DNA from: Bacillota bacterium | Lineage (GTDB): Bacteria > Bacillota > DTU065 | Length of the DNA stretch: 64,000 nt | Reading direction: 5' to 3' | Assembly (NCBI GenBank): GCA_028708605.1 | Contig: JAQVYS010000001.1 | Coordinates: 10,928 to 74,927 of the forward strand | Part shown: positions 1-64,000 of the stretch, piece after piece | Layout: each line of letters begins with the position of its first letter | Numbering within the stretch: position 1 is the stretch's first letter | The notes under the pieces: model-generated | The model's input: only the letters and a program-made list of their open reading frames with translations | Told to the model about the DNA's origin: nothing | The model's database searches: none | Position numbers and translations under genes: made by a program

Positions 1-251
1 TTACACTTTATACCTTAGGTGAATTTGGTGATAAGACTCAAATAACCTGCATTATTCTAGCTAGCCAAAACGGAAGCTTCATCGGTACTTTTTTAGGTGC
101 CGTTTTGGCGATGATACTTGCGAATTTAATCAGTCTTGATCTTGGAAGATTTGTGAGCACACAACTCTCTACTAAAACTATTCGCATCATAGCTGCTGTT
201 ATGTATATTAGCTTTGGTATATTTAGCCTATTGGAGTTAATTAGGCATTAG
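1..251 (+). CDS. Partial CDS, 3' end only. C-terminal half of a UPF0016/GDT1 (TMEM165-like) family membrane protein, a putative Ca2+/Mn2+:H+ antiporter.
   Basis: Frame-3 translation ends LLELIRH* with the stop at 249-251. It contains the E-x-G-D-K-T signature (EFGDKTQ) in a hydrophobic segment. The ORF is open to the window edge. Confidence 0.5.
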   Translation, partial: TLYTLGEFGDKTQITCIILASQNGSFIGTFLGAVLAMILANLISLDLGRFVSTQLSTKTIRIIAAVMYISFGIFSLLELIRH

Positions 252-357
252 ATAGATCAAAAAATAGAACTCACTAAAAAAGGCTCGTCTAAAAGGGCGA
301 CCCCCAAAAGTTAGAACAAAAGTCTAACAGATTGGAGGTCACTCATAGCGGCCTTTT

Positions 358-2214
358 TTAATAATTTCTTGTAGCTGCAACTTCCTCTAGGATCTTATCA
401 AAATCTGCGGAGTAACTTGGAACAATCTTCTTTAGCCTTTCACGCATCACAGTATGGTTTCCTAGTTCTAAGGTGTTTTTTAAATCCTCAAGTTGGTTAA
501 GTAGGTCTTCTACATTGACTGTTTCTAAGTGAGCACGAAAAACTTTACTATGGTTAGTTGGATAGGAATTCTCTTTATCAGCAAAGAGTTCCTCAAACAA
601 CTTTTCTCCAGGTCTTAAACCTACATATTCAATATCGATATCTTCTCCAACCTTATAACCAGATAGCTCTATCATCGCTGTTGCTAGATCAACTATTTTA
701 ACAGGTTCACCCATATCTAGAACATAAACTTCACCTTGATCTGCGTTTATACCTGCCTGAAGAACCAATTGACAAGCTTCTGGGATGGTCATAAAATACC
801 GTTTAATCTCAGGATGCGTTACAGTTACAGGGCCTCCATTTGCTATTTGCTGTTTAAACAGAGGCACTACACTACCATTACTGCCCAAAACATTACCAAA
901 ACGAACTGCTGTAAAAATTGTAGAGCTCTTTTGCCCAAGTGACTGAATGATTTTCTCTGCAGCACGCTTTGTCGCTCCCATAACATTAGTTGGATTTACA
1001 GCTTTATCAGTCGAAATAAGCACAAACCTTTTTGCGTTAGACTCCGAGGCTTGTAACGCTACATTGAGTGTGCCAAAAACGTTGTTTTTTACAGCCTCTC
1101 CAGGATTGTACTCCATCATTGGTACATGTTTATGTGCTGCAGCATGGAAAACGATACTAGGCTTGGTCTCTTCAAAGACCTCTCTTAACCTTTCTCGTTC
1201 CCTAATATTTGCTATCACACACCTATAAAGCTGATTTGGGAACTTCCTTGCTAACTCTAAATGCATGTCATGAAGTCCATTTTCATTGATATCTAATAAA
1301 ACTATCTCTTTGGGCTTAAATTTACAGATCTGCCGAACAAGCTCAGAACCTATTGAGCCTGCGGCTCCCGTCACTAATACAACCTTATCTGTAAGGTCAG
1401 AAGCAATAATATCGATGTCAATTTTAATAAGGTCTCTACGCAGAAGGTCATCAATATTTACATCACGCAGAGTACTTACTTGTACAGAGCCGTCTAAGAT
1501 CTCATACACACCTGGAAAAATCTTGAGCTTTAGTCTATGCTGTTTAGCAATATCATTAACTTGTCTCACTAACGCTCCTGAGCTACTAGGAATCGCGAAA
1601 ATTACCTGTTCAATATTGTAATTATCTATAATAGTGCCTAGATCATCGACCGTTCCCAATACTGGTGTATTATGAATGGTTCGATTTAGTTTAGTCACGT
1701 CATCGTCTACAAAGCCTATTACATTTGCTCTTAAATCCGTGTGTTTTTCAATTTCTAAACGAACTAATATACCTGCTTGGCCGGCACCTACAATAATTGT
1801 CTTTAGCTTATCTTTCGGGTCTGTATGTTTTTTTAAGGACTTAGTGCTAGTCCAAATCTTAAAGACAACCCTTGAACCGCATAAAGCACATAAAAAAATC
1901 GCTAGGCTAGTGAAAGCAAATCTTAGCCCAAGATCTCTAAAGATGAAATATGTAATAATGTGGCTTACTAGTACTACAACTGCCATCTTCCAAATGTCCA
2001 CAAAGTCAAGGTGCCTATAGATGACCCGATATAATCTAAATATATAAGCTACCACAACCACTACTAGTGGAACTAAAAACAGGACTGGCACTGTTAGTGG
2101 TGCCTTTGTAATAGTTAATGCTAAATACGCACTAACTAAGCCGAAAACATAGTCAATTAACATTAATAACCATACTTTCCGTTGTGTCTCCATGCTACTA
2201 CCCCCTCTACCCAT
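358..2214 (-). CDS. Membrane-anchored polysaccharide biosynthesis protein of the CapD/WbpM/PglF type, an NDP-sugar 4,6-dehydratase/epimerase.
   Basis: 618 aa. The N-terminus carries four predicted TM helices. Two Rossmann regions follow, including VTGAAGSIGSEL and the short-chain dehydratase core, which is the typical CapD architecture. Confidence 0.85.
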   Translation of the reverse strand: MGRGGSSMETQRKVWLLMLIDYVFGLVSAYLALTITKAPLTVPVLFLVPLVVVVVAYIFRLYRVIYRHLDFVDIWKMAVVVLVSHIITYFIFRDLGLRFAFTSLAIFLCALCGSRVVFKIWTSTKSLKKHTDPKDKLKTIIVGAGQAGILVRLEIEKHTDLRANVIGFVDDDVTKLNRTIHNTPVLGTVDDLGTIIDNYNIEQVIFAIPSSSGALVRQVNDIAKQHRLKLKIFPGVYEILDGSVQVSTLRDVNIDDLLRRDLIKIDIDIIASDLTDKVVLVTGAAGSIGSELVRQICKFKPKEIVLLDINENGLHDMHLELARKFPNQLYRCVIANIRERERLREVFEETKPSIVFHAAAHKHVPMMEYNPGEAVKNNVFGTLNVALQASESNAKRFVLISTDKAVNPTNVMGATKRAAEKIIQSLGQKSSTIFTAVRFGNVLGSNGSVVPLFKQQIANGGPVTVTHPEIKRYFMTIPEACQLVLQAGINADQGEVYVLDMGEPVKIVDLATAMIELSGYKVGEDIDIEYVGLRPGEKLFEELFADKENSYPTNHSKVFRAHLETVNVEDLLNQLEDLKNTLELGNHTVMRERLKKIVPSYSADFDKILEEVAATRNY

Positions 2215-2388
2215 ACTAAAGTACCATTACACTAACAACATTGATTATTTCTACCATTTGGGAGATTTAACCTGCCGCTTGTAATTTAATTATATTTTGC
2301 GAACATTATAGCAACTGTTTTTCTTGTTTTAAAATGGTAATATAGATTGCATATTTTTATAAAGGAGGAAGGAATTCCTCCTTTTTTT

Positions 2389-5300
2389 TTACAGATCTAA
2401 TCTTCCTATAAAAGTTTTTACTTTATAAGGGCCAAAAATCATATTTGTGCCCTCTTTGTTCTTCGAATTTTCCAACAGATCAGTCTCGTCAATCAGTTTA
2501 AGGCCAGAATTTACTTTTAATACCTCTCTTCTTCCGAGAGATTCAAAGAATCTAAAGATATAGTCATTAGACTTTTCAGCAAGCTTAATTGTGTCTAAAA
2601 AGACGCCCTGAGACTTTAACTCTATAAACGAATGCTTCTTTGGCAGAGGTCTTATACCATTTGCCTTCGAAGTAGGTATCTCTTTTACAAGGGACTCTAG
2701 ATTCAAGTCGTATGCTTCTTTTATTGTCTTCTGGCACGACACGTCTTCATGCAACAGGACTGAATAGGTGAATTCGTGGCTACCATTGTCAGCATCTTTG
2801 TCCGGATAAGTTGGAGCTCTTAAGAGACTAAGTCCTAAAGTTTGGTCACCAACGTTATACCCATATTTACAGTCATTTAATAACGAAACGCCGTGACTGC
2901 CATCTGAAAGATCTGCCCATTTATGAGCGGAAACCTCATACTGCGCCCTTTCCCATGTGGTATTTTGAAAGGTTGGTCTCTGATACTTACCAAAAGCTAC
3001 ATCAAAGGTAGCATATCTGGATCTAATTTTTGTATCAAAGATGGTCTTTAGAAGGACGTGTTTTTCTTGCCAATCTACCTTAGTTTTAAAATCCACTCTC
3101 TTGCTTTTCTGATACAAGGCAATCTCTTGAGTTATTGTAGATTGGTTTACCTTCCAAGAGGCCTCAAAAGACGTACAAATAGGACCGTTTTCTTTTAACT
3201 TAAACGAAATAAGCTTTTCTGGCTCAAAGCTTACTTCTGCATAGTCTGCATCTATCTCCCATGCGTCCCAAACTAGTGGCCGATCATCAAAAAACTGCAG
3301 ATGATGTTTAGAGTTTTTAATAACAACCTCATCAATTTCAAGGTCTTTGATTTCTGTTACGTTGCCAAATTCACCAAAAGACACTGAAACTAAACCGTTG
3401 TCAAACTCTGCTTCGCTTACTGTAAAAGAGGAAGGCTTCACTTGAGATTTTCGATTTATGACCATATCAATTGTTGTATATCCCATCTCTGGTAGATCAA
3501 CTTCGACAAGAGTATTGCCATCTTTTAATCTTTGCGACAGTAAAACCTTACCTTTATGATCAATAAAGCTTGCATTTTTAGGTAGACCGGCAATTTTTAT
3601 CAAAGTTTTTCTTGCAAATGATACAGTATTAAATACAACAAACCTCTTTTTAACATCTAAATCAATATTATCCATGGTGTTATCGTTTTTAACTACTTCA
3701 ATATTCTTAGCCAGATCCTCTAGAACCTTATCTTTAAGTTTATTTAAGTCTCTATCGACTTCTAGGTAGTCTTTTTCGCTCTTCTCATAAACCTCTCTAA
3801 TACTGCTTCCAGGCAGGATATCATGCATTTGGTTTTTCAAAATAACTTTCCAAGCCTCTTCGATCTCTGTCTTTGGGTATTCGCTACCAATAGCATGAGA
3901 GAACGCAGATAGAATCTCTACATCTCGCACTTTAAACTCCAATTTGCGATTCCATTTTTTATTGCGTGCTTGCGATGTTGTTGTTCCTCTGTGCAATTCA
4001 AGATACAACTCCCCGTCCCAGGTGTGTTTAATGGGCTTTCCGATGATATTGTCTTGAACATAAGAGTCAATATCTCCAAACTCAACCTCCGGCAGAGCAG
4101 GTAGCTTTGACAATAAGCGGCCTTTATTCATTTGTTCGATTGTAACTCCTCCGCCACCATCTCCATAACCAATCAGATGAGCTACTACAGGTAAGATAGT
4201 AGTCCTTTTGGAGTTTTCCATAGCCTGTATCACATCGGGGGCTGTAACATCCTCATTTAGAGCCTTAGGAATAAATACAGGTATTGAAGTGCCATCAATG
4301 CCGCGCCAGTTAAAAACGCAATCCGGCATCTTATTGGTATCATTCCAACCGGTCTTTATAGTCATAAAAGCTTTTGTTCCAGAATCAACAAACAACTGAG
4401 GTAGGCTAGGACTAAAACCAAAGACATCAGGGAGCCACTCAACAGTCGGTACACAACCAAATTCTTCTTTAAAAAACTTCTTACCATAGAGAAGCTGTCT
4501 TACAAAAGCTTCTCCTGAAGGCATATTGCAGTCTGGTTCAACCCACATTCCACCGACTAGCTTAAACTTACCACTTCTAACAGCTTTTTTAATCTCAGTA
4601 TAAAGTTTAGGATAATAGGTCTTGGCGTGAGAAAAAAGCTGAGGCTGGCTCTGGTGATAGATAAACTCGTCGTAAAGCTCACCTAGCCTCAATGCCGTTG
4701 AAAATGTCCGCGAAATTTTTCTTACCGTTTCCTTTTCTGGCCATAGCCATGCTAAATCTATATGACTCTGTGGTATCAAAACAAGCTTACCTGGTAGTTT
4801 ATTGTGCTCGTATTTTCTAAGCTTGGTATCTAGTGTTGCGAGCGCTTCTTTTACTGCTCCATCAAAATCAGATGCGCTGCTAAATGAAACTAGTATTTTG
4901 GTAAACACCTCTTCAAAAGCGTTAGCGATTATGGGATCCGACTTCTCCGCAAGCTTTACTGCTTCTAAAGCTAGATTTGTTAAGAGATCTAGGTCTTTGT
5001 TTACAAAGATAACATGAGCCCTCAATAGAACCTTGGGGGTATCAGACTTGTTAAACGCTTCTATCTTGTACTCGTGAACCCCCTTCGGTATAGGAATAAG
5101 GCGGTGATTTTCATCTAAACCAGCATATGGAACGCCATCTACAAATAAACATGCTTCGCTACCTAAAGAGATATCGAACCAATGATCTTCTTGCCAGAAA
5201 TCACCATTAAAACTTAGAAAGGCAGTTTCAGTAGGCTTTGCCCAGACTTCACCAATTGTAATATCAGAGGACTCTTTTTGATCTTTATATACTCCTGGAC

Positions 5301-5406
5301 TTTCATAGATACTTGTAGTTCTTCGCATTTTGGGTAGTGGTGTAATATCTAAAAAAGCTTGTCTGCGAAACTCTTCAAATCTTCGCTTGATAACATTTAA
5401 GCGCAT
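2389..5406 (-). CDS. GH38 family alpha-mannosidase.
   Basis: 1005 aa. Motifs LIPQSHIDLAWLWP and GGMWVEPDCNMPSGEA match the GH38 metal-binding and catalytic regions. A long C-terminal beta-rich region is typical of bacterial GH38 enzymes. Confidence 0.85.
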   Translation of the reverse strand: MRLNVIKRRFEEFRRQAFLDITPLPKMRRTTSIYESPGVYKDQKESSDITIGEVWAKPTETAFLSFNGDFWQEDHWFDISLGSEACLFVDGVPYAGLDENHRLIPIPKGVHEYKIEAFNKSDTPKVLLRAHVIFVNKDLDLLTNLALEAVKLAEKSDPIIANAFEEVFTKILVSFSSASDFDGAVKEALATLDTKLRKYEHNKLPGKLVLIPQSHIDLAWLWPEKETVRKISRTFSTALRLGELYDEFIYHQSQPQLFSHAKTYYPKLYTEIKKAVRSGKFKLVGGMWVEPDCNMPSGEAFVRQLLYGKKFFKEEFGCVPTVEWLPDVFGFSPSLPQLFVDSGTKAFMTIKTGWNDTNKMPDCVFNWRGIDGTSIPVFIPKALNEDVTAPDVIQAMENSKRTTILPVVAHLIGYGDGGGGVTIEQMNKGRLLSKLPALPEVEFGDIDSYVQDNIIGKPIKHTWDGELYLELHRGTTTSQARNKKWNRKLEFKVRDVEILSAFSHAIGSEYPKTEIEEAWKVILKNQMHDILPGSSIREVYEKSEKDYLEVDRDLNKLKDKVLEDLAKNIEVVKNDNTMDNIDLDVKKRFVVFNTVSFARKTLIKIAGLPKNASFIDHKGKVLLSQRLKDGNTLVEVDLPEMGYTTIDMVINRKSQVKPSSFTVSEAEFDNGLVSVSFGEFGNVTEIKDLEIDEVVIKNSKHHLQFFDDRPLVWDAWEIDADYAEVSFEPEKLISFKLKENGPICTSFEASWKVNQSTITQEIALYQKSKRVDFKTKVDWQEKHVLLKTIFDTKIRSRYATFDVAFGKYQRPTFQNTTWERAQYEVSAHKWADLSDGSHGVSLLNDCKYGYNVGDQTLGLSLLRAPTYPDKDADNGSHEFTYSVLLHEDVSCQKTIKEAYDLNLESLVKEIPTSKANGIRPLPKKHSFIELKSQGVFLDTIKLAEKSNDYIFRFFESLGRREVLKVNSGLKLIDETDLLENSKNKEGTNMIFGPYKVKTFIGRLDL

Positions 5407-5470
5407 TTTTTTGCCCCTTTCATGCTGAGGCCTTTGATCGAAGTTTAGCTATCTGGCTAAAGGCCAATTG

Positions 5471-5968
5471 TTAAATTGCAGGAGTTATTAATAGAGTAAT
5501 ATCTGTTTTATAGATGCTACCCTCTGCTAATGCCATATCGCTTGGGAAAGAGAGAACCTGTTGATATTTCAAATCATAAACATCCTCGGCTCCTGATATT
5601 TCCTTTTGCTCTGCAAGAACCATCGAATTCTCCAAAGTCAGCCAATTGACTCCTCCGTCGATACTGACTTTGAGAGCTTCCTTCAAACATGCGTCGCCGT
5701 AAACACCCGAGGATGTTACAAATTCTTTGAGATAGATGTTCTCTGTATGGAGTTCTATTCTATAAGCAATATTTGAACTCACTTTTAACGCCATAGTTGG
5801 CGTCTCATTCGCACCAACAGAGAGTTTGCCAAAATATAGCTCTGTATCTGGCCAACTCACCTGAAGCATAGGTTCGATCTGCGCCATCACCTGCTGACTA
5901 AATGACTCAGCCTGTACACCTACAACAACACACAACAAAACTACCAACAACAAACACCTTTTTGACAT
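5471..5968 (-). CDS. Small secreted protein of unknown function. It is the third gene of the secreted operon that starts at 9929.
   Basis: 165 aa. N-terminal signal peptide MSKRCLLLVVLLCVVVGVQA. The body looks beta-rich and ends with alternating hydrophobic residues. Only a 53-nt gap separates it from the upstream 1059-aa gene. Confidence 0.5.
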   Translation of the reverse strand: MSKRCLLLVVLLCVVVGVQAESFSQQVMAQIEPMLQVSWPDTELYFGKLSVGANETPTMALKVSSNIAYRIELHTENIYLKEFVTSSGVYGDACLKEALKVSIDGGVNWLTLENSMVLAEQKEISGAEDVYDLKYQQVLSFPSDMALAEGSIYKTDITLLITPAI

Positions 5969-6021
5969 CTAACAACTCATCCTTTCTAGAGATAAATGCC
6001 GGTTTTGATTTCCACTGGATC

Positions 6022-9000
6022 CTACTTACTACTTTTCCCAAGCGGAATTAAATAGGTAAGATAGATCCCAGTGTCTTGTTCGCTAAGTCGCGTCTCTAGT
6101 TGAAAGTTGTCAGTCTTGAATCTGTAGAAACCTTGTAACCGGAAATTGTCTTTCAAACCTAAATGATATATCCCTTCTACTCCAAGTTGGCTCCATTTAG
6201 AGAGAGCAACATCCAATTCTGCTGCTGCAATTACTACATCGGTTTCAAGATTACCTGTAACAGCCAGTTTTATTGCTGTTTTAGAAAGTGGTAGATGGTA
6301 TTCGGTTTTTATATCATCATCGTTAACGGCAACAAATAACAAACTGTTTTTTGGAAGAACTGTCACCCCAAGTGTCTTTTTTAAATTGGCTTTCTCATTA
6401 CATAAAGAGATCTTAGTCCAAACCGACTTCGTATCATAAACTAGTTCGAGAAGGGAGAATTCAGGACTTATGTGCTCCCATTCGGCACTTACAGTTAAAG
6501 GAACCTTGTTATGAGCAAGGCTTACGGCAATCTTAGGTTTTCCCTCCCTAGGATTTCTCCAAACCCCTTCTACGTATCCGGAAAACCCTAAGATTTTATA
6601 CATCATCCTCGTCGAAAAAGTATCTATCTTCTTACCATTAAATCCTTCCCTACTTGCACTGAAAACAAGATTTTTAGGCCACTTTATTGACCCTGAATAG
6701 AAAAAGTATTCACTATTAAAATTGGTAAAGTCACCTTTTTCCATCGTGAGCTTCTGTTTTATCATTGCTCGTACCAGACGGTTTTCAAAATCAAAGGTAA
6801 ACTCGCCTCGGTTTGAGTTTTGCCCCTTGCTCACCAATATATAAAGATTGCTGTCCCAAGTGCCATCATAATCTAACTGGTAACTAAGGCTAGTTTCTTT
6901 AGCGTTAAAAAGTCGCACCTTATGGTTTGTTGTTAGAGTTCTAAGCAGAGCTGTAGCATCTTGACTGTACCTTCCCAAACTCCCCTTTAGACTCAAATTA
7001 CGGTACTTTAGATTGCCCATAAGTCCCTGATCTTCTAAATGCCGATAAAGATAAATACCATTTTCCTTTTCCTTAAATCCTATGTGCCCTCCACCAAAAA
7101 ACTTGTCGCTTTTTTGACCAGTTTCGCAAAGATAGGAGACTATTAGATAGTTATTTAACCCTAATTGATCTTCTTGCACTAAAGGCCTTTTCAGTTTAAC
7201 TGATTTTTTATCGACATAAAAATCCAGGCTATAGGTTTTAATAACCTGATTATAGCTGTTTCTTGATTCTACAAAAACCCTTACACTACCCTCTTTTGGT
7301 AGCGAGGTTAGGACAAAAGGCCCCGTTGTGCCATCAGCTAAAAACTCATCTTCTTTTTTTGTCTCAAGATAAAAGCCACCAGTGAGTTTGCACTGCAGAC
7401 CATCTTCAGGAGCAAGATCGAGCTCTGCACCTACCAAAGCTATAGAGGCGTAGGTTTCTCTAAGAGGCGAAGCAGAATAAACTGTACCTGCTCCGATTTT
7501 GAAATCGCCAACTTCATAACTAAACTGCCAGGGAGTTTTGTCTAAAATCGAGCTTTTAGTCGCCCATGTGGGGTAAGGGGTATAAGAATAGCCTTTAGGT
7601 AAAATATACGGATAGATAAATGCTAGCTTAAGCTTGTCTGTATCATAAAAACCTTTGACTCCAAAGTCTAGCTCGCCTGTAGCAGCAAGGTTTGCTTTAA
7701 ATTCCAAAAGTCCAAACTTTTTATTTCTACCACCTTGCAATTTAATGCGCTCTGAATACTTTGAAACGTTGAGAATATGCGGCTGATTACCTATCAAAAG
7801 GCCATAGCTGTCAGGCTCTAACTGTAAACTAAAGAAATTTTCGTCTGGGTCTATAAACGACCCATCTGCTAAATAGAAGCCTTCTGATGCTTCGCCAATT
7901 AAAATTCCTGGTTCGCTAAAAAGCCCTTGTGTCACTTTTAAGATGCAGGTTTTTTCTATTTCAATAGGCGTATCATCTTTTGTGTAGGCACTAACCCTTA
8001 TTTTAATTGGATAGGTGCCCTCTTTTACCGAAGGAAGCACTACAAGATCTGCATCTATCTCTATTTCTTCTTTGCTCTCTAATACCTCTTTAAAACTGCT
8101 TTTCCTGACGGTTTGCCCATTTTCAGACCACACTACACCTTCAGGCAGTGTCATTTCTATCCTAATATCCTTAATGTTTCCAACAGATAGATTACATAAA
8201 TCAAGAGAAAGCGTGCCTCGGCTACCTTCTTTTATCGTCTCCGCAGAGATAGAAGCTTCTACCTTTAAGCCATCTATTGGGTTTAAGAAGATATCTCTGT
8301 TTATTACCTCTCCTGCCAGGACATTTACTCTTTCGCTAGCCTTGTGGCCATTTTGAGTACCAGCACATATACTATAAGATCCTTCTTGTAGCTGCACAGA
8401 GAAACTTTCCCCCGCAGCCCCAGCTTTCCGAGAAATCAGCTCGCCTACGTCATTGTAAATTTCGATAAATGGCTGATCATTCTTAGCTATGTTTCTAATA
8501 TTACCTTGTAAAACTCCCCATTTTGACATATCAACTAGCGTAAAAGAGCCTTTTGTTACAACGCTTTCTTTGCCCGTGACCTCATACCTGTACTCTCCAC
8601 TTGGCCAATTAGTACCATCTGCATATTTGGTATCTACACTGATCTCTCTACAATCATTAACAGCCTTATGAAAGAGGATTTCATCACCTTTATATATCTT
8701 GATATCAGCTTCTTTAAGCTTTTCGTTTGCAAAGATAATCCTAGCAACATCTCCTGGCTTAACGTCTTTAGGATTGCAAAACGAAGTGTAAAGACTGCCA
8801 GAATTTAGCATATACATAATTTCTGTTTCATAATTCTCAGCTACAAGCTTATCATCCCAATAAGGATCAAAACGGTACTCTAATGTCAAAGACGTAGGCC
8901 CGCTTCCAAAGTAAAGACACTGACTATACTCTTGGAGCTCGAGCCAGTTGCCATTATTTACTCGTATACTAATCCTCTCTGGTGGAAGAAAAATCTCATT

Positions 9001-9201
9001 GTTTTTGTAAACCGCTTTCAGACTCTTTGCTGAAACCTCTAAGTTCCAGGCAGTATCACTTTCTATATAAAGACTTACAGATTCATGCAACTCATTTGCA
9101 AAACTATTTGGGGCACCAGTTAAGTTTACAGCAAGCAACTTATTGTTTTCAGCAAAAGCTGGGGAAGCTAAAAGTATGAAAAGTATAAGCAGCAAAATCA
9201 T
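6022..9201 (-). CDS. Large secreted multidomain protein. The N-terminal half has Ig-like or CARDB-like beta-sandwich domains. The C-terminal half has an amphipathic beta-strand pattern consistent with an outer-membrane beta-barrel. Function unknown; possibly a usher-like or porin-like component.
   Basis: 1059 aa. Signal peptide MILLLILFILLASPAFA. Its start overlaps the stop of the upstream 243-aa gene (9198-9201). The C-terminal ~500 aa show alternating hydrophobic/polar residues and a C-terminal aromatic-rich segment. Confidence 0.55.
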   Translation of the reverse strand: MILLLILFILLASPAFAENNKLLAVNLTGAPNSFANELHESVSLYIESDTAWNLEVSAKSLKAVYKNNEIFLPPERISIRVNNGNWLELQEYSQCLYFGSGPTSLTLEYRFDPYWDDKLVAENYETEIMYMLNSGSLYTSFCNPKDVKPGDVARIIFANEKLKEADIKIYKGDEILFHKAVNDCREISVDTKYADGTNWPSGEYRYEVTGKESVVTKGSFTLVDMSKWGVLQGNIRNIAKNDQPFIEIYNDVGELISRKAGAAGESFSVQLQEGSYSICAGTQNGHKASERVNVLAGEVINRDIFLNPIDGLKVEASISAETIKEGSRGTLSLDLCNLSVGNIKDIRIEMTLPEGVVWSENGQTVRKSSFKEVLESKEEIEIDADLVVLPSVKEGTYPIKIRVSAYTKDDTPIEIEKTCILKVTQGLFSEPGILIGEASEGFYLADGSFIDPDENFFSLQLEPDSYGLLIGNQPHILNVSKYSERIKLQGGRNKKFGLLEFKANLAATGELDFGVKGFYDTDKLKLAFIYPYILPKGYSYTPYPTWATKSSILDKTPWQFSYEVGDFKIGAGTVYSASPLRETYASIALVGAELDLAPEDGLQCKLTGGFYLETKKEDEFLADGTTGPFVLTSLPKEGSVRVFVESRNSYNQVIKTYSLDFYVDKKSVKLKRPLVQEDQLGLNNYLIVSYLCETGQKSDKFFGGGHIGFKEKENGIYLYRHLEDQGLMGNLKYRNLSLKGSLGRYSQDATALLRTLTTNHKVRLFNAKETSLSYQLDYDGTWDSNLYILVSKGQNSNRGEFTFDFENRLVRAMIKQKLTMEKGDFTNFNSEYFFYSGSIKWPKNLVFSASREGFNGKKIDTFSTRMMYKILGFSGYVEGVWRNPREGKPKIAVSLAHNKVPLTVSAEWEHISPEFSLLELVYDTKSVWTKISLCNEKANLKKTLGVTVLPKNSLLFVAVNDDDIKTEYHLPLSKTAIKLAVTGNLETDVVIAAAELDVALSKWSQLGVEGIYHLGLKDNFRLQGFYRFKTDNFQLETRLSEQDTGIYLTYLIPLGKSSK

Positions 9202-9929
9202 TTTTGAAGCACGTACTCTACGACATCTGTAGCCAGATCAAGGCTAATATCGTAGACTAGATCCTCGTTTCCAATCTTTACCTCTAACTGCCCCGTTGTC
9301 TTAGATAAGTAAAGTGGAATTTGAATATTAAATACCCTTGTTACACCTGGTAAGACAATGCCTTGAGTAGAGTAGCTCCTAGATATTTCTCCGTTATCTA
9401 ACATACTCACTCTAAGCTCAGTTTTAAAATGCTCGAGACCGTTATTTTTGATCTTAATCTCAAAAAACGCATTTTCATCTTTCTGGCTAAACACCAACTC
9501 TTCTAACTCTCCCTCTACAGAGCTATCCCCTTTTTTTAATATAAAAGGCACTGCGATAGCTTGGGAGAAAACTTGGGTATCTGATGCTACTTGTCTAACT
9601 ACTGCCACTTCATAAAGTGACTCTTTAACGTTCTCTCTTTTTAATTTTACGCTCGCTTTTGATGCTGCTTCAACGACTATAGTGTGGCTTTTAGGCATAA
9701 GTTGAGCATTAAGATTTGGACTTGCTGAAATAACCCCATTAGCTTTTTGAGTTAATCCTAAAATTTCAACCTCAACTACCACATCGTCTTTTCCCTGATT
9801 GTAAATGTCCACTGTCAAAGTCTCGGGGAAGTCACCAGCAATTCCCTCAAATATTGCAGGTGAAATGATCAATGCGGCAGAACACTGAAGAGAAAGAAAG
9901 ACTACCACTAAAAGCAAAGTACGCTTCAC
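9198..9929 (-). CDS. Secreted protein with two Ig-like domains and a pattern like PapD-type periplasmic chaperones. First gene of the secreted operon.
   Basis: 243 aa with a GTG start. RBS AAAGGGGA lies 8 nt upstream. Signal peptide MKRTLLLVVVFLSLQCSA. The N-domain pattern ISPAIFE...LTVDIYNQG...VVVEV, an ESLY motif and a second beta-sandwich resemble pilus chaperones by eye. Confidence 0.45.
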   Translation of the reverse strand: MKRTLLLVVVFLSLQCSAALIISPAIFEGIAGDFPETLTVDIYNQGKDDVVVEVEILGLTQKANGVISASPNLNAQLMPKSHTIVVEAASKASVKLKRENVKESLYEVAVVRQVASDTQVFSQAIAVPFILKKGDSSVEGELEELVFSQKDENAFFEIKIKNNGLEHFKTELRVSMLDNGEISRSYSTQGIVLPGVTRVFNIQIPLYLSKTTGQLEVKIGNEDLVYDISLDLATDVVEYVLQK

Positions 9930-10255
9930 GAAAGCATCCCCTTTCTCCCGGAAAGAGTAAAGGGCCCCTATAAAAGAGCCCTCTCTCGATGCGCATCTAT
10001 GGTGTCCTGGCAGAACCGGGACTAATATGTACTGATTACTTTCTATAAATGTCCATTATCTCCTTCTTTTTAAGGGTTTATTTGTAAATCTTTTAACAGA
10101 ATCCAAGAGACGCTGTGATTCTAAGAATAAATTTCTGTTTTAACTCTATGCCAAGAATGATTTATCGTCGTGATGACGAATGATAATTAAAGGGGGAGTA
10201 ATTTCTTACTCTTAATGGAAAACCCTGCAAAAGTCGACTTAAGAGGAGGATAAGA

Positions 10256-11554
10256 ATGAAAAACAGATTGCGGGTATTGGTACTTTTTGTATTACTTTCT
10301 TTTGTCATTATTTCAAGTGCTATGGCAAAAGAAATTAATATTTGGTTAGTAGCTACAAGTGAACGTGCTAGAATCATAAAGGATCTTACAGACAACCACT
10401 GGACCCCTAAAACAGGTGTAGAAGCAACCTTTTCAACTATGACTTGGGAAGATGCAATGTCTAGAATTTACCTTGCTATGGCTTCTGGCGATACGCCGGA
10501 TATAGCACAGATGGGTTCTACCTGGCAAGGCGAATTTGGTTTAAGGGGTGGTATCCTAGATTTAGCTAAAGCCTATCCTGAAGAAGTAGCAGAAATCATG
10601 AGTCGGATGTATCCTGGAACGGTAACTCCTATTATTTTTAGAGGTACAACTTGGGGTGTTCCAGCTTCATTAGGTAATATGACCACATATGTAAGAGATG
10701 ACATCTTTACCGAAAATGGCTGGGCTGTACCAGATACGTGGGAAGAACTATATACACTACTCCCTAAGATGCAAGCAAAAGAGATGAACTACGGTATCCA
10801 CTATGGAGCAGACAGTATCAGCTGGTTTGTTACTTCAGCTTTTTTAAGACAGGCTGGCGGAGACGTTTATGAGTCAGGTGGCGAGCACTCAACCTTAGAT
10901 ACACCAGAATCAATTGATGGTTTTATACGATTTGTAGAGCTATTTACAAAACATGGAGTTCCTAAAGCAATTCAACAGGTTGAGGATTTTAGACGCGGAG
11001 ATATTCCACTGCTTACAATCTCAACCACTGTTGTTTATGGTACTTATCTATATGCCGCACCAGAGCTTAATGGTAAATGGTCAACCGCTCTTATGCCTGG
11101 CACTATTAGAGAAGATGGTACTATTAACCATTCTGGTTATCTCGGTACCAATAACTATGCTATCTTTGAAAGATCGGAAAATAAGCGTGCAGCCTTTGAA
11201 TGGATTCAGTGGTTTACTAGTGCTGAAATACAGACTATCTTCTCTAAAGAATATCAACAAAGAGTGTCTGGCGCTTTCCACCTCTCACCAAATGTAGAAG
11301 CTATGGCAAACATGGCGATCCCAGATGCACATAGGCAAGTCCTTATGAAGCAGCTCTCTGAAGATATTGGTATTCCATTTGCCCTAGGCGGAGAGACTGT
11401 CTGGAGATATGTCGAAAACGCGACAGCTAGAGTTATCTTTAATAATGAGGATCCAGAAAAATCAATTAGATTTGCTGCAAAGGAAGTAACTGACGAGATG
11501 CAGCGCAAAGCTAAAGAATTTGAAAGATTCCTTAAAATGCTACCAGAAAGTTAA
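10256..11554 (+). CDS. ABC transporter extracellular solute-binding protein, family 1 (carbohydrate-binding type).
   Basis: 432 aa. Signal peptide followed by AKEINIW, and family-1 SBP features throughout. RBS AGGAGGA is upstream. No cognate permease or ATPase is adjacent. Confidence 0.8.
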   Translation: MKNRLRVLVLFVLLSFVIISSAMAKEINIWLVATSERARIIKDLTDNHWTPKTGVEATFSTMTWEDAMSRIYLAMASGDTPDIAQMGSTWQGEFGLRGGILDLAKAYPEEVAEIMSRMYPGTVTPIIFRGTTWGVPASLGNMTTYVRDDIFTENGWAVPDTWEELYTLLPKMQAKEMNYGIHYGADSISWFVTSAFLRQAGGDVYESGGEHSTLDTPESIDGFIRFVELFTKHGVPKAIQQVEDFRRGDIPLLTISTTVVYGTYLYAAPELNGKWSTALMPGTIREDGTINHSGYLGTNNYAIFERSENKRAAFEWIQWFTSAEIQTIFSKEYQQRVSGAFHLSPNVEAMANMAIPDAHRQVLMKQLSEDIGIPFALGGETVWRYVENATARVIFNNEDPEKSIRFAAKEVTDEMQRKAKEFERFLKMLPES

Positions 11555-11753
11555 ATAACAGAGGGAGTGTTGCAAAACTACTAAATTGTAGAGCACTCCC
11601 TCTTTTAGTTTTAGAGACATCCATTGTAGTATGTAATATTTGCAAAAACTACCTTTTATAAATAGATGCTTTATGTGCAAAAAAGCTAACTTATCCTACT
11701 GGATCTAGGTTATAATCTAATTAAATACGAATAACGAAAGGAAGAGGGTATTT

Positions 11754-12170
11754 ATGGGTATGCTTGCTGAGTTCAAAAAATTTGCCCTGCGTGGCAATGT
11801 TATCGACATGGCTGTCGGTGTTGTTATTGGCGGTGCGTTCGGTAAGATCGTTTCATCCCTTGTAAACGATATAATTATGCCACTTTTGAGTTTAGTTATA
11901 GGAAAAGTTGATTTAACAAGTTTACAGATAACAATAATTGAGGCAACTGCTACAACAGAAGGTCTATCCCTTCACTATGGACTATTTTTACAAAACGTTC
12001 TAGATTTCTTAATTATTGCCTTTTCAATCTTTATGTTTATCAAACTCTTAAATAAAACCAAAAGAAAGAAAGAAGAAGCTGCACCTGCACCACAACCTGA
12101 ACCAACACCATCAAAGGAAGAATTATTGCTTTCAGAAATCCGCGATCTCTTAAAAGGGCGAGCATCCTAA
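11754..12170 (+). CDS. mscL: Large-conductance mechanosensitive channel MscL.
   Basis: 138 aa. [34 protein letters not shown] is the canonical MscL TM1 and signature. RBS AGGAAGAGGG is upstream. Confidence 0.9.
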
Positions 12171-12174
12171 TAAT

Positions 12175-12227
12175 GAGGGGGCTATAAGTATGCTAAACAT
12201 TTAGCATTCTAATAGCCCCTCTTTTTA
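12175..12227. terminator. Nested hairpin followed by a T-tract between convergent genes. Terminator for mscL on the plus strand, possibly bidirectional.
   Basis: Outer stem GAGGGGGCTAT/ATAGCCCCTC with an inner ATGCTAA/TTAGCAT hairpin, then TTTTTAT. Confidence 0.5.
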
Positions 12228-14216
12228 TCCTTTATACCATCTAAAAAATCCTAGGTTCTGACTCTTAGTCGGTAGCTTTCCGTCTTTTGTTGCAATTAGC
12301 TGAGGTTTTTCATCCCCTAAGAACATTGCCTCAACTGTTTCTGGAACAGCGATACTAAGCTCAATTTCTTCTTTGTCTTCTGGATTATAAAAGAGAATCA
12401 TCTCTTCTTCTAATGAGCTGTAGCGTTTTGCAAAGTCACTATTAATACCGTTATCATCTACAAAGCGTGTTCTCCTTAGTTGTGGCTGTATCTCAGTTCT
12501 AATTCTAAATAGTTTGGTGAGAAAATCCCAAAGCTCTGGATCGTCAAGCACGTGATCGTATAGCCAAAAATGTGTGCCTAAAAGAAACATTTTCGAAGAG
12601 ACTTCTACTGGGTTTAAGCCTATTGCATCGACATCAATTGGTACCGGTTTTGGGTGTACCATATCGATATGGATTATCTCTGGCAAAGTATACTTATAGA
12701 TCTCTGGGTGACCGTATGGTGTATATAAACCCCAGCTTGCATGTACTAGCTGCGCTCCTACGTACTGGCTATAGATATCCCCACAGCCTTCCATAATAAA
12801 AAACGGATCTCCCTCTGCTTCTTTATTGAGAGAACTCAAAAGATCTCGGTAGCCTAAACTCCACATATCATGTCTATCATGGGTATGCTCGTTAGCATAG
12901 CACATTCTTGGGAAGGACCCCACCTGATCGATATACATTCCTGTTGCACCCATATCGTTAATAAGCCAAAGAATAGTGTCCTTAAGGATCTTAGTCCAGC
13001 TTTTCTCAGCAAGACACATGCAACTAAAAGTCTCTCCACCGTATTTTTCAGTGTACTCGCTGCCATCTTTATTTCTTGCTGCCATCTTTTTGCCAAGTGT
13101 CTTATAGAATTCTGAGCGATGATTGAAGATTCTGGTGTTTATATAGAAACTAATCTTTCCATCATCAGCTTTGACATAATCAATAGCTTTTTTAAGATCC
13201 CTAATTGTCCCTAGCTCGAGATCGGGGAAAAATTGTGGATAAAGAGTATCGAACCCACCTTCGTTCCAAGCAGATACGTATAGGTGTTTAAATCCAGCAT
13301 CTTTAGCCATTTCGTACAATTCTGGAATGTCGCTAAAGCGATGACAAATTTCTCCAGATTGAAATTTAAAATCATAATGCACAACCAAGCCATTTTCTTC
13401 CCATACCCACTCTGGAACAGGACCAGGTTTATACCAAGTAAGAAGCCAAGCCCGATATCTTCTTGCAGCCTCATGCCAATCGCTATTTAGATAAGAAAAC
13501 TCTGCAAGACCCGAATCAAAGGACTCCTTGCCTCCAAATTTTTCTAAAGCTAGAAGTAATGAGTCAGTGCCTTCAATGTGCATATAGGTGTTGTAAAACC
13601 TCTCATCATAAGAGGCGATATAAAACCCTTCCTCTTTACTACCATAAAAGAGCCAAGGCATAGAAGCAAGTCCTGCATAACCGATGCGATAAGTGTTTTT
13701 ACCGCCTTCATGGATACATCCAGGGATACCTTCTACTGGCCTAGCCACAAAATACTCATGCCAAGAGCAAGACGCAGTCTTTACGTTGAGCTTCATGGTG
13801 TTTACAGGATCTGGTATGATTTCCCCAAAGTTATTAGTTGTGATTAACTCATCATCATCAACTTTTAATCCTGCAAAACATGGGAATCTGTATAAAGAAC
13901 CCACTCCTTTAAGTCTACCTGTAATTTTGTGTTCTCCAAAGACCAATCTAAGGGATGTTTTGTCTTTATAGGATAGAGTTAAAGAAGCATCCTTGTTATC
14001 CCATGCAAAGTCTGAGAGTTCTAAATCTCTAGGACCAAACCAGCTTTCGCCTTTTTTTATTTTAAAAGGCCCTTCAACCTTATGAGGTCCAAGACCAGTA
14101 ATAGCGCCACTGGTTTTTTCAATCGACACGATAAAACCCAAGTCAATTTCGACTGTGCTTTCAGTCTCTTTTATAGGCCAAACAAAACTTTGTGGTTTAG
14201 TAATTGCCTTTGACAT
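12225..14216 (-). CDS. Hypothetical cytoplasmic protein, possibly a glycoside-hydrolase-like (TIM-barrel) enzyme.
   Basis: 663 aa with no signal peptide. Acidic and aromatic clusters (HLYVSAWNEGGFDT, MGATGMYIDQ) are reminiscent of GH-like domains. The family was not identified by eye. Confidence 0.35.
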   Translation of the reverse strand: MSKAITKPQSFVWPIKETESTVEIDLGFIVSIEKTSGAITGLGPHKVEGPFKIKKGESWFGPRDLELSDFAWDNKDASLTLSYKDKTSLRLVFGEHKITGRLKGVGSLYRFPCFAGLKVDDDELITTNNFGEIIPDPVNTMKLNVKTASCSWHEYFVARPVEGIPGCIHEGGKNTYRIGYAGLASMPWLFYGSKEEGFYIASYDERFYNTYMHIEGTDSLLLALEKFGGKESFDSGLAEFSYLNSDWHEAARRYRAWLLTWYKPGPVPEWVWEENGLVVHYDFKFQSGEICHRFSDIPELYEMAKDAGFKHLYVSAWNEGGFDTLYPQFFPDLELGTIRDLKKAIDYVKADDGKISFYINTRIFNHRSEFYKTLGKKMAARNKDGSEYTEKYGGETFSCMCLAEKSWTKILKDTILWLINDMGATGMYIDQVGSFPRMCYANEHTHDRHDMWSLGYRDLLSSLNKEAEGDPFFIMEGCGDIYSQYVGAQLVHASWGLYTPYGHPEIYKYTLPEIIHIDMVHPKPVPIDVDAIGLNPVEVSSKMFLLGTHFWLYDHVLDDPELWDFLTKLFRIRTEIQPQLRRTRFVDDNGINSDFAKRYSSLEEEMILFYNPEDKEEIELSIAVPETVEAMFLGDEKPQLIATKDGKLPTKSQNLGFFRWYKG

Positions 14217-14272
14217 AATTTACTACCTCCCTAGCAACGTTATATTTCGAATCTAAAAACAGCTATCCTGCT

Positions 14273-14304
14273 AAAAAAGTTTAGAAACAAGAATGTTTCT
14301 AAAC
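14273..14304 (-). terminator. Rho-independent terminator downstream of the NusG_II-domain gene.
   Basis: Perfect 11-bp stem GTTTAGAAACA/TGTTTCTAAAC with loop AGAA, followed on the minus strand by TTTTTT. Confidence 0.55.
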
Positions 14305-14330
14305 TATAACTCTCTCTGAGAACCATTAGA

Positions 14331-14735
14331 TTAATATCCAATATTATGATTGTCTTCTATAACTACCATCATCGAATTTGGAAGACATGCGCTAAAATCA
14401 CTATTTAAAGAAAGCCAACCAAACTGGACACAAACCTGATCAGGGCAAGGTGATGATTTCACCCTTGCTCTCAGACCGTCTATCTCTACTATTGTAATAC
14501 CAAGTTTGCCATGAAATTCAAAGGTATCCTCTGCTCCTTCTGTAAGAGTGAAGGTTTTTACAAGCTTTCTTCCTTCCGGGGTTAATTCGTAGACATTAGC
14601 TTTTAGATTACTATCAGTAGATATACCTCTTTGATTTAGTAAAAATTTGCCACCTAATATTAGCCCTCCACCAAAAACAAGCAAGGCTATAGCAAGGATC
14701 AAGTTTTGTTTACTTTTTTGCCGCATACGTGTCAA
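14331..14735 (-). CDS. Small membrane-anchored protein, probably a NusG domain II-like (NusG_II) protein of the kind usually paired with Gx transporters.
   Basis: 134 aa. N-terminal TM LILAIALLVFGGGLILGG, then a beta-rich domain. It lies immediately downstream of the Gx transporter-family gene. Confidence 0.45.
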   Translation of the reverse strand: MTRMRQKSKQNLILAIALLVFGGGLILGGKFLLNQRGISTDSNLKANVYELTPEGRKLVKTFTLTEGAEDTFEFHGKLGITIVEIDGLRARVKSSPCPDQVCVQFGWLSLNSDFSACLPNSMMVVIEDNHNIGY

Positions 14736-14752
14736 CTCCTGCTACAAGACTA

Positions 14753-15289
14753 TTAGTTTTTGCTGTGTTGCTTTAAATCTATTGCTGCAGGAAGATAGCC
14801 CAATAGCTTCTCGCAAACAAAGCCGATAAAAACTCCTGTGATTGTTGATAGTCCTAAAAGAAATGGAAGATAGAACCAGATACCACTGTGCTGCAACAAA
14901 AATGAAGCAACAGTAATCTGAGCTGTGCTATGGGTAATCGCTCCAACTACACTTACGAATACGTTATTATTACCTATACCTTTAATTTTAGATGCAAGAC
15001 CCATCATAAGCGCGCTACTTAAAGATCCAGCTAAACTCAGATAAAAAGTAGGTCCAAAAAGGCCACTTCCAAATAGACTTCCAATGAAACACCTAGCAAG
15101 GCTGATTACAACGGCAGAACCAAAATCTAAAGTGCGTAGACCTATAAGGGATGCAATATTAGCTAGTCCAAGTTTTGCACCTGGGATAGGTAGCGGTGGT
15201 ACCATACCCTCAACTACATGCAGAATACTAGCAATACTTATTAAAACAGCTGTTGCTAGTTTTGCTCGCAAATTGTATTTTTTAGCCAT
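14753..15289 (-). CDS. Gx transporter family protein, also annotated as heptaprenyl diphosphate synthase component I-like membrane protein.
   Basis: 178 aa. Multi-TM protein with glycine-rich helices (GLANIASLIGL, FIGSLFGSGLFGP) characteristic of the Hpre_diP_synt_I/Gx family. Confidence 0.6.
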   Translation of the reverse strand: MAKKYNLRAKLATAVLISIASILHVVEGMVPPLPIPGAKLGLANIASLIGLRTLDFGSAVVISLARCFIGSLFGSGLFGPTFYLSLAGSLSSALMMGLASKIKGIGNNNVFVSVVGAITHSTAQITVASFLLQHSGIWFYLPFLLGLSTITGVFIGFVCEKLLGYLPAAIDLKQHSKN

Positions 15290-15452
15290 GATTCACACCT
15301 ATCCAGCGCTTAGTCTGTAATAAACTAAAGCGACCTTTATCGTCAATCGTGATTTAGACAAAGATAAAAAAACCCCTCAAGGGCTAGTATATCTAAAAGT
15401 AATCATAACATTGGATCTCAGTGATAGCAAGCCAAACCACTCTGTTTATAAG

Positions 15453-15488
15453 AGCAAAAAAAAGAGACCTTGCTTTTAACAAGGCCTC
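15453..15488 (-). terminator. Rho-independent terminator downstream of the 207-aa secreted-protein gene.
   Basis: Stem GAGGCCTTG/CAAGGTCTC with one G-U pair, followed by TTTTTTTT on the minus strand. Confidence 0.55.
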
Positions 15489-15497
15489 CTGTAATTA

Positions 15498-16121
15498 CTA
15501 TTTTTCGAACCAAACTTTAACATAATCATAAGAAGCGGCTGTCTGGTTGGTTCTTAGGGAGATGAAATCGCCATCATAGATTGGTAATTCATCGAACCAT
15601 TCAATCACTAACGCATCATCGAGATAAACGGTTATACGACCGATTTCTGTCTCATACTCAACACGGACAACATGAGTCATGCCAACTACTGCTGGGTTCA
15701 TTTTAGTTAAAACAACACCACTGATTCCGCCACCTTCGCAGCGATATAGTTGCATCTCGTTAAGATCTTGGAATACCAAGTAGCTGTTACCACGTTGTGG
15801 AAGGTCGCCGTCAGAAGCCATGAAGTGGAGACCTGCTGCAGGTGCATACTGTCCACCAGATGCATCGTAAGTGATCTTATACTCGTAGATAAATTTGCCA
15901 TCACCATACTGTGCTAGCTCTTGCCAAATATTTGTATTTCCATCTGCTAAATCATAACCTACCATAAACTCTCCATCGATATCCCATTCCCCATTTACTG
16001 GTACCCAGTCAACTTCCTTACCATCTGTCTTATTGAAGTTAGCTTCATAAATCAATTGAGGAGCAGCAAATGATACAGCAGCAAATGCTAAGACTAGAAA
16101 AATTGCAAAAACCTTTTTCAC
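15498..16121 (-). CDS. Secreted DUF1080-like (concanavalin/LamG-like jelly-roll) protein, possibly carbohydrate-binding or a 3-keto-disaccharide-hydrolase-like protein.
   Basis: 207 aa. Signal peptide MKKVFAIFLVLAFAAVSFA. The beta-rich body shows the DUF1080 pattern (EWDIDGEF..., GLHFMASDGD..., LVFQD). Confidence 0.5.
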   Translation of the reverse strand: MKKVFAIFLVLAFAAVSFAAPQLIYEANFNKTDGKEVDWVPVNGEWDIDGEFMVGYDLADGNTNIWQELAQYGDGKFIYEYKITYDASGGQYAPAAGLHFMASDGDLPQRGNSYLVFQDLNEMQLYRCEGGGISGVVLTKMNPAVVGMTHVVRVEYETEIGRITVYLDDALVIEWFDELPIYDGDFISLRTNQTAASYDYVKVWFEK

Positions 16122-16606
16122 AAGAAAAACCTCCCTTTAATATTTATATTTCCCAACAAAGATGTCTCTTTATTCACTAAAAGACACCCTCATTTCTAAA
16201 TTCTATGAAGTGAATCTAATTCCTTCATTGACTAGAGGAATTTTCCCATTGTTAAAACTTACATGCTTTTTCTCTAACAACACTATATGGAAACCAGTTA
16301 TTATGCCTGTTACTTTTTAGAGAGTAACCACTTCTGTCGCCATTTTTACTTTTGTCATGTTTTAGTTTTTGTAAGAGACATCCAGCATCTCTACACGCCT
16401 TTGTAACTAAATAACTAATAAGGGGAACCTAAGTCTAGATTTTAAAGGCCTTTTGCTTCGGTTACCTGACAAGGCAAGCAACAATACTAGAAATGCTGCT
16501 TTAACCAGGTAAAAATGTTATAATTAGTCAATCCACACTGTCTTTTTTTGTGAATTAACTCTTAAACTATAAGCATTATGTATATAACTTTTCTAGAGGT
16601 GAAAAC

Positions 16607-17137
16607 ATGCTTTGGAGCTTATTTATCAACTGTTTTAAAGTAGGCGCCTTCACAATTGGCGGTGGTTATGCCATGCTTCCTGTAATGAAGGATGTATTTG
16701 TAAACCAAAAGAATTGGGTTTCAGAAGAAGAGTTTGTTGATATGGTATCTGTTATCCAAACAGTGCCTGGAGCTATAGCGGTAAACTCCAGTATCTACTT
16801 AGGTAGAAAAGTTGCAGGAATCCCTGGTGCAATAGCTGCCACTCTAGGCTCGGTATTGCCATCATTTTTAATAATCTTACTGATTGCGACTACTTTAACT
16901 AGTTGGTACCAAAATCCCCATGTAGCAAACTTCTTTGCAGGAGTAAGGCCTGCTGTTGTCGGTCTTATTCTAGTTTCAGGTATTAAATTAGGCAAAGATA
17001 TCCTAAGTTCGAAACTGAATATTTTACTAACGTTAATCTTCGCCTTTTTAGCCTTAGTCTTAAAGATTCATCCTGTACTCTTACTAGCTTTTGGAGCTTT
17101 AAGTGGTATGTTTCTCTATCAAAGGAGTGAAGAGTAA
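16607..17137 (+). CDS. chrA: Chromate transporter (CHR family), short-chain N-terminal half-protein.
   Basis: 176 aa. FKVGAFTIGGGYAMLP is the CHR signature. The stop overlaps the start of the second half (ATGA at 17137). Confidence 0.8.
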   Translation: MLWSLFINCFKVGAFTIGGGYAMLPVMKDVFVNQKNWVSEEEFVDMVSVIQTVPGAIAVNSSIYLGRKVAGIPGAIAATLGSVLPSFLIILLIATTLTSWYQNPHVANFFAGVRPAVVGLILVSGIKLGKDILSSKLNILLTLIFAFLALVLKIHPVLLLAFGALSGMFLYQRSEE

Positions 17138-17658
17138 TGTTACTTAAGCTTTTTCTCTCATTTCTTAAAATCGGAGCCTTTACCTTTGGTGGAGGCTATG
17201 CCATGCTTCCTCTTATTCAAAGAGACATCATCGAAATAAACCACTGGCTCACAGAAAGCGAGTTTTTAGATATCATAGCTACAGCAGAGATGACTCCAGG
17301 GCCTATTGCAATCAACTCTGCTACATTTGTTGGCTATAAACTCTCTGGTTTTTGGGGGTCTGTCGTTGCAACTTTGGCAATTGTCCTGCCTTCGTTTGTA
17401 GCTATTACCTTGCTTACTGTAATCTTAAATAAACTTAAAGACAACAAGAACGCACAAAACAGCATAAGAGGAATGCGTCCAGCTGTCACTGCTATGATTA
17501 TTACAGCCGCCTTATCACTTGCCCCTCAATCGATTGTACGTCCTGTAGACTTTATTCTTTTTGCAGGTGCCTGTATCTTATCGTGGAAAAATTGGCTAAA
17601 TCCCATCTATATTTTACTTGCCAGTGGCGTAGTTGGCTTACTTTTTGGCTTTATCTAA
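17137..17658 (+). CDS. chrA: Chromate transporter (CHR family), short-chain C-terminal half-protein.
   Basis: 173 aa. LKIGAFTFGGGYAMLP is the CHR signature. It is translationally coupled to the first half. Confidence 0.8.
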   Translation: MLLKLFLSFLKIGAFTFGGGYAMLPLIQRDIIEINHWLTESEFLDIIATAEMTPGPIAINSATFVGYKLSGFWGSVVATLAIVLPSFVAITLLTVILNKLKDNKNAQNSIRGMRPAVTAMIITAALSLAPQSIVRPVDFILFAGACILSWKNWLNPIYILLASGVVGLLFGFI

Positions 17659-18438
17659 ATTTGAGCCAACCGCAATAACCTCTTCTTTAAGGCCCCAATA
17701 GTTAGTAAAATAGCCTTTATACGCAAATAGCCCGATAGCTGTGGAAGTAACAGAAACTGTTAGTGTAAGCATAAACATTACAATAATTTGGTATTTGACT
17801 GCTTCAGTAGGTGCTTGGCCTGCTAAGATCAGGCCACTCATCATGCCAGGTAGAGACACTATTCCCATCGTTTTTAACCTATCCACAGTCGGTATGATTG
17901 CTGCCCGAAGCGTTTCTCTTAAAGCATTGCTAGACGCTTGTCTTGGAGTTGCACCTAAGGCCAAAAGAGCTTCTACTTCGTTTTTTCTTTGAGCCATGCT
18001 ACTTTTAAGTCTTTCTAAGGCAAGGGATGCAGCTATCATACTGTTTCCTAAAATCATACCTGAAAGTGGAATAGCCTCTGAAGGCGAAAACGAAATAACT
18101 TTAATTAATAACAAAATACCTAAGGTAACAATTTCACCTAAGCCAATTGAAAGAGTCACGATCTGAAAGGCATGGGGTAGCCCTTTACCTCTTTTGCTGG
18201 CATCTCTCCCTGCAACAATAGTCATAAAGAGAAGAACTGCAGCAGTTAGATAATAACTTTCAGCATTAAAGACAAATTGTAAAAGATAACCAGTAACAAA
18301 CAGTTGTAAAAAGGCTCTTATCGCACTGATTAAAATATCCTTATCCATCTTTAAGCCTTGCCAAAGGGTGATCATCATGGCAATGCCAATAAAGCTCCAA
18401 GACAATATAAAGGTTAAGTTACTGATTTGGTTATTCAC
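17638..18438 (-). CDS. fetB: Iron export ABC transporter permease FetB (UPF0014/YbbM family).
   Basis: 266 aa. End-to-end similarity by eye to E. coli FetB (LGATPRQASSNALRETLRAAIIPTVD, VSLPGMMSGLILAG). Its start overlaps the fetA stop. Confidence 0.8.
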   Translation of the reverse strand: MNNQISNLTFILSWSFIGIAMMITLWQGLKMDKDILISAIRAFLQLFVTGYLLQFVFNAESYYLTAAVLLFMTIVAGRDASKRGKGLPHAFQIVTLSIGLGEIVTLGILLLIKVISFSPSEAIPLSGMILGNSMIAASLALERLKSSMAQRKNEVEALLALGATPRQASSNALRETLRAAIIPTVDRLKTMGIVSLPGMMSGLILAGQAPTEAVKYQIIVMFMLTLTVSVTSTAIGLFAYKGYFTNYWGLKEEVIAVGSNLDKAKK

Positions 18439-19150
18439 TTTCTTTCAACTCCCCTTTAAAGAAAGTCTGAGCAATTTGATTGTTGCCGTGAAACAACTCT
18501 TCTTGATTACCGCTTACTACTACTTTTCCTGATACAAGCAATGCTCCATTTGTGGCAACTTCAGAGGCAATATCCATGTCATGGGTAACCCATATTAAGG
18601 TTAAACCATTTTTTGCCTGCTCGATTAAAGTCTCTTTAACTTGCAATACAGCTCCTGGATCAAGAGCAGATGTAGGCTCATCAAGTAACAACACTTTAGG
18701 ATCATTTGCCAGTACCCTAGCAAGAGCGACTCTCTGTTTTTGTCCACCAGATAAAACTGATGCATCCTTGTCGATGATCTCCTTCTCTAGACCGACTCGC
18801 TTTAATAGTCCTACGACCTTCTCATAAGAAAGGTCTTTTTTTTGTAGCTTAAGTCCTAAAGCAATGTTGTCTTTTACAGTACCTCCTACCATAACAGGGT
18901 TCTGAAAAAGCATGCCAACTTCTTTACGTAGTTCTTGCACAGGATAAAACTCAATTGGTTGATCTTTATACAAGATTCTTCCAGCTGTTGGCTCATCGAG
19001 TCTGTTTAAAAGCCTAAGAAGACTACTTTTACCAGATCCAGACGGGCCAATGAGAACAAAAACGGAGCCTATAGGAATATCTAGATTTATGTCCTTCAAA
19101 ATTGCTTTATCTTGCTTTTTAAGACTCACTGAATCAAGTTTAAATCCCAT
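18431..19150 (-). CDS. fetA: Iron export ABC transporter ATP-binding protein FetA (YbbL family).
   Basis: 239 aa. Walker A GPSGSGKSS, ABC signature LSGGQKQR and Walker B LLLDEPTSALD. Confidence 0.8.
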   Translation of the reverse strand: MGFKLDSVSLKKQDKAILKDINLDIPIGSVFVLIGPSGSGKSSLLRLLNRLDEPTAGRILYKDQPIEFYPVQELRKEVGMLFQNPVMVGGTVKDNIALGLKLQKKDLSYEKVVGLLKRVGLEKEIIDKDASVLSGGQKQRVALARVLANDPKVLLLDEPTSALDPGAVLQVKETLIEQAKNGLTLIWVTHDMDIASEVATNGALLVSGKVVVSGNQEELFHGNNQIAQTFFKGELKESE

Positions 19151-19167
19151 TTTACTGCCCCCCCTTA

Positions 19168-19202
19168 TAAAAATGAGGCTAACTCAGAGCCTCATTTTTT
19201 TC
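19168..19202. terminator. Hairpin flanked by A and T tracts between the end of guaA and the start of fetA. Terminator for the guaA transcript (minus strand). It sits about 20 nt upstream of the fetA start.
   Basis: Stem AAATGAGGC/GCCTCATTT with a 9-nt loop. TTTTTTT follows on the plus strand and TTTTTA on the minus strand. Confidence 0.45.
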
Positions 19203-19306
19203 CTACGTATTCTATAATTAAGTCTTTTTTAAAACGTAGTAAAGAAAAACCTATGGCTCTAGAAATACCTGCCAATTTGATTTAGTTTTTCTTAAACAGT
19301 TTTAGT

Positions 19307-20629
19307 CTACTCCCACTCAATTGTGGCTGGTGGTTTAGATGAGATATCATAAACTACTCGATTTATCTCTGGAACCTCTTCCATCAATCGATTAGAGATT
19401 TTTGCTAACGTATCATGTGGGAACGGATACCAGGTAGCTGTCATGGCATCTATGCTATTGACAGCTCTAAGCCCAAGTACATACGCATAGGTTCGTTCCT
19501 TGCCTTTGATCCCTACAGTGCGAGTGTTAGATAAGACACAAAACGCTTGCCAAATCTCATTATATAAGCCATGCTTTTTAATCTCATCTATATATATTGA
19601 ATCTGCATGTCTTAAAATATCTAGTTTCTCTTTGGTTACCTCGCCCATTATTCTAATAGCAAGTCCTGGACCAGGAAAAGGATGCCTTAAAACCATCTGT
19701 TCTGGCATACCAAGCTCTACACCCACTGTACGTACCTCATCTTTAAAAAGCTCCCGCAGAGGTTCTACAAGCGTAAAATCCATATCCTGTGGTAAGCCAC
19801 CAACATTATGATGACTCTTGATTGTCGCAGTTGTATCTGTACCACTTTCAATTACATCGGGATAAATTGTACCCTGTGCTAAGAACTTAGCATCGCCAAT
19901 CTTTCGTGCTTCTTCCTCAAACACGCGAATAAACTCTGTACCAATAATCTTACGCTTCTTTTCTGGCTCTGTAACACCTTTTAGTAATCCTAAAAATCTC
20001 TCAGACGCATCGACGTGGATTAAATTTAGGTTGAACCGCTTCTTGTAGGTTTCAACTACTTCCTCTGCTTCGCCTAAGCGCATAAAACCATGATCTACAA
20101 AAATACAAGTCAACTGATCGGCTACTGCTTTGTGGACAAGAAGTGCTGTTACAACAGAATCCACGCCACCACTAAGGCCACAAATGATTTTATTGTCTCC
20201 TACCTGCTCTTTAATATCACTTATAGCTTTCTGTGCAAAAGAAGACATGTTCCAAGTACCCTTTAGCTTACAAGTCCTAAACAGAAAATCCTTAACCTTC
20301 GTTATACCTTCAGGTATCTCTACTTTTTCAGACGCGAACTCTGTACCACTGCCTATTCCTAACACCGGAATATTGAAATTTCTAATTTCTCTTAAGACTT
20401 TAAGACCGTCTTCCTGGTGGGTAGTTGGGTTAGTAGCCAGAACAATACCTCTTGGCTTTTTCTCGTTTATCGCAGAGATTGCTTTAGTATATGGCAATAC
20501 CTCACAGTACACGTGCTCTTTCCTAATTAGACGAGTTATTTTTTGGCTGGAATGAGACCCGAAATCAATAATTAAAATCAATTCGTCATGAAGACTATTG
20601 TTCATGCAAAATGCTGCAAAAATCCACAA
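19307..20629 (-). CDS. guaA: GMP synthase-like protein. The ATP-pyrophosphatase and dimerisation domains are intact, but the N-terminal glutamine amidotransferase domain is truncated and degenerate.
   Basis: 440 aa. It has the PP-loop SGGVDS and a canonical GuaA C-terminus (PFPGPGLAIR..., ATWYPF..). The N-terminal ~130 aa align to GATase class I, but the catalytic Cys reads GIGSG, the SGGP motif reads ATNP, and the His/Glu region is deleted. Confidence 0.8.
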   Translation of the reverse strand: MWIFAAFCMNNSLHDELILIIDFGSHSSQKITRLIRKEHVYCEVLPYTKAISAINEKKPRGIVLATNPTTHQEDGLKVLREIRNFNIPVLGIGSGTEFASEKVEIPEGITKVKDFLFRTCKLKGTWNMSSFAQKAISDIKEQVGDNKIICGLSGGVDSVVTALLVHKAVADQLTCIFVDHGFMRLGEAEEVVETYKKRFNLNLIHVDASERFLGLLKGVTEPEKKRKIIGTEFIRVFEEEARKIGDAKFLAQGTIYPDVIESGTDTTATIKSHHNVGGLPQDMDFTLVEPLRELFKDEVRTVGVELGMPEQMVLRHPFPGPGLAIRIMGEVTKEKLDILRHADSIYIDEIKKHGLYNEIWQAFCVLSNTRTVGIKGKERTYAYVLGLRAVNSIDAMTATWYPFPHDTLAKISNRLMEEVPEINRVVYDISSKPPATIEWE

Positions 20630-20696
20630 AAGACTGCTTGGAACATTGCAGCCACCCTCCTTTTTCTATGCAAAATGCCACACAAGCTTTATCTTT

Positions 20697-21248
20697 CTAG
20701 GTCGTATAAATCTCAGGTTTTAGAACTCCGATATAAGGTAAATTTCTATATCTTTCAGCGTAATCAAGACCGTAGCCGACTACGAATTCATCAGGAATTA
20801 CAAAACCATTGTATTTTACGTCAATACCTTCTACTCTTCTGGCCGGTTTGTCTAATAATGTGCAAATTTCGATGCTATTTGGTTTTCTAGACTGTAGATT
20901 TTCAACGATGTACTTTAGCGTTAGTCCACTATCTACAATATCTTCAACTATAAGTACGTCTCTACCAGCAATTGTTGACTCTAAATCCTTAATAATACGT
21001 ACAACTCCAGAGCTCTTTGTCGCTAAACCATAACTAGATACTGCCATAAAATCGATTTCCATCTGCAGATCTATCTCACGGACAAGGTCAGCTAGGAAAA
21101 TTGTTGCTCCTCGCAAAATCCCAATTACAATTAACTGCTTGTCCTGATAATCCTTAGTTAATTGTTTACCTAATTCTTGTACTCTATTTTCAAGTTGCTC
21201 TTGGGAAATAATGATCTTTTCCAAATCAGGGCCCATAACTCTGCTCAA
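20697..21248 (-). CDS. hpt: Hypoxanthine phosphoribosyltransferase.
   Basis: 183 aa. PRPP-binding motif [14 protein letters not shown] and the Hpt family pattern. Confidence 0.9.
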
Positions 21249-21529
21249 CGAAAACTACTCCTTTCAAACCTCTTTTTTTCACCTTACTTTTTGAATATAA
21301 AACAATACGTCTCAACGATATCATATTCCTTCTTAAAATGTAAATTTCTTACCTAAGTTTCTTTTAGATAATGTTATTTTACCCTTTTTACGTCTACTGG
21401 TCTAAAAGCAGGCTAGAGTAAAAAAGACTTCTATATTTACCTTAAATAACACTACCCTCGATTTGCTTTTTATATTATAGGTAGATAATATAAATCCATC
21501 GGGTAAGTATCAGAAAATGGGGTGATAAA

Positions 21530-23662
21530 ATGGCTGTATACAATTTACGTCCAGATTTTGATTGGGATTCAGAAGGCATCAAGGAAGTTCGAAAACGTGA
21601 TGGACGCATCGTTGCTTTTGATGCTACCAAAATCACTAAAGCAATTGCCAAGGCTGCTGAACAAGACGGACTATCACGTCCACAGGAGATAGCTCTGCTT
21701 ATGACCTCTGAAGTTATTCGAGTCATAGGCACAGATTTCCCACAATTTACTACACCACACGTTGAAAACATTCAGGATGTTGTAATCAAAGTATTAAAGG
21801 AAAATGATCTTGGAAGCCTTGCAGATACTTACCTTACCTATCGCGAAAATCGCACCAAATCTCGTGCTGAAGCATCAAACCTTCTTAAACAGATTGGTGC
21901 TATTATTAAAGAATCACCTATCGGTATCGAAGGTAATGCTAATGTAGGTCATAATTTCTCTGCAAAACTATTGCAGATTGCAAGTGCCGCTTCCAAATGG
22001 TACTACGAAAACGAACTACTACCAACAGACATCGCTAAAGCTCATAAAGAGGGATACATTCATATCCATGATCTTGATAGCTATGGTAAAACATTAAATT
22101 GCATGCAAATACCTCTTGATAAGCTTCTTAAAAACGGCTTTTCAACTGGCTATGGCTTTATTAGGCCTCCAAAAAGAATAGGGTCTGCAGCAGCTTTAAT
22201 GTGTATTATCATGCAGTCTTCGCAAAATGATATGTATGGAGGACAATCCATTCCTTGGATGGACAAGTCTTTAGCTAAGTTCGTAGATCAAAGATACGAT
22301 GATTTGCTCGGAAGTGACTTGACCGATGAAGAGACTCAATTAAAGGCCAGCATTACAAGAGAAGTCTATCAGGCAATGGAGGCTACTATTCACAACTTAA
22401 ACACCATGCATTCTAGAGCAGGATCTCAAGTGCCGTTTTCATCGGTTAATCTAGGTACAGACCTTACACCTAGGGGTAGGCTAATTACTGAACAGTTCCT
22501 CAAGGCATTCTACGCTGGTCTTGGCCGGGGCGAAACACCAATTTTCCCCAATGTAGTTTTTAGACTAAAAACTGGTGTAAACTTTAACCCAGAAGATCCC
22601 AACTATGATCTCTACCAACTAGCACTAAAGGTTGCAGGTCGTAGAATGAATCCGACTTTCTCATTCATGGATTCGAGCATGAATAAGCCTTTTGGAGACA
22701 AAACAAGCTACATGGGTTGCCGTAGCCGTTTAATAGACAATATCTACGGCGAGTCAACATCCGAAGCTAGAGGAAGTATCGCTCCTGTATCGATTAATCT
22801 GCCTAAACTAGCTTTAGAGTCAGAAGGTAGTACAGAAACCTTCTTTGAAAAACTAGATCAAACCTTGGCTCTGTGCAAAAAGCAGTTACTCCACCGGGTA
22901 GAGGTTTTAAAGCAACGCACTGTTAGCGACATACCTTTTGTTATGGGAGAACACCTGTACATGGGGTCTGATGATCTATCTCCAAATCAGAGTATTTGGG
23001 AAGCCATGAAGCACGGATCCATTAACATTGGCTTTATTGGTCTTGCTGAAGCACTCATTCTTCTTACAGGAAAGCACCATGGAGAAAGTGACATCTCTCA
23101 AGAACTTGGTCTGGCAATCGTAAGTCATATCAGAGCTTATTGTGATGATATTACAGACAAAGAAAAGTTAAATTGTACTTGCTATGCAACCCCTGCAGAG
23201 GGATTAAGTGGCAGATTTATTGCACTAGACAAAAAGGAATTCGGTACTATTCCACAGATCACAGACAAAGACTACTACACCAACTCTTTTCATATTCCAG
23301 TTAACTATCAAATCTCTGCATTTAATAAGATTGCCCTTGAAGGTCCATATCATAAATACTGTAACGCAGGTCACATCTCCTACGTCGAAGTAGAATCTCC
23401 ACTTGAAAACAACCCTAAGGCTCTCGAAAGTCTGCACAGAAAAATGGCAGCTTCTGATATGGGTTATGCTGGAGTGAACTTTCCTATCGACGAATGTGTC
23501 GATTGTGCTTATAGTGGTATAGTTGATAATGAATGCCCAGTTTGTGGTTCTACTAGAATCAACCGCGTACGCAGAGTAACAGGCTATTTGAGCTATCTGC
23601 ATCGCTTTACAACAGGCAAAAAAGCAGAATACCAAAATAGACAACCTCATAAAAAAGCTTAA
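21530..23662 (+). CDS. nrdD: Anaerobic ribonucleoside-triphosphate reductase (class III).
   Basis: 710 aa. N-terminal ATP-cone, C-terminal Zn ribbon CPVCGS and the glycyl-radical motif RVTGYL. RBS GGGGTGA is upstream. Confidence 0.9.
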   Translation: MAVYNLRPDFDWDSEGIKEVRKRDGRIVAFDATKITKAIAKAAEQDGLSRPQEIALLMTSEVIRVIGTDFPQFTTPHVENIQDVVIKVLKENDLGSLADTYLTYRENRTKSRAEASNLLKQIGAIIKESPIGIEGNANVGHNFSAKLLQIASAASKWYYENELLPTDIAKAHKEGYIHIHDLDSYGKTLNCMQIPLDKLLKNGFSTGYGFIRPPKRIGSAAALMCIIMQSSQNDMYGGQSIPWMDKSLAKFVDQRYDDLLGSDLTDEETQLKASITREVYQAMEATIHNLNTMHSRAGSQVPFSSVNLGTDLTPRGRLITEQFLKAFYAGLGRGETPIFPNVVFRLKTGVNFNPEDPNYDLYQLALKVAGRRMNPTFSFMDSSMNKPFGDKTSYMGCRSRLIDNIYGESTSEARGSIAPVSINLPKLALESEGSTETFFEKLDQTLALCKKQLLHRVEVLKQRTVSDIPFVMGEHLYMGSDDLSPNQSIWEAMKHGSINIGFIGLAEALILLTGKHHGESDISQELGLAIVSHIRAYCDDITDKEKLNCTCYATPAEGLSGRFIALDKKEFGTIPQITDKDYYTNSFHIPVNYQISAFNKIALEGPYHKYCNAGHISYVEVESPLENNPKALESLHRKMAASDMGYAGVNFPIDECVDCAYSGIVDNECPVCGSTRINRVRRVTGYLSYLHRFTTGKKAEYQNRQPHKKA

Positions 23663-23675
23663 GGAGGCGTTTTTT

Positions 23676-23951
23676 ATGGAAAAGTCTCTCGATATTAGGC
23701 TTTTAGGAGCATGCTGCTCAGGCAACTGCTCGGTATTAGAACGTAATCTAGTGTCTGTTTTAGAAGAGTTAAATATCGATTATAAATTAGAGCGGATCGA
23801 TGATTTAGCATCAATAGTAAATTATGGTTGCCTCGAGGTTCCAGGGATAGTTATAAACGGACACCTAGTTTCGCAGGGCAATATTTTATCGAAAGAGCAG
23901 CTAAGAGAATTCGTGTTATCGTTAGATTTTTCAAAGAGAGACTCCGATTGA
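23676..23951 (+). CDS. Small thioredoxin-fold protein (Thioredoxin_3 / MTH895-like family) with an atypical CCSGNC redox motif. Coupled to nrdD.
   Basis: 91 aa. Pattern IRLLGACCSGNC...ELNIDYKLERIDD...LEVPGIVINGHLVSQGN...KEQL matches the small redox-active disulfide protein fold. RBS AAGGAGG lies 14 nt after the nrdD stop. Confidence 0.55.
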   Translation: MEKSLDIRLLGACCSGNCSVLERNLVSVLEELNIDYKLERIDDLASIVNYGCLEVPGIVINGHLVSQGNILSKEQLREFVLSLDFSKRDSD

Positions 23952-23971
23952 GTCTCTCTTTCAGTTTTTTT
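23933..23971 (+). terminator. Rho-independent terminator after the nrdD and thioredoxin-like pair.
   Basis: 12-bp perfect stem AAAGAGAGACTC/GAGTCTCTCTTT with loop CGATT, then CAGTTTTTTT. Confidence 0.6.
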
Positions 23972-24080
23972 GGTTATAAGAGCAAAATATCGCCTACAGA
24001 TTATTCTGGAAATTATGTTATAATATTTACAGGGTAAAGAGTGGGTGGCTTTTTACCTTAATCGAATAAAGGAGGGGAAC

Positions 24081-24263
24081 ATGTTGAAAGTGCACGACAT
24101 TATTCTTTGGACTTTGTTCGGCGGTATAGCAGGATTGCTTTTTGGTTCCCTATTAGGCTTAACGGCATGGAAGGGAATGATCATTGGATTAGCTGTTGCT
24201 TTTGCGGGTTCAATCTATGTTAGCTATCGCCGCAAAAAAGAAGAGGAAAAATACAAAGTCTAA
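24081..24263 (+). CDS. Small hypothetical membrane protein.
   Basis: About 60 aa from the ATG at 24081, after RBS AAGGAGGGG (the ORF track starts at 24045). Two hydrophobic helices and a KKEEEKYK tail. Confidence 0.35.
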   Translation: MLKVHDIILWTLFGGIAGLLFGSLLGLTAWKGMIIGLAVAFAGSIYVSYRRKKEEEKYKV

Positions 24264-24377
24264 AAAGGTAGCCCAAATGGGCTGCCTTCATTTTATCAGC
24301 TAGTATTTAGAAGGAGAGTTAAATACTGTGTTGAACTAAACTAAGACAAGTTATTTGTTTTCAGGAGGGATGTTCGT

Positions 24378-25808
24378 TTGGAACTAGAACTAATAGATTT
24401 TATTAATATACTTAAAAAGTATTGGTATCTTATTATTGGTTTAACCTTAGTTGCCGCTATCATAGCAGGTGTTTTAAGCTCCTTAATGCCACCTATCTAC
24501 GAAGCTGATGCTAGAATTCTCATTCGCGAAGGCTCTGGAGCGGGACTTAGTTCAATGTTGTTTGGCGACATAACTGGGCAAACTCGCAATGAGATCCAAA
24601 ATAGTGTGGAAATACTTAAGAGCCGTACATTATCCTATAATACAGCCCAGCTTCTCAGCTTAGACTTTGAGCTTGGAACTGAAGATTTAAACAGCTTTAG
24701 AAAAAGTTTTTCTGTACAGCCTGTACAAGGAACAGATTTTATCCGTATAACATACCAAAGCGAAGACCCAGTATTTGCTAAAAACGCTGTCAACGCATTA
24801 GTTGACGCTTTTATCGAATCATCTCTACTGTATAACCGTGAAGAAGCACGATCTGCACGTGACTTTATTGAGCAACAACTAAGCACATTAGAAGAAACTC
24901 TCAGTAGTGCTGAAAATAGCTTAAGTGAATTTAAGGGTGCAGAAAAGATCATAGACCCTAGCGAAGAAGCTAAAGCTATTATTAATAAGATCACAACTTA
25001 TGATGTTTCTCGCAGCGAAGCAACTGTCTCCATGAGAGAACTAGAAGCTAAACTCGACGAACTTTTTATCCAATTAGAAAAAGAGACCAACACCTACATC
25101 TCATCTCAAGTAATCGGGACAAACCCTCTTGTTACCAACATAAAATCCCAATTGGTTGCTAAAGAGACTGAACTACAAGTACTACTAACTAAGAGCACTC
25201 CAGGTAGTAGGGAAGTCAAAAACCTAGAAAAAGAGATTGAGACCTTAAAAAACCAGTTGAATTTACAGGTTGAACAAATCGTAACATCTCAAACCGAGAC
25301 TACAAACCCCTTGTATCAACAGTTAATAGTCTCTATCAGCCAAACCCAATCAAGCATTACTGCGCTTGAAGCTCGAATTTCTGCTTTAACAGAACTAATA
25401 AAGAGCACTGAAAAAGAGTTTGATAACTTGCCTGAAAAAGAGATAGAGCTTGCTAGGCTTACTCGTGATTTCCAGGTAACTGAAAGCATATATACAATGC
25501 TTCTTCAAACAAAAGAAGAATATCGCATTCAAGAGGCCATGCAATCGGCAAATATTCAAGTAGTCGACAGAGCTATCACTCCAGATAGTCCTGTAAGTCC
25601 TAGGAAGAAGATGAATGTTGCTGTAGCTTCCTTCCTCGGCCTTTTCCTTGCTGCTATGTTAGCCTTCCTCTTTGAGTACCTTGATAACACGATTATCACA
25701 AAACAGGATGTCGAAGAGTATCTCGAACTAACAGTTTTAGCAGCTATTCCAGAAATCGCTAGCGAAGGTGGTGAATCTCGTGGCAAGAAGAAGAGTAAAA
25801 GAAATTAA
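24378..25808 (+). CDS. Polysaccharide chain-length determinant / co-polymerase (Wzz/GumC family), the transmembrane activator of the BY-kinase.
   Basis: 476 aa with a TTG start preceded by AGGAGGGA. N-terminal TM (YLIIGLTLVAAIIAGVL), a long coiled-coil periplasmic region, a C-terminal TM and a basic tail (RGKKKSKRN). Confidence 0.8.
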   Translation: MELELIDFINILKKYWYLIIGLTLVAAIIAGVLSSLMPPIYEADARILIREGSGAGLSSMLFGDITGQTRNEIQNSVEILKSRTLSYNTAQLLSLDFELGTEDLNSFRKSFSVQPVQGTDFIRITYQSEDPVFAKNAVNALVDAFIESSLLYNREEARSARDFIEQQLSTLEETLSSAENSLSEFKGAEKIIDPSEEAKAIINKITTYDVSRSEATVSMRELEAKLDELFIQLEKETNTYISSQVIGTNPLVTNIKSQLVAKETELQVLLTKSTPGSREVKNLEKEIETLKNQLNLQVEQIVTSQTETTNPLYQQLIVSISQTQSSITALEARISALTELIKSTEKEFDNLPEKEIELARLTRDFQVTESIYTMLLQTKEEYRIQEAMQSANIQVVDRAITPDSPVSPRKKMNVAVASFLGLFLAAMLAFLFEYLDNTIITKQDVEEYLELTVLAAIPEIASEGGESRGKKKSKRN

Positions 25809-26499
25809 AAACAACAACATTCTGATCACCAAATTAGATCCTAAATCACCAGCCGTTGAAGCATTTAAGCTTCTGAGAACAAACATCACTTATGCCAGCG
25901 CAGATGAGCCTATTCAAGTTATTGGTTTTACCTCCTCTGGCCCTACTGAAGGCAAATCCTCTATAGCTTCTAACCTTGCTGTTGCTATGGCCTTAAGCGG
26001 TAATAATGTATTAATTATAGATTCTGACTTAAGACGCCCGTCTCTTCACAAGATTTTTGGGTTGCATAGAAGACCTGCAGGTCTTACCGAGATTTTAACT
26101 GGTACAAAAACAATAGATGACTGTATCGTTGATACTGAGGTTGAAAATCTCAAACTCTTACCCGCTGGCGCTATTCCACCAAATCCATCCGAACTTTTAG
26201 GTTCAAAGAAAATGAAGGAACTGCACGAACAGCTTAGAGAAAAGTACGATATAATTATTTATGACTTGCCTCCTGTTATTTCTGTTACAGATCCGTTAGT
26301 CGTAAGCCCACTTATAGACGGGTATTTGCTTGTAGTTGCAAGTGGTTCTACAGATAGACGCGCTGCAGTTGCTGCAAAAGAGTTGCTTTTAAATGCCAAA
26401 GCGAATATTTTAGGAGTGGTTCTAAATAGAGCTGATCCTCAAAAATCCTATGGTTCGTACTATACTCATTACTATTACTATTATCATGATGATGAGTAG
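25768..26499 (+). CDS. CpsD/CapB-type tyrosine-protein kinase (BY-kinase catalytic subunit).
   Basis: 243 aa. Walker A GFTSSGPTEGKSS, Walker B IIYDLPP, and a C-terminal tyrosine cluster SYGSYYTHYYYYYHDDE. A GTG start overlaps the 3' end of wzz. Confidence 0.85.
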   Translation: MVNLVARRRVKEIKNNNILITKLDPKSPAVEAFKLLRTNITYASADEPIQVIGFTSSGPTEGKSSIASNLAVAMALSGNNVLIIDSDLRRPSLHKIFGLHRRPAGLTEILTGTKTIDDCIVDTEVENLKLLPAGAIPPNPSELLGSKKMKELHEQLREKYDIIIYDLPPVISVTDPLVVSPLIDGYLLVVASGSTDRRAAVAAKELLLNAKANILGVVLNRADPQKSYGSYYTHYYYYYHDDE

Positions 26500-26521
26500 G
26501 CTTAACTACTTGAACCATTAC

Positions 26522-26555
26522 GGTTGTACTTTAATCTAAGTACAACCTTTTTTAT
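26522..26555 (+). terminator. Rho-independent terminator after the BY-kinase gene.
   Basis: Perfect 10-bp stem GGTTGTACTT/AAGTACAACC with loop TAATCT, then TTTTTTATT. Confidence 0.65.
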
Positions 26556-26667
26556 TGACTTATTCAAACAACCACAACTCCTCTGTGTACTTTATCTTAA
26601 TCTATGATAAACTAGTCTATAAGAACTATCACAAGTCTAAATAAAATCAACAAAGAGGTGTACTTAA

Positions 26668-27213
26668 ATGAGTGCCCGCGCACCATTATCAAAATATGTA
26701 ATAAGAATGGCTGGAATCGTACCTGAAAGTTATGTAGACGGACCAGGTGTGCGTTATACTATCTTTGTCCAAGGTTGTCCGCATCAATGTTCTGGTTGTC
26801 ATAACTCTGATACCTGGGACTTCTTTGGTGGTACTTCATTTACAGCTGATGAACTTCTAGAAAAAATTGCTTTTGCTAAGAAAGAAAACCCCTATCTTCA
26901 AGGTGTGACTATTACTGGTGGTGAACCTTTTTGCCAAGCATATCCATTAGCTCACCTAGCAAAAGGGATAAAAGAATTGGACTGTGACCTAGTAGTTTAC
27001 ACAGGCTACATTCTAGAAAACCTAGCTGAGGTTCCAAGTGCTATTGAGTTTCTAGAACATATTGACGTGTTAATTGACGGTCCTTTTGTACAAGAAAAGA
27101 AAGTCTTAACACTACCCTACAGAGGATCAACTAATCAGCGTATTTTAGACAAAAAAGCTATTGAAAAGTTTTTAAGAGACTACAAACTTAAAGCTTTGTC
27201 TTCGGCTTTATAA
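26668..27213 (+). CDS. nrdG: Anaerobic ribonucleotide reductase activating protein (radical SAM).
   Basis: 181 aa. CPHQCSGCHN is the CxxxCxxC radical-SAM cluster motif, and the protein is about the size of NrdG. RBS AAAGAGGTG is upstream. Confidence 0.85.
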   Translation: MSARAPLSKYVIRMAGIVPESYVDGPGVRYTIFVQGCPHQCSGCHNSDTWDFFGGTSFTADELLEKIAFAKKENPYLQGVTITGGEPFCQAYPLAHLAKGIKELDCDLVVYTGYILENLAEVPSAIEFLEHIDVLIDGPFVQEKKVLTLPYRGSTNQRILDKKAIEKFLRDYKLKALSSAL

Positions 27214-27228
27214 TGATAACTTCACTTA

Positions 27229-27253
27229 GGCTATCTGATAGATAGCTTTTTTT
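27229..27253 (+). terminator. Rho-independent terminator after nrdG.
   Basis: Stem GCTATCT/AGATAGC with loop GAT, then TTTTTTT. Confidence 0.5.
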
Positions 27254-27422
27254 AACGCCTTTTGTTTTTGATTCTCATTTGCAATTATAATAAACAATTT
27301 TATTTTTTCTTTCTTTTGTGCAAATTAATCCCAGATCCGTTACCTCCTGCGTATAATATGTTAAGCAAACTATCTAAAGGAAGGTTAAAACACCAGCCTA
27401 AAGAGATTAGGAGGTAGCCACC

Positions 27423-28325
27423 TTGAATCATCTGGGTATAAAGGTGAGTATGCTAACTCTAGTTGTCAATATTGTACTCGCCTCTTTCAAACTAGCTACA
27501 GGTTTTTTGGGAAATTCTGCTGCAATGATTGCAGATGGAGTCCACACTCTTAGTGATGTTTTTACAACAATCATCGTTATGATATCTCTTTGGGTCTCTA
27601 GACAACCTGCTGATAAAGAGCATCCCTATGGTCATGGACGTGCTGAATCTATTGCAGCTAAAGTCCTTAGTTTAGCTTTATTAACTGCTTCCTTTACTAC
27701 CTTTAAAACCGGAGTTGTAAATCTCTTTAACAGAACTGGTCCTCCAAGTACAATAACCTTATATGCTGCTTCAATCTCGATAATCAGTCAAGAATGTATG
27801 TATCATCTAACTGCATGGGTAGGTAAAAAATATAACAGCCAAGCTCTCAGCGCTGATGCTTGGCATCACCGCTCTGATGCACTGTCTTCTGTTGGTACAT
27901 TAATCGGTATCTTTGCTGCAACTAGAGGTCTTTATTTTATGGATGGAGTCAGCGCACTACTAGTAGCTATATTAATATTCCAAATGGGAATATCTATCTG
28001 GAAAAAAACCGTAGACGAACTTATGGATAAGCAAAAAGATGAGTCAATAAGGAAGATGATAATATCAATTTGCACGGAAAAAGATATTGTAATTAATGAA
28101 AACCTGTTAAGACTTAGACATTATGGGAACAGTGTGTATGCTGACATGACCATGTATGCTTGCCCGAAATTAACTGTCTTTCAGTCTCATGAACTATCAG
28201 AAACGATCCGCCTTTGCCTTATTAATAAAATAACACCCTTAAAGGATGTTCTGATTCATGTTGAGCCTCTAGAAAACGAAGATTCTGATCTTAATTCAGA
28301 AAACGCTATGTGCACAAATCACTAA
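27423..28325 (+). CDS. Cation diffusion facilitator (CDF) family divalent-metal efflux transporter.
   Basis: 300 aa with a TTG start. AGGAGG lies 8 nt upstream. Six TM helices with HTLSD and HHRSD metal-site motifs, and a cytoplasmic C-terminal domain. Confidence 0.85.
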   Translation: MNHLGIKVSMLTLVVNIVLASFKLATGFLGNSAAMIADGVHTLSDVFTTIIVMISLWVSRQPADKEHPYGHGRAESIAAKVLSLALLTASFTTFKTGVVNLFNRTGPPSTITLYAASISIISQECMYHLTAWVGKKYNSQALSADAWHHRSDALSSVGTLIGIFAATRGLYFMDGVSALLVAILIFQMGISIWKKTVDELMDKQKDESIRKMIISICTEKDIVINENLLRLRHYGNSVYADMTMYACPKLTVFQSHELSETIRLCLINKITPLKDVLIHVEPLENEDSDLNSENAMCTNH

Positions 28326-28328
28326 ATT

Positions 28329-28354
28329 AGGCTGTGCTAGAAAAAGCACAGCCT
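28329..28354. terminator. Hairpin between the convergent CDF and dnaE genes. Likely a shared terminator, though the U-tract is weak.
   Basis: Perfect 10-bp stem AGGCTGTGCT/AGCACAGCCT with a 6-nt loop. Confidence 0.4.
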
Positions 28355-28361
28355 AACTTAC

Positions 28362-31300
28362 TTACGCTCTCGAAGTTTTTTCTTGGTTTCTATCATCGAT
28401 TGGGAGAAGTTTTTTAGCTACAACCTTAATCTCTTCTTTTTCTCCAAAGTTTGAAAACTGCAATACACCCTTAATAAAGTAGACCTCTCCAGTCTCTGGC
28501 CTAAACTTGCTATAGATATCACTAAATACAGTTATGCTCACAGAGCCTAAAAAATCTTCAACATCAATAAAAGCCATAGTTTGCCCTTTACGGTCAGAGT
28601 AGAGATTTACCTTAGTTATTATTCCCGCTAGGACAACCTCAGAGCCGTCCGATCTTTCTGGTAGATCTTTTATACTATCTAGGCGATACTTTTTAAGAAC
28701 ATCCGCATATGCATCAAGAGGATGCCCTGACAAATAAAACCCTAGTGCTTCTTTTTCATAGTCTAGGTACTCCTTTAAACCTTTTTTAGGCATAATTGGA
28801 AGTTCTAACGAAACGTCCTCTGGCTCAAAAAGAGAAAGTTGGTTAGCATTATCTTTCTTTGCTCGATCAAGTGCCAACTTTGATACTTCAAGCAAGCTCT
28901 CGCGAGGACCAAATTCATCTAATGCACCTGCTTTAATAAGATTTTCCAAAGCTCTACTATCAAGAGAGTCTTTGTTTTTTGTACATAGATCAAGGATATC
29001 CTGATAGCTTTCGGTTTGACGGTTTTCAGCTATTTGACTTGCAAGACCAATACCAACTCCTTTGGTCACCCCGAGACCTAAGCGAATGTTGCCTTCTAAA
29101 GCGGTGTGGTATGCCTCGCTATGATTGATATCTATATTTAAGACATTTATCATCAATTGCTTTTTAATATACTCCAAATATGCTGTTGTCTTGTCTGAAT
29201 TATCGATAACACTGTTTAAAAGAGCTGTCATAAACTCTACTGGATAGTGTGCCTTAAGATAGGCGGTTTGATAGGCGATTAGGGCATAAGCTGCGCTGTG
29301 TGCCTTATTAAAGCAGTAGCTTCCAAAGCCTACAAAGACCTCATCCCAAAGCTGAGTAGCTTCTTCTTCAGTAATCAAGCCCTTCTCTTTTGCTCCACTA
29401 ATAAACATCTCGCGATGCTTGTCCATTAGATCCTTCTTTTTCTTAGCAACAGCTTTACGCAGCTCATCACTTTCTCCTCTAGTATAGCCCGCTAAAATAA
29501 TCGACGCACTCATCAGCTGCTCTTGATAAACCCATACCCCATAAGTTGGTTTAAGAATTGGTATTAGTTTTTCATGAAGGTAATGTGCTTCTTTTTCACC
29601 ATGCTTGCAGGCAATAAAATCATCTACCATACCACTTTCAAGAGGCCCCGGGCGATATAATGCAATTAGAGCTGTTATATCCTCAAATTCTGTTGGTCTT
29701 ATCCGCCTACATAGATTTCTCATACCATCTGACTCTAGTTGAAATACTCCAAGAGTATCTCCTTCCTGAAGAAGCTGGTATGTTGCTGGATCATCTAACT
29801 TCAGTGAAGCTAAATCTAGTTTCCTAGGTAGCGTCTTAATTGTGTCATCAATGATGGTTAAGTTTCTTAGGCCTAAGAAGTCCATCTTTAATAATCCACG
29901 CTCTTCTGTGGCGTCCATATCGGTCTGGACAGCATAGGTATCCTCAGCAGCCCGATACATAGGTACATATTCATAAATCGGTTTTGGTGTAATGACTATA
30001 CCTGCTGCGTGTAGCGACGCATGCCTTGCATTACCTTCGAGCCCTTTTGCGTAGACTACAACGCGATTAATCTCTGGGTCTTGGTTGCATAGCTGTCCTA
30101 GTTCTCCCTCTAAAGCCTTATCAATAGTCATTCCTAAGGTGGTAGGGATTGACTTTGCAATTTTATCTCCTAAACTATATGGAAGCCCTAAAACACGGAC
30201 AATGTCTCTTACAACACCTCTAGCCCCAAAGGTTCCAAATGTAACGATCTGTCCGACATGATCCTCTCCGTATTTGTCTTTAACATAATTAATAACGTCC
30301 TGTCTTCTTCTTTGGCAGATATCAACGTCAATATCTGGCATCCCAATACGATCTGGGTTAAGAAAACGCTCAAAAAGCAAGTCGTGGACTAAAGGATCAA
30401 TCTCAGTAATACCTAAAAGATAAGCAACTATTGAACCTGCTGCAGATCCTCTCCCAGGTCCGACTGGAATATCATTTTGTTTAGCCCAATTAATAAAGTC
30501 ACTAACAATTAAAAAATACGATTCATAGCCCATCTGTTCTATAACCTTCATCTCATATTGAGTACGTTCTAGAACATCTGGACTAGGGGTTTTACCGTAT
30601 CTAAAATCTAGTCCAAGTGCTACTTGGCGCTTAAAATAATCGTGTAAATTGCCCCCGCTTATAGGAAACTCTGGCAAATGTAACTCTCCGAATTTCATTT
30701 CAAATTCGCATTTTTCAGCAATAACAAGCGTATTCTCTATTGCCTCTGGTACATCCGCAAATAACAAACGCATCTGCTCAGCAGTTTTAAAATAATGCTC
30801 ATTTGAGAATGCTTCTTCTGCTCTTTCAGAGTATTCATCTAGTGTTATACCCCATTGCAGACACAACAAGACACGATGTAGTTCCGCTTGGTTCTGTTCC
30901 GTATAGTGTGAATCGTTGGTAGCAACTAGAGGAATACCAGTAGCTTTGCTAATCTCAATCAATTCTCTATTTACAACCAATTGCTCTGCCATGCCATGAT
31001 TCTGGAGTTCAAGATAGTAGTTCCCTCGCCCAAAAAGTTCATCTCTCCTTAAAGCCTCTGCTTTAGCTTCATCTCTAAAACCTGCTAGTATGAGCTGAGA
31101 TTCGGCGCCTCCAAGGCAAGCAGATTGAAAGATTATCCCTTCGTGAAACTCTTCAAGATCCTCCCAGTATATTTGAGGTCTGTAGTAAAATTGCCTCTGA
31201 CCTAAGCTTACAAGCCGGATTAGGTTCTGGTAACCCTGATCGTTTTTTGCCAGTGCAATTAAATGATATGGTTTTGGGGTCTTCTCGCCTTTTTTACCTC

Positions 31301-31508
31301 TAGACAAGTAAAGCTCACACCCACTAATAATTTTTACACCATATTTCTTGCCAAGCTTATGAGCTTTAGTTTCGCGGAACATATTGCCGTGGTCAGTTAT
31401 GGCAACAGCTGGTTGCCCATCTTCTGCTGCTTTTTTTATTATTTCTTCAACGGTACTAAGTCCATCTTGGAGACTACCGTCTGTATGAACATGTGTATGT
31501 ACAAACAT
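28362..31508 (-). CDS. dnaE: DNA polymerase III alpha subunit (DnaE type, N-terminal PHP domain).
   Basis: PHP motif HTHVHTDGSLQDG, the polymerase core and a C-terminal OB fold. The likely start is the internal ATG at 31508 (MFVHTHVH). The ORF track extends to 31586 without an RBS. Confidence 0.9.
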   Translation of the reverse strand: MFVHTHVHTDGSLQDGLSTVEEIIKKAAEDGQPAVAITDHGNMFRETKAHKLGKKYGVKIISGCELYLSRGKKGEKTPKPYHLIALAKNDQGYQNLIRLVSLGQRQFYYRPQIYWEDLEEFHEGIIFQSACLGGAESQLILAGFRDEAKAEALRRDELFGRGNYYLELQNHGMAEQLVVNRELIEISKATGIPLVATNDSHYTEQNQAELHRVLLCLQWGITLDEYSERAEEAFSNEHYFKTAEQMRLLFADVPEAIENTLVIAEKCEFEMKFGELHLPEFPISGGNLHDYFKRQVALGLDFRYGKTPSPDVLERTQYEMKVIEQMGYESYFLIVSDFINWAKQNDIPVGPGRGSAAGSIVAYLLGITEIDPLVHDLLFERFLNPDRIGMPDIDVDICQRRRQDVINYVKDKYGEDHVGQIVTFGTFGARGVVRDIVRVLGLPYSLGDKIAKSIPTTLGMTIDKALEGELGQLCNQDPEINRVVVYAKGLEGNARHASLHAAGIVITPKPIYEYVPMYRAAEDTYAVQTDMDATEERGLLKMDFLGLRNLTIIDDTIKTLPRKLDLASLKLDDPATYQLLQEGDTLGVFQLESDGMRNLCRRIRPTEFEDITALIALYRPGPLESGMVDDFIACKHGEKEAHYLHEKLIPILKPTYGVWVYQEQLMSASIILAGYTRGESDELRKAVAKKKKDLMDKHREMFISGAKEKGLITEEEATQLWDEVFVGFGSYCFNKAHSAAYALIAYQTAYLKAHYPVEFMTALLNSVIDNSDKTTAYLEYIKKQLMINVLNIDINHSEAYHTALEGNIRLGLGVTKGVGIGLASQIAENRQTESYQDILDLCTKNKDSLDSRALENLIKAGALDEFGPRESLLEVSKLALDRAKKDNANQLSLFEPEDVSLELPIMPKKGLKEYLDYEKEALGFYLSGHPLDAYADVLKKYRLDSIKDLPERSDGSEVVLAGIITKVNLYSDRKGQTMAFIDVEDFLGSVSITVFSDIYSKFRPETGEVYFIKGVLQFSNFGEKEEIKVVAKKLLPIDDRNQEKTSRA

Positions 31509-31725
31509 CCCAATCCCGCCTTTTTGAGCTTCCTTATACTTTCTCACGTAAATTTCTACTTGGACTATAAAGCCATAAAAACTCAAATCCCATATCTACA
31601 AATAAATTATTCACTCTCTTAAAATCACCTTTAAGATCTTCAGAAAAAGAGCTTAACTTGTTAAGAACTATTTCTCCCTTTACTCTCTAATAAACCTCTT
31701 TATTTCTCTATATTTTAATCGCTAG

Positions 31726-31752
31726 TAAAAAAAAAGAGCCCCGAGGGGCTCT
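31726..31752 (-). terminator. Rho-independent terminator downstream of the 549-aa secreted-protein gene.
   Basis: Stem AGAGCCCC/GGGGCTCT with loop GA, then TTTTTTTTT on the minus strand. Confidence 0.6.
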
Positions 31753-31762
31753 TTACAAATCA

Positions 31763-33412
31763 TTATTTCGTTCCTAAAGGCTCATCGAATTCACCTTTGA
31801 CATACTGGTAAACAAGTTCATAAATCTCTCTAGCATATGGATCTGAAGATATACCACAAGAACCAAAGTAGTGTGTACCTTGGTAATAACCATGAAGAGC
31901 GTCTTTCTGCCAGTTAAAAGTCACACCTGCTCGGAGATAATCAATGAATTTCTTTCTCTTTATAAGATCATTGGTTACACTACTTCCTTCTGCTTCAATC
32001 TCAATACCCTGTCCATATCTCAAAGCATAGTTTGATAGATGCAAAAATCTGTCAATAGTGGAAGTTGAGCTGAACATATGATTTGGCTGATGCATTACAA
32101 AATCAAAGCCCGCTTCCTCCCAACGATTGTGACCTGATGAAGTAAAGTACGGAATCCAAGTGTGTTTGAGATCAAATTCATGGATGTAGTCTGTAACTTT
32201 GTTAATCAGCTCTACTTCGCCTGGAACGCCATAATGGATAGCTTCTTCAACCCAGTAAAAACCAAGAAGCTCTAAATTTTGATAGTTTGCTTGTTCCCAT
32301 TTCTTGAGGACTTCATCGATATACCATTTAACAGCCCTAAAGCGATGATCTGTAGCCTTTTTAGCATCTCCCCAAGAGAAATTAAGAGAGCCGGTTCCAT
32401 CTACATCACCAAAATCCTTAATCTCTGACATCGGATTAGGAATCATGATATAGATCTTTCCTTTTGCATCTTCTCCTAACTGTTCATTAGCAACTTCATA
32501 GGCTCTTTCAAAGGCAGACAACTGATTGGTACCATCAAATATCTTATCAATAAACCATTGCCAGTGTTCCTTTACAGCTGGTGTACCTCTAGATGGTGCA
32601 TCAAATGCATGGCCATCAGGAGCAGTTAACGCTAAGAACAAAAACGAATCAAAGAAATAATCCTCTACGTTTAGCTGATAATCTGGATATATTGGAGAAA
32701 TGTAGGCTACGTAAGGAAGTGCATCAATCATCATCCAGTTTGAGCCAACGTTATTATAAATCAACATAAGGTCGTTAACGCCACCACTTCGTGGATCACC
32801 TTTAGGAAAATATCCAAGATCTGTAGATACTAAAGTAGGATCTTTTGACCCAGATATTGTAAAGTTGCTTACAATAAATTTACTATTTTCTGCCCAGAAT
32901 GCAATACCGCCACTTTTATACTTAATACTATAAGCTTCAATAATGAGCTCATCATTCAAGTAAACAAAAAAATCATTGCCTTTAACATTTAACCTTATTT
33001 TAGCCTCTTGGTTAGGTTTAACCCCTACATTAGCTTCTTCAAGTACTCGATAGTTCTCTACAGATGCGTCAAAACGACTTAAAGTAATGTTATCTGCGGT
33101 TATATTCAGACTATAAGTTTGGAAAGGCTTAGTCTGTCTAAAATAAAGTCTCACCTGGCCGTCTTTGCCATACTCTTCAGGCTTAACTACAAAAGTTAGA
33201 TCATAATCTACCCAGTTAAAACCGCCAAGTCTAGCTTCAGCCCAGCTTACGTGTGGCCATGATAGACTATCTTCTGTCATTACCCAATCTTTTTGCTGAA
33301 GATACCAATTATCGAACCCTTGGTCTTCAAATGCTTCGTTTGCACTTACAATGCTTGAAAGTACCATAATAAATATAACAACAATTTTTAACAAACTTCT
33401 CCACCACCTCAC
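31763..33412 (-). CDS. Secreted protein with an N-terminal DUF1080/LamG-like jelly-roll domain and a C-terminal glycoside-hydrolase-like domain (DUF4855-like?).
   Basis: 549 aa. A signal-anchor or signal peptide is followed by the pattern QGFDNWYLQQ...VYLNDELIIEAY. The N-terminus resembles the 207-aa protein encoded at 15498..16121. Confidence 0.45.
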   Translation of the reverse strand: MRWWRSLLKIVVIFIMVLSSIVSANEAFEDQGFDNWYLQQKDWVMTEDSLSWPHVSWAEARLGGFNWVDYDLTFVVKPEEYGKDGQVRLYFRQTKPFQTYSLNITADNITLSRFDASVENYRVLEEANVGVKPNQEAKIRLNVKGNDFFVYLNDELIIEAYSIKYKSGGIAFWAENSKFIVSNFTISGSKDPTLVSTDLGYFPKGDPRSGGVNDLMLIYNNVGSNWMMIDALPYVAYISPIYPDYQLNVEDYFFDSFLFLALTAPDGHAFDAPSRGTPAVKEHWQWFIDKIFDGTNQLSAFERAYEVANEQLGEDAKGKIYIMIPNPMSEIKDFGDVDGTGSLNFSWGDAKKATDHRFRAVKWYIDEVLKKWEQANYQNLELLGFYWVEEAIHYGVPGEVELINKVTDYIHEFDLKHTWIPYFTSSGHNRWEEAGFDFVMHQPNHMFSSTSTIDRFLHLSNYALRYGQGIEIEAEGSSVTNDLIKRKKFIDYLRAGVTFNWQKDALHGYYQGTHYFGSCGISSDPYAREIYELVYQYVKGEFDEPLGTK

Positions 33413-33520
33413 CTATTTATCTTTATAAAATTTCTCCACTAACTAGATAATCACCTTTTTCCACTTACAAAATAATGAGGAATAAGAGTTGAGTCTCCTA
33501 TTCCTCAAACTATATACTTT

Positions 33521-35236
33521 TTAGTCAATGAATTCCTCTTTTAAAGCATATGTACCAACTTTTACTCTCACAAAGTCCAGAGAAGAACCTAAAGCTACCT
33601 GAATCGACTTCGGTGAGTAATGAGCTTTGTCAGGCAACATTTCGTTAATTAGCTCAGTTATTTCTCTGTAATGTGCTGGGCGGTTTAGTTTCTTTATAAC
33701 AGCTTTTGCATAATCTACTCTTCTTTTTTTGATAAGTAGTGATTTTCTTGTAAGTTCCACTGTTTGGTCGGGTAGTAAGGCTAGCTTTTTAGAATTACTA
33801 ATCGAAGACCTAATTAAATCCTCATCCTTATTATAGGTTGCTACAATCATCTTAGCTAAAACATCTAAAGAAAGTGGCCCACTCTTTATTATAATAGATT
33901 CAGCCTCATATGCGATGAGATCGACCTGCTCTTTATCTATCTTATTTAGTGCCCAAAGACCATCTGATAACTCTTTGCAACCTGAAAGACTTAGAAACAG
34001 AGGAATGACGCTTGATGGGTTAACATTAGTAGCTTTGTGTTTTTTTAGTATCTGGGATTTAATAAGACTTATATTTGCTATCCCACCTGCATCTTCAAGA
34101 GTTTTTCTAAATACAACAAATAAAGATTCTGCCGCCTTTATATTTGATGCTGCAAACAGTTTTTTACGAGCCTTCTTTTCTATCTGCCTAACTCTTTCTC
34201 TAGATATATTATAATCTTCTGCGATAGCTTCGAGTGTCTCTGGAGATAAAGCAAAAATTGCTAAACGTCTATTTAAAATGTCCTTTTGCCTGCTAGATAA
34301 AGTCTCCTGTATAAGATGGATGTATTCGTCTAGTGTTTGGAATTCTATTAGCTCCGAATTAGGACTACTATAATATCTATTCAGTTCATATTGAATGCTT
34401 TCAAGAGATTTCGCACCAATATTTGCGATGTTAAGCAAGTCAGATTCTTTTAGATTAGCAATTTCCTCTACATAGCGAAAACCACTCTTTTTTAAAGCAT
34501 TATACGCTCTGTTTGTAAAATCAAGGCTTTCAATTGGGGTCTTGTACTCGTCGATACCACCTACTTGGTACATCTCTTTACAACTAGAAATTTTCTTGCC
34601 AGTTACAAGACTGTAACGTCTTAATAAATTCTCAAGTGAACTAGAACCTATTCCTCGAAGGTTAGAGAGCTCTTCTATACTCATATGTTCTAGTTGGCTA
34701 ACATAAAAAAGCTTGTTTCTTCTCAGGGCATTAAGAGTTCTGTTGTCTAAGCCTAAGTTAGACAACACTAAATCGCCTTGATCTTTTTGAAGATAGTAAA
34801 CTTTAATAGCCTTTTGAATATGCTTATAAGTATTTTCGCCTATGCCTTTGATCTGTAGTAATGTCTTTTTATCTAAGGAAACTAGCTCTCCTAAAGTAGA
34901 AATACCTGCATTAGTCAAGCTTTGCAATGCCCTACGGTTTAATGCTAGAACTAAAAGATCGAGATTATTATCTTCTTCGACTGATGATATGTTGTCAGTT
35001 TTCTCTTTGTGAACCTCGAGATTTAGATTAGCGATCTTTCTAGTTATCTCTGTTGCAGTAACTTGTCCAAGTTTTGGGATCTCTAACAGCTCTTCAAATT
35101 TGATGCTAGATATTTTCCCATATGTGTCAAGACCAGCATCCAAAAGAGCTCTTACTGCACGGGTCGAAAAACCTAATTCAACTACTGAAGTAGTTGAGTT
35201 AGGAGTGCCAATAGGTGAAGTTTTTGCAAGAACCAT
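33521..35236 (-). CDS. Chimeric transcription-related protein. It has four tandem RNA polymerase alpha-subunit C-terminal-domain-like (alpha-CTD, HhH) repeats, a sigma-70 region 4 HTH domain, an unknown middle region and a C-terminal HARE-HTH domain (RNAP delta-subunit-like).
   Basis: 571 aa. Repeats at aa 17-70, 91-147, 156-210 and 235-288 each carry the alpha-CTD pattern (for example ELGFSTRAVRALLDAGLDTYGKIS...ELLEIPKLGQ). Residues 305-360 read LSSRQKDILNRRLA...ETLEAIAEDYNISRERVRQIEKKARKKL, which is sigma region 4. Residues 506-567 read PAHYREITELI...FVRVKVGTYALKE, a HARE-HTH signature. Confidence 0.6.
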   Translation of the reverse strand: MVLAKTSPIGTPNSTTSVVELGFSTRAVRALLDAGLDTYGKISSIKFEELLEIPKLGQVTATEITRKIANLNLEVHKEKTDNISSVEEDNNLDLLVLALNRRALQSLTNAGISTLGELVSLDKKTLLQIKGIGENTYKHIQKAIKVYYLQKDQGDLVLSNLGLDNRTLNALRRNKLFYVSQLEHMSIEELSNLRGIGSSSLENLLRRYSLVTGKKISSCKEMYQVGGIDEYKTPIESLDFTNRAYNALKKSGFRYVEEIANLKESDLLNIANIGAKSLESIQYELNRYYSSPNSELIEFQTLDEYIHLIQETLSSRQKDILNRRLAIFALSPETLEAIAEDYNISRERVRQIEKKARKKLFAASNIKAAESLFVVFRKTLEDAGGIANISLIKSQILKKHKATNVNPSSVIPLFLSLSGCKELSDGLWALNKIDKEQVDLIAYEAESIIIKSGPLSLDVLAKMIVATYNKDEDLIRSSISNSKKLALLPDQTVELTRKSLLIKKRRVDYAKAVIKKLNRPAHYREITELINEMLPDKAHYSPKSIQVALGSSLDFVRVKVGTYALKEEFID

Positions 35237-35548
35237 ACCTATCTACCACCTCAACGTTTCTCTAACGCAATCAACCAAACATTCGCTTAACCCATAATTT
35301 CTATAATTGTTAAATTATTCCTTTTCCTTTCGCTCTTCGTACTATAAAGTTTAATAAATTATAGTTTTCTTTTACTTTACACGACTTAGAAAGAGAATAA
35401 GAGCCAGTTAAATAATAAGAAGAAGCTATGTTTATGCCTTGACAAGTAACAGTAAACTACTTAGAATTAAACCGAGATCCATAGTAAGGATTCTTTTTTC
35501 TGTAACACTATTAATATAAATAGATCTATTTTAAGAGGAGGTCTTGTA

Positions 35549-35770
35549 ATGAAAGAAAAAGTAGTAGCTATTTTGGATAAAATTCGTCCTAGCCTTCAAG
35601 CCGATGGCGGGGATGTTGAATTAATTGATGTAAGCGAAGACGGTATCGTAAGAGTTCGTCTTGTTGGCGCCTGTGCCGGTTGCCCAATGTCTACCCTTAC
35701 ACTAAAAAACGGCATCGAGCGCATTCTAAAAGAAAATATACCTGAAGTTCAATCCGTCTTATCTGTATAA
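35549..35770 (+). CDS. NifU-like Fe-S cluster scaffold or carrier protein (Nfu domain).
   Basis: 73 aa. IRPSLQADGGDVELIDV....VRLVGACAGCPMSTLTLKNGIE has the CxxC Nfu motif. RBS AGGAGG is upstream. Confidence 0.8.
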   Translation: MKEKVVAILDKIRPSLQADGGDVELIDVSEDGIVRVRLVGACAGCPMSTLTLKNGIERILKENIPEVQSVLSV

Positions 35771-35786
35771 CAATAATTGCTATATA

Positions 35787-35823
35787 AAAGTCATCTATCT
35801 CCAATAGATAGATGACTTTTTTG
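35787..35823. terminator. Bidirectional rho-independent terminator between the nifU-like gene (+) and the feoB-associated small gene (-).
   Basis: Perfect 11-bp stem GTCATCTATCT/AGATAGATGAC with loop CCAAT. AAAA precedes it and TTTTTT follows. Confidence 0.65.
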
Positions 35824-35839
35824 CTCTTATTTTCTTTAC

Positions 35840-35989
35840 TTACTTGCGTGCTGCTTGGCAGGTTAGGCAGTTCCCCTTGCAACTATAACAGCTACTTGGT
35901 ATCTTTTCACCGCATCGCATGCAACGAGTACTTAATAGATCTTTTATCTTAATTTTTAAACCGCAATTCAAACATTTAATCTCACTCAT
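35840..35989 (-). CDS. Unannotated 49-aa Cys-rich (double zinc-ribbon) protein immediately downstream of feoB.
   Basis: Manual translation gives MSEIKCLNCGLKIKIKDLLSTRCMRCGEKIPSSCYSCKGNCLTCQAARK, with four CxxC pairs. The ATG lies 14 nt after the feoB stop and a shared terminator lies downstream. The ORF is below the 60-aa cut-off of the supplied track. Confidence 0.5.
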   Translation of the reverse strand: MSEIKCLNCGLKIKIKDLLSTRCMRCGEKIPSSCYSCKGNCLTCQAARK

Positions 35990-36002
35990 AAAAAATCCCC
36001 TT

Positions 36003-37814
36003 TTATGCTACAAATTGTGCCAATACTCCTCCTACTAGAAAAGCTGCAAATATACAGCTTGCAAAGACCAAAAGTCCCTGTTTTATACCTCTTTCTTTTA
36101 AGATAACTATAATACTAGCTATGCATGGAACAAAAAGTGTAAGTGTTGTCATAGCAACTAAAGTCTGTTCTTTAGACAAAGCCATATTAAAAAAGCCTGC
36201 AGCTCCAAAATCACGTCTAATAATACCCATTATAAAAGCAGTAGCTGCTTCTTTAGGAAGCTTCATCCAACTAACGACTAAAGGAGCTGTAAGGTTTTGG
36301 AGAAACTCTAAAGCGCCAGTCACATTTAATACCCCAATCAATAGAGCACCAACTGCAAAAATAGGACCTGCCTCTTTTAAAAAGTGCATTGATTTACTCC
36401 AAGTCTTTTGCAAGACGTTTTTTATAAGAGGCACTCTCATCGGTGGAATGTCAATTAAAAGATCGGTTGTTTTCCCTGGAAGTACTCTGTTTAGTAAGGT
36501 CCCAGTAGCCAAAAAAACAGCTAGGATTATTAAAACGTACAAAATAAAATAGCCAAAACCTATTTGAGAAAGAAGCGCTGCTATAACACCAAGCTGGGCT
36601 GAACAGGGAATTGTCAGACTTAAAAGTACAATAGCAATAAGTCTTTCTCTGTCTGACCCAAGAATGCGAGTGCTAATAGAAGCCATAGTAACACAACCAA
36701 ATCCCAAAACCATAGGAATAACAGCACGACCATTTAACCCAATCTTATGGAACCCACGGTCTAGCAAAGTTGCTAACCTAGGTAGATATCCTGAATCCTC
36801 TAAAATCGATAAAAATAAATGAAACGCTATAACTAAAGGAAGTATCAAAGCAACAATATAAGTAACAGTCATTGTTAAGATTCCAAATTCGCCGACTAGA
36901 ATCTCTGCAACAATTGAGCCTTCAGGTACTAAATAGCTTACAACACCCTGTATCCATGGTTCATAGGTGCTTTGCATCAGACCTTCTAAATAGTCAACCA
37001 CATTTCCCGCAACAAATACGCCAAGTAGCTGGTAAGCGAGATAAAGCATTAAAAACAGAATTGGAACACCAACTGCTGGCTTAAGTAAGAGGTCGCCAAT
37101 CCGATCTCCTATTCCTCTTTTCTGATTTTTATACCTAACTACTGTTTTACATAACTCATCTACATGCATTCTTCTTGCAAAATAAATCTCCTCACGTTTA
37201 TCCGGGATATCATCAATTTGCAGATCATCTTCTAACGCAAGAAGGAGTTTTACATCAGAAATCTCACGACCAATAAAAGGCTTCATGAGTTTTTCAATCT
37301 CTTGGCTCTTTCTGCCTGGTCTTGCCAAGTGAAGTTTTTCTGTCAGTTCTTCGAGGCCCGCTTTCTGCGCTGCTATTATGGGAATAACTGGGACACCTAA
37401 ATAGTTTTCTAGAGCATCCAAATCCAGCTCCATCTTTTGCCTTTTAACTTCGTCCATCATATTCACAGCAACTATTAGTGGTATTCCCATTTCAGCAAGC
37501 TGTAAGGTTAAAAACAGATCTCTTTCTAGATGAACGCCATCAACAACATTTAACAGAATATCTCCTTCTAAAATGACGTCTCTAGCTACCTTTTCCTCAT
37601 CGTTGAAAGATGAGACACTATAGATTCCCGGAGTGTCCATAATAAGATAATTTTTATAAGTCCCAGACGCGATCTCCACGGTTGTCCCAGGAAAATTAGA
37701 GACATCAACATACATTCCGGTAAGATAATTAAAGACAACTGATTTACCTACATTAGGATTACCTACAAGCACTAGTCTTTTCTGTTTAGTTCCACCTCTC
37801 TGCTGTTTTTCCAA
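36003..37814 (-). CDS. feoB: Ferrous iron transporter FeoB.
   Basis: 603 aa. N-terminal GTPase (GNPNVGKS, DTPG) and a C-terminal polytopic membrane domain with Gate motifs. Confidence 0.9.
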   Translation of the reverse strand: MEKQQRGGTKQKRLVLVGNPNVGKSVVFNYLTGMYVDVSNFPGTTVEIASGTYKNYLIMDTPGIYSVSSFNDEEKVARDVILEGDILLNVVDGVHLERDLFLTLQLAEMGIPLIVAVNMMDEVKRQKMELDLDALENYLGVPVIPIIAAQKAGLEELTEKLHLARPGRKSQEIEKLMKPFIGREISDVKLLLALEDDLQIDDIPDKREEIYFARRMHVDELCKTVVRYKNQKRGIGDRIGDLLLKPAVGVPILFLMLYLAYQLLGVFVAGNVVDYLEGLMQSTYEPWIQGVVSYLVPEGSIVAEILVGEFGILTMTVTYIVALILPLVIAFHLFLSILEDSGYLPRLATLLDRGFHKIGLNGRAVIPMVLGFGCVTMASISTRILGSDRERLIAIVLLSLTIPCSAQLGVIAALLSQIGFGYFILYVLIILAVFLATGTLLNRVLPGKTTDLLIDIPPMRVPLIKNVLQKTWSKSMHFLKEAGPIFAVGALLIGVLNVTGALEFLQNLTAPLVVSWMKLPKEAATAFIMGIIRRDFGAAGFFNMALSKEQTLVAMTTLTLFVPCIASIIVILKERGIKQGLLVFASCIFAAFLVGGVLAQFVA

Positions 37815-38049
37815 CTGCTTTTCCCTCCTCAGCTTGTGTATTTACAGTAATCTGACGTGCAAGTTCCTGCCCTATTGCAATTTGCTGAAGATTCTTACTG
37901 ATAATTACAGGTCCTCTGTTAACGCGAAAGACGCAGGTTATCTCTGTACCTGGCATAAGACCTAACCGGACAGCTTGAATCCGGACTAAGCCTTGGGGTA
38001 GATCCTGTAAGGTCGCTCTTTGACCTGGCTGCAATTTATTGAGTGTCAT
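37786..38049 (-). CDS. feoA: Ferrous iron transport protein FeoA.
   Basis: 88 aa from the ATG at 38049, preceded by RBS AGAGGGAGAG. SH3-like FeoA pattern LKPGQRATLQDL...GLMPGTEI. The ORF track start at 38085 lacks an RBS. Confidence 0.8.
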   Translation of the reverse strand: MTLNKLQPGQRATLQDLPQGLVRIQAVRLGLMPGTEITCVFRVNRGPVIISKNLQQIAIGQELARQITVNTQAEEGKAVGKTAERWN

Positions 38050-38272
38050 TATATGTCTCTCCCTCTTATTGAGATTTATTCTCAATAAATGATACCCTAT
38101 TTGAGACCTATTGTCAATAATCGAAAGCCCTACTTACAAATAGTCCTTGCTCTGTGCAAAAATTAGTGAACCTTAATCATTAAAATCTATTCGTTTATTT
38201 TTTCGTCCTTGAAGTAAGTCTAGGAAAAGACTGATATGTAATTAATTAAATTAATCAATTTCAAGAGGTATA

Positions 38273-38623
38273 TTGATGGTATCTATTGTTCACCACGTTG
38301 AAATTTTCAATAATCTTGTCGATAGATTCATTCTTCCAGATGCTTTGAAACAAGATCCTAACGGACTTACCCCTTCTCAATACAAGATTCTCTACTATTT
38401 ATATACTCACATAAATGTACATCCAAGAGACTTAGCTCATGCACTAAATATCACATCACCTGCAGCAGCCTATGCTCTCCAAAGACTAAGTGGGGATGGT
38501 TTTGTGGAGATGGCATCTTCTACTGAGGACAAAAGAGACACGGCTGATTTCTGGATTAATCAAAATAACAAGTTGGTCTGTATCTATATTAGATATATTA
38601 CAGATAGATTAAAAGATAACTAG
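38273..38623 (+). CDS. MarR-family winged-helix transcriptional regulator, divergent from feoAB.
   Basis: 116 aa. LTPSQYKILYYLYTH.....PRDLAHALNITSPAAAYALQRLSGDGFVE is a MarR-type wHTH. Confidence 0.65.
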   Translation: MMVSIVHHVEIFNNLVDRFILPDALKQDPNGLTPSQYKILYYLYTHINVHPRDLAHALNITSPAAAYALQRLSGDGFVEMASSTEDKRDTADFWINQNNKLVCIYIRYITDRLKDN

Positions 38624-38704
38624 TTTCTAGACACAATCGAAGTCACTCGAAATATTATTGATATCCAATAACGAACTGGTTAAAAAAGAATACCCGACGA
38701 TAGA

Positions 38705-38741
38705 TTAGGCCGCTGCAAAAACAAACGGCCTAATTTTTATT
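38705..38741 (+). terminator. Rho-independent terminator after the marR-like gene.
   Basis: Stem TTAGGCCG/CGGCCTAA with a 13-nt loop, then TTTTTATT. Confidence 0.5.
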
Positions 38742-38834
38742 CTAGAGTTTAGTCCTAGTTTGGCTATTTAAAACTTATCCCACTCAAGGATATCCTTTCC
38801 ATCCTCAAGTGGGATAAAAGTATGTTAAAATTTT

Positions 38835-39575
38835 CTACACTCCAAAGATATGATTGACAAAGAGCATGAAAATCACACCTAACATAAACGAAAAAGTCGC
38901 CTCTTCCACATACCCATGACCATGGGACTCTGGAATCATTTCTCTAAAGGTTACATAAAGCATAGCACCAGCGGCAAACGCTAATGAAAATGGAATTATT
39001 GCCTGCACATAGCTTACCATGAACAGCCCGATCATCGCTGCTATTGGTTCAACAAGACCCGTTAAAGTTGCAAGCAGGAGTATTTTCCAGACAGATAACT
39101 TTGATTCTAGAAGTGATGCCGCTATTACTAACCCCTCTGGTGCGTTCTGCACCCCGATTGCAATTGCAAGAGCTATACCCATGCCTGGAGCGTCAGATGC
39201 AAAGCCTACGCCAACTGCAAGCCCTTCAGGGATGTTGTGCAGAGCAAGAGCGGCTATAAGCAAAATCGCCCTTCTTGCAACAGTTTTGTCTGTAGATCCA
39301 AAAAAGCGCTCATAGTCAATATTAGGGGTGTATCTTTCGAAAATACCCAAGATTAAAGCCCCAAAAAGCACACCTAAAAGCACCTGGTAAATCGAACCTT
39401 CCTCTAACGCAGGAATAATCAAGTTAAACGCACTTGCCGCTACCATAACCCCTGCAGCAAAAGCCAAAAGAATATCTCTTAACTTATGCGAGACTTTCTT
39501 TAGAAAAACTATAGGCAAAGCCCCCACGCCTGTGGCTAGTCCTGCAAACAAACTAGCCCAAAATGCTGTTCCCAT
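38835..39575 (-). CDS. zupT: ZIP-family (ZupT-like) divalent metal transporter.
   Basis: 246 aa. Eight TM helices with HNIPEGLAVG and HNAPEG motifs. Confidence 0.85.
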   Translation of the reverse strand: MGTAFWASLFAGLATGVGALPIVFLKKVSHKLRDILLAFAAGVMVAASAFNLIIPALEEGSIYQVLLGVLFGALILGIFERYTPNIDYERFFGSTDKTVARRAILLIAALALHNIPEGLAVGVGFASDAPGMGIALAIAIGVQNAPEGLVIAASLLESKLSVWKILLLATLTGLVEPIAAMIGLFMVSYVQAIIPFSLAFAAGAMLYVTFREMIPESHGHGYVEEATFSFMLGVIFMLFVNHIFGV

Positions 39576-39602
39576 AATACCCCTCTACTCACTCCTATCC
39601 TT

Positions 39603-40031
39603 CTAGTTGATCGTCTCTAGTGCATCCACAAGTTCAGCGGTTGTAGGCGATCCTTGTTTTGCGTATTGAATATTTTTATTCTCGTCTAAAATATATACTG
39701 TCCGGATAATTTTCCCTTCTTCTGTAGCTGCTTTATATAATTTAGCAACCTCTTTATTTGTATCCACACAAAGTGGAAAATCTAACGTATATTTGGCTGC
39801 AAATTTTTGATGACTTGCAAGCGACCCATAATTTATGGCTATAACATTCACATTTAAACTCTTATACCCAGTCAAATTGTCTTGAGCTGCACACAGTTGT
39901 TTGGTGCATCCTGGGGTATTGTCCCTTGGATAAAAAACTATCAAGACTTTCCCTTCAATTTTACTTAAAGCTACGGGACCTTTGGTACTTTCCAGATTAA
40001 AGTCTGGGGCTTTAGCTCCTATACTAAGCAA
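39603..40031 (-). CDS. bcp: Thiol peroxidase / peroxiredoxin Bcp (PrxQ type).
   Basis: 142 aa. FYPRDNTPGCTKQLC holds the peroxidatic and resolving Cys in a thioredoxin fold. Confidence 0.85.
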   Translation of the reverse strand: MLSIGAKAPDFNLESTKGPVALSKIEGKVLIVFYPRDNTPGCTKQLCAAQDNLTGYKSLNVNVIAINYGSLASHQKFAAKYTLDFPLCVDTNKEVAKLYKAATEEGKIIRTVYILDENKNIQYAKQGSPTTAELVDALETIN

Positions 40032-40033
40032 GG

Positions 40034-40624
40034 CTATACCTTCTTTCTAACAAATTCATATAGACTCCAAATGGCTGCAATTTCTTGCATCGACCAATCA
40101 AACCATCTATCACTTGTCGGTCCAGGCACATCCTCTATTACAGTACCTGTCTCTACTCCATAACTTTTCTTTTCTAACACCTCTTGAACTCGCTCTAAAG
40201 AAGCTTCAACAAGATTATCTCCTTTAGTAAGCCAAATGGTTTTTGGCGAGCCAAACTCCATTATTGCTCTGGCAAGCGTTACTTTCTCTTTCGACTCAGC
40301 TTTGGCAATAAGCTTTACAAAAGAGCCAAAATAGCCCACCCCAACTGCGATATGAGCATAACCTTTGTAACCTCTAGCAGATGGACTAAGCGCCACCCAA
40401 GTTTCGTCAGGAGGATTTACAGTTCTTCTTGCATGTTTGGCAACATGATAGTGGACTATTTCTCCAGTCTCCTTGGCAATAGCTTCTGTAAGTCTTTCAC
40501 CTAGGAGTTCTAACTTTGGGGAAACTCTAGATCTTATCTCTGTCATCCGCTCCGCAAAGGTCGGTATGGTAAATATTTCCAAATCCCTTGATGTAATAAA
40601 CTGAGTAGAGTCTTTTTCTAGCAT
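40034..40624 (-). CDS. DUF1054 / YktB (UPF0637) family protein.
   Basis: 196 aa. The pattern resembles YktB. It is 2 nt upstream of bcp, so the two are probably co-transcribed. Confidence 0.5.
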   Translation of the reverse strand: MLEKDSTQFITSRDLEIFTIPTFAERMTEIRSRVSPKLELLGERLTEAIAKETGEIVHYHVAKHARRTVNPPDETWVALSPSARGYKGYAHIAVGVGYFGSFVKLIAKAESKEKVTLARAIMEFGSPKTIWLTKGDNLVEASLERVQEVLEKKSYGVETGTVIEDVPGPTSDRWFDWSMQEIAAIWSLYEFVRKKV

Positions 40625-40754
40625 TAGCTTTCCTCCTTTGTTAATAATTACTAAATAGTAACTTTTGGCTTACTTATACCCCAAATTTACTACAGTTAAC
40701 TATTACGTATTTTTTTATTATGCACTCAGTAGTTATCGTATCTAAAATTCGTGT

Positions 40755-40777
40755 CAAAAAAGGGAGCCTAGCTCCCA
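40755..40777 (-). terminator. Rho-independent terminator downstream of the ADP-ribosylglycohydrolase gene.
   Basis: Stem GGGAGC/GCTCCC with loop TAG, then TTTTTTG on the minus strand. Confidence 0.5.
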
Positions 40778-40811
40778 ACTACTTAATAGTTTCGCTTGCT
40801 CCCTTATATCA

Positions 40812-42155
40812 TCACTTTTTTAAGAGTTCTAAAGTCTGACTCGCCAAATCCGAGATTTTAACCTTACTGTAGCCCTGAACACCTGTATAGAGGGTATCGT
40901 TAATTGGCTCTTTCCATTTATTAGGAATCTCCTCTGCTCCAAGTAAAGTGCCTAAAATTGAGCCAGCTGTTGCACCGTTACAGTCTGTGTCCCATCCTCC
41001 CATTACTGCGATAGATACAGTCTTAGAAAAGTCCAGATTTCCATAAACAAGACCTGCTACAACAATTAACGCATTATTTATCGTATGCACTGGGTTATAT
41101 GAACCATATTTCTCGTAGATAAAATCTAAACCTTTTTCGTAGTCAGATTCATTACTTGCAAAATCTATAAAGTCTCTAATTGCAACGGCTAAACGGCAGT
41201 TTTCAGGGATCTGCCCTAAACCTGCCTGGATAATTCCTGAAATAGAGTCCTCTACAAATGCGGCAGCAATTGCTGCTGCTACAAACATCTCTCCGTAGAT
41301 CCCGTTTTTGGTATGAGAGATACAGGCATCTCTGTAGGCATATTCAGCAGCTAGCTCTGGATTTCCAGGATTTACATAGCCCCAAAAATCCGCACGAATC
41401 TGTGCACCAATCCACTCTCTATAGGGATTGCGATAGAAACCAGAATCTGGTGGAGAAATTAGGTTGAGTAGATTTCTGTAAGCAATCCTTTCAGCAGTAA
41501 AGGTGTGAAAAACTGGTAAATGTAGCATCCAAGTGTTAGCCACATCTTCCGGCTTAAAATCTCGTCCAAATCTCTTAAAAATATCTAAACCTATAACAGT
41601 GTAATTAAGATCATCGTCTTCTGGCATACCATCAAAGTTTTTATAGCTATAACCTTTTAACGAGAGACCAAGCTCATGCTTATTCATAAAATCCTCTGAA
41701 TAATCAAAATCAAGATAACTATTCATCGGATAACGATTTTGTTCTTCTAGGACGTTTTTTATTCCTGCTCTGCCTTTTGCCATGCCATAGCCTTCCCAAG
41801 GTTTTCCTAACCAACAGCCAGCAGATCTGCCAAGCCACGCACCAGAGAGTTTGTCTAACAAAACTTCATCGTCTAAAAGTATTGCAGTGCGCTTTTTTTG
41901 GTTAGGTCTTTTTGAAAAGATTTCATCTAGTGAATCTGGTTCATCATAGGGAAAATCTTTTGTAACTTGACGTGCTTGCAAGTCATCAACTGCTTTTAGT
42001 GCTTCATCGCCATCCAAGCCTTCTTGGATTCCAGTAGTATCCTTACCTTCTTCTTTTGCTTGAATAAGCTCCAAGTTAAGAAGCTCCTTTGGCATAAAAT
42101 AAGATATCTGCACTCTACATCCCCCTATTATGTTAAGTCTTTTTGCATCTCCCAT
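40812..42155 (-). CDS. ADP-ribosylglycohydrolase (ARH/DraG) family protein with an acidic N-terminal extension of about 90 aa.
   Basis: 447 aa. N-terminal LSGAWLGRSAGCWLGKPWEG and C-terminal GGWDTDCNGATAGSILGTLLGAEEIP match the two metal-binding motifs of the ARH family. Its start overlaps the end of the GNAT gene. Confidence 0.75.
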   Translation of the reverse strand: MGDAKRLNIIGGCRVQISYFMPKELLNLELIQAKEEGKDTTGIQEGLDGDEALKAVDDLQARQVTKDFPYDEPDSLDEIFSKRPNQKKRTAILLDDEVLLDKLSGAWLGRSAGCWLGKPWEGYGMAKGRAGIKNVLEEQNRYPMNSYLDFDYSEDFMNKHELGLSLKGYSYKNFDGMPEDDDLNYTVIGLDIFKRFGRDFKPEDVANTWMLHLPVFHTFTAERIAYRNLLNLISPPDSGFYRNPYREWIGAQIRADFWGYVNPGNPELAAEYAYRDACISHTKNGIYGEMFVAAAIAAAFVEDSISGIIQAGLGQIPENCRLAVAIRDFIDFASNESDYEKGLDFIYEKYGSYNPVHTINNALIVVAGLVYGNLDFSKTVSIAVMGGWDTDCNGATAGSILGTLLGAEEIPNKWKEPINDTLYTGVQGYSKVKISDLASQTLELLKK

Positions 42156-42655
42156 CTTGTTACCTTATAACCAAGGTTCTGATAGAGATTCACAGCGGCA
42201 AAATTAGTAATCGTTACTAATAATTTGACACTCTTTGCCTTTCGCTCAAGAAAGTACTCTTCTCCTCTTTCCATTAACCTCTTGCTAAACCCTTTTCCAC
42301 GAAGCGCCGGAACCAAGTAAATTTCTTCAACTGAACCAAAAACACCATATTCGTTAGTATCATATATCTTACACCAAATAAAACCACCAATAACTCCTGG
42401 ACTAATCTCTAAAACAAAGATACCATGCTCGAAAGGATTAAGTTCAGCTTCTTGCAGACGTCTTTTTTGCTCTCTCAGAAAGTAGGGGTTGATCTGAAAT
42501 CCAACAAAATTTGATGTAAAGAGGTCTTCCTGCCAGCATAAGATAAAGTCTAAATCTGTCTTAAGATTAAAATCTCTTATCCTAGGCTCTGAGTTTTCAT
42601 CTTTGCTGCCTATAACTTTTCTAAAAATCTTCTGGAACAGATTTTCTTTTGTCAT
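42128..42655 (-). CDS. GNAT-family N-acetyltransferase.
   Basis: 175 aa. Acetyl-CoA-binding motif RGKGFSKRLMERGEEYF in the GNAT fold. Confidence 0.7.
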   Translation of the reverse strand: MTKENLFQKIFRKVIGSKDENSEPRIRDFNLKTDLDFILCWQEDLFTSNFVGFQINPYFLREQKRRLQEAELNPFEHGIFVLEISPGVIGGFIWCKIYDTNEYGVFGSVEEIYLVPALRGKGFSKRLMERGEEYFLERKAKSVKLLVTITNFAAVNLYQNLGYKVTRWEMQKDLT

Positions 42656-42714
42656 GTTATTCGCTCCCCGACTAGTCGAGTGCTATCTCCTTTCTGAGCT
42701 AAAGCCAAAGTTAT

Positions 42715-43965
42715 TTACGGTTTTTTTGCATGTAATTGTGCAAGGGCATTACTTATTGGAGTATAGTCTTTTGGTAAGAGCCTTTTTGCTCTATAAAGAC
42801 AAAAACAAGCTCTATCCCAATTACCCTTGGCTAAAAAAGCAAGTCCAAGATTATGATAGGCTTTACCTGAATCTGGATCTATTAAAAGCGCTTTTTGAGC
42901 GTATTCGATCGCTAAGTCATACTCTAGTTTATAGAAGCCATAAAAAGCTGATAAATTGATTAATGTATCTTCTCTTAACTCATCAAGATGGTAAGATTCA
43001 TGTATCATTCGTTCTGCAACATCCAAATCTCCGTCTTCTGCTAAAGCAAGGCAGTAATTATTAAGAAGCTTTATTAGTAGATCAGATGATTCGGTATCAG
43101 AAATCAAAAATACCGCTTTCTTATAATGTTCTAGGACTCCCTCTAGATTATCTGTATCTTTAAAAAACAGATCCCCTGCAAGCTTATGGAGCATTGCACT
43201 GTCAGGGTTTATATCTAACGCGGCTTCAACTTCCTCAATCGCCAGTTCTACTTCGCCAATCCGTTCTAAGATAAGACAAGCATTAAAGCAAAGCAGTACA
43301 TGACCAGGATTCAAGTCTAGACCACCTAAAAAATAACTTATTGCTAGTTCTAGATCATTTAAAGCCATATAAATAGAACCTAGACCTAGATATATGTCAG
43401 GATTTGTAGGTTCTTCTTTTAAAAGACATGTGTACCAATCAAGCGCCTTTTGGAACTTATGTTGATTTAAAAGCGCTTCAGCAAATTTTAATCCCAAATC
43501 CCTGTTTTCTTTTCTCTTAAAAAACCATGGGTTTTGGCTATAAAGCATTATTAGAATTTCATTAGCTTCAGTAAGTTCATTGTCAGCCAATGTTGCAGCT
43601 AACTGGCTAACCAAGCTTTGTTCATCACTGGAATTTATGGTTGTAATTTGACCGTTGTATAGTTGAGAAACTTTATTTTTTATTAGACCTGCTCGATTAT
43701 CTAAATTTAACACAACCCAGTTACCTATTTTGCCTTCTAACGAATTTAGTAACTTAATTGAGTGTAAGCCCTTATTCTTAAGAAAACTAGTTAAAGCCCT
43801 ACCTGGCAACACTTCACTGTATAATTTTGGATCGTACCAGGTTGAGCGAACTTTAATGGTATTGACCGCCTCTTTTACTAGGGGCTCTTTCTCACCGCCA
43901 AGTAACTGGCAAAGAAATTCTTCACATTCTTTATCTGTATTAAATTGCATATAGAGACTCTCCAA
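42715..43965 (-). CDS. Tetratricopeptide (TPR) repeat protein.
   Basis: 416 aa. The C-terminal two-thirds consist of tandem 34-residue TPR-like repeats (AxxYxxLGxxY... patterns). Confidence 0.7.
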   Translation of the reverse strand: MESLYMQFNTDKECEEFLCQLLGGEKEPLVKEAVNTIKVRSTWYDPKLYSEVLPGRALTSFLKNKGLHSIKLLNSLEGKIGNWVVLNLDNRAGLIKNKVSQLYNGQITTINSSDEQSLVSQLAATLADNELTEANEILIMLYSQNPWFFKRKENRDLGLKFAEALLNQHKFQKALDWYTCLLKEEPTNPDIYLGLGSIYMALNDLELAISYFLGGLDLNPGHVLLCFNACLILERIGEVELAIEEVEAALDINPDSAMLHKLAGDLFFKDTDNLEGVLEHYKKAVFLISDTESSDLLIKLLNNYCLALAEDGDLDVAERMIHESYHLDELREDTLINLSAFYGFYKLEYDLAIEYAQKALLIDPDSGKAYHNLGLAFLAKGNWDRACFCLYRAKRLLPKDYTPISNALAQLHAKKP

Positions 43966-44336
43966 GCTTTATCACCTCTATCCAATATTTAAGTATATGC
44001 AGTTTCCTAAAATTAGCAAGTTAATTTTCTCAGGCAGTCTATTTTTTTCCATTTTTGGCTCCTAATTAAAGTCTTTCCAAATTATTGTTACATATGCCTC
44101 GATGAGTTAAAGCTAAAGTTGTAAATTTAACCCAAAGTTAAAAGGATATCCAGTAAATATACCTAAATTATCATTAACACCAAAACTTATTTGTTAAGTC
44201 AAAAAGTTTTATATTTCTTGTAAAGGTGGTGAAAGGCCAAAGCTAGGCTTCTAAAACCTCATTAGTAAAGCATACCAATCTAAAGTTTTAGTAGAATCAG
44301 ATAAATAACGCTTAAATTAAGGCTTTACACTTAATT

Positions 44337-45446
44337 TTGAGGTTAGCTTTGACTTCTGGCAAACTTATGGAACCTTTGCATCTAGATAGACTACCTCTAG
44401 AAAATTTAATTGATAACCTTCAAGCTCCCATTATTATAACAGACGAGAGAGGAGATATTAGGCTTATCAACAAAGAAGCACTACATTTATATGAATGCAA
44501 ACAAAGAAGTGATTTCACTTCAAATATCTATAACCTGTTTTCCTTAGAGGATGAAAAGAAACGCTTTAGAAGCTCGTTACAATTTAGTATTAAGCTAGGG
44601 GAACTGTCAAATCGGTTCTTGGCCAAACACAAAACTGAACAAGGTAACGCCCTTGATATTAACCTAAAGTGGACATATATAAAAACTCCTTGTCCTTGTC
44701 TGGTCTTTTTCGCCCAAGATATCACAAACTTAAAGCAAGTAGAAAAAGAAAGTTTAAATAAGCTGCGTCAACTAGAAGCAGAGATTGAAAGACGCAAAAA
44801 AGCTGAAAAGAATCTTAAGATAACCCATAAGAAATTACTAGAACAGATCTCTTTGCTTAAAGGTCAGAAGAAAATCAATGAAGCTATGTTAAGAGAACTA
44901 GTTGCAACTAATGAAGTTCTTGAACGTCAGACAATCGAGGATTCTCTTACAGGAATTTATAACAGACGTTACTTTTCCCAATCCTTAGAGTCCGAGATAA
45001 TCAGAGCTAGGCACTTAAATGAGCCAATTGCCCTGCTACTTATCGACCTAGACTATTTTAAGAAAATCAACGACACCCATGGCCATCTAATTGGAGATGC
45101 AGTTTTAAAAATCGTGGCTACCACGATCCAAGATTTAGCTGGTCCAAGTAACATACTTTGCCGTTATGGCGGAGAAGAATTCGGGATTATCTCCCTAGGT
45201 ACTAATATTGAAGAAGCTGAGAAATTAGCCCATAAAATCTCAGATCATTTAGCTCAAAACCCCATTGCAGTCGATCACCAGAAAGTGACTGTAACTGTAA
45301 GTATTGGGGTAAGTTCCATCCTCCCGAGTAGATGGAAAGCTCCTATAGAGGTCATTTTAGACAATTTGTTAAAAACGACCGATAAGGCACTTTATAAAGC
45401 TAAATCAGCAGGTCGAAATACCGTTGAGGTATATAAACGCACCTAA
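44337..45446 (+). CDS. Diguanylate cyclase with an N-terminal PAS sensor, a coiled-coil linker and a GGDEF domain.
   Basis: 369 aa. The active site reads RYGGEEFGII and the I-site-like motif is RxxD. A PAS-like segment is at the N-terminus. Confidence 0.85.
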   Translation: MRLALTSGKLMEPLHLDRLPLENLIDNLQAPIIITDERGDIRLINKEALHLYECKQRSDFTSNIYNLFSLEDEKKRFRSSLQFSIKLGELSNRFLAKHKTEQGNALDINLKWTYIKTPCPCLVFFAQDITNLKQVEKESLNKLRQLEAEIERRKKAEKNLKITHKKLLEQISLLKGQKKINEAMLRELVATNEVLERQTIEDSLTGIYNRRYFSQSLESEIIRARHLNEPIALLLIDLDYFKKINDTHGHLIGDAVLKIVATTIQDLAGPSNILCRYGGEEFGIISLGTNIEEAEKLAHKISDHLAQNPIAVDHQKVTVTVSIGVSSILPSRWKAPIEVILDNLLKTTDKALYKAKSAGRNTVEVYKRT

Positions 45447-45542
45447 TCAAAAAACATGCAACACCCTGATTAGAGTGCAACTTAGAAATCTTTGATAGCA
45501 AGTAGTTTTTCGAATGACAACCCTCAATGAGCAAAACAAAGA

Positions 45543-45595
45543 AAAGACCAGATAGGAGTAAACACGCTTCCACTGGTCTTTTTTGCTACCCAAGT
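45543..45595 (+). terminator. Candidate rho-independent terminator after the GGDEF gene. The loop is long.
   Basis: Stem AAAGACCAG/CTGGTCTTT with a 21-nt loop, then TTTTG. Confidence 0.4.
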
Positions 45596-45618
45596 TTCTG
45601 TTTATTATGTCTATATTG

Positions 45619-45960
45619 TTAAACTAAACTTTCCACTGGCCGCATCTCGATATACCCACGCCACCCCATCGAGGTAAGTTGCGTTCTAGGAGCAAGCTCC
45701 TCGGCGTACTGGTAACCGTAGACTTCAGGGTTAAACTTTTTTATCCGCTCCATGCAAATGTTAACCGCCTCACTAAAATCTTCATCATTGTACGGTTCTC
45801 CTAGGAACACCAAGAGTTTAGAGGACATAAGATCGATCACAGCAAAGCGACCTAGGATCTCCACCTTGTAGTCTGCAGGAACTTCAACACCATGCGCGTA
45901 AACACCCGTTCCTTTAGTAAGCATATTCTCTAGCAGCCACAGACCAACTGGCTCGTACAT
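45619..45960 (-). CDS. Hypothetical protein; possibly a gene remnant.
   Basis: 113-aa ORF with no recognisable motif and no clear RBS. The overlapping 65-aa ORF at 45930..46127 was judged spurious. Confidence 0.3.
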   Translation of the reverse strand: MYEPVGLWLLENMLTKGTGVYAHGVEVPADYKVEILGRFAVIDLMSSKLLVFLGEPYNDEDFSEAVNICMERIKKFNPEVYGYQYAEELAPRTQLTSMGWRGYIEMRPVESLV

Positions 45961-46157
45961 CGCTTCTTTGATTCTGCAAAGAATAGCCTACGGTGTGGAC
46001 ATGTTGTTTTACCCACAACCCATCTTCTCACAATAAGCAACAAGGAGTCTTCCAGAAACCTAAGAAAATTCGGCATAGCAGATATAGTACCTACTATGCC
46101 GAATTTATCAATGTACCTTAAACGCACACTCTTTAAGGTTTTTTATGACCTTTTAAA

Positions 46158-46364
46158 TTACTCTAAAACCTTATAACCTGATTCTCTGATCGCCTGCCTA
46201 ATTCCATTAAGGCTTACTACCTGTTCATTAAATGTGACCATAGCTGTGCTAGAAGATAAATCTATATCAGCAAACTCTACTCCATCTAGAGTCCTAAGCT
46301 TAGCAAGTAAAGCAGTAACACAGCCCATGCAATTCATACCGTCGACTTTGATATCTAGTTGCAA
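46158..46364 (-). CDS. copZ: Heavy-metal-associated (HMA) domain protein, CopZ-like metallochaperone.
   Basis: 68 aa. GMNCMGC is the metal-binding loop in a ferredoxin-like fold. Confidence 0.75.
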   Translation of the reverse strand: MQLDIKVDGMNCMGCVTALLAKLRTLDGVEFADIDLSSSTAMVTFNEQVVSLNGIRQAIRESGYKVLE

Positions 46365-46471
46365 TCTGCCACCTCCTAAGAAGAACCTTAATCATAACAC
46401 TAATATTGTTGATTAAATGCTACTTAATTATGACCTTAGGGGCTTAATAAAACCGCAGATTACACACCTAT

Positions 46472-47686
46472 TTACTTATCTAAACCAAAAACAGCATGAA
46501 GAGTCTGCACAGCCTTTTCAACTAACTCACAAGAGATTACTGTGGAGATACTAATGTCAGAGGTACTAATCATCTCAATATTGATACCATTTTCAGCTAA
46601 TGACTCAAACATTTTTGCTGCAACACCTGGATTGGTGAGCATACCTGTTCCTACAATAGATATCTTTGCTTTATTATCATCACGCTCAACAAGCCCAGCG
46701 GACAACTCACCCATCATGGAAGTAGCCACTTCTTCAGCCTTTAGAGCATCATCTTTACTAACAGTAAAAGAGATATCTGCCAAACCTTCTTTACTAGCAC
46801 TTTGAACAATCATATCAACATTTACCTCAGCTGCTGCTAGCTTTGTGAAAATTAGTGCAGCTACACCAGGTTTATCAGCGACTCTAGCAATAGTTACCTT
46901 AGAAATCTTATTGTTGTGGGCTACACCTACAACGATCCTACCTTGCTCCAAGTTCTCCCCTCCTTTAACAACTGTGCCTGGGTTTTCATTAAAACTGGAA
47001 CGTACACGAATAGGTACATTATATTTTTTCGCTAATTCTACGGCTCTAAGGTGCAACACTTTGGCTCCAAGACTAGCCATCTCTAGCATCTCATCATAAG
47101 AGATCTCATCATGCTTTTTTGCATTTGGTACAAGTCTTGGATCTGCAGTATATACGCCATCGACGTCAGTATAAATCTCACAAACGTCAGCTTGTAGAGC
47201 AGCTGCAAGTGCTACCGCAGAGGTATCTGAACCACCACGGCCCAAAGTAGTGATATTATTTTTTTCATCCACACCTTGGAATCCTGCAACAATAACGACC
47301 TGACCTTTTGCTAATTCCTCTTTTATTCTCTTTGAAGAAATCTCTGTGATTTTAGCTTTTTGAAAAGCTCCATCAGTTTTAATTCCTACCTGGGCGGCTG
47401 TTAAAGAGATAGCTTTGCCACCTAAATCATCTATTGCCATTGCTAAAAGAGCAATAGAGATCTGTTCTCCTGTGGCAAGTAACATGTCTACTTCACGAGC
47501 GCATGGATTTTTAGCAACACCTTTTGCTAAAGCTAAGAGTTCATCGGTCTTTCCTGCTGGGGCAGAGACTACGATGACCATCTGATGTCCTTTGTTTTGA
47601 GTATATAAGATTCTCTCCGCGACGTTGCGGACTCTAAGAGCATCAGCTACAGATGTTCCTCCGTATTTTTGAACAATTATTCCCAA
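46472..47686 (-). CDS. lysC: Aspartate kinase.
   Basis: 404 aa. N-terminal KYGGTSV, the amino-acid-kinase fold and two C-terminal ACT domains. Confidence 0.9.
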   Translation of the reverse strand: MGIIVQKYGGTSVADALRVRNVAERILYTQNKGHQMVIVVSAPAGKTDELLALAKGVAKNPCAREVDMLLATGEQISIALLAMAIDDLGGKAISLTAAQVGIKTDGAFQKAKITEISSKRIKEELAKGQVVIVAGFQGVDEKNNITTLGRGGSDTSAVALAAALQADVCEIYTDVDGVYTADPRLVPNAKKHDEISYDEMLEMASLGAKVLHLRAVELAKKYNVPIRVRSSFNENPGTVVKGGENLEQGRIVVGVAHNNKISKVTIARVADKPGVAALIFTKLAAAEVNVDMIVQSASKEGLADISFTVSKDDALKAEEVATSMMGELSAGLVERDDNKAKISIVGTGMLTNPGVAAKMFESLAENGINIEMISTSDISISTVISCELVEKAVQTLHAVFGLDK

Positions 47687-47778
47687 GACAGGCCACCTCC
47701 CTCAAAACATTGTAAGTTTTTCTATAATTATTAATACTATCCTGCTTGATCTGTTGTGTATACACGAAATGCAAGTAA

Positions 47779-48732
47779 TTACATTTCGTGTATTTTTTTG
47801 AGTAGTACTTTTTTAATTGTATCAGAAACAAAACTTGCTTCAAGTGAATTTATTAACAAATTTTTTCTCGTAGTAGCTTTGTCTAAAAGATCGTTAGCAA
47901 TTTCATATTCGCCCTGTAACGTGATCTGAGAGGTTTGAGGGTCATCGTCATTAACTGTAACCTTAAGACCCATATTGACCATTTGCTTTATAGGGTGTTC
48001 TTTAATACTTGCAACAGCCCCAGTGTGTATATTACTTGTGGGGCAAACTTCAAAGACTATACCTCTTTCTTTTGCAATCTCTACTACCTCTTTGTCTTCT
48101 ATTACCCTGATGCCATGACCTATACGGCTAGCGTTTAGTTCCAGTATCGCCTCTTTGACGTTTCCTGGTTCACCAGCTTCCCCCGCATGTGCAGTGATAC
48201 CAAGGCCGGCCTCTTTTGCTATTTCAAAAGATCTCTTATGTGGCAAAGCCTTGAAGTTTGCTTCGTCTCCAGCTATGTCAAAGCCAACAACACCTAGATC
48301 CTTATATTTACTGGCAAGCTTTGCAAGCCTAATTGATACTGCAGGATCTTCATGCCTGAGGGTAGAGATGATTGCCCGAGTAACAACTCCAAAGTTCCGT
48401 TCACCTTCGTTAAAGCCCTCTAATACAGCTTCTACAGTATCTTCTAGTTGCATATCCCCTGATGTATGCAAAGTAGGTCCGAAGCGTACTTCTAAATAAA
48501 GACAGTTGTTTTGACTTGCGCTTTCAACGATCTCATAGGCAACTCTTTTAAGATTTTGGCGTCTTTGCGTTAAAGGATAGCCACAGGCAATCTTGTCAAG
48601 GAACTCCTTTAGGGAGGTACAGTTTTTGTTTACAGTAAGATCCGCTTTGATATCGTTTCCCATTAACTCGCTAAAAGTTTCAGGTCTAACGCTTCCTTCT
48701 AAATGAGTGTGCAAACTAACTGTATAATCCAT
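47779..48732 (-). CDS. add: Adenosine deaminase.
   Basis: 317 aa. SLHTHLEGS (the HxHxxG zinc motif) and HAGE....GHG family motifs. RBS AAGGAG is upstream. Confidence 0.85.
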   Translation of the reverse strand: MDYTVSLHTHLEGSVRPETFSELMGNDIKADLTVNKNCTSLKEFLDKIACGYPLTQRRQNLKRVAYEIVESASQNNCLYLEVRFGPTLHTSGDMQLEDTVEAVLEGFNEGERNFGVVTRAIISTLRHEDPAVSIRLAKLASKYKDLGVVGFDIAGDEANFKALPHKRSFEIAKEAGLGITAHAGEAGEPGNVKEAILELNASRIGHGIRVIEDKEVVEIAKERGIVFEVCPTSNIHTGAVASIKEHPIKQMVNMGLKVTVNDDDPQTSQITLQGEYEIANDLLDKATTRKNLLINSLEASFVSDTIKKVLLKKIHEM

Positions 48733-48787
48733 AGTTTTTTCTCCTTAAATAAGTGATTGACATAGCGCTTATGTCATAATAAATATC

Positions 48788-49420
48788 TTACTTTGGGGTG
48801 CCTTCCTGCAAAACTGCTTTTTCGTCTAAAACACTAATCCGAAACTCACAGTATTGATCGCCGTTTGCACAACATTTTTCTTCCACCACTTCTACCTTTT
48901 TACCGAGCTTTGCCTCAAAAGCACCTGCTGCTGTACCTGATTCGTAGACACAGATCTTTAGGCCAATGTTTGGAAGACCATAACAATCTGCGCATTCGTA
49001 GGTCCGGTAGATGGCCTCATTGTCTGTAACTTTTACAATCTCCTGCCGGCCATACTTGTGCTCTGGGGCTATACGAACATTGCTTTCAAGCAGTTCTTTT
49101 AAATTTGTGCCAGTAAGACTTGGGGCTATATATGCTGCACCAATTACCTTACCAATTTGATAACTAAGAGGTAGAAGCTCTGGAAAAAGCATAAAGGTAA
49201 AGGTTTGTCTATCTCTCATATAGAGAATCTGCATTTCGTTGCCGAATGTAGGACGGATCTGCCGGCCTTCAGCTAAAGCCTTATAGTGATCGTTTATGGC
49301 TGCAAAAAGTTCTTTTGCTTTAGAGGCTTCTTCCACAAGATCACGATACGCCCCAGAGGTCAAGCCTGCTGATGCCTTGATTAATGTGTGGAGTCTTGTG
49401 TAATCAGACATAAGTATCAC
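48788..49420 (-). CDS. V4R-domain protein (predicted small-molecule-binding), embedded in the nucleoside uptake operon.
   Basis: 210 aa. The C-terminal CVYESGTAAGAFEAKLGKK...CCANGDQYCEFRI carries the V4R conserved Cys pattern. Its start overlaps the upstream permease gene by 17 nt. Confidence 0.6.
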   Translation of the reverse strand: MILMSDYTRLHTLIKASAGLTSGAYRDLVEEASKAKELFAAINDHYKALAEGRQIRPTFGNEMQILYMRDRQTFTFMLFPELLPLSYQIGKVIGAAYIAPSLTGTNLKELLESNVRIAPEHKYGRQEIVKVTDNEAIYRTYECADCYGLPNIGLKICVYESGTAAGAFEAKLGKKVEVVEEKCCANGDQYCEFRISVLDEKAVLQEGTPK

Positions 49421-50357
49421 TCCGATCGAAATGTTTGCCTACAGCCTTAGGTGGTGACACTTTACGGACAAAACCACCTAATACTAAAATTGTCACAATA
49501 TACGGTAACATTTGTACAAACTGTGTTGGCCAGCCGTAAAGTTGCAAATTCATCTCTATAGCACTCGTAAGTCCGAACAAAAGTGACGCCAGCACAACCC
49601 CTACAGGATTCCAGTTACCTAAAATAGTGGCTGCAACTGCTATATAGCCTCTGCCACTTACCATATTTCGCGAAAACATACTCAGCTCCCCAAGCGAAAG
49701 ACATGCTCCACCTAGACCTGCAAACATCCCACCTAAAACTACTGCTAAGTACTTGTAAACAAAAACCTGTATGCCTAGACTATCTACGGCTGCAGGATTT
49801 TCGCCAATTGCTCTTAGCCTTAGACCCCATTTTGTTCTGTAAAAAACAAACCAACTAATAATCATAATTGCAATCATCATATAGAAGAAGGGAGATTGTC
49901 TAAAGAAAATTTCACCGATTACAGGTATATCACTAAGACCTGGTATATAAACAGGGTATATTCCAGCTACGTCAGGAGACTTACCTCTGTTTCCCCAAAT
50001 GGCAACAAGCAAAACTGCAGTAATGCCTTGTCCCAGAAGGTTTAAAGCTACACCTGAAACCACATGATTAGCTTTAAACTTGAGGGTAAAGATAGCTAGA
50101 ATTAGAGCCATTACTCCGCCTGCAATAAGCGAGAAAACTACTCCCGTCCAGGGGTTACCGGTAAGAAATGACCCTAAAACGCCAAAGAAGGCTCCAACTA
50201 ACATCAGTCCTTCTAAACCTAAATTAACAACTCCAGCCCTTTCACTATAAACTGCTCCAAAGGCAGCAAGCCCGAGAGGAGTCGCCATTCGTAACATACT
50301 TGATATAAGCCCGATGATTATATATGCCGCGTCACTTGTCAGCCACTGTTCTAGCAT
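49404..50357 (-). CDS. Nucleoside ABC transporter permease (NupC / BMP-system permease 2).
   Basis: 317 aa. Polytopic, with the ABC-2/branched-chain-type permease pattern. Its start overlaps the upstream permease gene. Confidence 0.8.
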   Translation of the reverse strand: MLEQWLTSDAAYIIIGLISSMLRMATPLGLAAFGAVYSERAGVVNLGLEGLMLVGAFFGVLGSFLTGNPWTGVVFSLIAGGVMALILAIFTLKFKANHVVSGVALNLLGQGITAVLLVAIWGNRGKSPDVAGIYPVYIPGLSDIPVIGEIFFRQSPFFYMMIAIMIISWFVFYRTKWGLRLRAIGENPAAVDSLGIQVFVYKYLAVVLGGMFAGLGGACLSLGELSMFSRNMVSGRGYIAVAATILGNWNPVGVVLASLLFGLTSAIEMNLQLYGWPTQFVQMLPYIVTILVLGGFVRKVSPPKAVGKHFDRSDTYV

Positions 50358-51381
50358 GCTTTACCCCTCCCTTCTTCCAATTTATTTTTAAGGTTTTAAG
50401 TAACTCAGGAGCTGAAACAAACAGAATAATTGCTGCTTGGATGATAATTACAAAGTCAACAGGTACGTTTGTTGTTCGATCTAAGATCATGCCACCTGCT
50501 CTCATTAAGCCAAATAAAAGTGCTGAAAACAAAACACCAAGCGGGCTATTGCCTCCTAAAATAGCTACAGCAACTCCGTCAAAACCATACCCTGGAGAAA
50601 ATCCGTCAATATAACGACCATGTAATCCTAAAATCTGACCTGCTCCGCCAAGACCAGCTAAAGCCCCTGAAAGTAAGAGTGTTAAGCCAATCATCTGAGG
50701 AACATTAATACCAGCAGCAGCAGCTGCTCTAGGATTAGATCCTACTACTTTAAGATCGTATCCAAGTTTGGTGTGGTAAAGTAAAAACCAAACCACCAAA
50801 ACAAAAAATAACCCTACAAATAGCGCACTTGAAAACTGTGCCCCTTGGCCTAGTCTAGAAAGTGCTGCACTCGAATGAATCGTTGGTGTTTGAGGCACAG
50901 GGCCAGGTGCTTTAAAGGTGTAGTTTGCAAGATAAGCACAGAGTAAAGTACCGATACTATTTAGCATAATTGTAATGATAACTTCGTTGGCATCAGCTTT
51001 AATCTTTAGCCACGCTGCAATTAAAGCCCAAAGACCACCAAAGAGTGCGCCACCACAAAGAGCAATAATCACATGTAGAAGATGGGGAAGTGGTGGCAAG
51101 TAAGCGGCCAAAACAGCCGCTGCCATTGCTCCTAAATAGAGCTGGCCTTCAGCGCCAATATTAAAGACCCCACAATTATTAGCAAGCGCTACAGCAAGAC
51201 CTGTAAAGATTAGGGGCGTCGCTTGCACTAAAGTCTGTGCAATCCCATCCCAGCTACTTACAGCTCCCCATATCATTGCCTTATATGCTGCAAGAGGTGA
51301 GTATCCACTAAAATACAAGACAAGACCTGCTGCAAATAAGGCTAAGACTAACCTACAAGCTAGATTAAGAACCCTCCTCAT
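50332..51381 (-). CDS. Nucleoside ABC transporter permease (NupB / BMP-system permease 1).
   Basis: 349 aa polytopic permease. Its start overlaps the ATPase stop. Confidence 0.8.
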   Translation of the reverse strand: MRRVLNLACRLVLALFAAGLVLYFSGYSPLAAYKAMIWGAVSSWDGIAQTLVQATPLIFTGLAVALANNCGVFNIGAEGQLYLGAMAAAVLAAYLPPLPHLLHVIIALCGGALFGGLWALIAAWLKIKADANEVIITIMLNSIGTLLCAYLANYTFKAPGPVPQTPTIHSSAALSRLGQGAQFSSALFVGLFFVLVVWFLLYHTKLGYDLKVVGSNPRAAAAAGINVPQMIGLTLLLSGALAGLGGAGQILGLHGRYIDGFSPGYGFDGVAVAILGGNSPLGVLFSALLFGLMRAGGMILDRTTNVPVDFVIIIQAAIILFVSAPELLKTLKINWKKGGVKHARTVADK

Positions 51382-52892
51382 AGTCCAACCACCTTGCTTT
51401 CATCCTTGTTAAAGGCGCCTGCCATATACATACCCAGCTCTTTTTCTGTGGTGGAAAGAGCTTGCGTTTCATAGACTAGAGAGCCTTCGTAAAGGACAAC
51501 TATCCGGTCACTAAGTTGCCTAATCTCGTCTAAATCAGCAGAGACCAATAAGATAGCCTTGCCTCTCTTTGCCATGTTCAAAATCTCTTTATGAAGATAC
51601 TCAATCGCTCCAACATCAACACCACGAGTCGGATGGGCGATAACTAATACATCCGAATCATGGTAAAATACTCTTCCAAGCAGAAGCTTTTGAGCATTTC
51701 CGCCAGACAGAGATGCTGTTTTTGCTGCAATTCCTTCGGTCTTTACTTGATAAGTATCAAGGATCTCTTTGCTGACTGCATTGATTTTTTTAAAATCTAA
51801 AACACCTCTGTTTTGATAGTTGCTTTGATAGCCTAATATCGCATTTTGCCAGTTACAAAAACTTGGAACTATTCCTCTATCATTGCGATCTTCAGGAATA
51901 AAACCTATTCCTTCTCTAATCCTTTGTTTTACAGAGTGCTTAGTGATATCTTCACCTTTTAAATATATAGAGCCCATATCCGGCGTAACAAGTCCTGTTA
52001 GAGCTTCTAAAAGCTCAGTCTGACCATTACCTTCTACACCAGCAACACCTAATATCTCACCCTTTTTCAAAGTAAAGTTAATGTTTTTAAGAGCATCTTG
52101 TAGGCAGAGATCCTTAGCCTCTAATACCACCGGACCTTTAACAGTAGGCTCTTTTACAGCTTGGAGGATTACGCTTCTTCCTACCATCATCTGCGCAAGA
52201 ATCTCAGGAGTTGCTTTTTTGGTACTGATTGTACCCATATTTTTGCCATTTCGAAGCACTGTAACATTGTCTGCAATTGCTAATGTTTCTTTTAGCTTAT
52301 GGGTGATGATAATAATGGTTTTACCTTCATTTTTCAACGCCTTTAGCATTTCAAAAAGCTCTGCAACTTCAGGAGGAGTAAGAACCGCGGTTGGTTCATC
52401 TAAAATGATGGTCTCTGCCCCACGGTAGAGCGCCTTTATGATTTCAACACGCTGCTTCTCTCCGACAGGTATATCCTCTACTAACATATCTGGGCGCACC
52501 TTTAGCCCTAACTTATGACTTAACTCCATCACTTTTTCCCTAGACTTTTTATAAGAAAGAATGCCCCACTTAGTTTCTTCCTTGCCAAGAATAATGTTTT
52601 CCATAACACTGAGGTTATCAACGAGCATAAAATGTTGAAAAACCATACTTATTCCTGCATTAATAGCTTCTTTGGGAGAGTTAATCTGGCAGAGAGTACC
52701 GTTTAAGCAGATCTCACCTTCATCCTTTGGATGAATGCCATAAAGAATCTTCATTAAGGTAGTTTTACCTGCACCGTTTTCGCCCAGAAGCGAGTGGATT
52801 TCACCCTTATTTACAATCAACTCAGCATTATCTAGAGCTGTTAGTGAGCCGAATCTCTTGACAATATTACTCATTCTTAGAGCTTCAGACAT
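51378..52892 (-). CDS. Nucleoside ABC transporter ATP-binding protein with tandem duplicated ATPase domains (NupA-like).
   Basis: 504 aa. Two Walker A motifs (GENGAGKTT and GVEGNGQTE) and two ABC signatures. Confidence 0.85.
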   Translation of the reverse strand: MSEALRMSNIVKRFGSLTALDNAELIVNKGEIHSLLGENGAGKTTLMKILYGIHPKDEGEICLNGTLCQINSPKEAINAGISMVFQHFMLVDNLSVMENIILGKEETKWGILSYKKSREKVMELSHKLGLKVRPDMLVEDIPVGEKQRVEIIKALYRGAETIILDEPTAVLTPPEVAELFEMLKALKNEGKTIIIITHKLKETLAIADNVTVLRNGKNMGTISTKKATPEILAQMMVGRSVILQAVKEPTVKGPVVLEAKDLCLQDALKNINFTLKKGEILGVAGVEGNGQTELLEALTGLVTPDMGSIYLKGEDITKHSVKQRIREGIGFIPEDRNDRGIVPSFCNWQNAILGYQSNYQNRGVLDFKKINAVSKEILDTYQVKTEGIAAKTASLSGGNAQKLLLGRVFYHDSDVLVIAHPTRGVDVGAIEYLHKEILNMAKRGKAILLVSADLDEIRQLSDRIVVLYEGSLVYETQALSTTEKELGMYMAGAFNKDESKVVGL

Positions 52893-52959
52893 TTTTCCAG
52901 CCTCCTAATCCAAGAAGAATCGCTGGCAAAAAACCAGCGATTCTTTAGCCCCTAGTCTA

Positions 52960-53991
52960 TTATTTAGCGTTTTTCAAAAACGCATCTACTTCTTCAAGAG
53001 TGCTTGGAACAACAATCTCACCTGAGATGATCTTTGCACGGATCTCCTCTATCTTTAGAATGTATTCTTCTGGAATCGTGAAGCTGTTTTCGGTTGTATC
53101 ATAACCCATAGCCTCTTCCTTTAGGCCATAACAGAAGTCTCCACCTTCCCAAGTTCCATTCATTGCTGAATTAATTTGGTCTACGACTACATTTCCAAGT
53201 CTTCTTACAGCTGAAAAGAGGATATTGTTAGGCTCGATATAATTTTGGTTTGAGTCAGCACCTATTGCATATTTGTTGACTTGTCTTGCAGCTTTAAACA
53301 CTCCTAGGCCTGATCCACCTGCAGCTTGGAAAACAATGTCTACGCCTCTTTGGTACATTAAAAGAGCTTGTTCCTTTGCTTTAGCAGGGTCAGACCAGCC
53401 ACCTACATACGCAACGCTCACATCAGTTTTGGGTTCTACATATTTAGCACCAGCTGTATATCCAGCAACAAAAGTCTTAATAAGAGGGATTTCCATACCA
53501 CCGACTATACCAATTCTGTTTTGTGCGTTCATTTGTCTGAAGTTTCTTGTGTCTGTTGTAAGCTGAGCTGCGAGTGCACCAACTAAGAAAGCCTTCTCAT
53601 AATCTTTAAAAACGATGGAAGCTACATTAGGAACACTAATAGCCGCATCAATTAAAACGAATTTTTGATTTGGATATTCTCCAGCAACTTTTTTAAGGGA
53701 CTCTGCTTGGTCAAAACCAAGGCAGACAATCAAGTCATAAATGCCACTTTGAGCAAATGCTCTTTCATGGCCTTCAAACTCTGCAATAGACGATGGCTCT
53801 ACATAGTCCAACGTGATGTCAAGCTCTTCTTTAGCTCTTGTCAAACCTTCAAAAACGGAGTCATTAAAGGAACGATCTCCAAGGCCACCTGTTGCGAAAA
53901 CAACACCTACATTAAACTCTGCTGCTGCAAACACACCAACTAGACTCAGTGTTAGAATAACGAGAAATAGCTTCCTAAATGTTTTTGTCAT
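52960..53991 (-). CDS. BMP-family (basic membrane protein / PnrA-like) nucleoside-binding lipoprotein, the substrate-binding component.
   Basis: 343 aa. Signal peptide followed by a PBP type-I fold with BMP family motifs (VDIVFQAAGGSG). Confidence 0.85.
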   Translation of the reverse strand: MTKTFRKLFLVILTLSLVGVFAAAEFNVGVVFATGGLGDRSFNDSVFEGLTRAKEELDITLDYVEPSSIAEFEGHERAFAQSGIYDLIVCLGFDQAESLKKVAGEYPNQKFVLIDAAISVPNVASIVFKDYEKAFLVGALAAQLTTDTRNFRQMNAQNRIGIVGGMEIPLIKTFVAGYTAGAKYVEPKTDVSVAYVGGWSDPAKAKEQALLMYQRGVDIVFQAAGGSGLGVFKAARQVNKYAIGADSNQNYIEPNNILFSAVRRLGNVVVDQINSAMNGTWEGGDFCYGLKEEAMGYDTTENSFTIPEEYILKIEEIRAKIISGEIVVPSTLEEVDAFLKNAK

Positions 53992-54003
53992 GTTGTGTTC
54001 CTC

Positions 54004-54861
54004 CTATTTAGCCAAATTTTTTTGAACTTTAGCATCGACGTCAGTCCGGTAATCTAGACACTTACACTCATTTGGACCACAATTTGCAAGAGTGCGTAGC
54101 ATTAAACGACCAATCTTAGGTGCTGAATCCTTGTAAAGATCAAAGATCTCGTTACCATGCCAATTGGTTATCATGCCTTCTGCATAATTAGAAATAAGAT
54201 AAATACTAGCAATGTGAGCGCCAATTAATCTGGCATAGTAAACCTCTGGTGAGAGTGTGATGCCAGCAATATCTGCATGAGCGTTGTGTAGCATTTTAAC
54301 CTCTGCTGCGCTCTCAAAACGCGGACCTTGACTTGTAGCGTATACGCCACGATTAAAAACTCTAGGAAATTCCTTTTGTGCTTCTTGGTACAGCGTATCT
54401 CTTAGAGTTGGGCAGAAAGGATCTAACATTCTTACAATTTTATTTGGAATCAGTGCAACCGTTGGCTCTTTTCTCATGTCAATATAATCTGAAGGAATAA
54501 TTAAATCACCTGGATCAAGCAGGGTGTTTATTCCACCGCCACTGCCTTCTACAACAATGTTTTTCACGCCAGCTTGCATAAAAACCCAAAAGATTTGTTC
54601 TGGTCCATTTGCTGGCGCATCAGCTGAATGCCAGCCATGAAATGCTGCAGAAAGAACTAGCCTGTCTTTGTGATCTGCTGTTATCTCTTTATCTAGTTTT
54701 AAAAGCTTTAGAGGAACAGTTTCACCGTAAGGGGTTTGAAAAACTAAATTGTCTTCTAATACCTCTACACCTTTTAGGCCAATGTCCAACGGGAAATCTC
54801 CAGCCCAGGTCCCTGAACCACCAATGTACGCGTATTTAACTGCGGGAATTGTTTGAGTCAC
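54004..54861 (-). CDS. Purine nucleoside phosphorylase of the MTAP/PNP (PNP_UDP_1) family.
   Basis: Motifs YIGGSG, GPRFESAAEVKM and DIAGITLSPEVYYA align to MTAP/PNP-I. The likely start is the GTG at 54861, 8 nt after GAGGAGG (VTQTIPA...). The ORF track extension to 55038 runs across the riboswitch terminator and is rejected. Confidence 0.75.
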   Translation of the reverse strand: MTQTIPAVKYAYIGGSGTWAGDFPLDIGLKGVEVLEDNLVFQTPYGETVPLKLLKLDKEITADHKDRLVLSAAFHGWHSADAPANGPEQIFWVFMQAGVKNIVVEGSGGGINTLLDPGDLIIPSDYIDMRKEPTVALIPNKIVRMLDPFCPTLRDTLYQEAQKEFPRVFNRGVYATSQGPRFESAAEVKMLHNAHADIAGITLSPEVYYARLIGAHIASIYLISNYAEGMITNWHGNEIFDLYKDSAPKIGRLMLRTLANCGPNECKCLDYRTDVDAKVQKNLAK

Positions 54862-54875
54862 AAAAATAACCTCCT

Positions 54876-54929
54876 CAATAAAATAAAGCCCGGGTGGCCA
54901 GGTTACGGCGAAACCTGACCATCCGGGCT
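54876..54929 (-). terminator. Intrinsic terminator forming the expression platform of the purine riboswitch. Its U-tract abuts the RBS of the PNP gene.
   Basis: Minus-strand RNA AGCCCGGAUGGUCAGGUUUCGCCGUAACCUGGCCACCCGGGCU, then UUUAUUUUAUU, then GAGGAGG. Confidence 0.6.
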
Positions 54930-55037
54930 TTTCTCCCCAAGGTGTAGCATAATTAATGCCTGTACCGCTTGGACCAAACCCTAAAGAAGCCATGCATAAA
55001 CAATGGCTTTTTAAGTGGAACCCTAGGTACACTTCCA

Positions 55038-55104
55038 TCCGTAGTCAGAGAGTTTACGGCTCCCCGGTAGAAACGCCCAGTCCATATTACTAGGCATATA
55101 CGAA
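55038..55104 (-). ncRNA. Purine riboswitch aptamer, guanine/hypoxanthine class (C at the discriminator position).
   Basis: Minus-strand RNA UUCGUA-UAUG-CCUAG-UAAUAUGGA-CUGGG-CGUUUCUACC-GGGGAG-CCGUAAA-CUCUCU-GAC-UACGGA. It has the conserved L2 (AUAUGG), J2/3 (GUUUCUACC), L3 (CCGUAAA) and J3/1 (GAC) elements, and paired P1, P2 and P3 stems. Confidence 0.8.
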
Positions 55105-55143
55105 AATATTCGTTTATTAATTCAATATCAATCTGACATCTTA

Positions 55144-55172
55144 ATCCTACCAAGGCAGTTAAACATTGTCAA
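55144..55172 (-). promoter_or_regulatory. Sigma-70-type promoter driving the riboswitch-controlled operon.
   Basis: Minus strand TTGACA, a 17-nt spacer, then TAGGAT. The predicted TSS is about 30 nt upstream of aptamer P1. Confidence 0.4.
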
Positions 55173-55401
55173 GATGGTAACTAATAACAATTTTTAACTA
55201 TATCCCCAAAATTAGTGTATTAACAAATATTGCTTGCTCGCTCTCATTTTATTTCAGTTTTTCTCATCGAGCTTAAACACCAAACTTGTTAATAGCGCTC
55301 CTTTATTCTACTATGAGCTGAGGTATCTCTAAATTTGCTTCATCTATTACAGAGCACCGTCCTGTAGTACTACCGTTCCTTTTTCTTAAATTAACAAAAG
55401 G

Positions 55402-55911
55402 CTAAACCAATCTATCTAACATCATAACAACATCGGCACTTAAAAGAGTATAATCGTTAATATTAAATCTGTTTCCATCAACATCAATAACAAGAAGTCT
55501 ACCTTTTCCTAGATTAATGATATTTTGTCTTGGATCTTTAACAACAAAACTCCTTGGTCCTCTGTCAGTTTCAGCATCAAAGTACCAAAGACCAAACTCT
55601 TCAGTAAGCTTATTCACGCCATGAATATTCGGCATATAGTATCGCTTGTAGAGATAGTCCTTGAGGATTTCTTTTGAATTGAGTTCTAACTCATTTATGG
55701 ACTTTATTAACCCAAGTTCTTTGTTTTTAGAGTCCTTGACCCAAATATACCGTTCTGGCATTTTTAGAGGAAAGCAACACCCTGCATCTGCTTTAATTAC
55801 ACAGTACTTATCTTTATAGGTAAAACGAAGTATCCCTGAAGTAGAATAACTAAAGATCACATCCTGAGGGTCTAAATATTGTAGATCACCGAATTCAGGC
55901 AAGTTGCTCAT
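55402..55911 (-). CDS. Hypothetical protein, probably DUF1854-like, translationally coupled to the upstream ABC exporter.
   Basis: 169 aa. Its start overlaps the 3' end of the ABC gene by 17 nt. No enzymatic motif was recognised. Confidence 0.4.
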   Translation of the reverse strand: MSNLPEFGDLQYLDPQDVIFSYSTSGILRFTYKDKYCVIKADAGCCFPLKMPERYIWVKDSKNKELGLIKSINELELNSKEILKDYLYKRYYMPNIHGVNKLTEEFGLWYFDAETDRGPRSFVVKDPRQNIINLGKGRLLVIDVDGNRFNINDYTLLSADVVMMLDRLV

Positions 55912-58168
55912 TTACATTTGCCACCTCCCCATTTTTGCCACTGTCAATCTCTTGAGCCATCACAAGTTCGTAATAATAGCCCTTTCTCTTTATTAATTCA
56001 CTAGGGGAGCCAGCTTCAACAATTTTACCTTCTTCAATAACTATTAGCTTGTCGGCATTTCGCAAGGTACTAAGTCTATGCGCAATTGCAATTGTTGTTC
56101 TGTTAACTACAAGCCTATCAATTGCTTGTTGAATCTTTTGTTCTGTCTCTGTATCGACAGATGATGTTGCCTCATCTAGAATCAAGATCCGTGGGTCATG
56201 TAAAATCGCGCGAGCTATAGCGATTCTTTGTCTTTCTCCTCCAGAAAGCCTTGTTCCCCTTTCGCCTACAAAAGTATCGTAGCCGTTTGGAAAAGTTGTT
56301 ATATAATCGTGGGCATTAGCAATCTTTGCTGCTCTAATAATCTCTTCCATAGTCGCATCTGTTTTAGCATAGGCTATATTATCTGCAATTGTACCGTTAA
56401 AAAGGAACGTATCCTGCAAGACCATACCAACCTGTCCACGAATGTCTTGCTGTGCGATTTCTTTGATGTTGTTCCCATCTATGGTAATTTCACCTTCATT
56501 GGGATCATAGAAACGACAGACTAAGTTAATTATAGTAGACTTACCTGCACCGGAGTGTCCCACTACTCCGAGCATCTCCCCTTCTTCTATCTTAAAACTG
56601 ATATTTTGCAAAACCGGTTCATGCTCATCATAACCAAAGGTCACGTTATTAAATTCCACTTCACCTTTGATGTGAGGCATCCGAATGGGATTTGGAAGGT
56701 CAACTACATCAGGCTGAGCATCTAAAATTTCAAAGACTCGTTCTGCACTAGTTAAGGATCTAGTTAACCAATCTGTAATCCTACTTAAAAACTGCAGTGG
56801 TCCGTAAAAACGCCAGATATAATTCATGAAGGTTACTAACTGTCCAACTGTTGCAACTCCTAACAAAACGTCACGGCCACCGATTAGATATACAAACAAA
56901 CTACCAAGAGTTAGCACAAAAGAAAGCCACGGATATAACGTTGCCCAGGTCTGTTCTGCTTGTACAGAAGCTTGATATAGGTCTCTGCTTCTGTTATCAA
57001 ATCTCTCTATCTCTTTATCTTCTTGAGCGAAAGCTTTAATAACCCTCACTCCAGATAAAGAATCGTTTAAAACAGCTGTCATTTTGGAGTTACGATGCCA
57101 AAAGCTAGAAAAGAGTTTCCAGATATACTTCCAAAACTTATAAGATAGTAAAACCGCAATAGGCGCGGGAATAATCACTAAAAATGCTAGTTTTGCGTTT
57201 ATGCTAAACAATATAGCCCCTATTCCAATAAGGAGTAACACCTGAACTAAGAAATATTGCAAACCTTCAATAAGAAAGTTGTTGAGTCTGTTGACGTCAT
57301 GAACTAGCCTTGACATGATTGAACCCGTTTGCCTTTTGTCGTAATAACTCAAGGAAAGCCTTTGCAACGCTTCGTAGGATTTTTTGCGAAGCTCATAGAC
57401 TAGGCTAGCTGAAAGCCATGCAGCCATACGCCCTCTAACTACAGCGATTAAAGTCGACAAAAACTGAGCTGCAAATAAGCCAATCACAACCCAAATTAGC
57501 ATCTGCCAAGCGTTGAGTGGTCTTTCCCCAAGTACTTTGTCGATTAAAATCACACCACTTAAATAAGGTGGTACAAGATCCAAAGCCGTTCCTAAAAGCA
57601 TCATCACAGTTAGCAAAATCAGCTTACCTTTAAACGGCCAAGCATAAGCCAAAAGACGTTTTAAAATTGCCCCTTTGTCGATACAAGCTGGACAGGACTC
57701 TGACCATTCTGGGATAATTCTGCCACACTTTTGGCAATAACTCTTACTAGTATCTTCAATGTGATGGAATGCAAAGTCTGATCTCTCATTTTCATCTAGT
57801 TTTATCAGCTTATTTAAAGCCCTTGCTACATAGTTAAAGTCTCTAGAGTAAGAGTTACTGTATTGTAACAATAAGACCATGTCATTTTTAGTTGTAGCCT
57901 GCAAAACACCGCAACCAACCAAATTTTGATGAGATATATCTAGGACCTCATCCATTGATACTGAAATCCTTAAGCTATACTCCTCTGGGCCTTTTTGCTT
58001 GTAGACCTCAATAAAGTTGGTTGTAGCAATAAGCCATAGGTCACCGTATAAGCCCTTTTCGTCGATGTCTGAATATTGAGTAAGAATAACCTTGCCTTTC
58101 TCTGCTTCTAGATTTTCTTTAAAAGCTTCTGAAAGACTACGTGCCGTAAGCACCCATACTACCTCCAA
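55895..58168 (-). CDS. Fused ABC exporter (transmembrane domain plus nucleotide-binding domain, type I exporter fold) with an unusual N-terminal cytoplasmic domain of about 170 aa that ends in a CxxC...CxxC zinc ribbon.
   Basis: 757 aa. The N-domain ends YCQKCGRIIPEWSESCPACIDKG. Six TM helices follow. Walker A GHSGAGKST, signature LSGGERQR and Walker B ILILDEATS. Confidence 0.8.
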   Translation of the reverse strand: MEVVWVLTARSLSEAFKENLEAEKGKVILTQYSDIDEKGLYGDLWLIATTNFIEVYKQKGPEEYSLRISVSMDEVLDISHQNLVGCGVLQATTKNDMVLLLQYSNSYSRDFNYVARALNKLIKLDENERSDFAFHHIEDTSKSYCQKCGRIIPEWSESCPACIDKGAILKRLLAYAWPFKGKLILLTVMMLLGTALDLVPPYLSGVILIDKVLGERPLNAWQMLIWVVIGLFAAQFLSTLIAVVRGRMAAWLSASLVYELRKKSYEALQRLSLSYYDKRQTGSIMSRLVHDVNRLNNFLIEGLQYFLVQVLLLIGIGAILFSINAKLAFLVIIPAPIAVLLSYKFWKYIWKLFSSFWHRNSKMTAVLNDSLSGVRVIKAFAQEDKEIERFDNRSRDLYQASVQAEQTWATLYPWLSFVLTLGSLFVYLIGGRDVLLGVATVGQLVTFMNYIWRFYGPLQFLSRITDWLTRSLTSAERVFEILDAQPDVVDLPNPIRMPHIKGEVEFNNVTFGYDEHEPVLQNISFKIEEGEMLGVVGHSGAGKSTIINLVCRFYDPNEGEITIDGNNIKEIAQQDIRGQVGMVLQDTFLFNGTIADNIAYAKTDATMEEIIRAAKIANAHDYITTFPNGYDTFVGERGTRLSGGERQRIAIARAILHDPRILILDEATSSVDTETEQKIQQAIDRLVVNRTTIAIAHRLSTLRNADKLIVIEEGKIVEAGSPSELIKRKGYYYELVMAQEIDSGKNGEVANVNEQLA

Positions 58169-58359
58169 TTAAGATTTTGCTGCTTCTACCTAAATAAAAT
58201 GTGAGTATCAAGGCGGAGGCTCTGTGCTGTCTGTTTCCATTTTACTTCCTCCTCAGCTTTCTTATAGGTATTGAAAGTTTAGATTAATACTCCTTAAATC
58301 CTGCCAATTATCTCAAATAATTTAAAGTTCTTCCAAACAAAGGACTAATGTCACCTTTA

Positions 58360-60678
58360 TTAGTCTAAATATCCATAAGTCTGGACAAACTCTCTTATTG
58401 CCATAAAGATGGCTTCAGCATTTTTAGTAGAAAAATCACCAGATTTTTGCCAAGCCTCGATACCATAATTGCTGACAAAATCCCCTTCTGTTAAAATCGC
58501 TGGCATTGTCCATTGACGAATAACAGCAAAAGAGCGATGAGCATAAAAGCGATACTCTGATCCTTGGTGCTCATGCATATATTTAACTGAAAGCCTTGAT
58601 AGTTCTTGGCTAAAAGGCGTGTAATAATATGCTTCAGTTCCGTGAGCTGATCTATTTGATGCAGCGTTATTATGAATACTCACAAAAAGATCAGTTTGGT
58701 ATCTCTCGGCAAAGTCTACTCGATCATAAAGGCCTAGAGCATAGTTGTAGTTTTGATCTCTTGTTAGAAAAACCTTACAGCCTGCATCTTCTAAGAGCGA
58801 TTTAAGCTCCATGGCTATTTCTAGATTAAGATCCCTTTCCTTTAGCCCTGTAGGACCAACAGCACCAGAGTCAGGACCATGACCTGGATCTATGGTTACT
58901 TTCTTGTCATCTAAAAAAGGTGAAAATTCGCTTTTAAGCTTTAAACTCAAGACATTTCCGCTAAAGTCAGCATCATAACCATAGATAGTGTTCCCTTTTA
59001 GATCAATACGATATTGCAAAATATCATCAGTGACCTGCATCGGAGTGATCAATTTAACATATTCTGCATCCTTCCTCCAAGCAATGTTATAGACACCACT
59101 AGTTGTATTGTAAAAGGTCACAAGGAGAGCTGGTTCACTAACAAGCGGAGTAATGGTGTAGAAAACAGGCTCTGAAAGGGAAAAACTGACATTGGTATAA
59201 GTCTCTCCGCTTTTTGTAACTGAGACGCTATTGATCACTGCTTTAGAAGGAGCTATTCCATCTCCTAAAAAGCGTAGGTTGTCTCTATGAGTCCATGCTG
59301 AAAAGGTCTTGGCAGGAGTTATCTTATAATAGTCTCCCACTCTTCCTGTAATCTCTACCTTAGCATTACTTTTTATGGTACAAACCCTGTCATAATTTGA
59401 AGATGGACCACCATAAATTGCAGCCGGCATACCTGGTGTATATAGCTCTGCGACTAAAGGTCTTGCTAAATCATATACTGTTACGTTTGCAACTTTTCTT
59501 GTAATGGCGTTGCCAGCTCTATCTGTTAGAGAAACTTCGATTGACACAGCATCTTTGGCATCTTCTCTTTGAAAACGGTACACCCCACTGTAGTTATATG
59601 ACCTAACCTCTGTCATAGGAAATGGTCCTTTCCCATCTATGGTAAAGCTTGCCTCACATCTAGCTTCTGAGCCTGTCACAGACAAACTTAAAATGTCTCC
59701 TGGTGAATATGCTAAAATACCTGAAGGTTGAAATTCTCTAATCTGAGGAGTGATTGTATCTTTTTCAATACGAATTAGCTCTTGATACCAATTGCCTGCT
59801 AGATCGACGACGCCTAAGTAGAAAGAGTTTCGTCCTTCTTTAAGAGGCAAAGTTAACCTAAAATTGCCGTCTTTATCTGCTAAAGCTTCTAATCCAAGAT
59901 CTTCGACCTCAACAGTGGCATACGGTTTTGTTTTAGCTCTCAAGATTATAAAGTCTTCCGTTGATATATATCCTGTTGTTGGAAATTCAATTTCTAAATA
60001 GGGTTCTATGGTATCTAACGTAACTTGAATGACCTCTAAAGCCATATTTGGCAGATTTTCATCTAAAGCTGCTACATAAATAAAGTTTTCTCCCTCTAAA
60101 AGACTAACCTCTACTTCAAATGAGCCGTCATCTCGTAAAGGATACAATACTCCGTTTACAAACACACGACTCCTTGGCTTGGTATGCCCGGAGACAGTAA
60201 TTCTTTCCTGATTTACAAAAATGCCGTTTTGTGGCTGGCTAACTACTAGTTTAGGTGGGCTAGTATCTCTAATTATTGATCTTTCAAGCATTATCGACTC
60301 ATTACTAATCTTGTTTTGCGCCCTTATCTGTATCTTGTTTAAGCCCTCAACTAGTTTAACAGTCGCTTTAAATGTGCCATCTGTAAAAACCTCAGCTTCC
60401 ATTCCTTGAACCCAAACCTTACTTAATTGATCTGTTTTCCCTTCGACTTGAACTATCTCTTGATTTGTTTTGGGAATGTAGTCTGGTTTAAACTCTAACG
60501 CTGGAAAAGGGGGGTAATAAACTTCCAATTTCGGTGTTTGATTAGAAGCTAGGATTATACCTGTCAAAACTATTGTAAAAAGTAAAATCACCCATAACAG
60601 TTTAGCTTTCATATCCCATCTCCTCCTAAGTGGTAGTTCAAGAAGCAAAAAACATTCCCTTTTTATTCCAAATCGCAA
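58360..60678 (-). CDS. Cell-wall hydrolase: N-acetylmuramoyl-L-alanine amidase (Amidase_3 catalytic domain) with N-terminal tandem Ig-like domains and an SH3-like domain.
   Basis: 772 aa. A signal-anchor is followed by repeated ~90-aa beta-sandwich modules. The C-terminal part reads VTIDPGHGPDSGAVGPTGLKERDLNL...VSIHNNA, the Amidase_3 zinc motifs. Confidence 0.8.
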   Translation of the reverse strand: MRFGIKRECFLLLELPLRRRWDMKAKLLWVILLFTIVLTGIILASNQTPKLEVYYPPFPALEFKPDYIPKTNQEIVQVEGKTDQLSKVWVQGMEAEVFTDGTFKATVKLVEGLNKIQIRAQNKISNESIMLERSIIRDTSPPKLVVSQPQNGIFVNQERITVSGHTKPRSRVFVNGVLYPLRDDGSFEVEVSLLEGENFIYVAALDENLPNMALEVIQVTLDTIEPYLEIEFPTTGYISTEDFIILRAKTKPYATVEVEDLGLEALADKDGNFRLTLPLKEGRNSFYLGVVDLAGNWYQELIRIEKDTITPQIREFQPSGILAYSPGDILSLSVTGSEARCEASFTIDGKGPFPMTEVRSYNYSGVYRFQREDAKDAVSIEVSLTDRAGNAITRKVANVTVYDLARPLVAELYTPGMPAAIYGGPSSNYDRVCTIKSNAKVEITGRVGDYYKITPAKTFSAWTHRDNLRFLGDGIAPSKAVINSVSVTKSGETYTNVSFSLSEPVFYTITPLVSEPALLVTFYNTTSGVYNIAWRKDAEYVKLITPMQVTDDILQYRIDLKGNTIYGYDADFSGNVLSLKLKSEFSPFLDDKKVTIDPGHGPDSGAVGPTGLKERDLNLEIAMELKSLLEDAGCKVFLTRDQNYNYALGLYDRVDFAERYQTDLFVSIHNNAASNRSAHGTEAYYYTPFSQELSRLSVKYMHEHQGSEYRFYAHRSFAVIRQWTMPAILTEGDFVSNYGIEAWQKSGDFSTKNAEAIFMAIREFVQTYGYLD

Positions 60679-60817
60679 AACTTCAGGTTACATATTTACA
60701 AAAAACCACAAAATAAAGGCAAGAGAATCTGTTAATTCTCTTGCCGTAGTAAACTTTATTCAGTTACAATCTGCAAAGACTAAATCTACGCCTCTTCTCT
60801 TAGATCTCCAAACAATT

Positions 60818-61732
60818 TTAGCTAAAAAATGCGTTAACCTCCGCTAAAGTAGGTAGAGAAGGCTGGGCTCCTTTTTTTGTAACTGCACATGCTGCCGCTT
60901 TGCTAGCACAGTCTATGGCATCTTCTATTGATGCCCCTCTAGCTAGAGCTGCGGCAAGACTCCCATTAAAACAATCTCCTGCAGCAGTTGTATCAACAGG
61001 TATGACCTCATATGCCTTAAAAAACTTAGCCCCTTTTTCATCAAGTAGCAAGCTTCCCGAGCTTCCCCTTGTTAGAATCACCTTAGCATTAGTGACCTCT
61101 TGCAACCTTTTTGCAGCAGCTAAAGCCTCGTCATCACTATTTACAGCAAGTCCTGTTAAAGTTGATATTTCTGCAGTGTTTGGCGTAATAATATGGACCA
61201 TTTGTAAAACCTCTGGGCTAAGCTTTGCTGCAGGTGCAGGATCTAGGATCACCTTACACCCTTTTTGCCGTACAAATCTAATCGCTCTTTCAACAGTTTC
61301 TAAAGAGACCTCAAGTTGAAAAAGGACATAGTCGCCCTCAGAAAAAAGATCCTTTGCTCTAGAAACATCATCAAAAGTTAAAGCACCAGAGGCCCCTTTA
61401 GAGACGATGATTGAGTTTTCGCCGCTACTATTTACAGCGATTAAGGCAACCCCACTTGATTTTTGAGTGTCCTGGGAAACGTAATCATTATTTACGTTAT
61501 TTTGTTTAAGATTGTCTTTTAGGAAGCTAGCAAAGTTATCATTTCCGACTTTACCGATCATAAAACTTCTAGCACCTTGTCTTGCAGCAGCAACTGCTTG
61601 ATTTGCTCCTTTGCCACCATAAAAGTAACTTAAATCCTCTCCCATTACGGTCTCTCCGCTTTTAGGGATCTCGTTAACTCTACTTACAAGATCTAGATGA
61701 ATACTGCCAATTACAATGACTTTGTTCATCAT
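60818..61732 (-). CDS. rbsK: Ribokinase (PfkB family).
   Basis: 304 aa. N-terminal GG dipeptide region (FYGGKGANQA) and the C-terminal anion hole DTTAAGDCFNGSLAAALA. Confidence 0.85.
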   Translation of the reverse strand: MMNKVIVIGSIHLDLVSRVNEIPKSGETVMGEDLSYFYGGKGANQAVAAARQGARSFMIGKVGNDNFASFLKDNLKQNNVNNDYVSQDTQKSSGVALIAVNSSGENSIIVSKGASGALTFDDVSRAKDLFSEGDYVLFQLEVSLETVERAIRFVRQKGCKVILDPAPAAKLSPEVLQMVHIITPNTAEISTLTGLAVNSDDEALAAAKRLQEVTNAKVILTRGSSGSLLLDEKGAKFFKAYEVIPVDTTAAGDCFNGSLAAALARGASIEDAIDCASKAAACAVTKKGAQPSLPTLAEVNAFFS

Positions 61733-61771
61733 GCCACTTCCCTTAAATAAAGTAGAATAGAGGTTATACCT

Positions 61772-63031
61772 CTATTCTACTACTCTTTGAATATTTGCTC
61801 CAAGTGTAGCAAGTTTCTCTTCTAATTGTTCATAACCTCTATCAAGGTGATATACACCATCAATTATGGTTTTACCCTCAGCTGCAAGTCCTGCTATTAC
61901 TAAAGCAGCCCCTCCACGAATATCTTTAACCTCAACAGGCGCTCCTGTCAATCTCTCAACTCCACGAATAATCGCGGTGTCGCCCTCAACTTTGATTTCT
62001 GCACCCATTCTTGCAAGCTCATCAACATAAGCGAACCTATCGAATATAGTTTCCTTAACTATACTTACGCCTACAGCCTTAGTCATATAGGAGGCAAACA
62101 TCGACTGATAATCTGTTGCAAATCCCGGATAGGGAGTTGTCTCAATATCAGTAGCAGTAGGTCTCTTTCCTACTGGAGCATTTACAACCAAAATTCCACC
62201 GTGATCCTTTACTTCTACACCTGTTTCTCTAAGCTTTGAAAGCAATGAATTCAAGTGCTCAGGCACGACATCGTTTAGCACAACCTCGCCACCAGCCATT
62301 GCAGTTGCTAGTAAAAATGTGCCCGCTTCTAATCTATCAGGGATTATCTCATGTCTAGATGTTTTTAATTTATCAACGCCTTCAATAGTTATAATATTGG
62401 TACCTGCGCCTCTAATCTTTGCACCCATAGCATTAAGCTGCAAAGCAAGGTTAACAATCTCTGGTTCTCTAGCTGCATTTTCCAAGGTTGTTGTACCATG
62501 GGCTTTAGTTGCCACAAGCATTAAATTAACTGTAGCACCTACACTAGAGCGGCCAACATAAATAGTCGTACCAACAAGATTATTTGCTTTAGCTTTTACA
62601 TAACCATGTTCAACAGTGACTTCTGCTCCTAAAGCTTCAAAACCCTTTAAATGAAAATTAACAGGCCTACTTGAAAATGGATCTCCACCAGGCAGTGGAA
62701 CTTCGCAATACCCAAGCTTTGCTAAAAGCAAGCCTGCAACATAGAAAGATCCTCTTAGTTTACGAACCAGTTCGTAAGGAGCAACAGACTTATCTAAAGT
62801 ACTACCATCTATAACAAGAGAATCTGGACCTGCCCATTCGGCCTGGGCACCGAGATCCTTTAATATATCAATGATATCAAATATATCTGTATAACGCGGC
62901 ACATTATCAATGCGACAAGGTTCATCTCCTAAAGCGGCACCTACCAAAACTGCAAGCGATGCATTTTTAGAGCCATTAATGCTCACTTCCCCGTATAAGG
63001 GATAACCGCCCTGAACGATGATTTTATCCAT
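61772..63031 (-). CDS. murA: UDP-N-acetylglucosamine 1-carboxyvinyltransferase.
   Basis: MDKIIVQGG...GSKNASL, the active-site Cys loop region and EPSP-synthase-like repeats. The likely start is the ATG at 63031, after AGGGGGAAAA. The ORF track starts at 63052. Confidence 0.9.
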   Translation of the reverse strand: MDKIIVQGGYPLYGEVSINGSKNASLAVLVGAALGDEPCRIDNVPRYTDIFDIIDILKDLGAQAEWAGPDSLVIDGSTLDKSVAPYELVRKLRGSFYVAGLLLAKLGYCEVPLPGGDPFSSRPVNFHLKGFEALGAEVTVEHGYVKAKANNLVGTTIYVGRSSVGATVNLMLVATKAHGTTTLENAAREPEIVNLALQLNAMGAKIRGAGTNIITIEGVDKLKTSRHEIIPDRLEAGTFLLATAMAGGEVVLNDVVPEHLNSLLSKLRETGVEVKDHGGILVVNAPVGKRPTATDIETTPYPGFATDYQSMFASYMTKAVGVSIVKETIFDRFAYVDELARMGAEIKVEGDTAIIRGVERLTGAPVEVKDIRGGAALVIAGLAAEGKTIIDGVYHLDRGYEQLEEKLATLGANIQRVVE

Positions 63032-63084
63032 ACGTTTTCCCCCTAAAATCATGGTGAAATTTATTATTTCAATAAATCAACAAA

Positions 63085-63810
63085 CTAATCTTTAAGCAAG
63101 TTTACTAAGTCTAAAGCCTCATTTACAATAGTTTCTGTACCTTTTATGTTAATTACATAACTACCTTCAAAACCTGCAATACCTCCTGCTGCAACTAATG
63201 TAGCATCTAGGTCAAAAAGTATTTTAAAGGCTTTTATTTCATCAATAATAATACCATTTGCAACAACAACCATACCAACATCTAAGTTTTGCGTGCTAGT
63301 TGCAGGCTCTGAGAGTAATATTGCAGATTCTCTAACAGAGGGAACTCGTTTTTCCAATCCTATAGGTACCATTAATGGTATTTTTTTAACCACCAAAGTC
63401 CCTAAAGCTTGTCCAATAGTGCCTCCGGCCTCTCCACCAACTAAAACTCCTACTAAGCCTAAATCGTCATAGGCATTAGCTCCTTTTATAAAAAGGCTAT
63501 CTTCACCCATTTTAATCAAAGCTTCTTGCCAAGAAATATCGATCGCTTCTCCCTTATTAAGTACAAGGGCTGGCAGACGTTTTATTTTATCAGATAGAGT
63601 TAAAGTATCCTTTACTATTCCAGCAGCATATGCCTCTTTAGAAACCTTTTTCCCAGTAATCTCTTCATATATAAGAGCATTTGTTGTCCCTAAAGATAAA
63701 ACAACAATGCCTTTTTCTATAGCTTTTCTAAAATGTTCACTCTTAAGTACCGCTTTTGCAATCAACCGCTTACCAATTAGAGGAGACAATACCAATTGTG
63801 CATTAATCAT
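63085..63810 (-). CDS. Conserved hypothetical protein.
   Basis: 241 aa. A glycine-rich segment GVLVGGEAGGTIGQALG is present but no family was recognised. The gene is 53 nt upstream of murA on the same strand. Confidence 0.35.
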   Translation of the reverse strand: MINAQLVLSPLIGKRLIAKAVLKSEHFRKAIEKGIVVLSLGTTNALIYEEITGKKVSKEAYAAGIVKDTLTLSDKIKRLPALVLNKGEAIDISWQEALIKMGEDSLFIKGANAYDDLGLVGVLVGGEAGGTIGQALGTLVVKKIPLMVPIGLEKRVPSVRESAILLSEPATSTQNLDVGMVVVANGIIIDEIKAFKILFDLDATLVAAGGIAGFEGSYVINIKGTETIVNEALDLVNLLKD

Positions 63811-64000
63811 GTTAAAAATGCCTCCTTTTACTCGAAATATTCATTAACCCAGTTTATTATACGATTTCTATAAAAATCATTTTCATCCTGCTTAAATGAT
63901 TTTTTATAGTTATTCGGTTTACTATACTTGTGATATAATCTATTATACATATATTCCAACTTAGAAATAAATGATTAATTAAGCCCTTTTTAGAAGATAA

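Follow-up and report, generated by a model that had tools for sequence, protein, structure and literature searches.

If three genes for secreted, beta-rich proteins lie next to each other in the genome of a Firmicute from an anaerobic digester, then the question arises whether they specify a chaperone, an assembly platform and a subunit of a surface fibre, as a preliminary description had proposed from their order and sequence patterns, or whether they belong to a complex of a different kind. The three genes, referred to here as A, B and C, come from an uncultured digester bacterium, and they are minus-strand open reading frames which occupy exactly positions 5471-9929 of the window (viz. the whole stretch of 64,000 nucleotides that was analysed). 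They are listed below together with the neighbouring features.

9198..9929, minus strand: gene A, 243 aa, GTG start; secreted, two Ig domains; remote homologue of CsuC-like chaperones, as judged by profile comparison
6022..9201, minus strand: gene B, 1059 aa, secreted, beta-rich; candidate usher-like assembly platform
5471..5968, minus strand: gene C, 165 aa, secreted, small subunit; weak resemblance to SCPU pilins; candidate donor strand at the N-terminus
2389..5406, minus strand: GH38 alpha-mannosidase (Pfam Glyco_hydro_38N/C, E=2e-70), without signal peptide
2361..2384, no strand assigned: hairpin and T-run directly past the stop codon of GH38, where the A-B-C-GH38 unit likely ends
10256..11554, plus strand: sugar-binding protein SBP_bac_1, divergent to A-B-C, with a non-lipoprotein signal peptide
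12225..14216, minus strand: DUF6259 protein, cytoplasmic, probably glycosidase-like; a recurring neighbour at related loci

The start of B lies over the stop of A, giving an overlap of 4 nt, while B and C are separated by 53 nt and C and the GH38 gene by 64 nt. No terminator was found between C and the GH38 gene, and A-B-C-GH38 is a single predicted transcription unit in which GH38 is downstream of C. The mannosidase had been passed over in the preliminary description; for pilus loci, fusion into an operon with a cytoplasmic mannosidase is atypical. Each of the products of A, B and C has one N-terminal hydrophobic segment and an AXA-type signal peptide site (cleavage between CSA and A in A, AFA and E in B, and VQA and E in C), and no further TM helix, LPXTG motif, lipobox or SLH domain was found in any of them. 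The claim that the three genes are overlapping or nearly contiguous and that all of their products carry signal peptides is thus upheld. By sequence-based prediction the sugar-binding protein is also exported, and the DUF6259 protein, like GH38, has no signal peptide.

Orthologues of A, B and C, with 40-62% identity and in the same order, are present in four related lineages, viz. L008 and L013 (both DTU065-type contigs), L014 and L016, in which the order A-B-C-GH38 is also kept, and this recurrence in the same order marks A, B and C as genuine genes and not as chance open reading frames. Conservation of the cluster in relatives, which had been suggested earlier as a check, is therefore seen in these lineages. 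The conserved order is adjoined at related loci by the genes for the sugar-binding and DUF6259 proteins, and in L001-L004, L008 and L014 the SBP_bac_1 gene is found alongside as well. In a high-GC relative (L015), C, A and B stay together without GH38. The B family is very rare, with 7 relatives among 1.84e9 representative proteins, and a word-index protein search recovered almost nothing and missed a 985-aa orthologue. Based on their predicted signals, spacing and recurrence, the three proteins are exported by Sec, and their genes are coupled in translation or transcription and kept as a unit.

The evidence for a chaperone is provided by A, for which a PapD/FimC-like identity had been proposed on the basis of an ESLY motif and two beta-sandwiches. 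Both of these features hold, and the chaperone assignment itself draws support from profile comparison, from tblastn and from the fold, specifically for the archaic/alternative class of chaperone-usher (CU) systems. In hhalign comparisons, A matched sigma CU chaperones at E=2.2e-7 over 185 columns, a profile of 7 CU chaperones at E=7e-11 over 193 columns covering both domains, and a PF00345-positive Sinorhizobium PapD_N protein at E=4e-11, against E=0.1-0.3 for reversed and unrelated controls; a direct tblastn match to PapD_N chaperones was also obtained (E=2e-4, 25% identity, residues 1-202). The strand D1 proline (CsuC Pro59), which is the sole invariant residue of the CU chaperone superfamily (PMC4654587), aligns to P79 of A, and this residue is invariant in 6/6 sequences of the A family. 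Similarly, CsuC Pro7 aligns to the invariant P24, and a conserved segment of A, QAIAVPFIL, aligns to the G1 strand of CsuC. The AF2 model of A shows the two beta-sandwiches, with a mean pLDDT of 65, a weak domain 1 and a cleft geometry that is not reliable. PapD_N (PF00345) was not matched by any of the six A-family members, even at E<=5, a PDB search by sequence or profile reached CsuC at only E=0.35, and hhalign detected nothing between A and E. coli FimC. By these profile comparisons, A is a remote homologue of the archaic/alternative CU periplasmic chaperones.

One characteristic of this class has been lost from A. In the non-classical chaperones, Arg89 and Tyr196 (together with Arg174) hold the subunit's C-terminal carboxylate in place, which constitutes their most characteristic feature (PMC4654587). 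In the A family, Arg89 is replaced by E/Q/P at position 107 and Tyr196 by I/V/L at position 191, while Arg174 corresponds to K169 of A and is K/R in 5/6 sequences. The absence of this canonical carboxylate anchor was not remarked upon in the preliminary description.

The subunit role proposed for C is linked with the first part of B, in which the following regions can be distinguished.

8797..9144, minus strand: B residues 20-135, first beta-sandwich, homologous to C by profile comparison; AF2 pLDDT ~80
7927..8796, minus strand: B residues 136-425, three more Ig-like domains (FlgD_ig-like, CarboxypepD_reg-like and NPCBM_assoc/CARDB-like); AF2 pLDDT 65-85

After its signal peptide, C has an invariant alternating pattern, F23-Q25-V27-A29-I31-P33, and its C-terminal Ile is also invariant. 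Two short colinear hhalign matches connect C with SCPU pilins (E=0.006 and 0.008, with controls at 0.18-0.76), whereas no Pfam match was obtained, including that to SCPU (PF05229), the SCPU Cys pair is absent, and a PDB sequence search gave noise only. The reading of C as a pilin is based on the weak colinear SCPU matches and the conserved N-terminal strand. The C family matches the N-terminal domains of B by hhalign (E=3.2e-4, C 97-162 onto B 75-133); BLASTP of C against B gave no match, and the shared domain is visible by profile comparison only. This subunit-like first domain of B had escaped notice earlier. The Ig/CARDB-like domains described in the N-terminal half of B are confirmed by AF2 and by Pfam matches that are weak, and the third of the Ig domains in residues 136-425 is missing from the DTU065 orthologue. 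Only residues 36-425 of B were resolved by AF2 with an alignment of 6 sequences, and Foldseek on this model gave only generic tandem Ig/MG matches (e.g. complement, A2M).

For the reading of B as an usher, two regions of its C-terminal half are of importance.

6025..7719, minus strand: B residues 495-1059, conserved beta-rich region (565 residues), candidate outer-membrane barrel
7132..7353, minus strand: B residues 617-690, insert resembling an usher plug, TTGPFVLTSLPKEGSVRVFVESRNSYNQVIKTYSLDFYVDK

In three usher profiles, the best match to the plug region was B 622-665, with borderline hhalign values (E=0.028, 0.031 and 0.005), and 0/60 column or block shuffles reached the real score. Between distant usher classes too, the plug region is the part that survives. 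The insert is preceded by ~120 aa and followed by ~370 aa, a spacing that appears compatible with a 6+18 strand layout. Further, a distant B homologue (P0010) has a C-terminus resembling that of outer-membrane proteins (...VFRLLW), and this is the end of the B protein of L015. The overall hhalign comparison of B with ushers is insignificant (E=0.13-0.2), and nothing was detected with E. coli FimD. No B homologue has a Pfam match to Usher (PF00577), PapC_N or PapC_C, and the periplasmic NTD and CTD1/CTD2 were not found; Pfam and PDB sequence searches with B 495-1059 gave no match, and tblastn of the C-terminal half against plasmids retrieved no ushers. With a home-made scan for strand amphipathicity, the C-terminal half could not be told apart from the Ig half. 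Colinearity of the suboptimal alignments between B and ushers, which had seemed promising for 4 ushers, was not reproduced with 6 or 10, and hence was not used. The AF2 prediction for residues 426-1059 contains long hairpin strands of 9-12 residues at pLDDT <50, and because AF2 could not fold this region no barrel is demonstrated in B. Of the C-terminal half described earlier, the beta-rich character is upheld and the barrel is a candidate; the plug-like insert gives the only recurring usher signal there, and this signal is borderline. The assignment of B as an outer-membrane usher is a candidate one and is unproven.

The reading which we favour, with moderate confidence, is that A-B-C is a highly divergent CU-type module for the assembly of a surface fibre or surface complex in a diderm member of Firmicutes_G (a DTU065-like class). 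According to this proposal, A would bind C in the periplasm while C is still unfolded, the G1 strand of A (QAIAVPFIL) entering C's open groove; B would be a plugged outer-membrane barrel (residues ~495-1059) that receives the A:C complexes; and C would polymerise at B as the strand of A is swapped for the conserved strand at the N-terminus of the C that follows. The N-terminal C-like domain of B, together with the conserved strand at the N-terminus of B, may be an anchor or terminator subunit that is built into the protein. Capture of mannose-containing glycans is the probable task of the fibre or complex, because a cytoplasmic GH38 is part of the unit and a periplasmic sugar-binding protein is encoded beside it.

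The archaic (sigma) CU pili, e.g. Acinetobacter Csu (CsuA/B-A-B-C-D-E), and the SCPU fimbriae share several features with this module. A is PapD-like with two domains and the invariant Pro, and is closest to the archaic/alternative class; its 4-nt overlap with B mirrors that of csuC/csuD; C has the alternating N-terminal strand, FG..L, v.IDGG and a last strand of G.Y..D.T..V. type found in SCPU/archaic subunits; and B bears a plug-like insert (GPF...G...V...D/N..G...FY). However, unlike the archaic systems, A, B and C are below Pfam thresholds (no PapD_N, Usher or SCPU match was obtained with Pfam and NCBIfam for any member of the three families) and A is without Arg89 and Tyr196. Also unlike an archaic usher, B carries 4-5 N-terminal Ig-like domains where the NTD would be, the first of them subunit-like, and CTDs cannot be recognised in it. 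Further differences are that a single subunit gene is present, that there is no tip adhesin, that GH38 is part of the unit and that the host is a Firmicute; archaic CU systems have been listed solely in Proteobacteria, Cyanobacteria and Deinococcus-Thermus (PMC4654587). The classical CU pili (FimC/FimD/FimA) are more clearly set apart, as hhalign is silent for both FimC and FimD and the classical Arg8/Lys112 anchor is absent.

If the similarity of A to other two-Ig proteins is given more weight, then the module can be read as a non-fibre complex like the WxL/Csc systems of Lactobacillales, in which A, as a WxLIP-like scaffold (WxLIP being DUF916+DUF3324), would hold, by means of strand insertion, both C and B's C-like domain, and B would display Ig/CBM-like domains that bind mannans of plants or microbes to the benefit of the utilisation genes nearby. 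The best Foldseek matches of the A model are the E. faecium WxLIP structures 9i1y and 9i25 (E=2e-7), A has a local hhalign match to Enterococcus WxLIP (E=3.4e-5, 52 columns) and a weak one to PF06030, the PGBD of WxLIP (E=0.12; cutoff 27.3 bits), and the segment ETLTVD..N....VVVE is shared. The cluster logic is also the same, viz. a two-Ig partner protein, a small one-domain protein and a large protein bearing a copy of its domain (PMC10599100), and the module is conserved beside glycan genes, with sugar-utilisation genes likewise found near WxL/Csc clusters. However, A lacks the C-terminal TM helix that serves as anchor, the HBD (PF11797) and the NQIDKxxxYFDLK motif (PMC10599100), and by hhalign the CU chaperones match it far better, over both domains. 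Neither the C family nor the B family resembles WxL domains, and WxL motifs are absent from C and B; in comparisons with three Enterococcus WxL proteins, a value of E=0.05 was limited to the signal peptide and the rest were 0.28-0.66. B has the shared domain at its N-terminus, whereas the large WxL proteins have theirs at the C-terminus, and the envelope here is probably diderm. On balance this interpretation is considered unlikely.

It is similarly improbable, in our assessment, that no fibre is made and that B is a mannoside-specific outer-membrane channel, possibly derived from an usher, with A and C as accessory proteins, supplying the sugar-binding protein in the periplasm and, in the cytoplasm, the GH38 and DUF6259 enzymes. 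The predicted locations of these proteins agree with such a pathway, as do the lack of a terminator within A-B-C-GH38 and the retention of this order in four lineages with the sugar-binding and DUF6259 genes adjoining. However, L015 retains C-A-B without GH38, porin and TonB-receptor families are unmatched, and a channel needs neither a chaperone homologue, nor a donor-strand-like N-terminus of C, nor a subunit-like domain in B.

Both the favoured reading and the uptake channel call for an outer membrane. The closest genome belongs to DTU065, a class of Firmicutes_G which is sister to the diderm Limnochordia, and the sugar-binding proteins checked in the window (2/2) have no lipobox Cys and carry cleavable non-lipoprotein signals. 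The host envelope is thus probably diderm, and the deep-branching diderm Firmicute suggested by the preliminary description receives indirect support from the sister class and from these signals. If the host were instead monoderm, then B would be a soluble or wall-associated multidomain beta-protein and A an orphan PapD-like protein whose role is unrelated to fibre assembly. No outer-membrane biogenesis gene is found within the window, AF2 yields no barrel, and orphan PapD_N proteins that have no usher annotated next to them do exist (e.g. in Sinorhizobium, L022). Nevertheless, the signals of the two sugar-binding proteins, the relationship to Limnochordia, the absence of a wall anchor (LPXTG, SLH or TM) from A, B and C, the plug-like insert of B and the outer-membrane-type C-terminus of P0010 all speak against this reading, and we regard it as very improbable. 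Also rejected were a sortase pilus, as neither LPXTG nor a sortase was found, a TasA/SipW system, as a gene for a signal peptidase is missing, and a TonB receptor or autotransporter, as these families gave no match.

The resemblance of A to both CU chaperones and WxLIP leads to a speculative idea, to which only a rather low probability is attached, that the module survives as an intermediate linking the CU pili of diderms with the WxL/Csc systems of monoderm Firmicutes. In this scenario, the usher of an ancestral Firmicute CU-type system would have been plugged and fused to an anchor domain resembling a subunit, its chaperone would have had a different subunit anchor, WxLIP would have descended from this chaperone lineage once the outer membrane was lost, and glycan capture, not host adhesion, would be the function in both.

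CU pili are on record from Proteobacteria, Cyanobacteria and Deinococcus-Thermus (PMC4654587), and no report places this machinery in Firmicutes. If the favoured CU-type reading is true, then the presence of such a system in Firmicutes_G would extend the pathway into a phylum that is central to the debate on the diderm-to-monoderm transition. It would also reveal an usher of unprecedented architecture, with N-terminal Ig domains, including a subunit-like one, and no NTD or CTDs, as well as a chaperone without the carboxylate anchor thought to be essential, and it would provide a sequence bridge from the CU chaperones to the Gram-positive WxLIP family. In addition, glycan foraging in anaerobic digesters is suggested as the use of the fibre or surface complex by its operon link with an alpha-mannosidase.

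The preliminary description placed three secreted genes, overlapping or nearly contiguous, at 5471-9929 of the window, and the open reading frames are found at these places:

9929..9198, minus strand: gene A, 243 aa, GTG start
9201..6022, minus strand: gene B, 1059 aa
5968..5471, minus strand: gene C, 165 aa
2361-2384: terminator-like hairpin, directly after the stop of the GH38 (alpha-mannosidase) gene

The stop of A and the start of B overlap by 4 nt, the gap from B to C is 53 nt, and the GH38 gene lies 64 nt downstream of C on the same strand. In each of the three proteins a lone hydrophobic segment at the N-terminus precedes an AXA-like site (CSA/A, AFA/E and VQA/E, respectively), and no further TM segment, LPXTG motif or lipobox was found in any of them. 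As no terminator-like hairpin was found between C and GH38, and one is present directly after the GH38 stop, the sequence indicates that A-B-C-GH38 are probably one transcription unit.

For protein A, no significant Pfam or NCBIfam match was obtained (WxLIP_PGBD was weak, at E=0.12). In an AF2 model based on 3 sequences (mean pLDDT 65) two beta-sandwiches are predicted, and a Foldseek search with this model placed the E. faecium WxLIP, the two-Ig-domain partner protein of Gram-positive WxL/Csc surface clusters, first (2e-7), followed by CsuC, CfaA and EcpB (~1e-6). Archaic (sigma-class) chaperone-usher (CU) clusters were fetched from plasmids (Acinetobacter csu, Burkholderia, Klebsiella, Paracoccus, Rhizobium and Ralstonia), and profile tests discriminate between the WxLIP and the CU-chaperone readings of A. 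The A-family profile matched four sigma chaperones over both domains (Prob 93.5%, E=2.2e-7, 185 columns) and seven chaperones with E=7e-11, the reversed and unrelated controls giving E=0.1-0.3, whereas the Enterococcus WxLIP matched it only locally (52 columns, E=3.4e-5). In a tblastn search of 7.3 Gb of plasmids, the only significant matches to A were Sinorhizobium 'molecular chaperone' genes (E=2e-4, 25% identity, residues 1-202); the Sinorhizobium chaperone is a true PapD_N protein, matching PF00345 with E=4e-11, and it matches the A profile with E=4e-11. The closest database relative of A, in Sinorhizobium meliloti plasmid pB (L022 5992-6711), is an orphan PapD_N gene with no usher or pilin gene annotated beside it. 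When the residues of A were mapped onto those defined for archaic chaperones by Pakharukova et al. (PMC4654587), the superfamily-invariant Pro59 (PMC4654587; CsuC-type numbering) corresponded to P79 and Pro7 to P24, both invariant in the A family, the G1 strand aligned to the conserved stretch QAIAVPFIL, and the Arg174 equivalent was mostly basic. Based on these matches and on the mapped Pro59, Pro7 and G1 strand, A is a homologue of the non-classical CU chaperones, as the description of a PapD/FimC-like chaperone had anticipated, although E. coli FimC itself gave no match at all with hhalign. A does, judged from its sequence, fail one defining functional feature of these chaperones, viz. the carboxylate anchor, Arg89 being replaced by E/Q and Tyr196 by I/V/L, the latter within a motif, G[YI]VLPG.TR, that is otherwise common to A and these chaperones.

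The likeness of A to WxLIP is thus local and by fold, whereas that to CU chaperones is full-length. Residues 36-56 of A (ETLTVDIYNQGKDDVVVEVEI) are nearly the same as ETLTVDLRNDTDKEVVVEAQI of the Enterococcus gilvus WxLIP (L023 4854-5939), and local likeness of this kind favours a less likely rival reading, in which A-B-C would be a WxL/Csc-like surface complex; against it stand the full-length chaperone match and protein C, which shows no WxL-domain likeness. Since WxLIP has no similarity to the sigma CU chaperones as such, the A family may be a connection between the two families. A less likely possibility is that the dual affinity of A is the trace of an evolutionary bridge between the CU pili of diderms and the WxL clusters found in monoderm Firmicutes.

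Protein B had been described as an Ig/CARDB-like half joined to an outer-membrane barrel, of which the first part is borne out. AF2 (6 sequences) predicts four beta-sandwich domains in residues 36-425 (pLDDT 65-85), with weak Pfam signals of the types FlgD_ig, NPCBM_assoc and CARDB. The DTU065 orthologue (985 aa; L002 10316-13273, L008 9953-12910) does not have the third Ig-like domain, equivalent to ~232-308 of the window protein, and, in contrast to window B, it has a lipobox-like LLGC at the end of its signal peptide. The barrel was not recovered: residues 426-1059 are unfolded in the model (pLDDT below 50), only long hairpin strands of 9-12 residues being predicted, and have no PDB or Pfam similarity. 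Over its whole length B does not match ushers significantly (E=0.13-0.2), and no usher NTD or CTD is present. However, the top local match is every time the usher plug, the part which is still detectable between distant usher classes, with B 622-665 (TTGPFVLTSLPKEGSVRVFVESRNSYNQVIKTYSLDFYVDK) aligning to GPF.l..vP..G.G.a.vv..d..G......PFy. For the insert alone, E was 0.028 with 4 ushers and 0.005 with 10, and for the 570-residue C-terminal half it was 0.031 with 10; the real score of 27.2 was reached in 0/30 column shuffles (max 22.6) and 0/30 block shuffles (max 26.8). Beta-rich sequence surrounds the insert (~120 residues before, ~370 after), a spacing that would be compatible with 6+18 barrel strands. 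B ends in IYLTYLIPLG plus a short tail, and its distant homologue P0010 in ...GVFRLLW, an OMP-like terminal strand. Since a secure chaperone homologue adjoins it, we regard B as fairly probably usher-derived.

Protein C has no family match and lacks the SCPU (archaic CU pilin) cysteines. In five orthologues the first residues of the mature protein show an invariant alternating pattern (F23-Q25-V27-A29-I31-P33), and the C-terminal Ile is invariant as well. Against nine SCPU pilins, hhalign gave two colinear local matches, of C 27-54 to the N-terminal strand and FG..L/DFG motif (E=0.008) and of C 98-118 to the v.IDGG motif (E=0.006), with controls at 0.18-0.76. The resemblance by eye of the last strand (GSIYKTDITLLIT) to the SCPU ending G.Y.DT..VTV is suggestive only. 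The first domain of B is homologous to C (E=3.2e-4), and a motif common to both is carried by the subunit C-terminus (FVLRFEPSFDD...YAITLTYTAGVGY) of the high-GC contig L015. The invariant N-terminal strand of C and the C-like domain of B speak against a second rival, an usher-derived glycan channel making no fibre.

A word-index search returned only near-identical B copies and two A relatives (~50% identity); as it missed the 985-aa B orthologue, encoded on ENA, JGI and GenBank contigs, its negatives for the B family are not trustworthy. Exhaustive phmmer with B against 1.84 billion representative proteins recovered only 7 proteins, viz. P0001 (99% identity), the full-length relatives P0005 (44%) and P0006 (40%), the fragments P0007 and P0008, a repeat protein matching a single Ig-like domain, and the high-GC P0010 (853 aa; hhalign E=3.5e-12, secure over the N-terminal half). 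By contig look-ups and collection scans, the A-B-C-GH38 order was counted in four settings; it is kept in the 'Clostridia bacterium DTU065' MAG (L008) and the identical metagenome contigs L010 and L013, and also in JGI contig L014 and fermentation-metagenome contig L016, with identities to the window proteins of 31-53% (A), 40-51% (B) and 43-62% (C). The usual company is a divergent sugar-binding protein, a DUF6259 protein and a nearby Polysacc_synt_2 gene. In L015 (1-3790) the order is C(partial)-A-B, and GH38 is absent, a GFO_IDH_MocA oxidoreductase standing in its place. The recurrence proposed as a check is therefore seen; A, B and C are real genes, and conservation of the three-gene unit does not depend on the genes around it. 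The C orthologue in L008 (12977-13400) is broken by a run of N (scaffold gap) and not callable, but is intact in L010 and L013. A secreted 207-aa protein without family match (15498-16121, minus strand) is kept in the same DTU065 neighbourhood (L008 2026-2757). Elsewhere in the window, a 571-aa ORF (33521-35236, minus strand) has an unusual domain combination: three RNA polymerase alpha-CTD repeats, HHH motifs and sigma-70 region 4.

The sole genome with the A-B-C-GH38 locus is DTU065. Within Firmicutes_G, the class that it represents and the diderm Limnochordia are sister groups (PMC11456536). Cleavable signals with no lipobox Cys are present in the two solute-binding proteins that were checked (10256-11554, plus strand; Bmp gene 52960-53991, minus strand). 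Such signals are the rule for periplasmic binding proteins and the exception in monoderm Firmicutes. The Bmp gene region (49404-55038) is a PNP_UDP_1 and Bmp/PnrA-type nucleoside ABC transporter operon, downstream of a purine riboswitch (55022-55123, minus strand; Rfam RF00167, 84 bits) just upstream of the PNP_UDP_1 gene. A monoderm-type wall anchor is absent from A, B and C. These three indirect lines point to a diderm envelope. They weigh against the weakest rival, a monoderm soluble complex, with which the lack of any outer-membrane biogenesis gene within the window would agree.

The best reading of A-B-C is a divergent CU-type pathway. A would keep C assembly-competent through strand complementation, B would be a plugged outer-membrane platform, and C would polymerise via its conserved N-terminal strand; the C-like domain of B and the conserved N-terminal strand of B (LLxLNLxGxP) may serve to anchor the fibre or to end it. 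In operation the module would resemble the archaic CU systems, to which A ties it by homology, but 0/3 of its parts pass the curated family thresholds, and A lacks one of the features that define such chaperones. Archaic systems are listed in Proteobacteria, Cyanobacteria and Deinococcus-Thermus (PMC4654587), and in the literature as searched no CU system is described in Firmicutes. A role of the structure in capturing mannosides or mannan is suggested by its conserved co-transcription with a cytoplasmic GH38 and by the neighbouring genes for a sugar-binding protein and DUF6259.

Follow-up and report, generated by a model that had tools for sequence, protein, structure and literature searches.

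The guaA gene of this Bacillota bacterium raises a simple question: from what nitrogen source can a GMP synthase work when its glutamine amidotransferase (GATase) domain is truncated and appears to be catalytically dead? The gene lies in a stretch of DNA of 64,000 nucleotides, called the window below. The first-pass annotation offered three options: an ammonia-dependent XMP aminase, an enzyme supplied by a separate GATase subunit in the archaeal manner, or a decaying gene. The features of the locus are collected in Table 1.

The gene, designated guaA', is one unbroken open reading frame at 19307..20629(-) with no frameshift and no internal stop. Read mechanically, it extends to a TTG at 20629, but translation probably begins at the ATG at 20605. 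The protein of 432 residues encoded from this ATG is identical to the NCBI entry MDD4692801.1. The leader contains the Shine-Dalgarno sequence GGAGGG at 20655-20660, followed 8 nt on by an upstream reading frame of 14 codons (ATG at 20646), the TGA of which overlaps the guaA ATG as ATGA. In the intact orthologues the gap between hpt and guaA is 25 nt and the Shine-Dalgarno sequence stands directly before the start; a truncated sister also has a long guaA leader. For the leader and promoter region of hpt-guaA, an Rfam scan by E-value gave no match. A consensus scan for promoters and terminators performed no better than on shuffled sequence and did not report the hairpin downstream of guaA', which was read from the sequence.

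Table 1. Positions of guaA', its parts and its neighbours in the window (residue numbers refer to the protein of 432 residues)
Feature	Position	Strand	Description or basis
guaA' CDS	19307..20605	(-)	432 aa + stop; GMP synthetase with vestigial GATase stub
Leader	20602..20660	(-)	Read directly from sequence
GATase-derived stub, residues 1-111	20273..20605	(-)	Pfam, phmmer, AF2, Foldseek
Helix α1 docking motif R25-L-I-R28-K	20519..20533	(-)	Canonical (K/R)(K/R)xRE; positions 1 and 4 kept, 2 and 5 lost
Degenerate oxyanion motif A57-T-N-P60	20426..20437	(-)	Stands where (S/T)GGP is expected
Deletion junction G83-I-G85-S-G-T-E-F-A91-S-E93	20327..20359	(-)	Elbow fused straight to former His/Glu strand
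ATP-pyrophosphatase and dimerisation domains, residues 118-432	19310..20254	(-)	Pfam, TIGR00884, phmmer, motifs
PP-loop S145GGVDS150	20156-20173	(-)	Invariant alignment columns
Lid I262KSHHN	19805-19822	(-)	Present
C-terminal K424PPATIEWE	19310-19336	(-)	XMP-binding signature KPPxTxE(F/W)x
Terminator-like hairpin	19167..19194	(-)	TGAGGCT-7 nt-AGCCTCA, then TTTTTAT; downstream of guaA'; read from sequence
hpt, hypoxanthine/guanine phosphoribosyltransferase	20697..21248	(-)	Pfam Pribosyltran E = 1.5e-29; directly upstream, same strand

The synthetase half, comprising the ATP-pyrophosphatase (ATPPase) and dimerisation domains, is fully conserved, as had been stated at first reading. In addition to the motifs SGGVDS, IKSHHN and KPPATIEWE, it contains DVIES and KDEVR, which correspond to DxxES of helix α11 and KD(D/E)V(K/R) of helix α12 (the lid-loop, α11 and α12 motifs are defined in 10.1101/808618). 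The PP-loop, DxxES, KDEVR, IKSHHN, RHPFPGPGL and KPPATIEWE all fall in invariant columns among 66 sequences. The Pfam domain GMP_synt_C (PF00958) is complete (profile positions 1-92 of 92, E = 3.4e-41), there are PP-loop matches in Pfam as well, and the model TIGR00884 (guaA_Cterm) scores 494 bits, above its cut-off of 339. Residue identity of this half with the intact orthologues is 77-78%.

The N-terminal part is very different. In the AF2 model the stub has the fold β1-α1-β2-α2-β3-α3-β4 followed by the last GATase helix (residues 98-111). It corresponds to residues 1-90 of E. coli GuaA fused to residues 177-201, and phmmer aligns residues 2-89 of the window protein with residues 2-90 of the E. 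coli enzyme (1gpm) and residues 87-432 with residues 177-525. An in-frame deletion has removed about 80-86 residues between the nucleophile elbow and the former His/Glu strand. Only positions 1-89 of the 190 in the Pfam GATase profile PF00117 are matched, and TIGR00888 (guaA_Nterm) scores 60 bits, below its cut-off of 172. Alignment to E. coli GuaA confirms two losses noticed earlier, that of the nucleophile, where E. coli Cys86 is replaced by Gly85 (GIGSG), and that of the SGGP motif, which reads ATNP. The segment carrying the catalytic His and Glu had been thought to be missing, which is wrong. The strand GVQFHPE is retained as GTEFASE (G87-E93), with His181 replaced by Ala91 and Glu183 kept as Glu93, the sole survivor of the Cys-His-Glu triad in this protein. 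Because there is no triad and no oxyanion motif, and about 80 GATase residues are deleted, the sequence supports the original claim that this truncated enzyme would be unable to hydrolyse glutamine. The pLDDT of the AF2 model over the stub is about 66-89 per block of ten residues. The stub is located at the site of the GATase domain in solved GMP synthase (GMPS) structures, a placement that may be biased by the full-length GuaA sequences taken into the AF2 alignment.

This loss is not confined to one genome. The triad is broken in 22 of the 134 nearest relatives. These fall into three clades of uncultured Bacillota, with DTU065 and Limnochordia metagenome-assembled genomes (MAGs) among their members. 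Among 70 more distant genome loci scanned, the triad is intact in 69, and parsing failed for the remaining one. At one extreme of the dead forms are full-length point mutants and at the other stubs of about 420 residues; the deletions vary in length while always affecting the same region. Truncated guaA forms are found on hundreds of contigs; the form P0128 alone occurs on 327. In the clade of the window, dead forms are interleaved with intact ones in an NJ tree, the intact orthologues P0004 and P0005/L008 both falling within it. This pattern is read as at least five independent inactivations, their exact number being uncertain because the NJ tree was not bootstrapped. The scan of genome contigs was pattern-based and listed at most 80 loci, with the window's own species not among them; the best genome-contig match to the window protein is at 75% over the synthetase half and 74% over the full length. 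A homology search with the N-terminal 147 residues gave 28 candidates and three matches, all of them irrelevant.

The window gene is the orthologous guaA of this organism and not an extra copy, because its syntenic position is shared by the intact guaA genes of sister lineages. The block of PolIII-alpha, cation efflux, nrdG, ParA-Wzz, hpt-guaA, chromate transporters, HepT-I and NusG_II is common to the loci of the intact P0004 (513 aa) and the Cys-less P0006 (513 aa), and a shorter stretch of it is found in that of the truncated P0003. The hpt-guaA pair is conserved in loci L001, L002, L005, L087 and L088, and hpt and guaA' are probably co-transcribed. The first-pass annotation had named an adjacent hpt and a guanine-riboswitch operon as salvage functions. 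The former is indeed adjacent; the operon, which has a guanine-type purine riboswitch and encodes nucleoside uptake, a phosphorylase and adenosine deaminase, is real but is located 34 kb from guaA'.

It might still be argued that a second, intact guaA exists elsewhere in the genome, and that the window copy is redundant or neofunctionalised, perhaps for xanthine salvage together with hpt or for another role. The view of the genome is indeed restricted to the 64 kb of the window, and the partner of guaA' is the salvage gene hpt and not guaB. However, the syntenic position described above is that of the ordinary gene, and the ATPPase half shows the same degree of conservation as that of ordinary GuaA. 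In addition, MAGs with a degenerate guaA have no second locus among the 80 loci listed, although this pattern-based scan is a weak argument. We consider this explanation to be unlikely.

A split enzyme was also considered, in which a separate class I amidotransferase docks on the ATPPase in trans and the dependence on glutamine is kept. Archaeal GMPS is of this kind. Moreover, in a second clade of degenerate forms at least six loci (L003, L005, L010, L011, L013, L016) share a conserved stand-alone class I amidotransferase of 236-242 residues, encoded some 6-7 kb upstream of guaA'. This candidate for a GuaAa was rejected as PuuD-like: it matches gamma-glutamyl-GABA hydrolase with E = 1e-37 to 1e-40 and GuaAa with only 1e-9 to 1e-10 (NCBIfam models, all below cut-off), and tsaEBD and groESL separate it from guaA'. 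A search with a GuaA-GATase HMM showed no amidotransferase reading frame besides guaA in the window or in L001, L002, L007-L009, L087 and L088. Altogether, no GuaAa-like subunit was found in the window or in 14 related loci, and the PuuD-like protein is syntenic in the other clade only, so that the option of a separate subunit is left without support. In the AF2 model the retained stub fills the site on α12 where a partner in trans would dock, and the α1 residue that relays to the glutaminase site has lost its conservation in the dead forms. A split enzyme is, in our judgement, quite improbable here.

The third option, a pseudogene decaying in an organism that salvages purines, with the N-terminal damage as its first visible step, has in its favour the salvage genes in the region, namely hpt and the more distant riboswitch operon, and the fact that the guaA ATG lacks its own Shine-Dalgarno sequence. 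For the synthetase half, however, it is contradicted by the invariant motifs, by a reading frame that is intact across lineages and assemblies, and by dN/dS values of about 0.03-0.09 for related pairs with usable dS. The 78% identity of this half to the P0003/DTU065 orthologue, which persists despite saturated dS, and the hundreds of contigs with truncated forms also argue against decay, which we regard as very improbable. An error of sequencing or assembly, for example a chimeric or collapsed contig or a frameshift near the 5' region, would be conceivable in a metagenome-assembled genome but can practically be dismissed, since seven cluster members, MDD4692801.1 among them, have the identical architecture of 432 residues and come from NCBI, JGI, ENA and Logan assemblies made independently, an orthologue with 69% identity has the same region deleted, the deletion is in frame, and the missing GATase segment is not encoded in any frame across the window (best tblastn E = 4).

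It is important to consider why a remnant of the GATase domain is kept at all. Between the window protein and its nearest truncated relative P0003, dS is saturated and dN/dS is unusable; relative dN and closer pairs from elsewhere in the clade were used instead. For this pair dN is 0.35 over residues 1-55, 0.86 over residues 56-111 and 0.15 over the ATPPase half. With dS saturated, constraint on the stub has to be judged from relative dN and from motif conservation, and both indicate that it still exists. Helix α1 is retained in every stub. At positions 1 and 4 of its motif, all 22 dead forms have Arg, while Arg at position 2 is present in all 111 intact forms and in only 6 of the 22 dead ones. 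According to 10.1101/808618, the residues at positions 1 and 4 make the salt bridges between the domains, and the one at position 2 contacts the triad loop. The docking residues are thus selectively retained in the dead forms.

The published reviews of GMP synthase describe two architectures, the two-domain and the two-subunit enzyme, both dependent on glutamine in vivo (PMC10526850, PMC9312489). The two-domain bacterial GuaA (EC 6.3.5.2; E. coli 1GPM, A. baumannii 7SBC) has the same domain order, and homology extends through the whole synthetase half, the first ~90 residues and the last GATase helix; the AF2 model is matched to bacterial GMPS by Foldseek with TMq 0.80-0.88. However, the window protein has neither the triad nor the oxyanion motif and is about 80 GATase residues shorter. 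With archaeal GuaAb (M. jannaschii 6JP9 and P. horikoshii 2DPL; E = 6e-102 and 4e-100 over residues 121/122-432) it shares an ATPPase unit without a glutaminase of its own. The isolated archaeal ATPPase subunit makes GMP from NH4+ in vitro (PMC10526850). The archaeal protein has no N-terminal stub and has a dedicated partner, GuaAa, whereas the window protein carries a fused remnant of 111 residues and no partner gene is found nearby.

The natural Cys-to-Gly forms P0002, P0006 and L009 have an engineered counterpart in the PfGMPS mutants C89A and C89A/C113A. With the catalytic Cys removed, these mutants lose glutamine-dependent activity but still form GMP with NH4Cl, at a lower Km for NH4Cl (PMC9312489). 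They are laboratory substitutions in a full-length domain, neither maintained in evolution nor truncated. A similar evolutionary logic, in which a synthetase persists on free ammonia after loss or inactivation of its glutaminase, is found in other enzyme families, namely NH3-dependent NAD synthetase (NadE) and carbamoyl-phosphate synthetase I (CPS I). CPS I retains a Cys-less pseudo-glutaminase domain that serves a structural or allosteric purpose. For NadE, PMC3376133 treats the division into NH3-dependent and glutamine-dependent enzymes. In the literature searched, we found no precedent for a natural ammonia-dependent or GATase-less GuaA, nor any account of a GMPS with a dead or vestigial glutaminase that is natural, conserved and recurrent.

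For the window protein, the determinants of the glutaminase are all lost, those of the synthetase are all conserved, the gene is orthologous by synteny and the loss recurs among relatives. These observations allow us to propose, as the probable explanation, that this is the orthologous guaA whose glutaminase has been lost and whose product is an XMP aminase (GMP synthetase) dependent, probably obligately, on ammonia, the best supported of the three options originally offered. In this mechanism, XMP would be adenylated by the intact ATPPase domain, and the adenyl-XMP would be attacked by free cellular NH3, and not by NH3 channelled from glutamine, to give GMP. The stub of 111 residues would no longer be an enzyme. 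Its helix α1 would dock through two Arg salt bridges on helix α12 of the ATPPase, beside the catalytic helices and the lid loop, and we infer that the stub is kept because of this docking. The half of the GATase fold that formed the glutamine site would now be dispensable.

Activity with ammonia has biochemical precedent. External NH4+ is used by all studied GMPS enzymes and by the archaeal ATPPase subunits (PMC10526850), and in PfGMPS the C89A mutation abolishes glutamine-dependent activity while NH4Cl-dependent activity is kept with a lower Km for NH4Cl (PMC9312489). The α1 mutant K24L has its NH4Cl-dependent kcat halved. The reported Km values for NH4+ are 26-174 mM. We infer that the activity of the window enzyme in vivo would be ammonia-dependent.

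The habitat of the relatives is consistent with such a supply. Among them are the biogas MAG DTU065 and a contig labelled as biogas fermenter metagenome; a search of the literature for SRA accession numbers, as a source of habitat metadata, returned no matches. A MAG of the DTU065 genus came from cultures seeded from a digester at 3.2 g/L NH4+-N, which by calculation is about 230 mM, a value for the seeding digester and not an intracellular one. The loss may be tolerated, and may recur, in lineages of ammonia-rich anaerobic digesters where ammonia would not be limiting. This niche may have been the cause of the glutaminase loss, a link that rests on the habitats of relatives. Because the intact orthologues P0004 and P0005/L008 are found in the same clade, the loss is not necessarily dictated by high ammonia alone. 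More tentatively, Bacillota of such digesters, including DTU065 and Limnochordia, might have repeatedly and independently made a third class of GMPS, obligately dependent on ammonia, with a minimal α1-docking stub and possibly adapted in its kinetics, for example by a lowered Km for NH3. We regard this wider reading as possible but doubtful.

One consequence concerns annotation. The window protein still passes the NCBIfam model NF000848 (609 against a cut-off of 400), and NCBI names the identical protein "glutamine-hydrolyzing". If the proposed explanation is true, the dead forms, named as glutamine-hydrolyzing GMP synthase and passing the equivalog cut-off, represent a systematic annotation error, so that metabolic models would be wrong to assign a glutamine cost to the making of GMP. 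In that case, free ammonia can also sustain the final reaction of guanine nucleotide synthesis in nature, and the decay of a specific enzyme is tied to the ammonia-rich niche of abundant, uncultured digester bacteria. The natural deletion series would then show that the part of the GATase needed structurally by the synthetase is helix α1 with its two salt-bridging arginines. If the reading as a third class also holds, the decay series would outline the minimal GATase part, and the status of the triad would be a marker, readable in genomes, of life at high ammonia.

The guaA gene of the window (guaA') is a single minus-strand reading frame without interruption. Its first ATG gives a protein of 432 amino acid residues beginning MNNSLHDELILIIDFGS, and independent gene callers placed the start of the near-identical P0001 at the same ATG. 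In Pfam, GMP_synt_C is matched in full (1-92/92, E = 3e-41), together with PP-loop families. The truncation of the glutamine amidotransferase (GATase) domain proposed in the first-pass annotation is confirmed: PF00117 is matched at profile positions 1-89 of 190 only, and the protein scores 60 bits for NCBIfam guaA_Nterm (cut-off 172) versus 494 bits for guaA_Cterm (cut-off 339).

In the phmmer alignment with solved structures, residues 2-89 pair with 2-90 of E. coli GuaA and residues 87-432 with 177-525, so about 86 residues are missing in frame. What is lost lies between the nucleophile elbow and the His/Glu strand. The nucleophile Cys86 of E. coli is Gly85 in the sequence GIGSG and the oxyanion motif is ATNP instead of SGGP, both as first annotated. 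The strand bearing the catalytic His and Glu had been described as missing, but it is still present, directly after the nucleophile elbow, as GTEFASE in place of GVQFHPE, with His181 replaced by Ala91 and Glu183 kept as Glu93. All tested features of the GMP synthase ATPPase family are found in guaA', and three defining features of glutamine-hydrolysing GuaA (triad, full GATase fold, oxyanion motif) are absent. At the level of sequence it is established that class I glutamine hydrolysis would be impossible for this protein and that all known requirements for XMP adenylation and adenyl-XMP amination are retained.

A frameshift, which would have overturned the first-pass annotation, is not seen. 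The lost segment was searched by tblastn with the closest intact orthologue and found in no frame of the whole window (best E = 4); a frameshifted remnant is therefore absent from it. A sequencing or assembly artefact is excluded by a 90%-identity cluster of seven proteins, all of 432 residues, from NCBI MAGs, JGI, ENA and Logan assemblies, and by P0003, a 428-residue orthologue (69% identical) from the MAG 'Clostridia bacterium DTU065' (L007) with a deletion in the same region. One cluster member, P0139 (MDD4692801.1, 'MAG: Firmicutes bacterium', on a contig of 79,763 bp), is identical to the window protein. The members of the P0003 cluster occur on hundreds of contigs, for example P0128 on 327.

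Location of features in the window and in related loci
Feature	Position	Strand	Remarks
1059-residue ORF	6022-9201	-	no Pfam match at E <= 1e-5
243-residue ORF	9198-9929	-	no Pfam match at E <= 1e-5; overlaps the former, placed downstream
HepT-synthase-I	14753		
Chromate transporters	16607-17658		
UPF0014, ABC ATPase	before guaA'		
guaA' reading frame	19307-20629	-	first ATG at 20605
guaA' leader and start	20602-20660	-	ATG without its own Shine-Dalgarno
hpt	after guaA'		
nrdD	21530-23662	+	
Wzz/GNVR chain-length determinant, ParA-like tyrosine kinase	between nrdD and nrdG		
nrdG (activase)	26668-27213	+	
Cation-efflux gene	after nrdG		
PolIII-alpha	28362-31586		
571-residue protein	33521-35236	-	three RNA-polymerase alpha C-terminal-domain repeats, helix-hairpin-helix motifs, sigma-70 region 4; unusual architecture
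Salvage operon	47779-55123	-	PNP-like phosphorylase, Bmp/PnrA nucleoside-binding protein, ABC ATPase, two permeases, V4R-domain protein, adenosine deaminase
Guanine-type purine riboswitch (C74)	55022-55123	-	84 bits; precedes salvage operon
P0004, closest intact orthologue	L002 10001-11542		
PuuD-like amidotransferase, clade B	L003 786-1514; L005 3695-4405		also L010, L011, L013, L016

The block of genes from HepT-synthase-I to PolIII-alpha also surrounds the intact 513-residue guaA P0004 (L002), the full-length Cys-less P0006 (L088) and, over a shorter stretch on a contig of 6.9 kb, the truncated P0003 (L001). Thus guaA' sits at the ancestral guaA locus and is the orthologue of ordinary guaA, not an extra paralogue inserted elsewhere. 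This synteny speaks against a second, intact guaA elsewhere in the genome, which is considered unlikely. The interruption between nrdD and nrdG is also kept in L002 and L088.

The gap between hpt and guaA' is 91 nt, and the promoter/terminator consensus scan reported no terminator-like hairpin in it. Because of this pairing with hpt, the protein may additionally serve the salvage of xanthine or hypoxanthine in this organism. At 55 nt upstream of the guaA' ATG there is a strong GGAGGG, followed 8 nt on by an upstream reading frame of 14 codons (MFQAVFCGFLQHFA). The TGA of this frame and the guaA' ATG overlap in the sequence ATGA, an arrangement suggestive of coupled translation. Intact orthologues (L002) have a gap of only 25 nt, with the Shine-Dalgarno directly before the start; the truncated sister L001 also has a long leader, with a tiny upstream frame ending in GTGA.

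Of the nearest relatives of guaA', 134 were aligned (119 database proteins and 15 translated from genome loci). The triad is not intact in 22, which fall into three groups in an unbootstrapped neighbour-joining tree built on 313 columns of the ATPPase half. In clade A, that of the window, dead and intact forms are interleaved. P0005/L008 (MAG UBA4881) and P0004 are intact; Cys is replaced by Gly in P0002, P0006 and L009 (GIGYG, HPE kept); P0007 has this change and His to Tyr, and P0008 His to Ser; the window protein and P0003 form a deleted pair. Clade B members range from 419 to 501 residues and come from four MAGs (AS08sgBPME_46, AS21ysBPME_219, AS23ysBPME_266, AS04akNAM_60), one 'uncultured Clostridia' genome, one Limnochordia MAG and metagenomes (P0022, P0032, P0047, P0097, P0101). 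Clade C consists of P0072 and P0104, full-length with point-mutated triads. Deletion lengths vary, but the region removed always falls between nucleophile elbow and last GATase helix; strands b1-b4 and that helix are kept in all deleted forms. Taken at face value, this tree gives a count of five or more inactivations that arose independently.

For a baseline, the 70 other loci listed by the genome scan were examined, and Cys and HxE are intact in 69 of them; they come from Alphaproteobacteria, Actinomycetota, Bacteroidota and other groups; two of the 69 have AICYG at the elbow, and L020 could not be parsed. L020 (CAWEJM010000010.1, uncultured Actinomycetes MAG) yielded a 418-residue product without recognisable PP-loop although its tblastn match spans 1517 nt; a frameshift, masking of bases or a fault in the script could explain this. 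In P0004 the oxyanion motif is already SASP instead of SGGP, as in the Cys-less P0002, P0006 and L009, which could mark an earlier stage in this decay.

Glutaminase activity supplied in trans by a separate protein is likewise considered unlikely. A GuaAa-like reading frame was sought and is absent from the 64-kb window and the clade-A loci. Clade B has a stand-alone class I amidotransferase of 236-242 residues about 7 kb upstream of guaA, in the order RHH/PemK - GATase - tsaE/B/D - groESL - guaA. It is constantly near the glutaminase-less gene, but it is PuuD-like and, by NCBIfam, not GuaAa-like.

The motifs PP-loop, DxxES, KDEVR, IKSHHN, RHPFPGPGL and KPPATIEWE are invariant in the synthetase half, whose dN/dS is 0.03-0.09 in related pairs with usable dS; this conservation contradicts a pseudogene, which is very improbable. 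Between the window protein and P0003 dS is saturated, and dN was compared by region: 0.15 for the ATPPase half, 0.35 for residues 1-55 of the GATase-derived stub and 0.86 for residues 56-111. The second half of the stub thus appears nearly free to change, and the first half does not. For P0006 and L009, both Cys-less and full-length (dS ~0.3), dN/dS is 0.18 in the dead domain versus 0.054 in the ATPPase half. Selection is relaxed about three-fold and still far from neutral; a domain that has lost its glutaminase function is evidently still of use.

The most specific signal of selection is found in the motif of GATase helix alpha1, (K/R)(K/R)xRE. By structural and mutational work on GMPS, its residues 1 and 4 make the conserved salt bridges between the domains, to KD(D/E)V(K/R) of ATPPase alpha12, its residue 2 touches the loop bearing the triad His and Glu, and in the alpha1 mutant K24L even the NH4Cl-dependent kcat is halved (bioRxiv 10.1101/808618). 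Arg is present at positions 1 and 4 in all 111 intact and all 22 dead forms. Arg at position 2 is found in 111/111 intact and 6/22 dead forms, and Glu at position 5 in 107/111 and 8/22. The window protein has R25-L-I-R28-K. Dead forms thus appear to preserve docking to the synthetase and to have abandoned communication with the glutaminase site. The AlphaFold2 model (pLDDT 84, pTM 0.83) shows a four-stranded alpha/beta half-domain (residues 10-84) and a helix (98-111), and as a whole superposes on bacterial GMPS structures (TMq 0.80-0.88). The fold and placement of the stub are only suggestive, because the input alignment held full-length homologues.

These features point to an ammonia-dependent XMP aminase, which would make GMP from adenyl-XMP and ammonia without glutamine hydrolysis; the stub would serve as a structural cap over the alpha11/alpha12/lid region. 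GMP formation from external NH4+ is known for every GMPS studied and for archaeal ATPPase subunits in isolation, with reported Km of 26-174 mM (PMC10526850). In PfGMPS C89A the glutamine-dependent activity is gone and the NH4Cl-dependent activity kept, the Km for NH4Cl being lowered (PMC9312489). The guaA' protein should function like this mutant and like archaeal GuaAb assayed alone. It differs from two-subunit GMP synthase in that the stub is fused and no partner was found in the window or clade-A loci. A similar evolutionary logic is seen in NH3-dependent NadE and in carbamoyl-phosphate synthetase I, with its Cys-less pseudo-glutaminase domain.

No account of a GATase-dead or truncated GuaA in nature turned up in full-text literature searches, and two GMPS reviews recognise only two-domain and two-subunit types (PMC10526850, PMC9312489). 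Named NCBI entries of the truncated or dead proteins read 'glutamine-hydrolyzing GMP synthase', and the window protein exceeds the equivalog cut-off of NCBIfam NF000848 (609 vs 400 bits) owing to the ATPPase half alone. Judged by their residues, this public annotation would be wrong for these proteins.

Within Firmicutes_G, DTU065 and Limnochordia are sister classes (PMC11456536), and the first bin of DTU065 came from biogas reactors (PMC4736482). The contig of P0097 is labelled 'biogas fermenter metagenome'. A DTU065-genus MAG was obtained from thermophilic cultures whose seed digester held 3.2 g/L NH4+-N (PMC13422317), calculated as ~230 mM. At such levels free ammonia would be comparable to the Km of ordinary GMPS or higher, and the glutaminase would then be under weak selection in such an ammonia-rich habitat, as argued from the habitats of relatives. 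The case of guaA' is testable, recurrent and ecologically suggestive.

Follow-up and report, generated by a model that had tools for sequence, protein, structure and literature searches.

In our study, the leader of a nucleoside salvage and uptake operon of an uncultured Bacillota bacterium was found to be, with high probability, a tandem guanine-PRPP riboswitch in which both aptamers would share one intrinsic terminator. The leader is present on the minus strand of the window, by which we mean the whole 64-kb stretch of DNA that was analysed. Its first half was found to be a guanine-type purine aptamer. The spacer between this aptamer and the terminator had been described in the initial annotation as an expression platform of unusual length, suggestive of a more elaborate antiterminator or possibly of a second regulatory input. 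Judged from its sequence and from the model scores, the spacer is a complete second aptamer of the PRPP class (ykkC subtype 2b), which replaces the first of these two suggestions and agrees with the second.

In all, 257 PRPP aptamers have been reported by Sherlock et al. (2018; PMC5912903), and in 127 cases a guanine aptamer directly precedes. The IMPLY gate with a shared platform was described in that paper and by Knappenberger et al. (2018; PMC6031431). In the tandem of B. megaterium, guanine acts as the OFF signal and PRPP as the ON signal, the latter overriding the former (PMC5912903). The two-input class itself is already known, and the novelty of the present case is the gene context and the host lineage. 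The features of the leader and of the operon are listed in Table 1.

Table 1. Positions of the leader elements and of the operon genes in the window (the first and last nucleotides are given; paired strands are joined by "with").
Feature	Position	Strand	Basis or remark
Promoter-like site	55144..55172	(-)	Consensus scan, 10/12 matches and extended -10 TG
TTGACA	55172-55167	(-)	17-nt spacer to the -10 hexamer
-10 hexamer TAGGAT	55149-55144	(-)	Upstream TG, as TG-n-TAGGAT
Guanine-type purine aptamer	55036..55106	(-)	RF00167 score; helix pairs inspected base by base
Guanine P1	55106-55099 with 55043-55036	(-)	UUUUCGUA with UACGGAUG
Purine aptamer P2	55095-55089 with 55081-55075	(-)	
Purine aptamer J2/3	55074-55067	(-)	GUUUCUAC, 8 nt
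Purine aptamer P3	55066-55060 with 55052-55046	(-)	
Discriminator C74	55044	(-)	Within GAC
PRPP-type (ykkC subtype 2b) aptamer	54904..55043	(-)	RF00442, nhmmer profile, covariance model R1
P0, 5' strand	55033..55043	(-)	UACGG(A)UGGAA; RNAduplex
PRPP aptamer P1	55031-55026 with 54966-54961	(-)	
PRPP aptamer P1a	55023-55016 with 54977-54971	(-)	
P1b tip, variable distal hairpin	54989..55007	(-)	GCCAUUGUUUAUGCAUGGC; variable-insert region of the RF00442 and R1 alignments
PRPP aptamer P2	54960-54956 with 54950-54946	(-)	
PRPP aptamer ACACC	54945-54941	(-)	C75 is 54944
PRPP aptamer P3	54937-54935 with 54927-54925	(-)	GGG with CCC
PRPP aptamer G96	54923	(-)	
PRPP aptamer A103, G104, G105	54916-54914	(-)	
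P0, 3' strand	54904..54913	(-)	UUUCGCCGUA; in the terminator fold, over the loop of the terminator and neighbouring bases of its stem
Shared intrinsic terminator stem	54885..54931	(-)	Folding; a simple scan caught the inner part
U-tract	54877..54887	(-)	UUUAUUUUAUU; read from the sequence, abuts GAGGAGG
Shine-Dalgarno GAGGAGG	54876-54870	(-)	Followed by an 8-nt spacer
GTG start codon	54861-54859	(-)	Read from the sequence
Divergent MTAP/PNP-family nucleoside phosphorylase, first regulated gene	54004..54861	(-)	PF01048 (PNP_UDP_1), 89.7 bits; 285 aa
Rest of the operon	47779..53991	(-)	Pfam and NCBIfam
Bmp/PnrA-like binding protein	52960-53991	(-)	Bmp
Two-domain ABC ATPase	51378-52892	(-)	One protein with two ABC_tran domains
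Permeases (BPD_transp_2)	50332-51381 and 49404-50357	(-)	
V4R protein	48788-49420	(-)	
Adenosine deaminase	47779-48732	(-)	

Guanine-type aptamer in the leader

The minus-strand intergenic region extended from 55401 to 54862, and from the promoter-like site a transcript would start near nucleotide 55137. The fold of the leader was more stable than that of shuffled controls (z = -5.1). In the Rfam scan, the Purine family (RF00167) matched nucleotides 55022-55123 of the minus strand over the full model (1-102) with 84.0 bits, where the gathering score is 37 (E 1.2e-13 for the whole 64-kb window). It was the only Rfam family at or above its gathering score in the 64-kb window. The complete guanine-type aptamer with a discriminator C of the initial annotation was confirmed.

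The L2 loop of P2 contained AAUAUGG and the L3 loop of P3 contained CCGUAAA nucleotides, and J3/1 consisted of 2 nt (AC). The U22, U47, U51 and C74 nucleotides of the purine pocket were all present, and the UAUAU, GUUUCUAC and GAC motifs were observed. Junction insertions define the xanthine-II and guanine-II variants (PMC9295807), and insertions of this type were absent from the purine aptamer. By its sequence, the aptamer is of the classical guanine/hypoxanthine type. The P1 helix was found to contain one U-U mismatch and two G-U pairs.

PRPP-class aptamer in the spacer

A permissive Rfam search of the spacer region only gave a match to RF00442 (guanidine-I/ykkC) at 54918-55037 with 52.6 bits (E 9e-9), which is below the gathering score of 63, and the alignment was full-length. 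A full-length RF00442 match of this kind, sub-threshold and right behind a guanine aptamer, is what marks the PRPP type (subtype 2b). The nhmmer profile was made from 18 sequences of the authors' tandem alignment (Supplementary file 3 of Sherlock et al., 2018; PMC5912903), and it matched the window with 127 bits (E 1.4e-37, HMM positions 5–194). The covariance model R1 was built without the window, from published guanine-PRPP tandem sequences only; it contained the PRPP halves of 14 of the 18 tandems, with P0, P1, P1a, P2, P3 and C75-G96 annotated. R1 matched nucleotides 54904-55044 over its full length (1–146) with 97.8 bits (E ~5e-22). This was the sole R1 match in the window, and none was found in 872 kb of unrelated loci. 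The P1, P1a, P2 and P3 helices of the ykkC scaffold were present, together with the CUAGGGUUCC, GGUCC-AG, ACACC and GGGA-AAAAGCCC elements.

The leader could also be viewed as a guanine riboswitch standing alone, whose platform is long but ordinary; the hairpins of the spacer would then serve as antiterminator or as mere spacing, and no second ligand would be bound. In favour of this view, both the guanine aptamer and the terminator are real, and Rfam gives nothing else above a gathering score. Against it stand the full-length R1 match, the E-value of RF00442 and the retention of the ligand-contacting nucleotides, which mere spacing would not keep over four leader variants in which the P1b tip varies freely. 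We regard a single riboswitch as extremely improbable. The extra spacer hairpin GCCAUUGUUUAUGCAUGGC pointed out in the initial annotation does exist, but it is only the P1b tip in the P1 arm of the PRPP-class aptamer, and its sequence and length vary in the variants L001, L081 and L084. Since there is no separate reporting of a PRPP family, a standard Rfam scan shows only "Purine" at this locus and the two-input nature is missed.

Ligand of the second aptamer

The nucleotide at the 49th position is A in guanidine-I aptamers, whereas PRPP and ppGpp aptamers have a pyrimidine there (PMC6031431). In the window, this position was occupied by C (54967, in the context AAG-C-GG). A guanidine-I identity was rejected on this C49 in place of A49 and on the RF00442 score of 52.6 bits, below 63. 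In PRPP aptamers G96 pairs with C75, whereas ppGpp aptamers are devoid of G96 and their C75 is free for the guanine of the ligand (PMC6031431). The pair C54944-G54923, which corresponds to C75-G96, was kept as C-G in all four leader variants, and the ppGpp identity (subtype 2a) was rejected on the G nucleotide at 54923 in the window and all variants of the clade. The conserved PRPP residues A5 and G6 (the AG before P1), G48, C77, C78, A103, G104 and G105 were found. The tails consisted of GGAAG preceding P1 and AGGUUUCGCCGUA following P3, where the class has AAG on the 5' side and AGGUUUC... on the 3' side. The ppGpp and NDP subtypes were set aside on three criteria, namely G96, the tails and the guanine-tandem context.

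A few differences from the published tandems were observed near the binding site. The 101st position, which contacts the alpha-phosphate of PRPP, contained U (54918) in the window and a purine in 18 of the 18 published tandems; this position is weakly conserved in the class, with >75% purine (PMC6031431). The clade was found to contain U101-C102, where the published pattern is a purine followed by any base. The 5' flank of P3 contained a G nucleotide opposite G95, whereas in the published tandem sequences compared here a U faces G or an A faces A. The tail GGUCAGGUUUCGCC is specific to the clade and is missing from the published 2018 alignments.

These differences bear on the possibility that the second aptamer is a PRPP-class fold sensing some other phosphorylated ligand (such as ppGpp or a nucleoside diphosphate, or else a ribose phosphate from the phosphorylase pathway) in integration with guanine. 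The ykkC subtype 2 RNAs switch their ligand by one or a few substitutions, and G96A alone brings about a 40,000-fold switch of specificity (PMC6031431). Neither U101-C102 nor G opposite G95 occurs in the 18 published tandems, the clade tail is likewise new to the alignments, and the gene context is unlike that of published PRPP riboswitches. Against this, G96 and C75 are both present, which argues against ppGpp, and the strongly conserved PRPP contacts are all retained, the one substituted contact being at the weakly conserved position 101 (PMC6031431). Among the guanidine, ppGpp and PRPP subtypes, moreover, the guanine tandem with overlap of P0 and P1 has been described only for PRPP (PMC5912903; PMC6031431). 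PRPP is also the co-substrate of purine base salvage, which fits the operon. Another ligand is, on balance, unlikely. A shift of the PRPP-like aptamer to another phosphorylated ribose compound or nucleotide, as suggested by U101-C102, by G opposite G95 and by the release of ribose-1-phosphate by the phosphorylase, is to be considered quite unlikely; if true, it would make a new two-input gate on the guanine-PRPP chassis. We retain PRPP as the probable ligand, and the chief remaining uncertainty is whether U101 and G opposite G95 leave the PRPP specificity intact.

Shared terminator and predicted switching

The terminator was found to consist of 19 bp with one 1x1 mismatch and a 7-nt loop (-33.8 kcal/mol by folding). 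It starts 104 nt after the end of the guanine P1, close to the ~110 nt downstream of the aptamer given in the initial annotation, and as described there it is a long terminator whose U-tract leads directly into the GAGGAGG of the phosphorylase gene. Neither the terminator scan nor folding revealed a terminator separating one aptamer from the other, and the guanine aptamer is devoid of a platform of its own. The gap between the P1 stems was 4 nt (GAAG, 55035-55032) when the terminal U-G and U-U of the guanine P1 are counted and 6 nt otherwise; the gap in published tandems is typically 5–7 nt (PMC5912903).

The 5' half of the terminator (54931-54912) contained the 3' part of the P3 loop (AAAG), the CCC strand, G95, G96, and the tail through G104 and G105 plus two U nucleotides, and the 3' half extended from 54904 to 54885. 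Since the 5' half is made of the 3' strand of P3, G96 and the tail, the terminator and the folded PRPP aptamer cannot coexist.

RNAduplex predicted a P0 helix of 10 bp in which a single A is bulged out; its energy was -9.5 kcal/mol, and that of the guanine P1 only -4.4 kcal/mol. The 5' strand of P0 takes in the 3' strand of the guanine P1 completely, and by complementarity the two helices would be mutually exclusive, as proposed for the class by Knappenberger et al. (2018; PMC6031431). Complementarity of 8–10 bp for P0 was present in 18 of the 18 published tandems (RNAduplex). A 10-bp P0 covering the entire 3' strand of the guanine P1 was considered as a peculiarity of this leader and rejected, as the published tandems show 8–10 bp likewise. 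The 3' strand of P0 was identical in the four variants of the clade. The predicted P0 pairing is backed by the published set, and its invariance in a small clade of close relatives carries little weight.

The initial annotation had proposed folding with and without P1. In constrained folding of a transcript ending at 54904, the PRPP fold reached -66.2 kcal/mol and the guanine-P1 fold -61.4 kcal/mol. When the 3' strand of the terminator was included, the terminator folds reached -89 to -93 against -66 kcal/mol and were ahead by >20 kcal/mol. These modelled energies match the pattern of a kinetic switch and support it. As the terminator folds win once their 3' strand has been made, PRPP would act only in a short window of transcription.

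Following the published mechanism of the class, binding of PRPP would lock P0 and P3 and block the terminator, and the operon would be transcribed. With guanine or hypoxanthine bound and PRPP scarce, the guanine P1 would keep the strand that P0 needs and the PRPP aptamer would be destabilised. The terminator could then form, and transcription would stop before the phosphorylase gene. PRPP would override guanine, which is IMPLY logic. We infer this ligand logic by analogy, from the B. megaterium experiments in PMC5912903.

Occurrence in related genomes

The close relatives of the phosphorylase were few (74 matches), and 80 phosphorylase-family loci from GTDB genomes were compared. The tandem leader was found at only one of these loci (L001; protein 73% identical), and the other 79 contained no PRPP aptamer, in tandem or as a singlet, according to the tandem HMM and R1. 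L002 (Neobittarella massiliensis) was found to contain a purine-type aptamer without a PRPP aptamer, and the loci L003-L011 and L014 contained no upstream riboswitch at the Rfam gathering level. A hand-written pattern of the purine core gave two chance matches only in the 80 loci and missed both L001 and L002; it was replaced by Rfam, nhmmer and covariance models. The contigs L081-L086, which encode P0003/P0004 (proteins 67–69% identical), contained the tandem leader followed by the same operon order. Scanning metagenomes for the core specific to the clade brought up three contigs, one of which (L087) was identical to the L084 variant. The other two had the same R1 score as the window, and the scan added no new covariation or variants. 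The association of leader and operon was limited to a clade with phosphorylases at least about 67% identical.

In related uncultured Bacillota, the same operon stands behind each of the four leader variants (the window, L001, L081 and L084). In the PRPP half, each of them formed all 24 modelled pairs (96 of 96 base-pair cells), whereas slid-register controls were 31–45% paired. Compensatory changes were observed in four pairs of this half (in P1, P1a and P2). The terminator pair 54921/54895, which is U-A in the window, was substituted with C-G in L001 and L084 and is also a compensatory change.

The distribution and the guanine P1 leave some room for the view that the tandem is a decaying relic, in which switching has been lost by one aptamer or by both and control of the operon is exerted otherwise, for example by a protein regulator: the element is present in a small clade only, with 79 other phosphorylase loci devoid of it, and the guanine P1 is weak (-4.4 kcal/mol, with its U-U mismatch and two G-U pairs). 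A published tandem (NC_009922), however, has a still weaker P1 of -2.7 kcal/mol. The conserved core is undamaged in both aptamers, compensatory changes have occurred among the four variants, and promoter, terminator, U-tract and ribosome-binding site have all stayed intact. A relic was given very little probability, and a working guanine-PRPP tandem is preferred.

Regulated operon

The operon was found to contain the genes listed in the initial annotation, each identified by Pfam and NCBIfam matches. The phosphorylase is a divergent member of its family; it scored <=90 bits on the NCBIfam equivalog models, the cut-offs of which are >=197, and its nearest solved structures were MTAP and PNP enzymes (E 1e-16). 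A database protein (P0001) of a "Firmicutes bacterium" MAG was identical to it over the full 285 aa. Owing to an in-frame ATG at 55038, the phosphorylase reading frame can be stretched by gene callers through the riboswitch. Among solved lipoprotein chains, tmpC (2fqw) and Basic membrane protein D (6shu), both of which we take to be purine-nucleoside binders, resembled the Bmp binding protein.

Tandem guanine-PRPP riboswitches have been described only in front of codA and of the de novo purine genes up to IMP (PMC5912903). This association does not hold for the present leader; the genes behind it encode a phosphorylase, the Bmp ABC importer, a V4R protein and adenosine deaminase. In a literature search, no previous mention was found of a PRPP riboswitch in front of nucleoside-transporter or phosphorylase genes, and the salvage and uptake operon is a context that is not among the published associations.

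With the tandem in control, the cell would import and cleave purine nucleosides when free purine bases are low or PRPP is plentiful. Hypoxanthine and other bases would be set free from the imported nucleosides by deamination and phosphorolysis. The released bases need PRPP for their re-use by phosphoribosyltransferases, so low guanine or high PRPP would be a sensible condition for expression. The same gate would be placed on nucleoside import, deamination and phosphorolysis, and the regulon would be extended to salvage. A known system is modestly extended by this case, and the mechanism is not new.

Comparison with known systems

The guanine aptamer of the window shares with the singlet guanine riboswitches of xpt-pbuX and pbuG (RF00167) the same core, the C74 nucleotide and the action as an OFF switch via an intrinsic terminator. 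The singlet contains its own antiterminator and terminator right after P1, whereas the aptamer of the window would act through its PRPP neighbour. The Bmp-family guanosine importer nupNOPQ (yufN) of Bacillus subtilis is reportedly controlled by a singlet guanine riboswitch and protein regulators, without a PRPP aptamer. A purine-sensing leader before a Bmp-type nucleoside ABC importer would then be common to both, with the PRPP aptamer in the window only.

The second aptamer shares with the guanidine-I (RF00442) and ppGpp (2a) aptamers the ykkC scaffold of P1, P1a, P1b, P2 and P3 and the loop AAAAGCCC. Guanidine-I aptamers contain A49 and are devoid of the P0 tails, whereas the window contains C49 and its RF00442 score lies below the gathering score. 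The ppGpp aptamers are devoid of G96, whereas the window retains C75-G96.

The closest likeness is to the guanine-PRPP tandems. The order of the aptamers, the gap of a few nucleotides and the shared terminator over P3 and the 3' tail are like those of the B. megaterium codA and Thermoanaerobacter mathranii tandems. The competition of P0 with the guanine P1 and the strongly conserved nucleotides are held in common with the published set (PMC5912903; PMC6031431). The published tandems precede de novo purine genes or codA, whereas that of the window precedes salvage and import genes; it is further set apart by UC at positions 101–102, G opposite G95, its own tail sequence and its uncultured Bacillota host.

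Phosphorylase family and start of the reading frame

The window phosphorylase (54004-54861, minus strand) was found to belong to a distinct and scarcely annotated branch of the MTAP/PNP family (alignment A1), the members of which were frequently labelled as 'hypothetical', and its score was far under all the NCBIfam equivalog cut-offs. At least 584 relatives were present in the GTDB genomes. Two cysteines near the C terminus, C266 and C268, were almost invariant (alignment A1). When 80 loci of the family were examined together with six contigs encoding phosphorylases of 67-69% identity (L081-L086), the tandem guanine-PRPP leader was found only in the clade closest to the window phosphorylase.

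An in-frame ATG at position 55038 of the minus strand opened a longer phosphorylase reading frame of 344 aa (54004-55038), which spanned the 3' strand of the guanine P1, the entire PRPP aptamer and the terminator. This frame was rejected as an artefact because the homologues were 285-292 aa long and the database copy of the window phosphorylase begins at GTG 54861. Such an artefactual frame could mask the riboswitch in annotation.

Leader fold and PRPP pocket

When the full leader was folded to its minimum energy, pairing of nucleotides 54937-54942 with 54873-54878 (minus strand) extended the terminator helix. The extension was formed by CCUUGG and the UUGAGG of the Shine-Dalgarno region, and the CCUUGG overlapped the ACACC motif that is conserved in the PRPP aptamer. 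In the three related loci with variants of the tandem leader (L001, L081 and L084), CCU(U) was likewise able to pair with (A)AGG. The predicted extension of the terminator helix may add a translational component, or the pairing may be incidental. L081 contained UACAACC at 7919-7925, whereas the other variants of the clade contained UACACC. This one-base insertion was located within the C75-A76-C77 ligand-pocket motif, and the model score of the PRPP aptamer was slightly lower with it (91.4 bits).

Gene neighbourhood of the operon

The features of the window that flank the leader or lie towards the 3' end of the operon are listed below. The pair of an ABC exporter gene and a DUF1854 gene was assigned to a cyanophycin-associated family (NCBIfam). 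In L081 and L084 (positions 200-7400), four genes on the opposite strand were inserted between the exporter/DUF1854 pair and the leader, encoding a GH31 glycosidase, two unknown proteins and a metallo-beta-lactamase-fold protein. The V4R gene overlapped the end of the permease gene in the window, and its position was the same in L084-L086; V4R domains are supposed to bind small molecules. The 11-bp hairpin overlapped the end of the adenosine deaminase gene and, on the minus strand, was preceded by an A-run and not followed by a U-run. Ahead of the aspartate kinase gene, no terminator of the consensus type was detected.

Features of the window flanking the leader and at the 3' end of the operon
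Feature	Position	Strand	Location
ABC exporter and DUF1854 gene pair	55402-58168	-	directly upstream of the leader
V4R-domain protein, 210 aa	48788-49420	-	between the ABC permeases and adenosine deaminase
Perfect 11-bp hairpin (UACACGAAAUG ... CAUUUCGUGUA)	47750-47795	-	between adenosine deaminase and aspartate kinase
Aspartate kinase gene	46472-47686		after adenosine deaminase and the hairpin

Purine aptamer of Neobittarella massiliensis

The Neobittarella massiliensis locus (L002) contained a purine-family aptamer at 5699-5802 (62 bits), upstream of a phosphorylase homologue at 6001, and no PRPP aptamer was found behind it. The junctions of the aptamer were altered. In the cmscan alignment, J3/1 carried an insertion of 2 nt, the U of position 48 was replaced by A, and L3 read CCGGAAA. 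This aptamer may be a member of a guanine-II-like variant class.

Follow-up and report, generated by a model that had tools for sequence, protein, structure and literature searches.

A DUF1854-linked ABC exporter with a PH-like and putative zinc-ribbon head, apparently from a branch outside the cyanophycin-associated clade

ABC exporters linked to DUF1854 proteins occur in at least 10 bacterial phyla. The sole clue to their function is mutant cofitness in two beta-proteobacteria, which ties DUF1854 and the ABC gene to the cyanophycin-synthetase-like genes cphA/cphA' (Price et al.). A cphA-cphA-ABC cluster without cphB has also been published, and mutants in the cphA-linked clade, which comprises beta-proteobacteria and some Planctomycetota and Bacteroidota, show motility and pleiotropic stress phenotypes that the authors take as cell-envelope effects. 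An amino-acid polymer is the presumed export cargo of this clade. The pair's family is already in the databases (PF08909, NF052233/NF052234) and is widespread; a preliminary description of the present locus had considered that the pair might prove to be a well-characterized annotated family, and it is annotated but not biochemically characterized. NF052233 and NF052234 are equivalog models, on which an Azonexus control scores 1397.6 and 233.9 bits, and the beta-proteobacterial pair that exceeds both cut-offs adjoins two cphA genes.

The pair in the window (the whole 64-kb stretch of DNA analyzed) falls under both cut-offs. Its ABC protein matches NF052233 with 628.1 bits against a cut-off of 880, aligning colinearly over aa 11-741 with positions 23-750 of the 766-position model, N-terminal domain included, and its partner matches NF052234 with 63.8 bits against 150. 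Related loci were collected with a pattern built from a six-sequence alignment of the N-domain and transmembrane domain, the N-domain-only alignment being too divergent; the 80 loci retained scored highest among at least 592 pattern matches, so that counts drawn from them reflect a biased sample.

The ABC half-transporter gene is placed at 55895..58153 on the (-) strand and would encode 752 aa from a GTG start behind a Shine-Dalgarno (SD) sequence (GGAGG, 58166..58162). The ORF listing's longest frame, 55895..58168 (-), begins at TTG and gives 757 aa. The preliminary description had these coordinates right, but its 757-aa protein should probably be shortened: the in-frame GTG at 58153 is a likelier start than the TTG five codons 5', since GGAGG lies 8 nt upstream and gene callers agree on it. 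Those callers give 752 aa for the protein on six public contigs, and a GTG behind an SD sequence starts the gene in relatives too. The chain has a transmembrane domain (aa 177-470, 56744..57625, (-); Pfam ABC_membrane at aa 183-456, E 1.2e-40) followed by a nucleotide-binding domain (aa 497-740, 55934..56665, (-); ABC_tran at aa 520-669, E 3.3e-37), the arrangement of an MsbA/Sav1866-fold half-transporter. Its catalytic motifs are complete, with Walker A (GHSGAGKS, 532), the Q-loop (580), the signature (LSGGE, 636), Walker B plus Glu (ILILDE, 656-661), and the H-loop (IAHR, 690-693).

The first hydrophobic segment spans aa 178-196. Because none precedes aa 178, and because the region ahead of it is N-terminal every time in the 308 clusters at 50% identity recovered by an exhaustive HMMER search, the extra soluble domain described before TM1 is real and no start-codon artefact. 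Pfam gives no match over aa 1-176, and no description of the domain was found in the literature. Word-indexed protein searches returned almost nothing, whether the query was the N-domain itself or a profile of 33 N-domain sequences, which made the exhaustive search necessary; the proteins it recovered are about 750 aa long. P0001, considered as a stand-alone N-domain protein, was rejected because it comes from the same ABC gene, called in pieces.

The head begins with a beta-sandwich and C-terminal helix (aa 20-118, 57800..58096, (-)) whose confident AF2 fold is PH-like, as its beta-rich appearance had suggested. Zinc-ribbon knuckles with four cysteines follow (aa 139-158, 57680..57739, (-)), spaced C140-x2-C143-x10-C154-x2-C157 and not with the x14 loop first reported. 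All four cysteines are invariant in 114/114 aligned homologs. They are present in 78/84 N-domain ABC ORFs from the best 80 of at least 592 pattern matches, 74 of them with x10 spacing; a few lineages in that sample have lost them. Zinc-ribbon profile matches in PDB and Pfam are weak, and metal binding by the Cys4 site is suggested by its conservation. An amphipathic helix in the elbow-helix position (aa 160-174, 57632..57676, (-)), assigned from the AF2 model and from conservation, leads into TM1 and carries R166 and P173, both invariant in the homolog alignment. We define a superfamily of about 300 clusters by a PH-like domain, CxxC-x10-CxxC, and an R166/P173 helix before TM1, and the window protein has all three.

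The DUF1854 partner (169 aa, 55402..55911, (-)) starts at an ATG behind GGAGG (55928..55924), and its start overlaps the 3' end of the ABC gene by 17 nt, in line with the overlap first noted. The same 17-nt overlap is present in five related lineages, although the flanking genes change. Described initially as DUF1854-like, the partner is in fact a full member of Pfam PF08909 (102.2 bits against a gathering threshold of 26.8, E 2.4e-29, model positions 9-129 of 130). An AF2 model built on 10 sequences only (pLDDT 87.2, pTM 0.61) has two beta lobes, each with a helix cap. Neither single-sequence and profile searches of the PDB nor Foldseek against the PDB found a close solved structure for DUF1854.

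The idea that the two genes form one unit is supported by their co-occurrence. In 62/74 loci from the best 80 of at least 592 pattern matches, DUF1854 is adjacent to the ABC gene (47) or fused to it (15), the natural fusions placing it on the C-terminus of the nucleotide-binding domain, and adjacency or fusion in this sample spans at least 10 phyla. The association is not as strictly obligate as had been proposed: in six loci with intact flanks from the same best 80 of at least 592, there is no DUF1854 within 10 kb of the N-domain ABC gene, so that some lineages can evidently dispense with the partner.

Between the stop codon of the upstream amidase gene and a short leader ORF lies a candidate promoter of sigma-70 type (TTGGAA-18-GATAAT, extended TG, 58307..58336, (-); 9/12 matches in a consensus scan), positioned to suit a separate transcript of leader, ABC gene, and DUF1854 gene. 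The leader is a mini-ORF that the preliminary description did not mention and that came to light during the follow-up. With its SD sequence it occupies 58208..58254 on the (-) strand (GAGGAGG 58254..58248, ATG 58240, METDSTEPPP, TGA 58210..58208). This 10-codon Mx6-EPPP-stop ORF with its SD sequence is kept in five lineages, all in the window's clade, where its Pro and stop codons vary synonymously; no such ORF precedes 84 homologous ABC genes from other clades, and the background rate of PPP-stop is 0.014 per kb. Just downstream, a conserved GGURGARGC element (58182..58190, (-)) is complementary to the leader's Pro-codon stretch GCCUCCRCC, and RNAalifold pairs the two over 8 bp with one-sided changes only. 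Given the lack of compensatory changes and a single-sequence fold no better than shuffles (MFE z 0.24), we do not claim an attenuator structure; no terminator or antiterminator was demonstrated at the leader.

Taken as a whole, the locus is probably, at somewhat better than even confidence, a self-contained operon for a homodimeric PH/zinc-ribbon-headed exporter with a DUF1854 subunit, belonging to a cphA-independent clade and tuned by its leader. The operon would run from promoter through 10-codon leader ORF and ABC gene to DUF1854 gene, and its product would be an ATP-driven exporter of MsbA/Sav1866 fold, presumably a homodimer because there is a single ABC gene. Each half-transporter would bear a bacterial-PH-like domain before TM1, connected by a flexible linker to a Cys4 zinc ribbon seated directly on the membrane-entry helix; the N-in topology of the fold and the Cys4 site point to a cytoplasmic location for this head. 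DUF1854 would be a cytoplasmic subunit of the exporter, translationally coupled to the ABC gene. Head and subunit together may form a cargo-recognition or gating platform that hands a signal-less cargo made in the cytoplasm to the transmembrane cavity; the most plausible candidate for this cargo is an oligomer or polymer of peptide-like nature. Ribosome stalling on the EPPP-stop leader may tune expression in the window's clade. A sharper version, offered only tentatively, is that synthesis in this cphA-independent branch is switched by ribosome arrest on EPPP-stop and that the exporter's peptide-like cytoplasmic cargo is bound by the PH-domain/DUF1854 platform. If true, this would tie the pump to the translation state of the cell through EF-P activity, prolyl-tRNA supply, or inhibitors of the peptidyl-transferase center.

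The same leader lends itself to a different account, in which the product is an efflux pump for peptides or small molecules that stress or antibiotics induce through leader stalling, and the PH/zinc-ribbon head and DUF1854 are regulatory and do not bind cargo. In its favor, a conserved, SD-driven EPPP-stop ORF lies just 5' of the ABC gene, ribosome stalling at polyproline is well established (PMC11611912, PMC5021804), and the generic best matches of the ABC protein in the NCBIfam search are MsbA, SmdA, and Tet(46)-type exporters. The leader is, however, confined to one clade, whereas the head and DUF1854 are kept across phyla, a distribution that favors a conserved and specific role for them. 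Regulator and resistance genes are absent nearby, and the attenuator structure lacks support. Inducible efflux is rather doubtful.

Export of cyanophycin or a cyanophycin-like polymer, with cphA located elsewhere in the genome, would account for the cyanophycin-associated pair being the best NCBIfam match, and a colinear one, for both proteins, and for an architecture identical to that of the cphA-linked clade. Set against this are the two scores below the curated cut-offs and the distribution of cphA. No cphA homolog was found in the window, in loci L001-L009, or in the flanks of L090-L097, a search that covers the neighborhood of the pair in five related lineages. Among the best 80 of at least 592 pattern matches, only 13 loci have cphA within 10 kb; 12 of the 13 share a single separate cluster (the 13th, L078, lacks a detectable N-domain and did not enter the clustering), and 0/65 proteins of the other clusters have cphA within that distance. 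The window protein clusters apart from the cphA-linked clade, with a core identity of 42-45%, and on this sequence comparison it is assigned to another branch. The cphA-linked clade does not stand out from the rest by the net charge or pI of its N-domain or of its DUF1854 protein, the latter being acidic in both groups. The survey shows that the cyanophycin link is limited to one clade, and we consider cyanophycin export by the window pair unlikely.

The genes around the pair bear on two further readings. The flanks hold a cell-wall amidase (Amidase_3) and a purine-salvage operon (PNP/Bmp) under riboswitch control, and neighbor clustering of loci without cphA returned no specific recurrent family, only GFO/IDH/MocA, an Opp-type ATPase, and AcrB. 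The amidase, which lies upstream of the pair in the window and in three related lineages, would suit an MsbA-type flippase for an envelope lipid or lipid-linked precursor, with the cytoplasmic domains coupling it to envelope synthesis. So would the motility and stress phenotypes read as envelope effects in the cphA clade, and the high generic similarity to the MsbA model (TIGR02203, 465 bits). That score is nonetheless below the cut-off of 602 and reflects a similarity common to all exporters of the fold, and the amidase linkage is not maintained, given a 6-kb insertion between amidase and pair in L007-L009 and other genes in its place in L095. A flippase therefore seems improbable.

Still less likely, indeed barely credible, is the module for bacteriocin, lantibiotic, or signaling-peptide export or immunity that was first proposed. 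It can draw on the PH-domain accessory proteins that aid ABC export of the leaderless enterocin DD14, but these proteins, DdE and DdF, are separate from their ABC transporter and not fused to it (PMC8657885). Near the window pair there are no bacteriocin, lantibiotic, or signaling-peptide genes, no C39 peptidase domain, and no HlyD-type partner, the amidase and purine-salvage operon standing where such genes had been sought; precursor-peptide, modification, and immunity genes are likewise absent from the flanks in the window and its relatives. The ABC protein itself has no C39 peptidase domain by Pfam and stays under the cut-offs of bacteriocin ABC models, and PADLOC gives no defense-system match: the ABC protein has only generic ATPase-region hits, and the partner has no hit. 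Finally, the notion that the N-terminal domain is a wrong-start artefact, which gains only from the longest ORF beginning at a TTG five codons before the favored start, can be set aside almost entirely, because the domain keeps invariant residues across about 300 clusters formed at 50% identity and has a confident fold, no in-frame ATG with an SD sequence lies between aa 92 and TM1, and independent gene callers keep the domain.

With the cyanophycin link confined to one clade, the family-wide constant is the PH-like and Cys4 zinc-ribbon head with DUF1854, and the question shifts from cyanophycin export to the target that these cytoplasmic domains recognize. The NCBIfam name is unsafe for sub-threshold matches such as the window pair. 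Paenibacillus curdlanolyticus YK9 (L064), which has no linked cphA, is identified as a cultivable carrier, and the natural fusions, such as the 950-aa protein of L055, are fit for structural work. Should the EPPP-stop leader prove functional, it would extend the known regulatory leader peptides by a compact sensor based on polyproline.

Several described transporters resemble parts of this system. ABC transporters of the HlyB type, which serve type 1 secretion, bind their substrate through a C39-like domain at the cytoplasmic N-terminus. The window protein shares their half-transporter fold and likewise has an additional cytoplasmic domain ahead of TM1, and the HlyB type may be the best precedent for a cargo-recruiting domain in this position; its domain is papain-like C39, whereas that of the window protein is PH-like with a zinc ribbon, and the window gene has no adjacent HlyD or TolC partner and scores 404 bits on TIGR01846, under 726. 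PCAT transporters differ as well, since the window protein has no Peptidase_C39 by Pfam and matches TIGR01193 over aa 212-731 only (311 bits, under 524). In the Wzm/Wzt O-antigen transporter, a C-terminal carbohydrate-binding domain on the nucleotide-binding protein recognizes the end of the polymer. Like Wzt, the 15 DUF1854 fusions (from the best 80 of at least 592 pattern matches) carry a beta-rich domain on the C-terminus of the nucleotide-binding domain, which in Wzt serves cargo recognition; Wzm/Wzt differs in fold, in having its transmembrane and nucleotide-binding domains as separate proteins, and in its lipid-linked glycan cargo, and PDB searches and Foldseek detected no relation of DUF1854 to the Wzt domain in sequence or structure.

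BmrCD of Bacillus subtilis is an ABC exporter under the control of the BmrB leader peptide. The window operon shares with it a short, SD-driven ORF just 5' of the exporter gene, ending in a known stalling motif, but the leader peptide sequences are unrelated and the window leader has no demonstrable terminator or antiterminator; BmrCD-like control is best treated as a lead. In the enterocin DD14 system, the bPH-domain proteins DdE and DdF work with the ABC transporter DdGHIJ on a leaderless cytoplasmic cargo (PMC8657885). Both systems set bacterial PH-like domains alongside an ABC transporter, as separate proteins within a bacteriocin cluster in DD14 and fused to the ABC N-terminus, with no bacteriocin genes, in the window. 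The NF052233 and NF052234 pairs of Cupriavidus basilensis (RR42_RS04420 and its neighbor) and Azonexus hydrophilus L072 differ from the window pair in that the latter is under both cut-offs, in a separate cluster, and without nearby cphA, and in that the EPPP-stop leader is present in the window's clade and missing from the cphA clade. Like the window pair, they combine a PH-like and Cys4 head, a transmembrane domain, and a nucleotide-binding domain with a DUF1854 gene directly 3'.

The observation that an ABC half-transporter is coupled to a small partner holds, with small corrections. The ABC ORF (55895..58168, minus strand) was put at 757 aa in the preliminary description, counted from a TTG at its 5' end that probably does not serve as the start codon. 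An in-frame GTG at 58153, five codons further on, follows GGAGG (58166..58162) by 8 nt, and a 752-aa product is called on each of six public contigs with the identical partner protein; in five related lineages the gene likewise starts with GTG behind a Shine-Dalgarno (SD) sequence. All motifs of the nucleotide-binding domain (NBD) are canonical (Walker A at 532, Q-loop at 580, LSGGE at 636, ILILDE at 656-661, H-loop at 690-693), leaving the catalytic set intact, and the protein matches ABC_membrane at aa 183-456 and ABC_tran at aa 520-669. Because only a single ABC gene is present, the exporter would most simply be read as a homodimer in which both ATP sites are active. The partner ORF (55402..55911, minus strand, 169 aa) opens with an ATG at 55911, 12 nt past GGAGG (55928..55924), and overlaps the ABC gene, which stops at TGA 55897..55895, by 17 nt. 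Its product is a full DUF1854 member (Pfam PF08909; 102 bits, cut-off 26.8).

The ABC protein begins with a conserved, predicted cytoplasmic head, a PH-like domain followed by a putative Cys4 zinc ribbon. No hydrophobic segment was found ahead of aa 178, a Pfam search of aa 1-176 gives no match, and no description of such a head was found in the literature. Searched exhaustively with HMMER, aa 1-176 recover 308 clusters at 50% identity (E ≤ 1e-3; 58 at E ≤ 1e-10), with the domain at the N-terminus every time and complete proteins of 705-800 aa, which refutes a wrong start codon as its origin. The domain is genuine, with a defined fold: an AlphaFold2 model (pLDDT 91.3, 33-sequence alignment) runs from a short helix through seven strands (aa 22-99), a long helix (100-118), a low-confidence linker (126-138) and the Cys4 knuckles to a helix (160-174) leading into the first transmembrane helix (TM1). 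In an alignment of 114 sequences, C140, C143, C154 and C157 are invariant, D29, G34, W40, G80, P155, R166 and P173 are conserved in at least 85%, and the cysteine spacing is CxxC-x10-CxxC rather than the x14 first described. The Cys4 motif occurs in 78 of 84 N-domain ABC ORFs from the best 80 of at least 592 matching loci. Since some lineages (loci L065, L069, L073, L081 and a second copy at L021), fused Hydrogenedentota proteins among them, retain the PH-like domain without Cys4, the zinc ribbon is dispensable in places. An apparent stand-alone 138-aa N-domain protein, P0001, was rejected; it is the first part of the ABC gene at locus L090 (6001..8297), where a frameshift or assembly error within the linker has split the gene into two calls, of 138 aa and 627 aa, with a 4-nt overlap.

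An N-domain plus transmembrane-domain (TMD) profile scan of species-representative genomes gave the best 80 of at least 592 matches, so that proportions are indicative only. These 80 loci come from Armatimonadota, Planctomycetota, Latescibacterota, Poribacteria, Chloroflexota, Verrucomicrobiota, Hydrogenedentota, Gemmatimonadota, Bacteroidota, beta- and gamma-proteobacteria and Paenibacillus curdlanolyticus, and 74 of them hold an N-domain ABC gene when ORFs are searched with our own HMMs. Among the 74, DUF1854 lies directly downstream of one ABC gene in 37, follows two tandem N-domain ABC genes in 10 and is fused to the ABC C-terminus in 15 (911-1077 aa); gene calls are broken or displaced in three, the contig ends at the ABC gene in three, and DUF1854 is absent within 10 kb in six. 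Four representative proteins of 930-1021 aa are also ABC-DUF1854 fusions. DUF1854 is thus genetically welded to the half-transporter, and the fusions and tight coupling argue for a transporter subunit at the cytoplasmic NBD end. The partner had been called obligate; it is adjacent or fused in 62 of the 74 loci, but the six without it (L014, L021, L022, L026, L031, L053; Armatimonadota and Poribacteria) show that it is not universally required. At L043, 8 kb separate the ABC gene from a DUF1854 gene downstream of it. The tandem arrangement (L019, L028, L037, L039, L040, L045, L054, L060, L063 and L024) is hosted by Latescibacterota, Gemmatimonadaceae and one Pseudomonadales MAG, and suggests heterodimeric transporters with one partner, a stoichiometry unlike that of the fused, homodimer-type versions.

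NCBIfam holds paired equivalog models for a "cyanophycin metabolism-associated ABC transporter" (NF052233) and a "cyanophycin metabolism-associated DUF1854 family protein" (NF052234). These are the best NCBIfam matches of the window's pair, colinear and covering the N-domain, at 628 bits (cut-off 880) and 63.8 bits (cut-off 150); the Paenibacillus curdlanolyticus pair is also below threshold. The Azonexus hydrophilus pair (L072) scores 1398 and 234 bits, and two cyanophycin synthetase (cphA) genes adjoin it. In this sister clade, the ABC gene, DUF1854 and cphA/cphA' share a phenotype (Price et al., bioRxiv 10.1101/072470), the only paper found on DUF1854 or PF08909, and an activated-sludge genome survey reports two cphA genes clustered with an ABC transporter, with cphB absent. 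One rival reading would make the window's pair a cyanophycin exporter with a distant cphA. With the Azonexus cphA as query, 13 of these loci (the best 80 of at least 592) have a homologue within 10 kb, and none is found in the 64-kb window or any locus of its own clade. Average-linkage clustering on the TMD and NBD core places the cphA-linked transporters in one cluster of 15 (12 with cphA in range, three on truncated contigs), with no cphA near the 65 proteins of all other clusters. The window's ABC core shares about 50% identity with its own group (Armatimonadota, Victivallales, uncultured) versus 42-45% with the cphA clade. The cyanophycin link is clade-specific.

A 10-codon leader ORF (58208..58254 including its SD, minus strand) lies between a promoter-like site (58336..58307, minus strand) and the ABC start. 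Behind a strong SD (GAGGAGG, 58254..58248), an ATG at 58240 opens METDSTEPPP, closed by a TGA ending at 58208. This leader peptide is a conserved feature of the window's clade: five lineages share the design upstream of the ABC gene (in the window and at loci L007, L090, L091, L093 and L095), with the peptides METDSTEPPP, MDIGDKEPPP, METDTDEPPP, MVKNSNEPPP and MDIGGNEPPP. All five keep an SD and the same length; codons 2-7 differ between them, the Glu-Pro-Pro-Pro-stop end is invariant (Mx6-EPPP-stop), and the proline codons (CCG/CCA; CCT/CCA/CCG) vary synonymously, as does the stop (TGA/TAA). No such ORF precedes the 84 homologous ABC genes of other clades (loci from the best 80 of at least 592), where PPP-stop has a background frequency of 0.014 per kb per strand. 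Ribosomes are known to stall at polyproline, an arrest that EF-P relieves (PMC11611912, PMC5021804), and the leader may control the operon as an arrest peptide of this type. Downstream, a conserved GGURGAGGC can base-pair with the proline-codon stretch GCCUCCRCC, which holds the anti-SD-like CCUCC. Because changes in this 8-bp stem are one-sided only and a single-sequence fold is no better than shuffles, regulation of the operon by the leader is offered as a hypothesis. A stress-inducible efflux pump is a rival reading of the operon.

The pair is an independent unit, because a purine riboswitch (RF00167, 84 bits; 55022..55123, minus strand) with its own promoter-like site begins a separate purine-salvage operon downstream. 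That operon (about 47779..54993) encodes PNP_UDP_1, Bmp-type nucleoside ABC uptake, V4R and adenosine deaminase; a 344-aa ORF (54004..55038) runs into the riboswitch and must therefore start further downstream; public contigs carry it as a 329-aa call. Loci of the window's clade retain the pair with its 17-nt overlap while their flanks vary; the variants include an upstream insertion of a xanthine-dehydrogenase cluster and, downstream, a GH31 or acetyltransferase gene. An envelope flippase is a further rival reading. A large cell-wall amidase (Glucodextran_B repeats, SH3_3, Amidase_3; 58360..60678, minus strand) lies directly upstream in the window and in three related lineages, as seen at loci L002, L090, L091 and L093; this linkage is probably merely syntenic, because the 6-kb xanthine-dehydrogenase cluster intervenes in L007-L009. 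Elsewhere on the minus strand, a 571-aa ORF (33521..35236) unusually combines three RNA-polymerase alpha C-terminal-domain repeats, helix-hairpin-helix motifs and sigma-70 region 4, and ORFs of 1059 aa (6022..9201) and 241 aa (63085..63810) have no Pfam match at E ≤ 1e-5. The preliminary interpretation is partly supported overall; a bacteriocin module is a disfavoured rival reading. Outside the cphA clade, no specific gene family was found recurring beside the pair among the best 80 of at least 592 loci.

The window's system represents a variant within an ABC/DUF1854 family that is annotated but biochemically uncharacterised. It shares the architecture of the cyanophycin-associated pair but belongs to a different clade, shows no link to cphA and carries a leader peptide of its own. 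DUF1854 would dock at the NBD end, its place in the fusions, and together with the PH/zinc-ribbon head might form a platform in the cytoplasm for selecting or gating a cargo presumably made in the cytoplasm without a signal peptide. The zinc ribbon, directly on the membrane-entering helix, could pass binding on to TM1. Precedents for such a platform are the C39-like domain of HlyB, which binds substrate, and the C-terminal domain of Wzt, which binds the polymer end.
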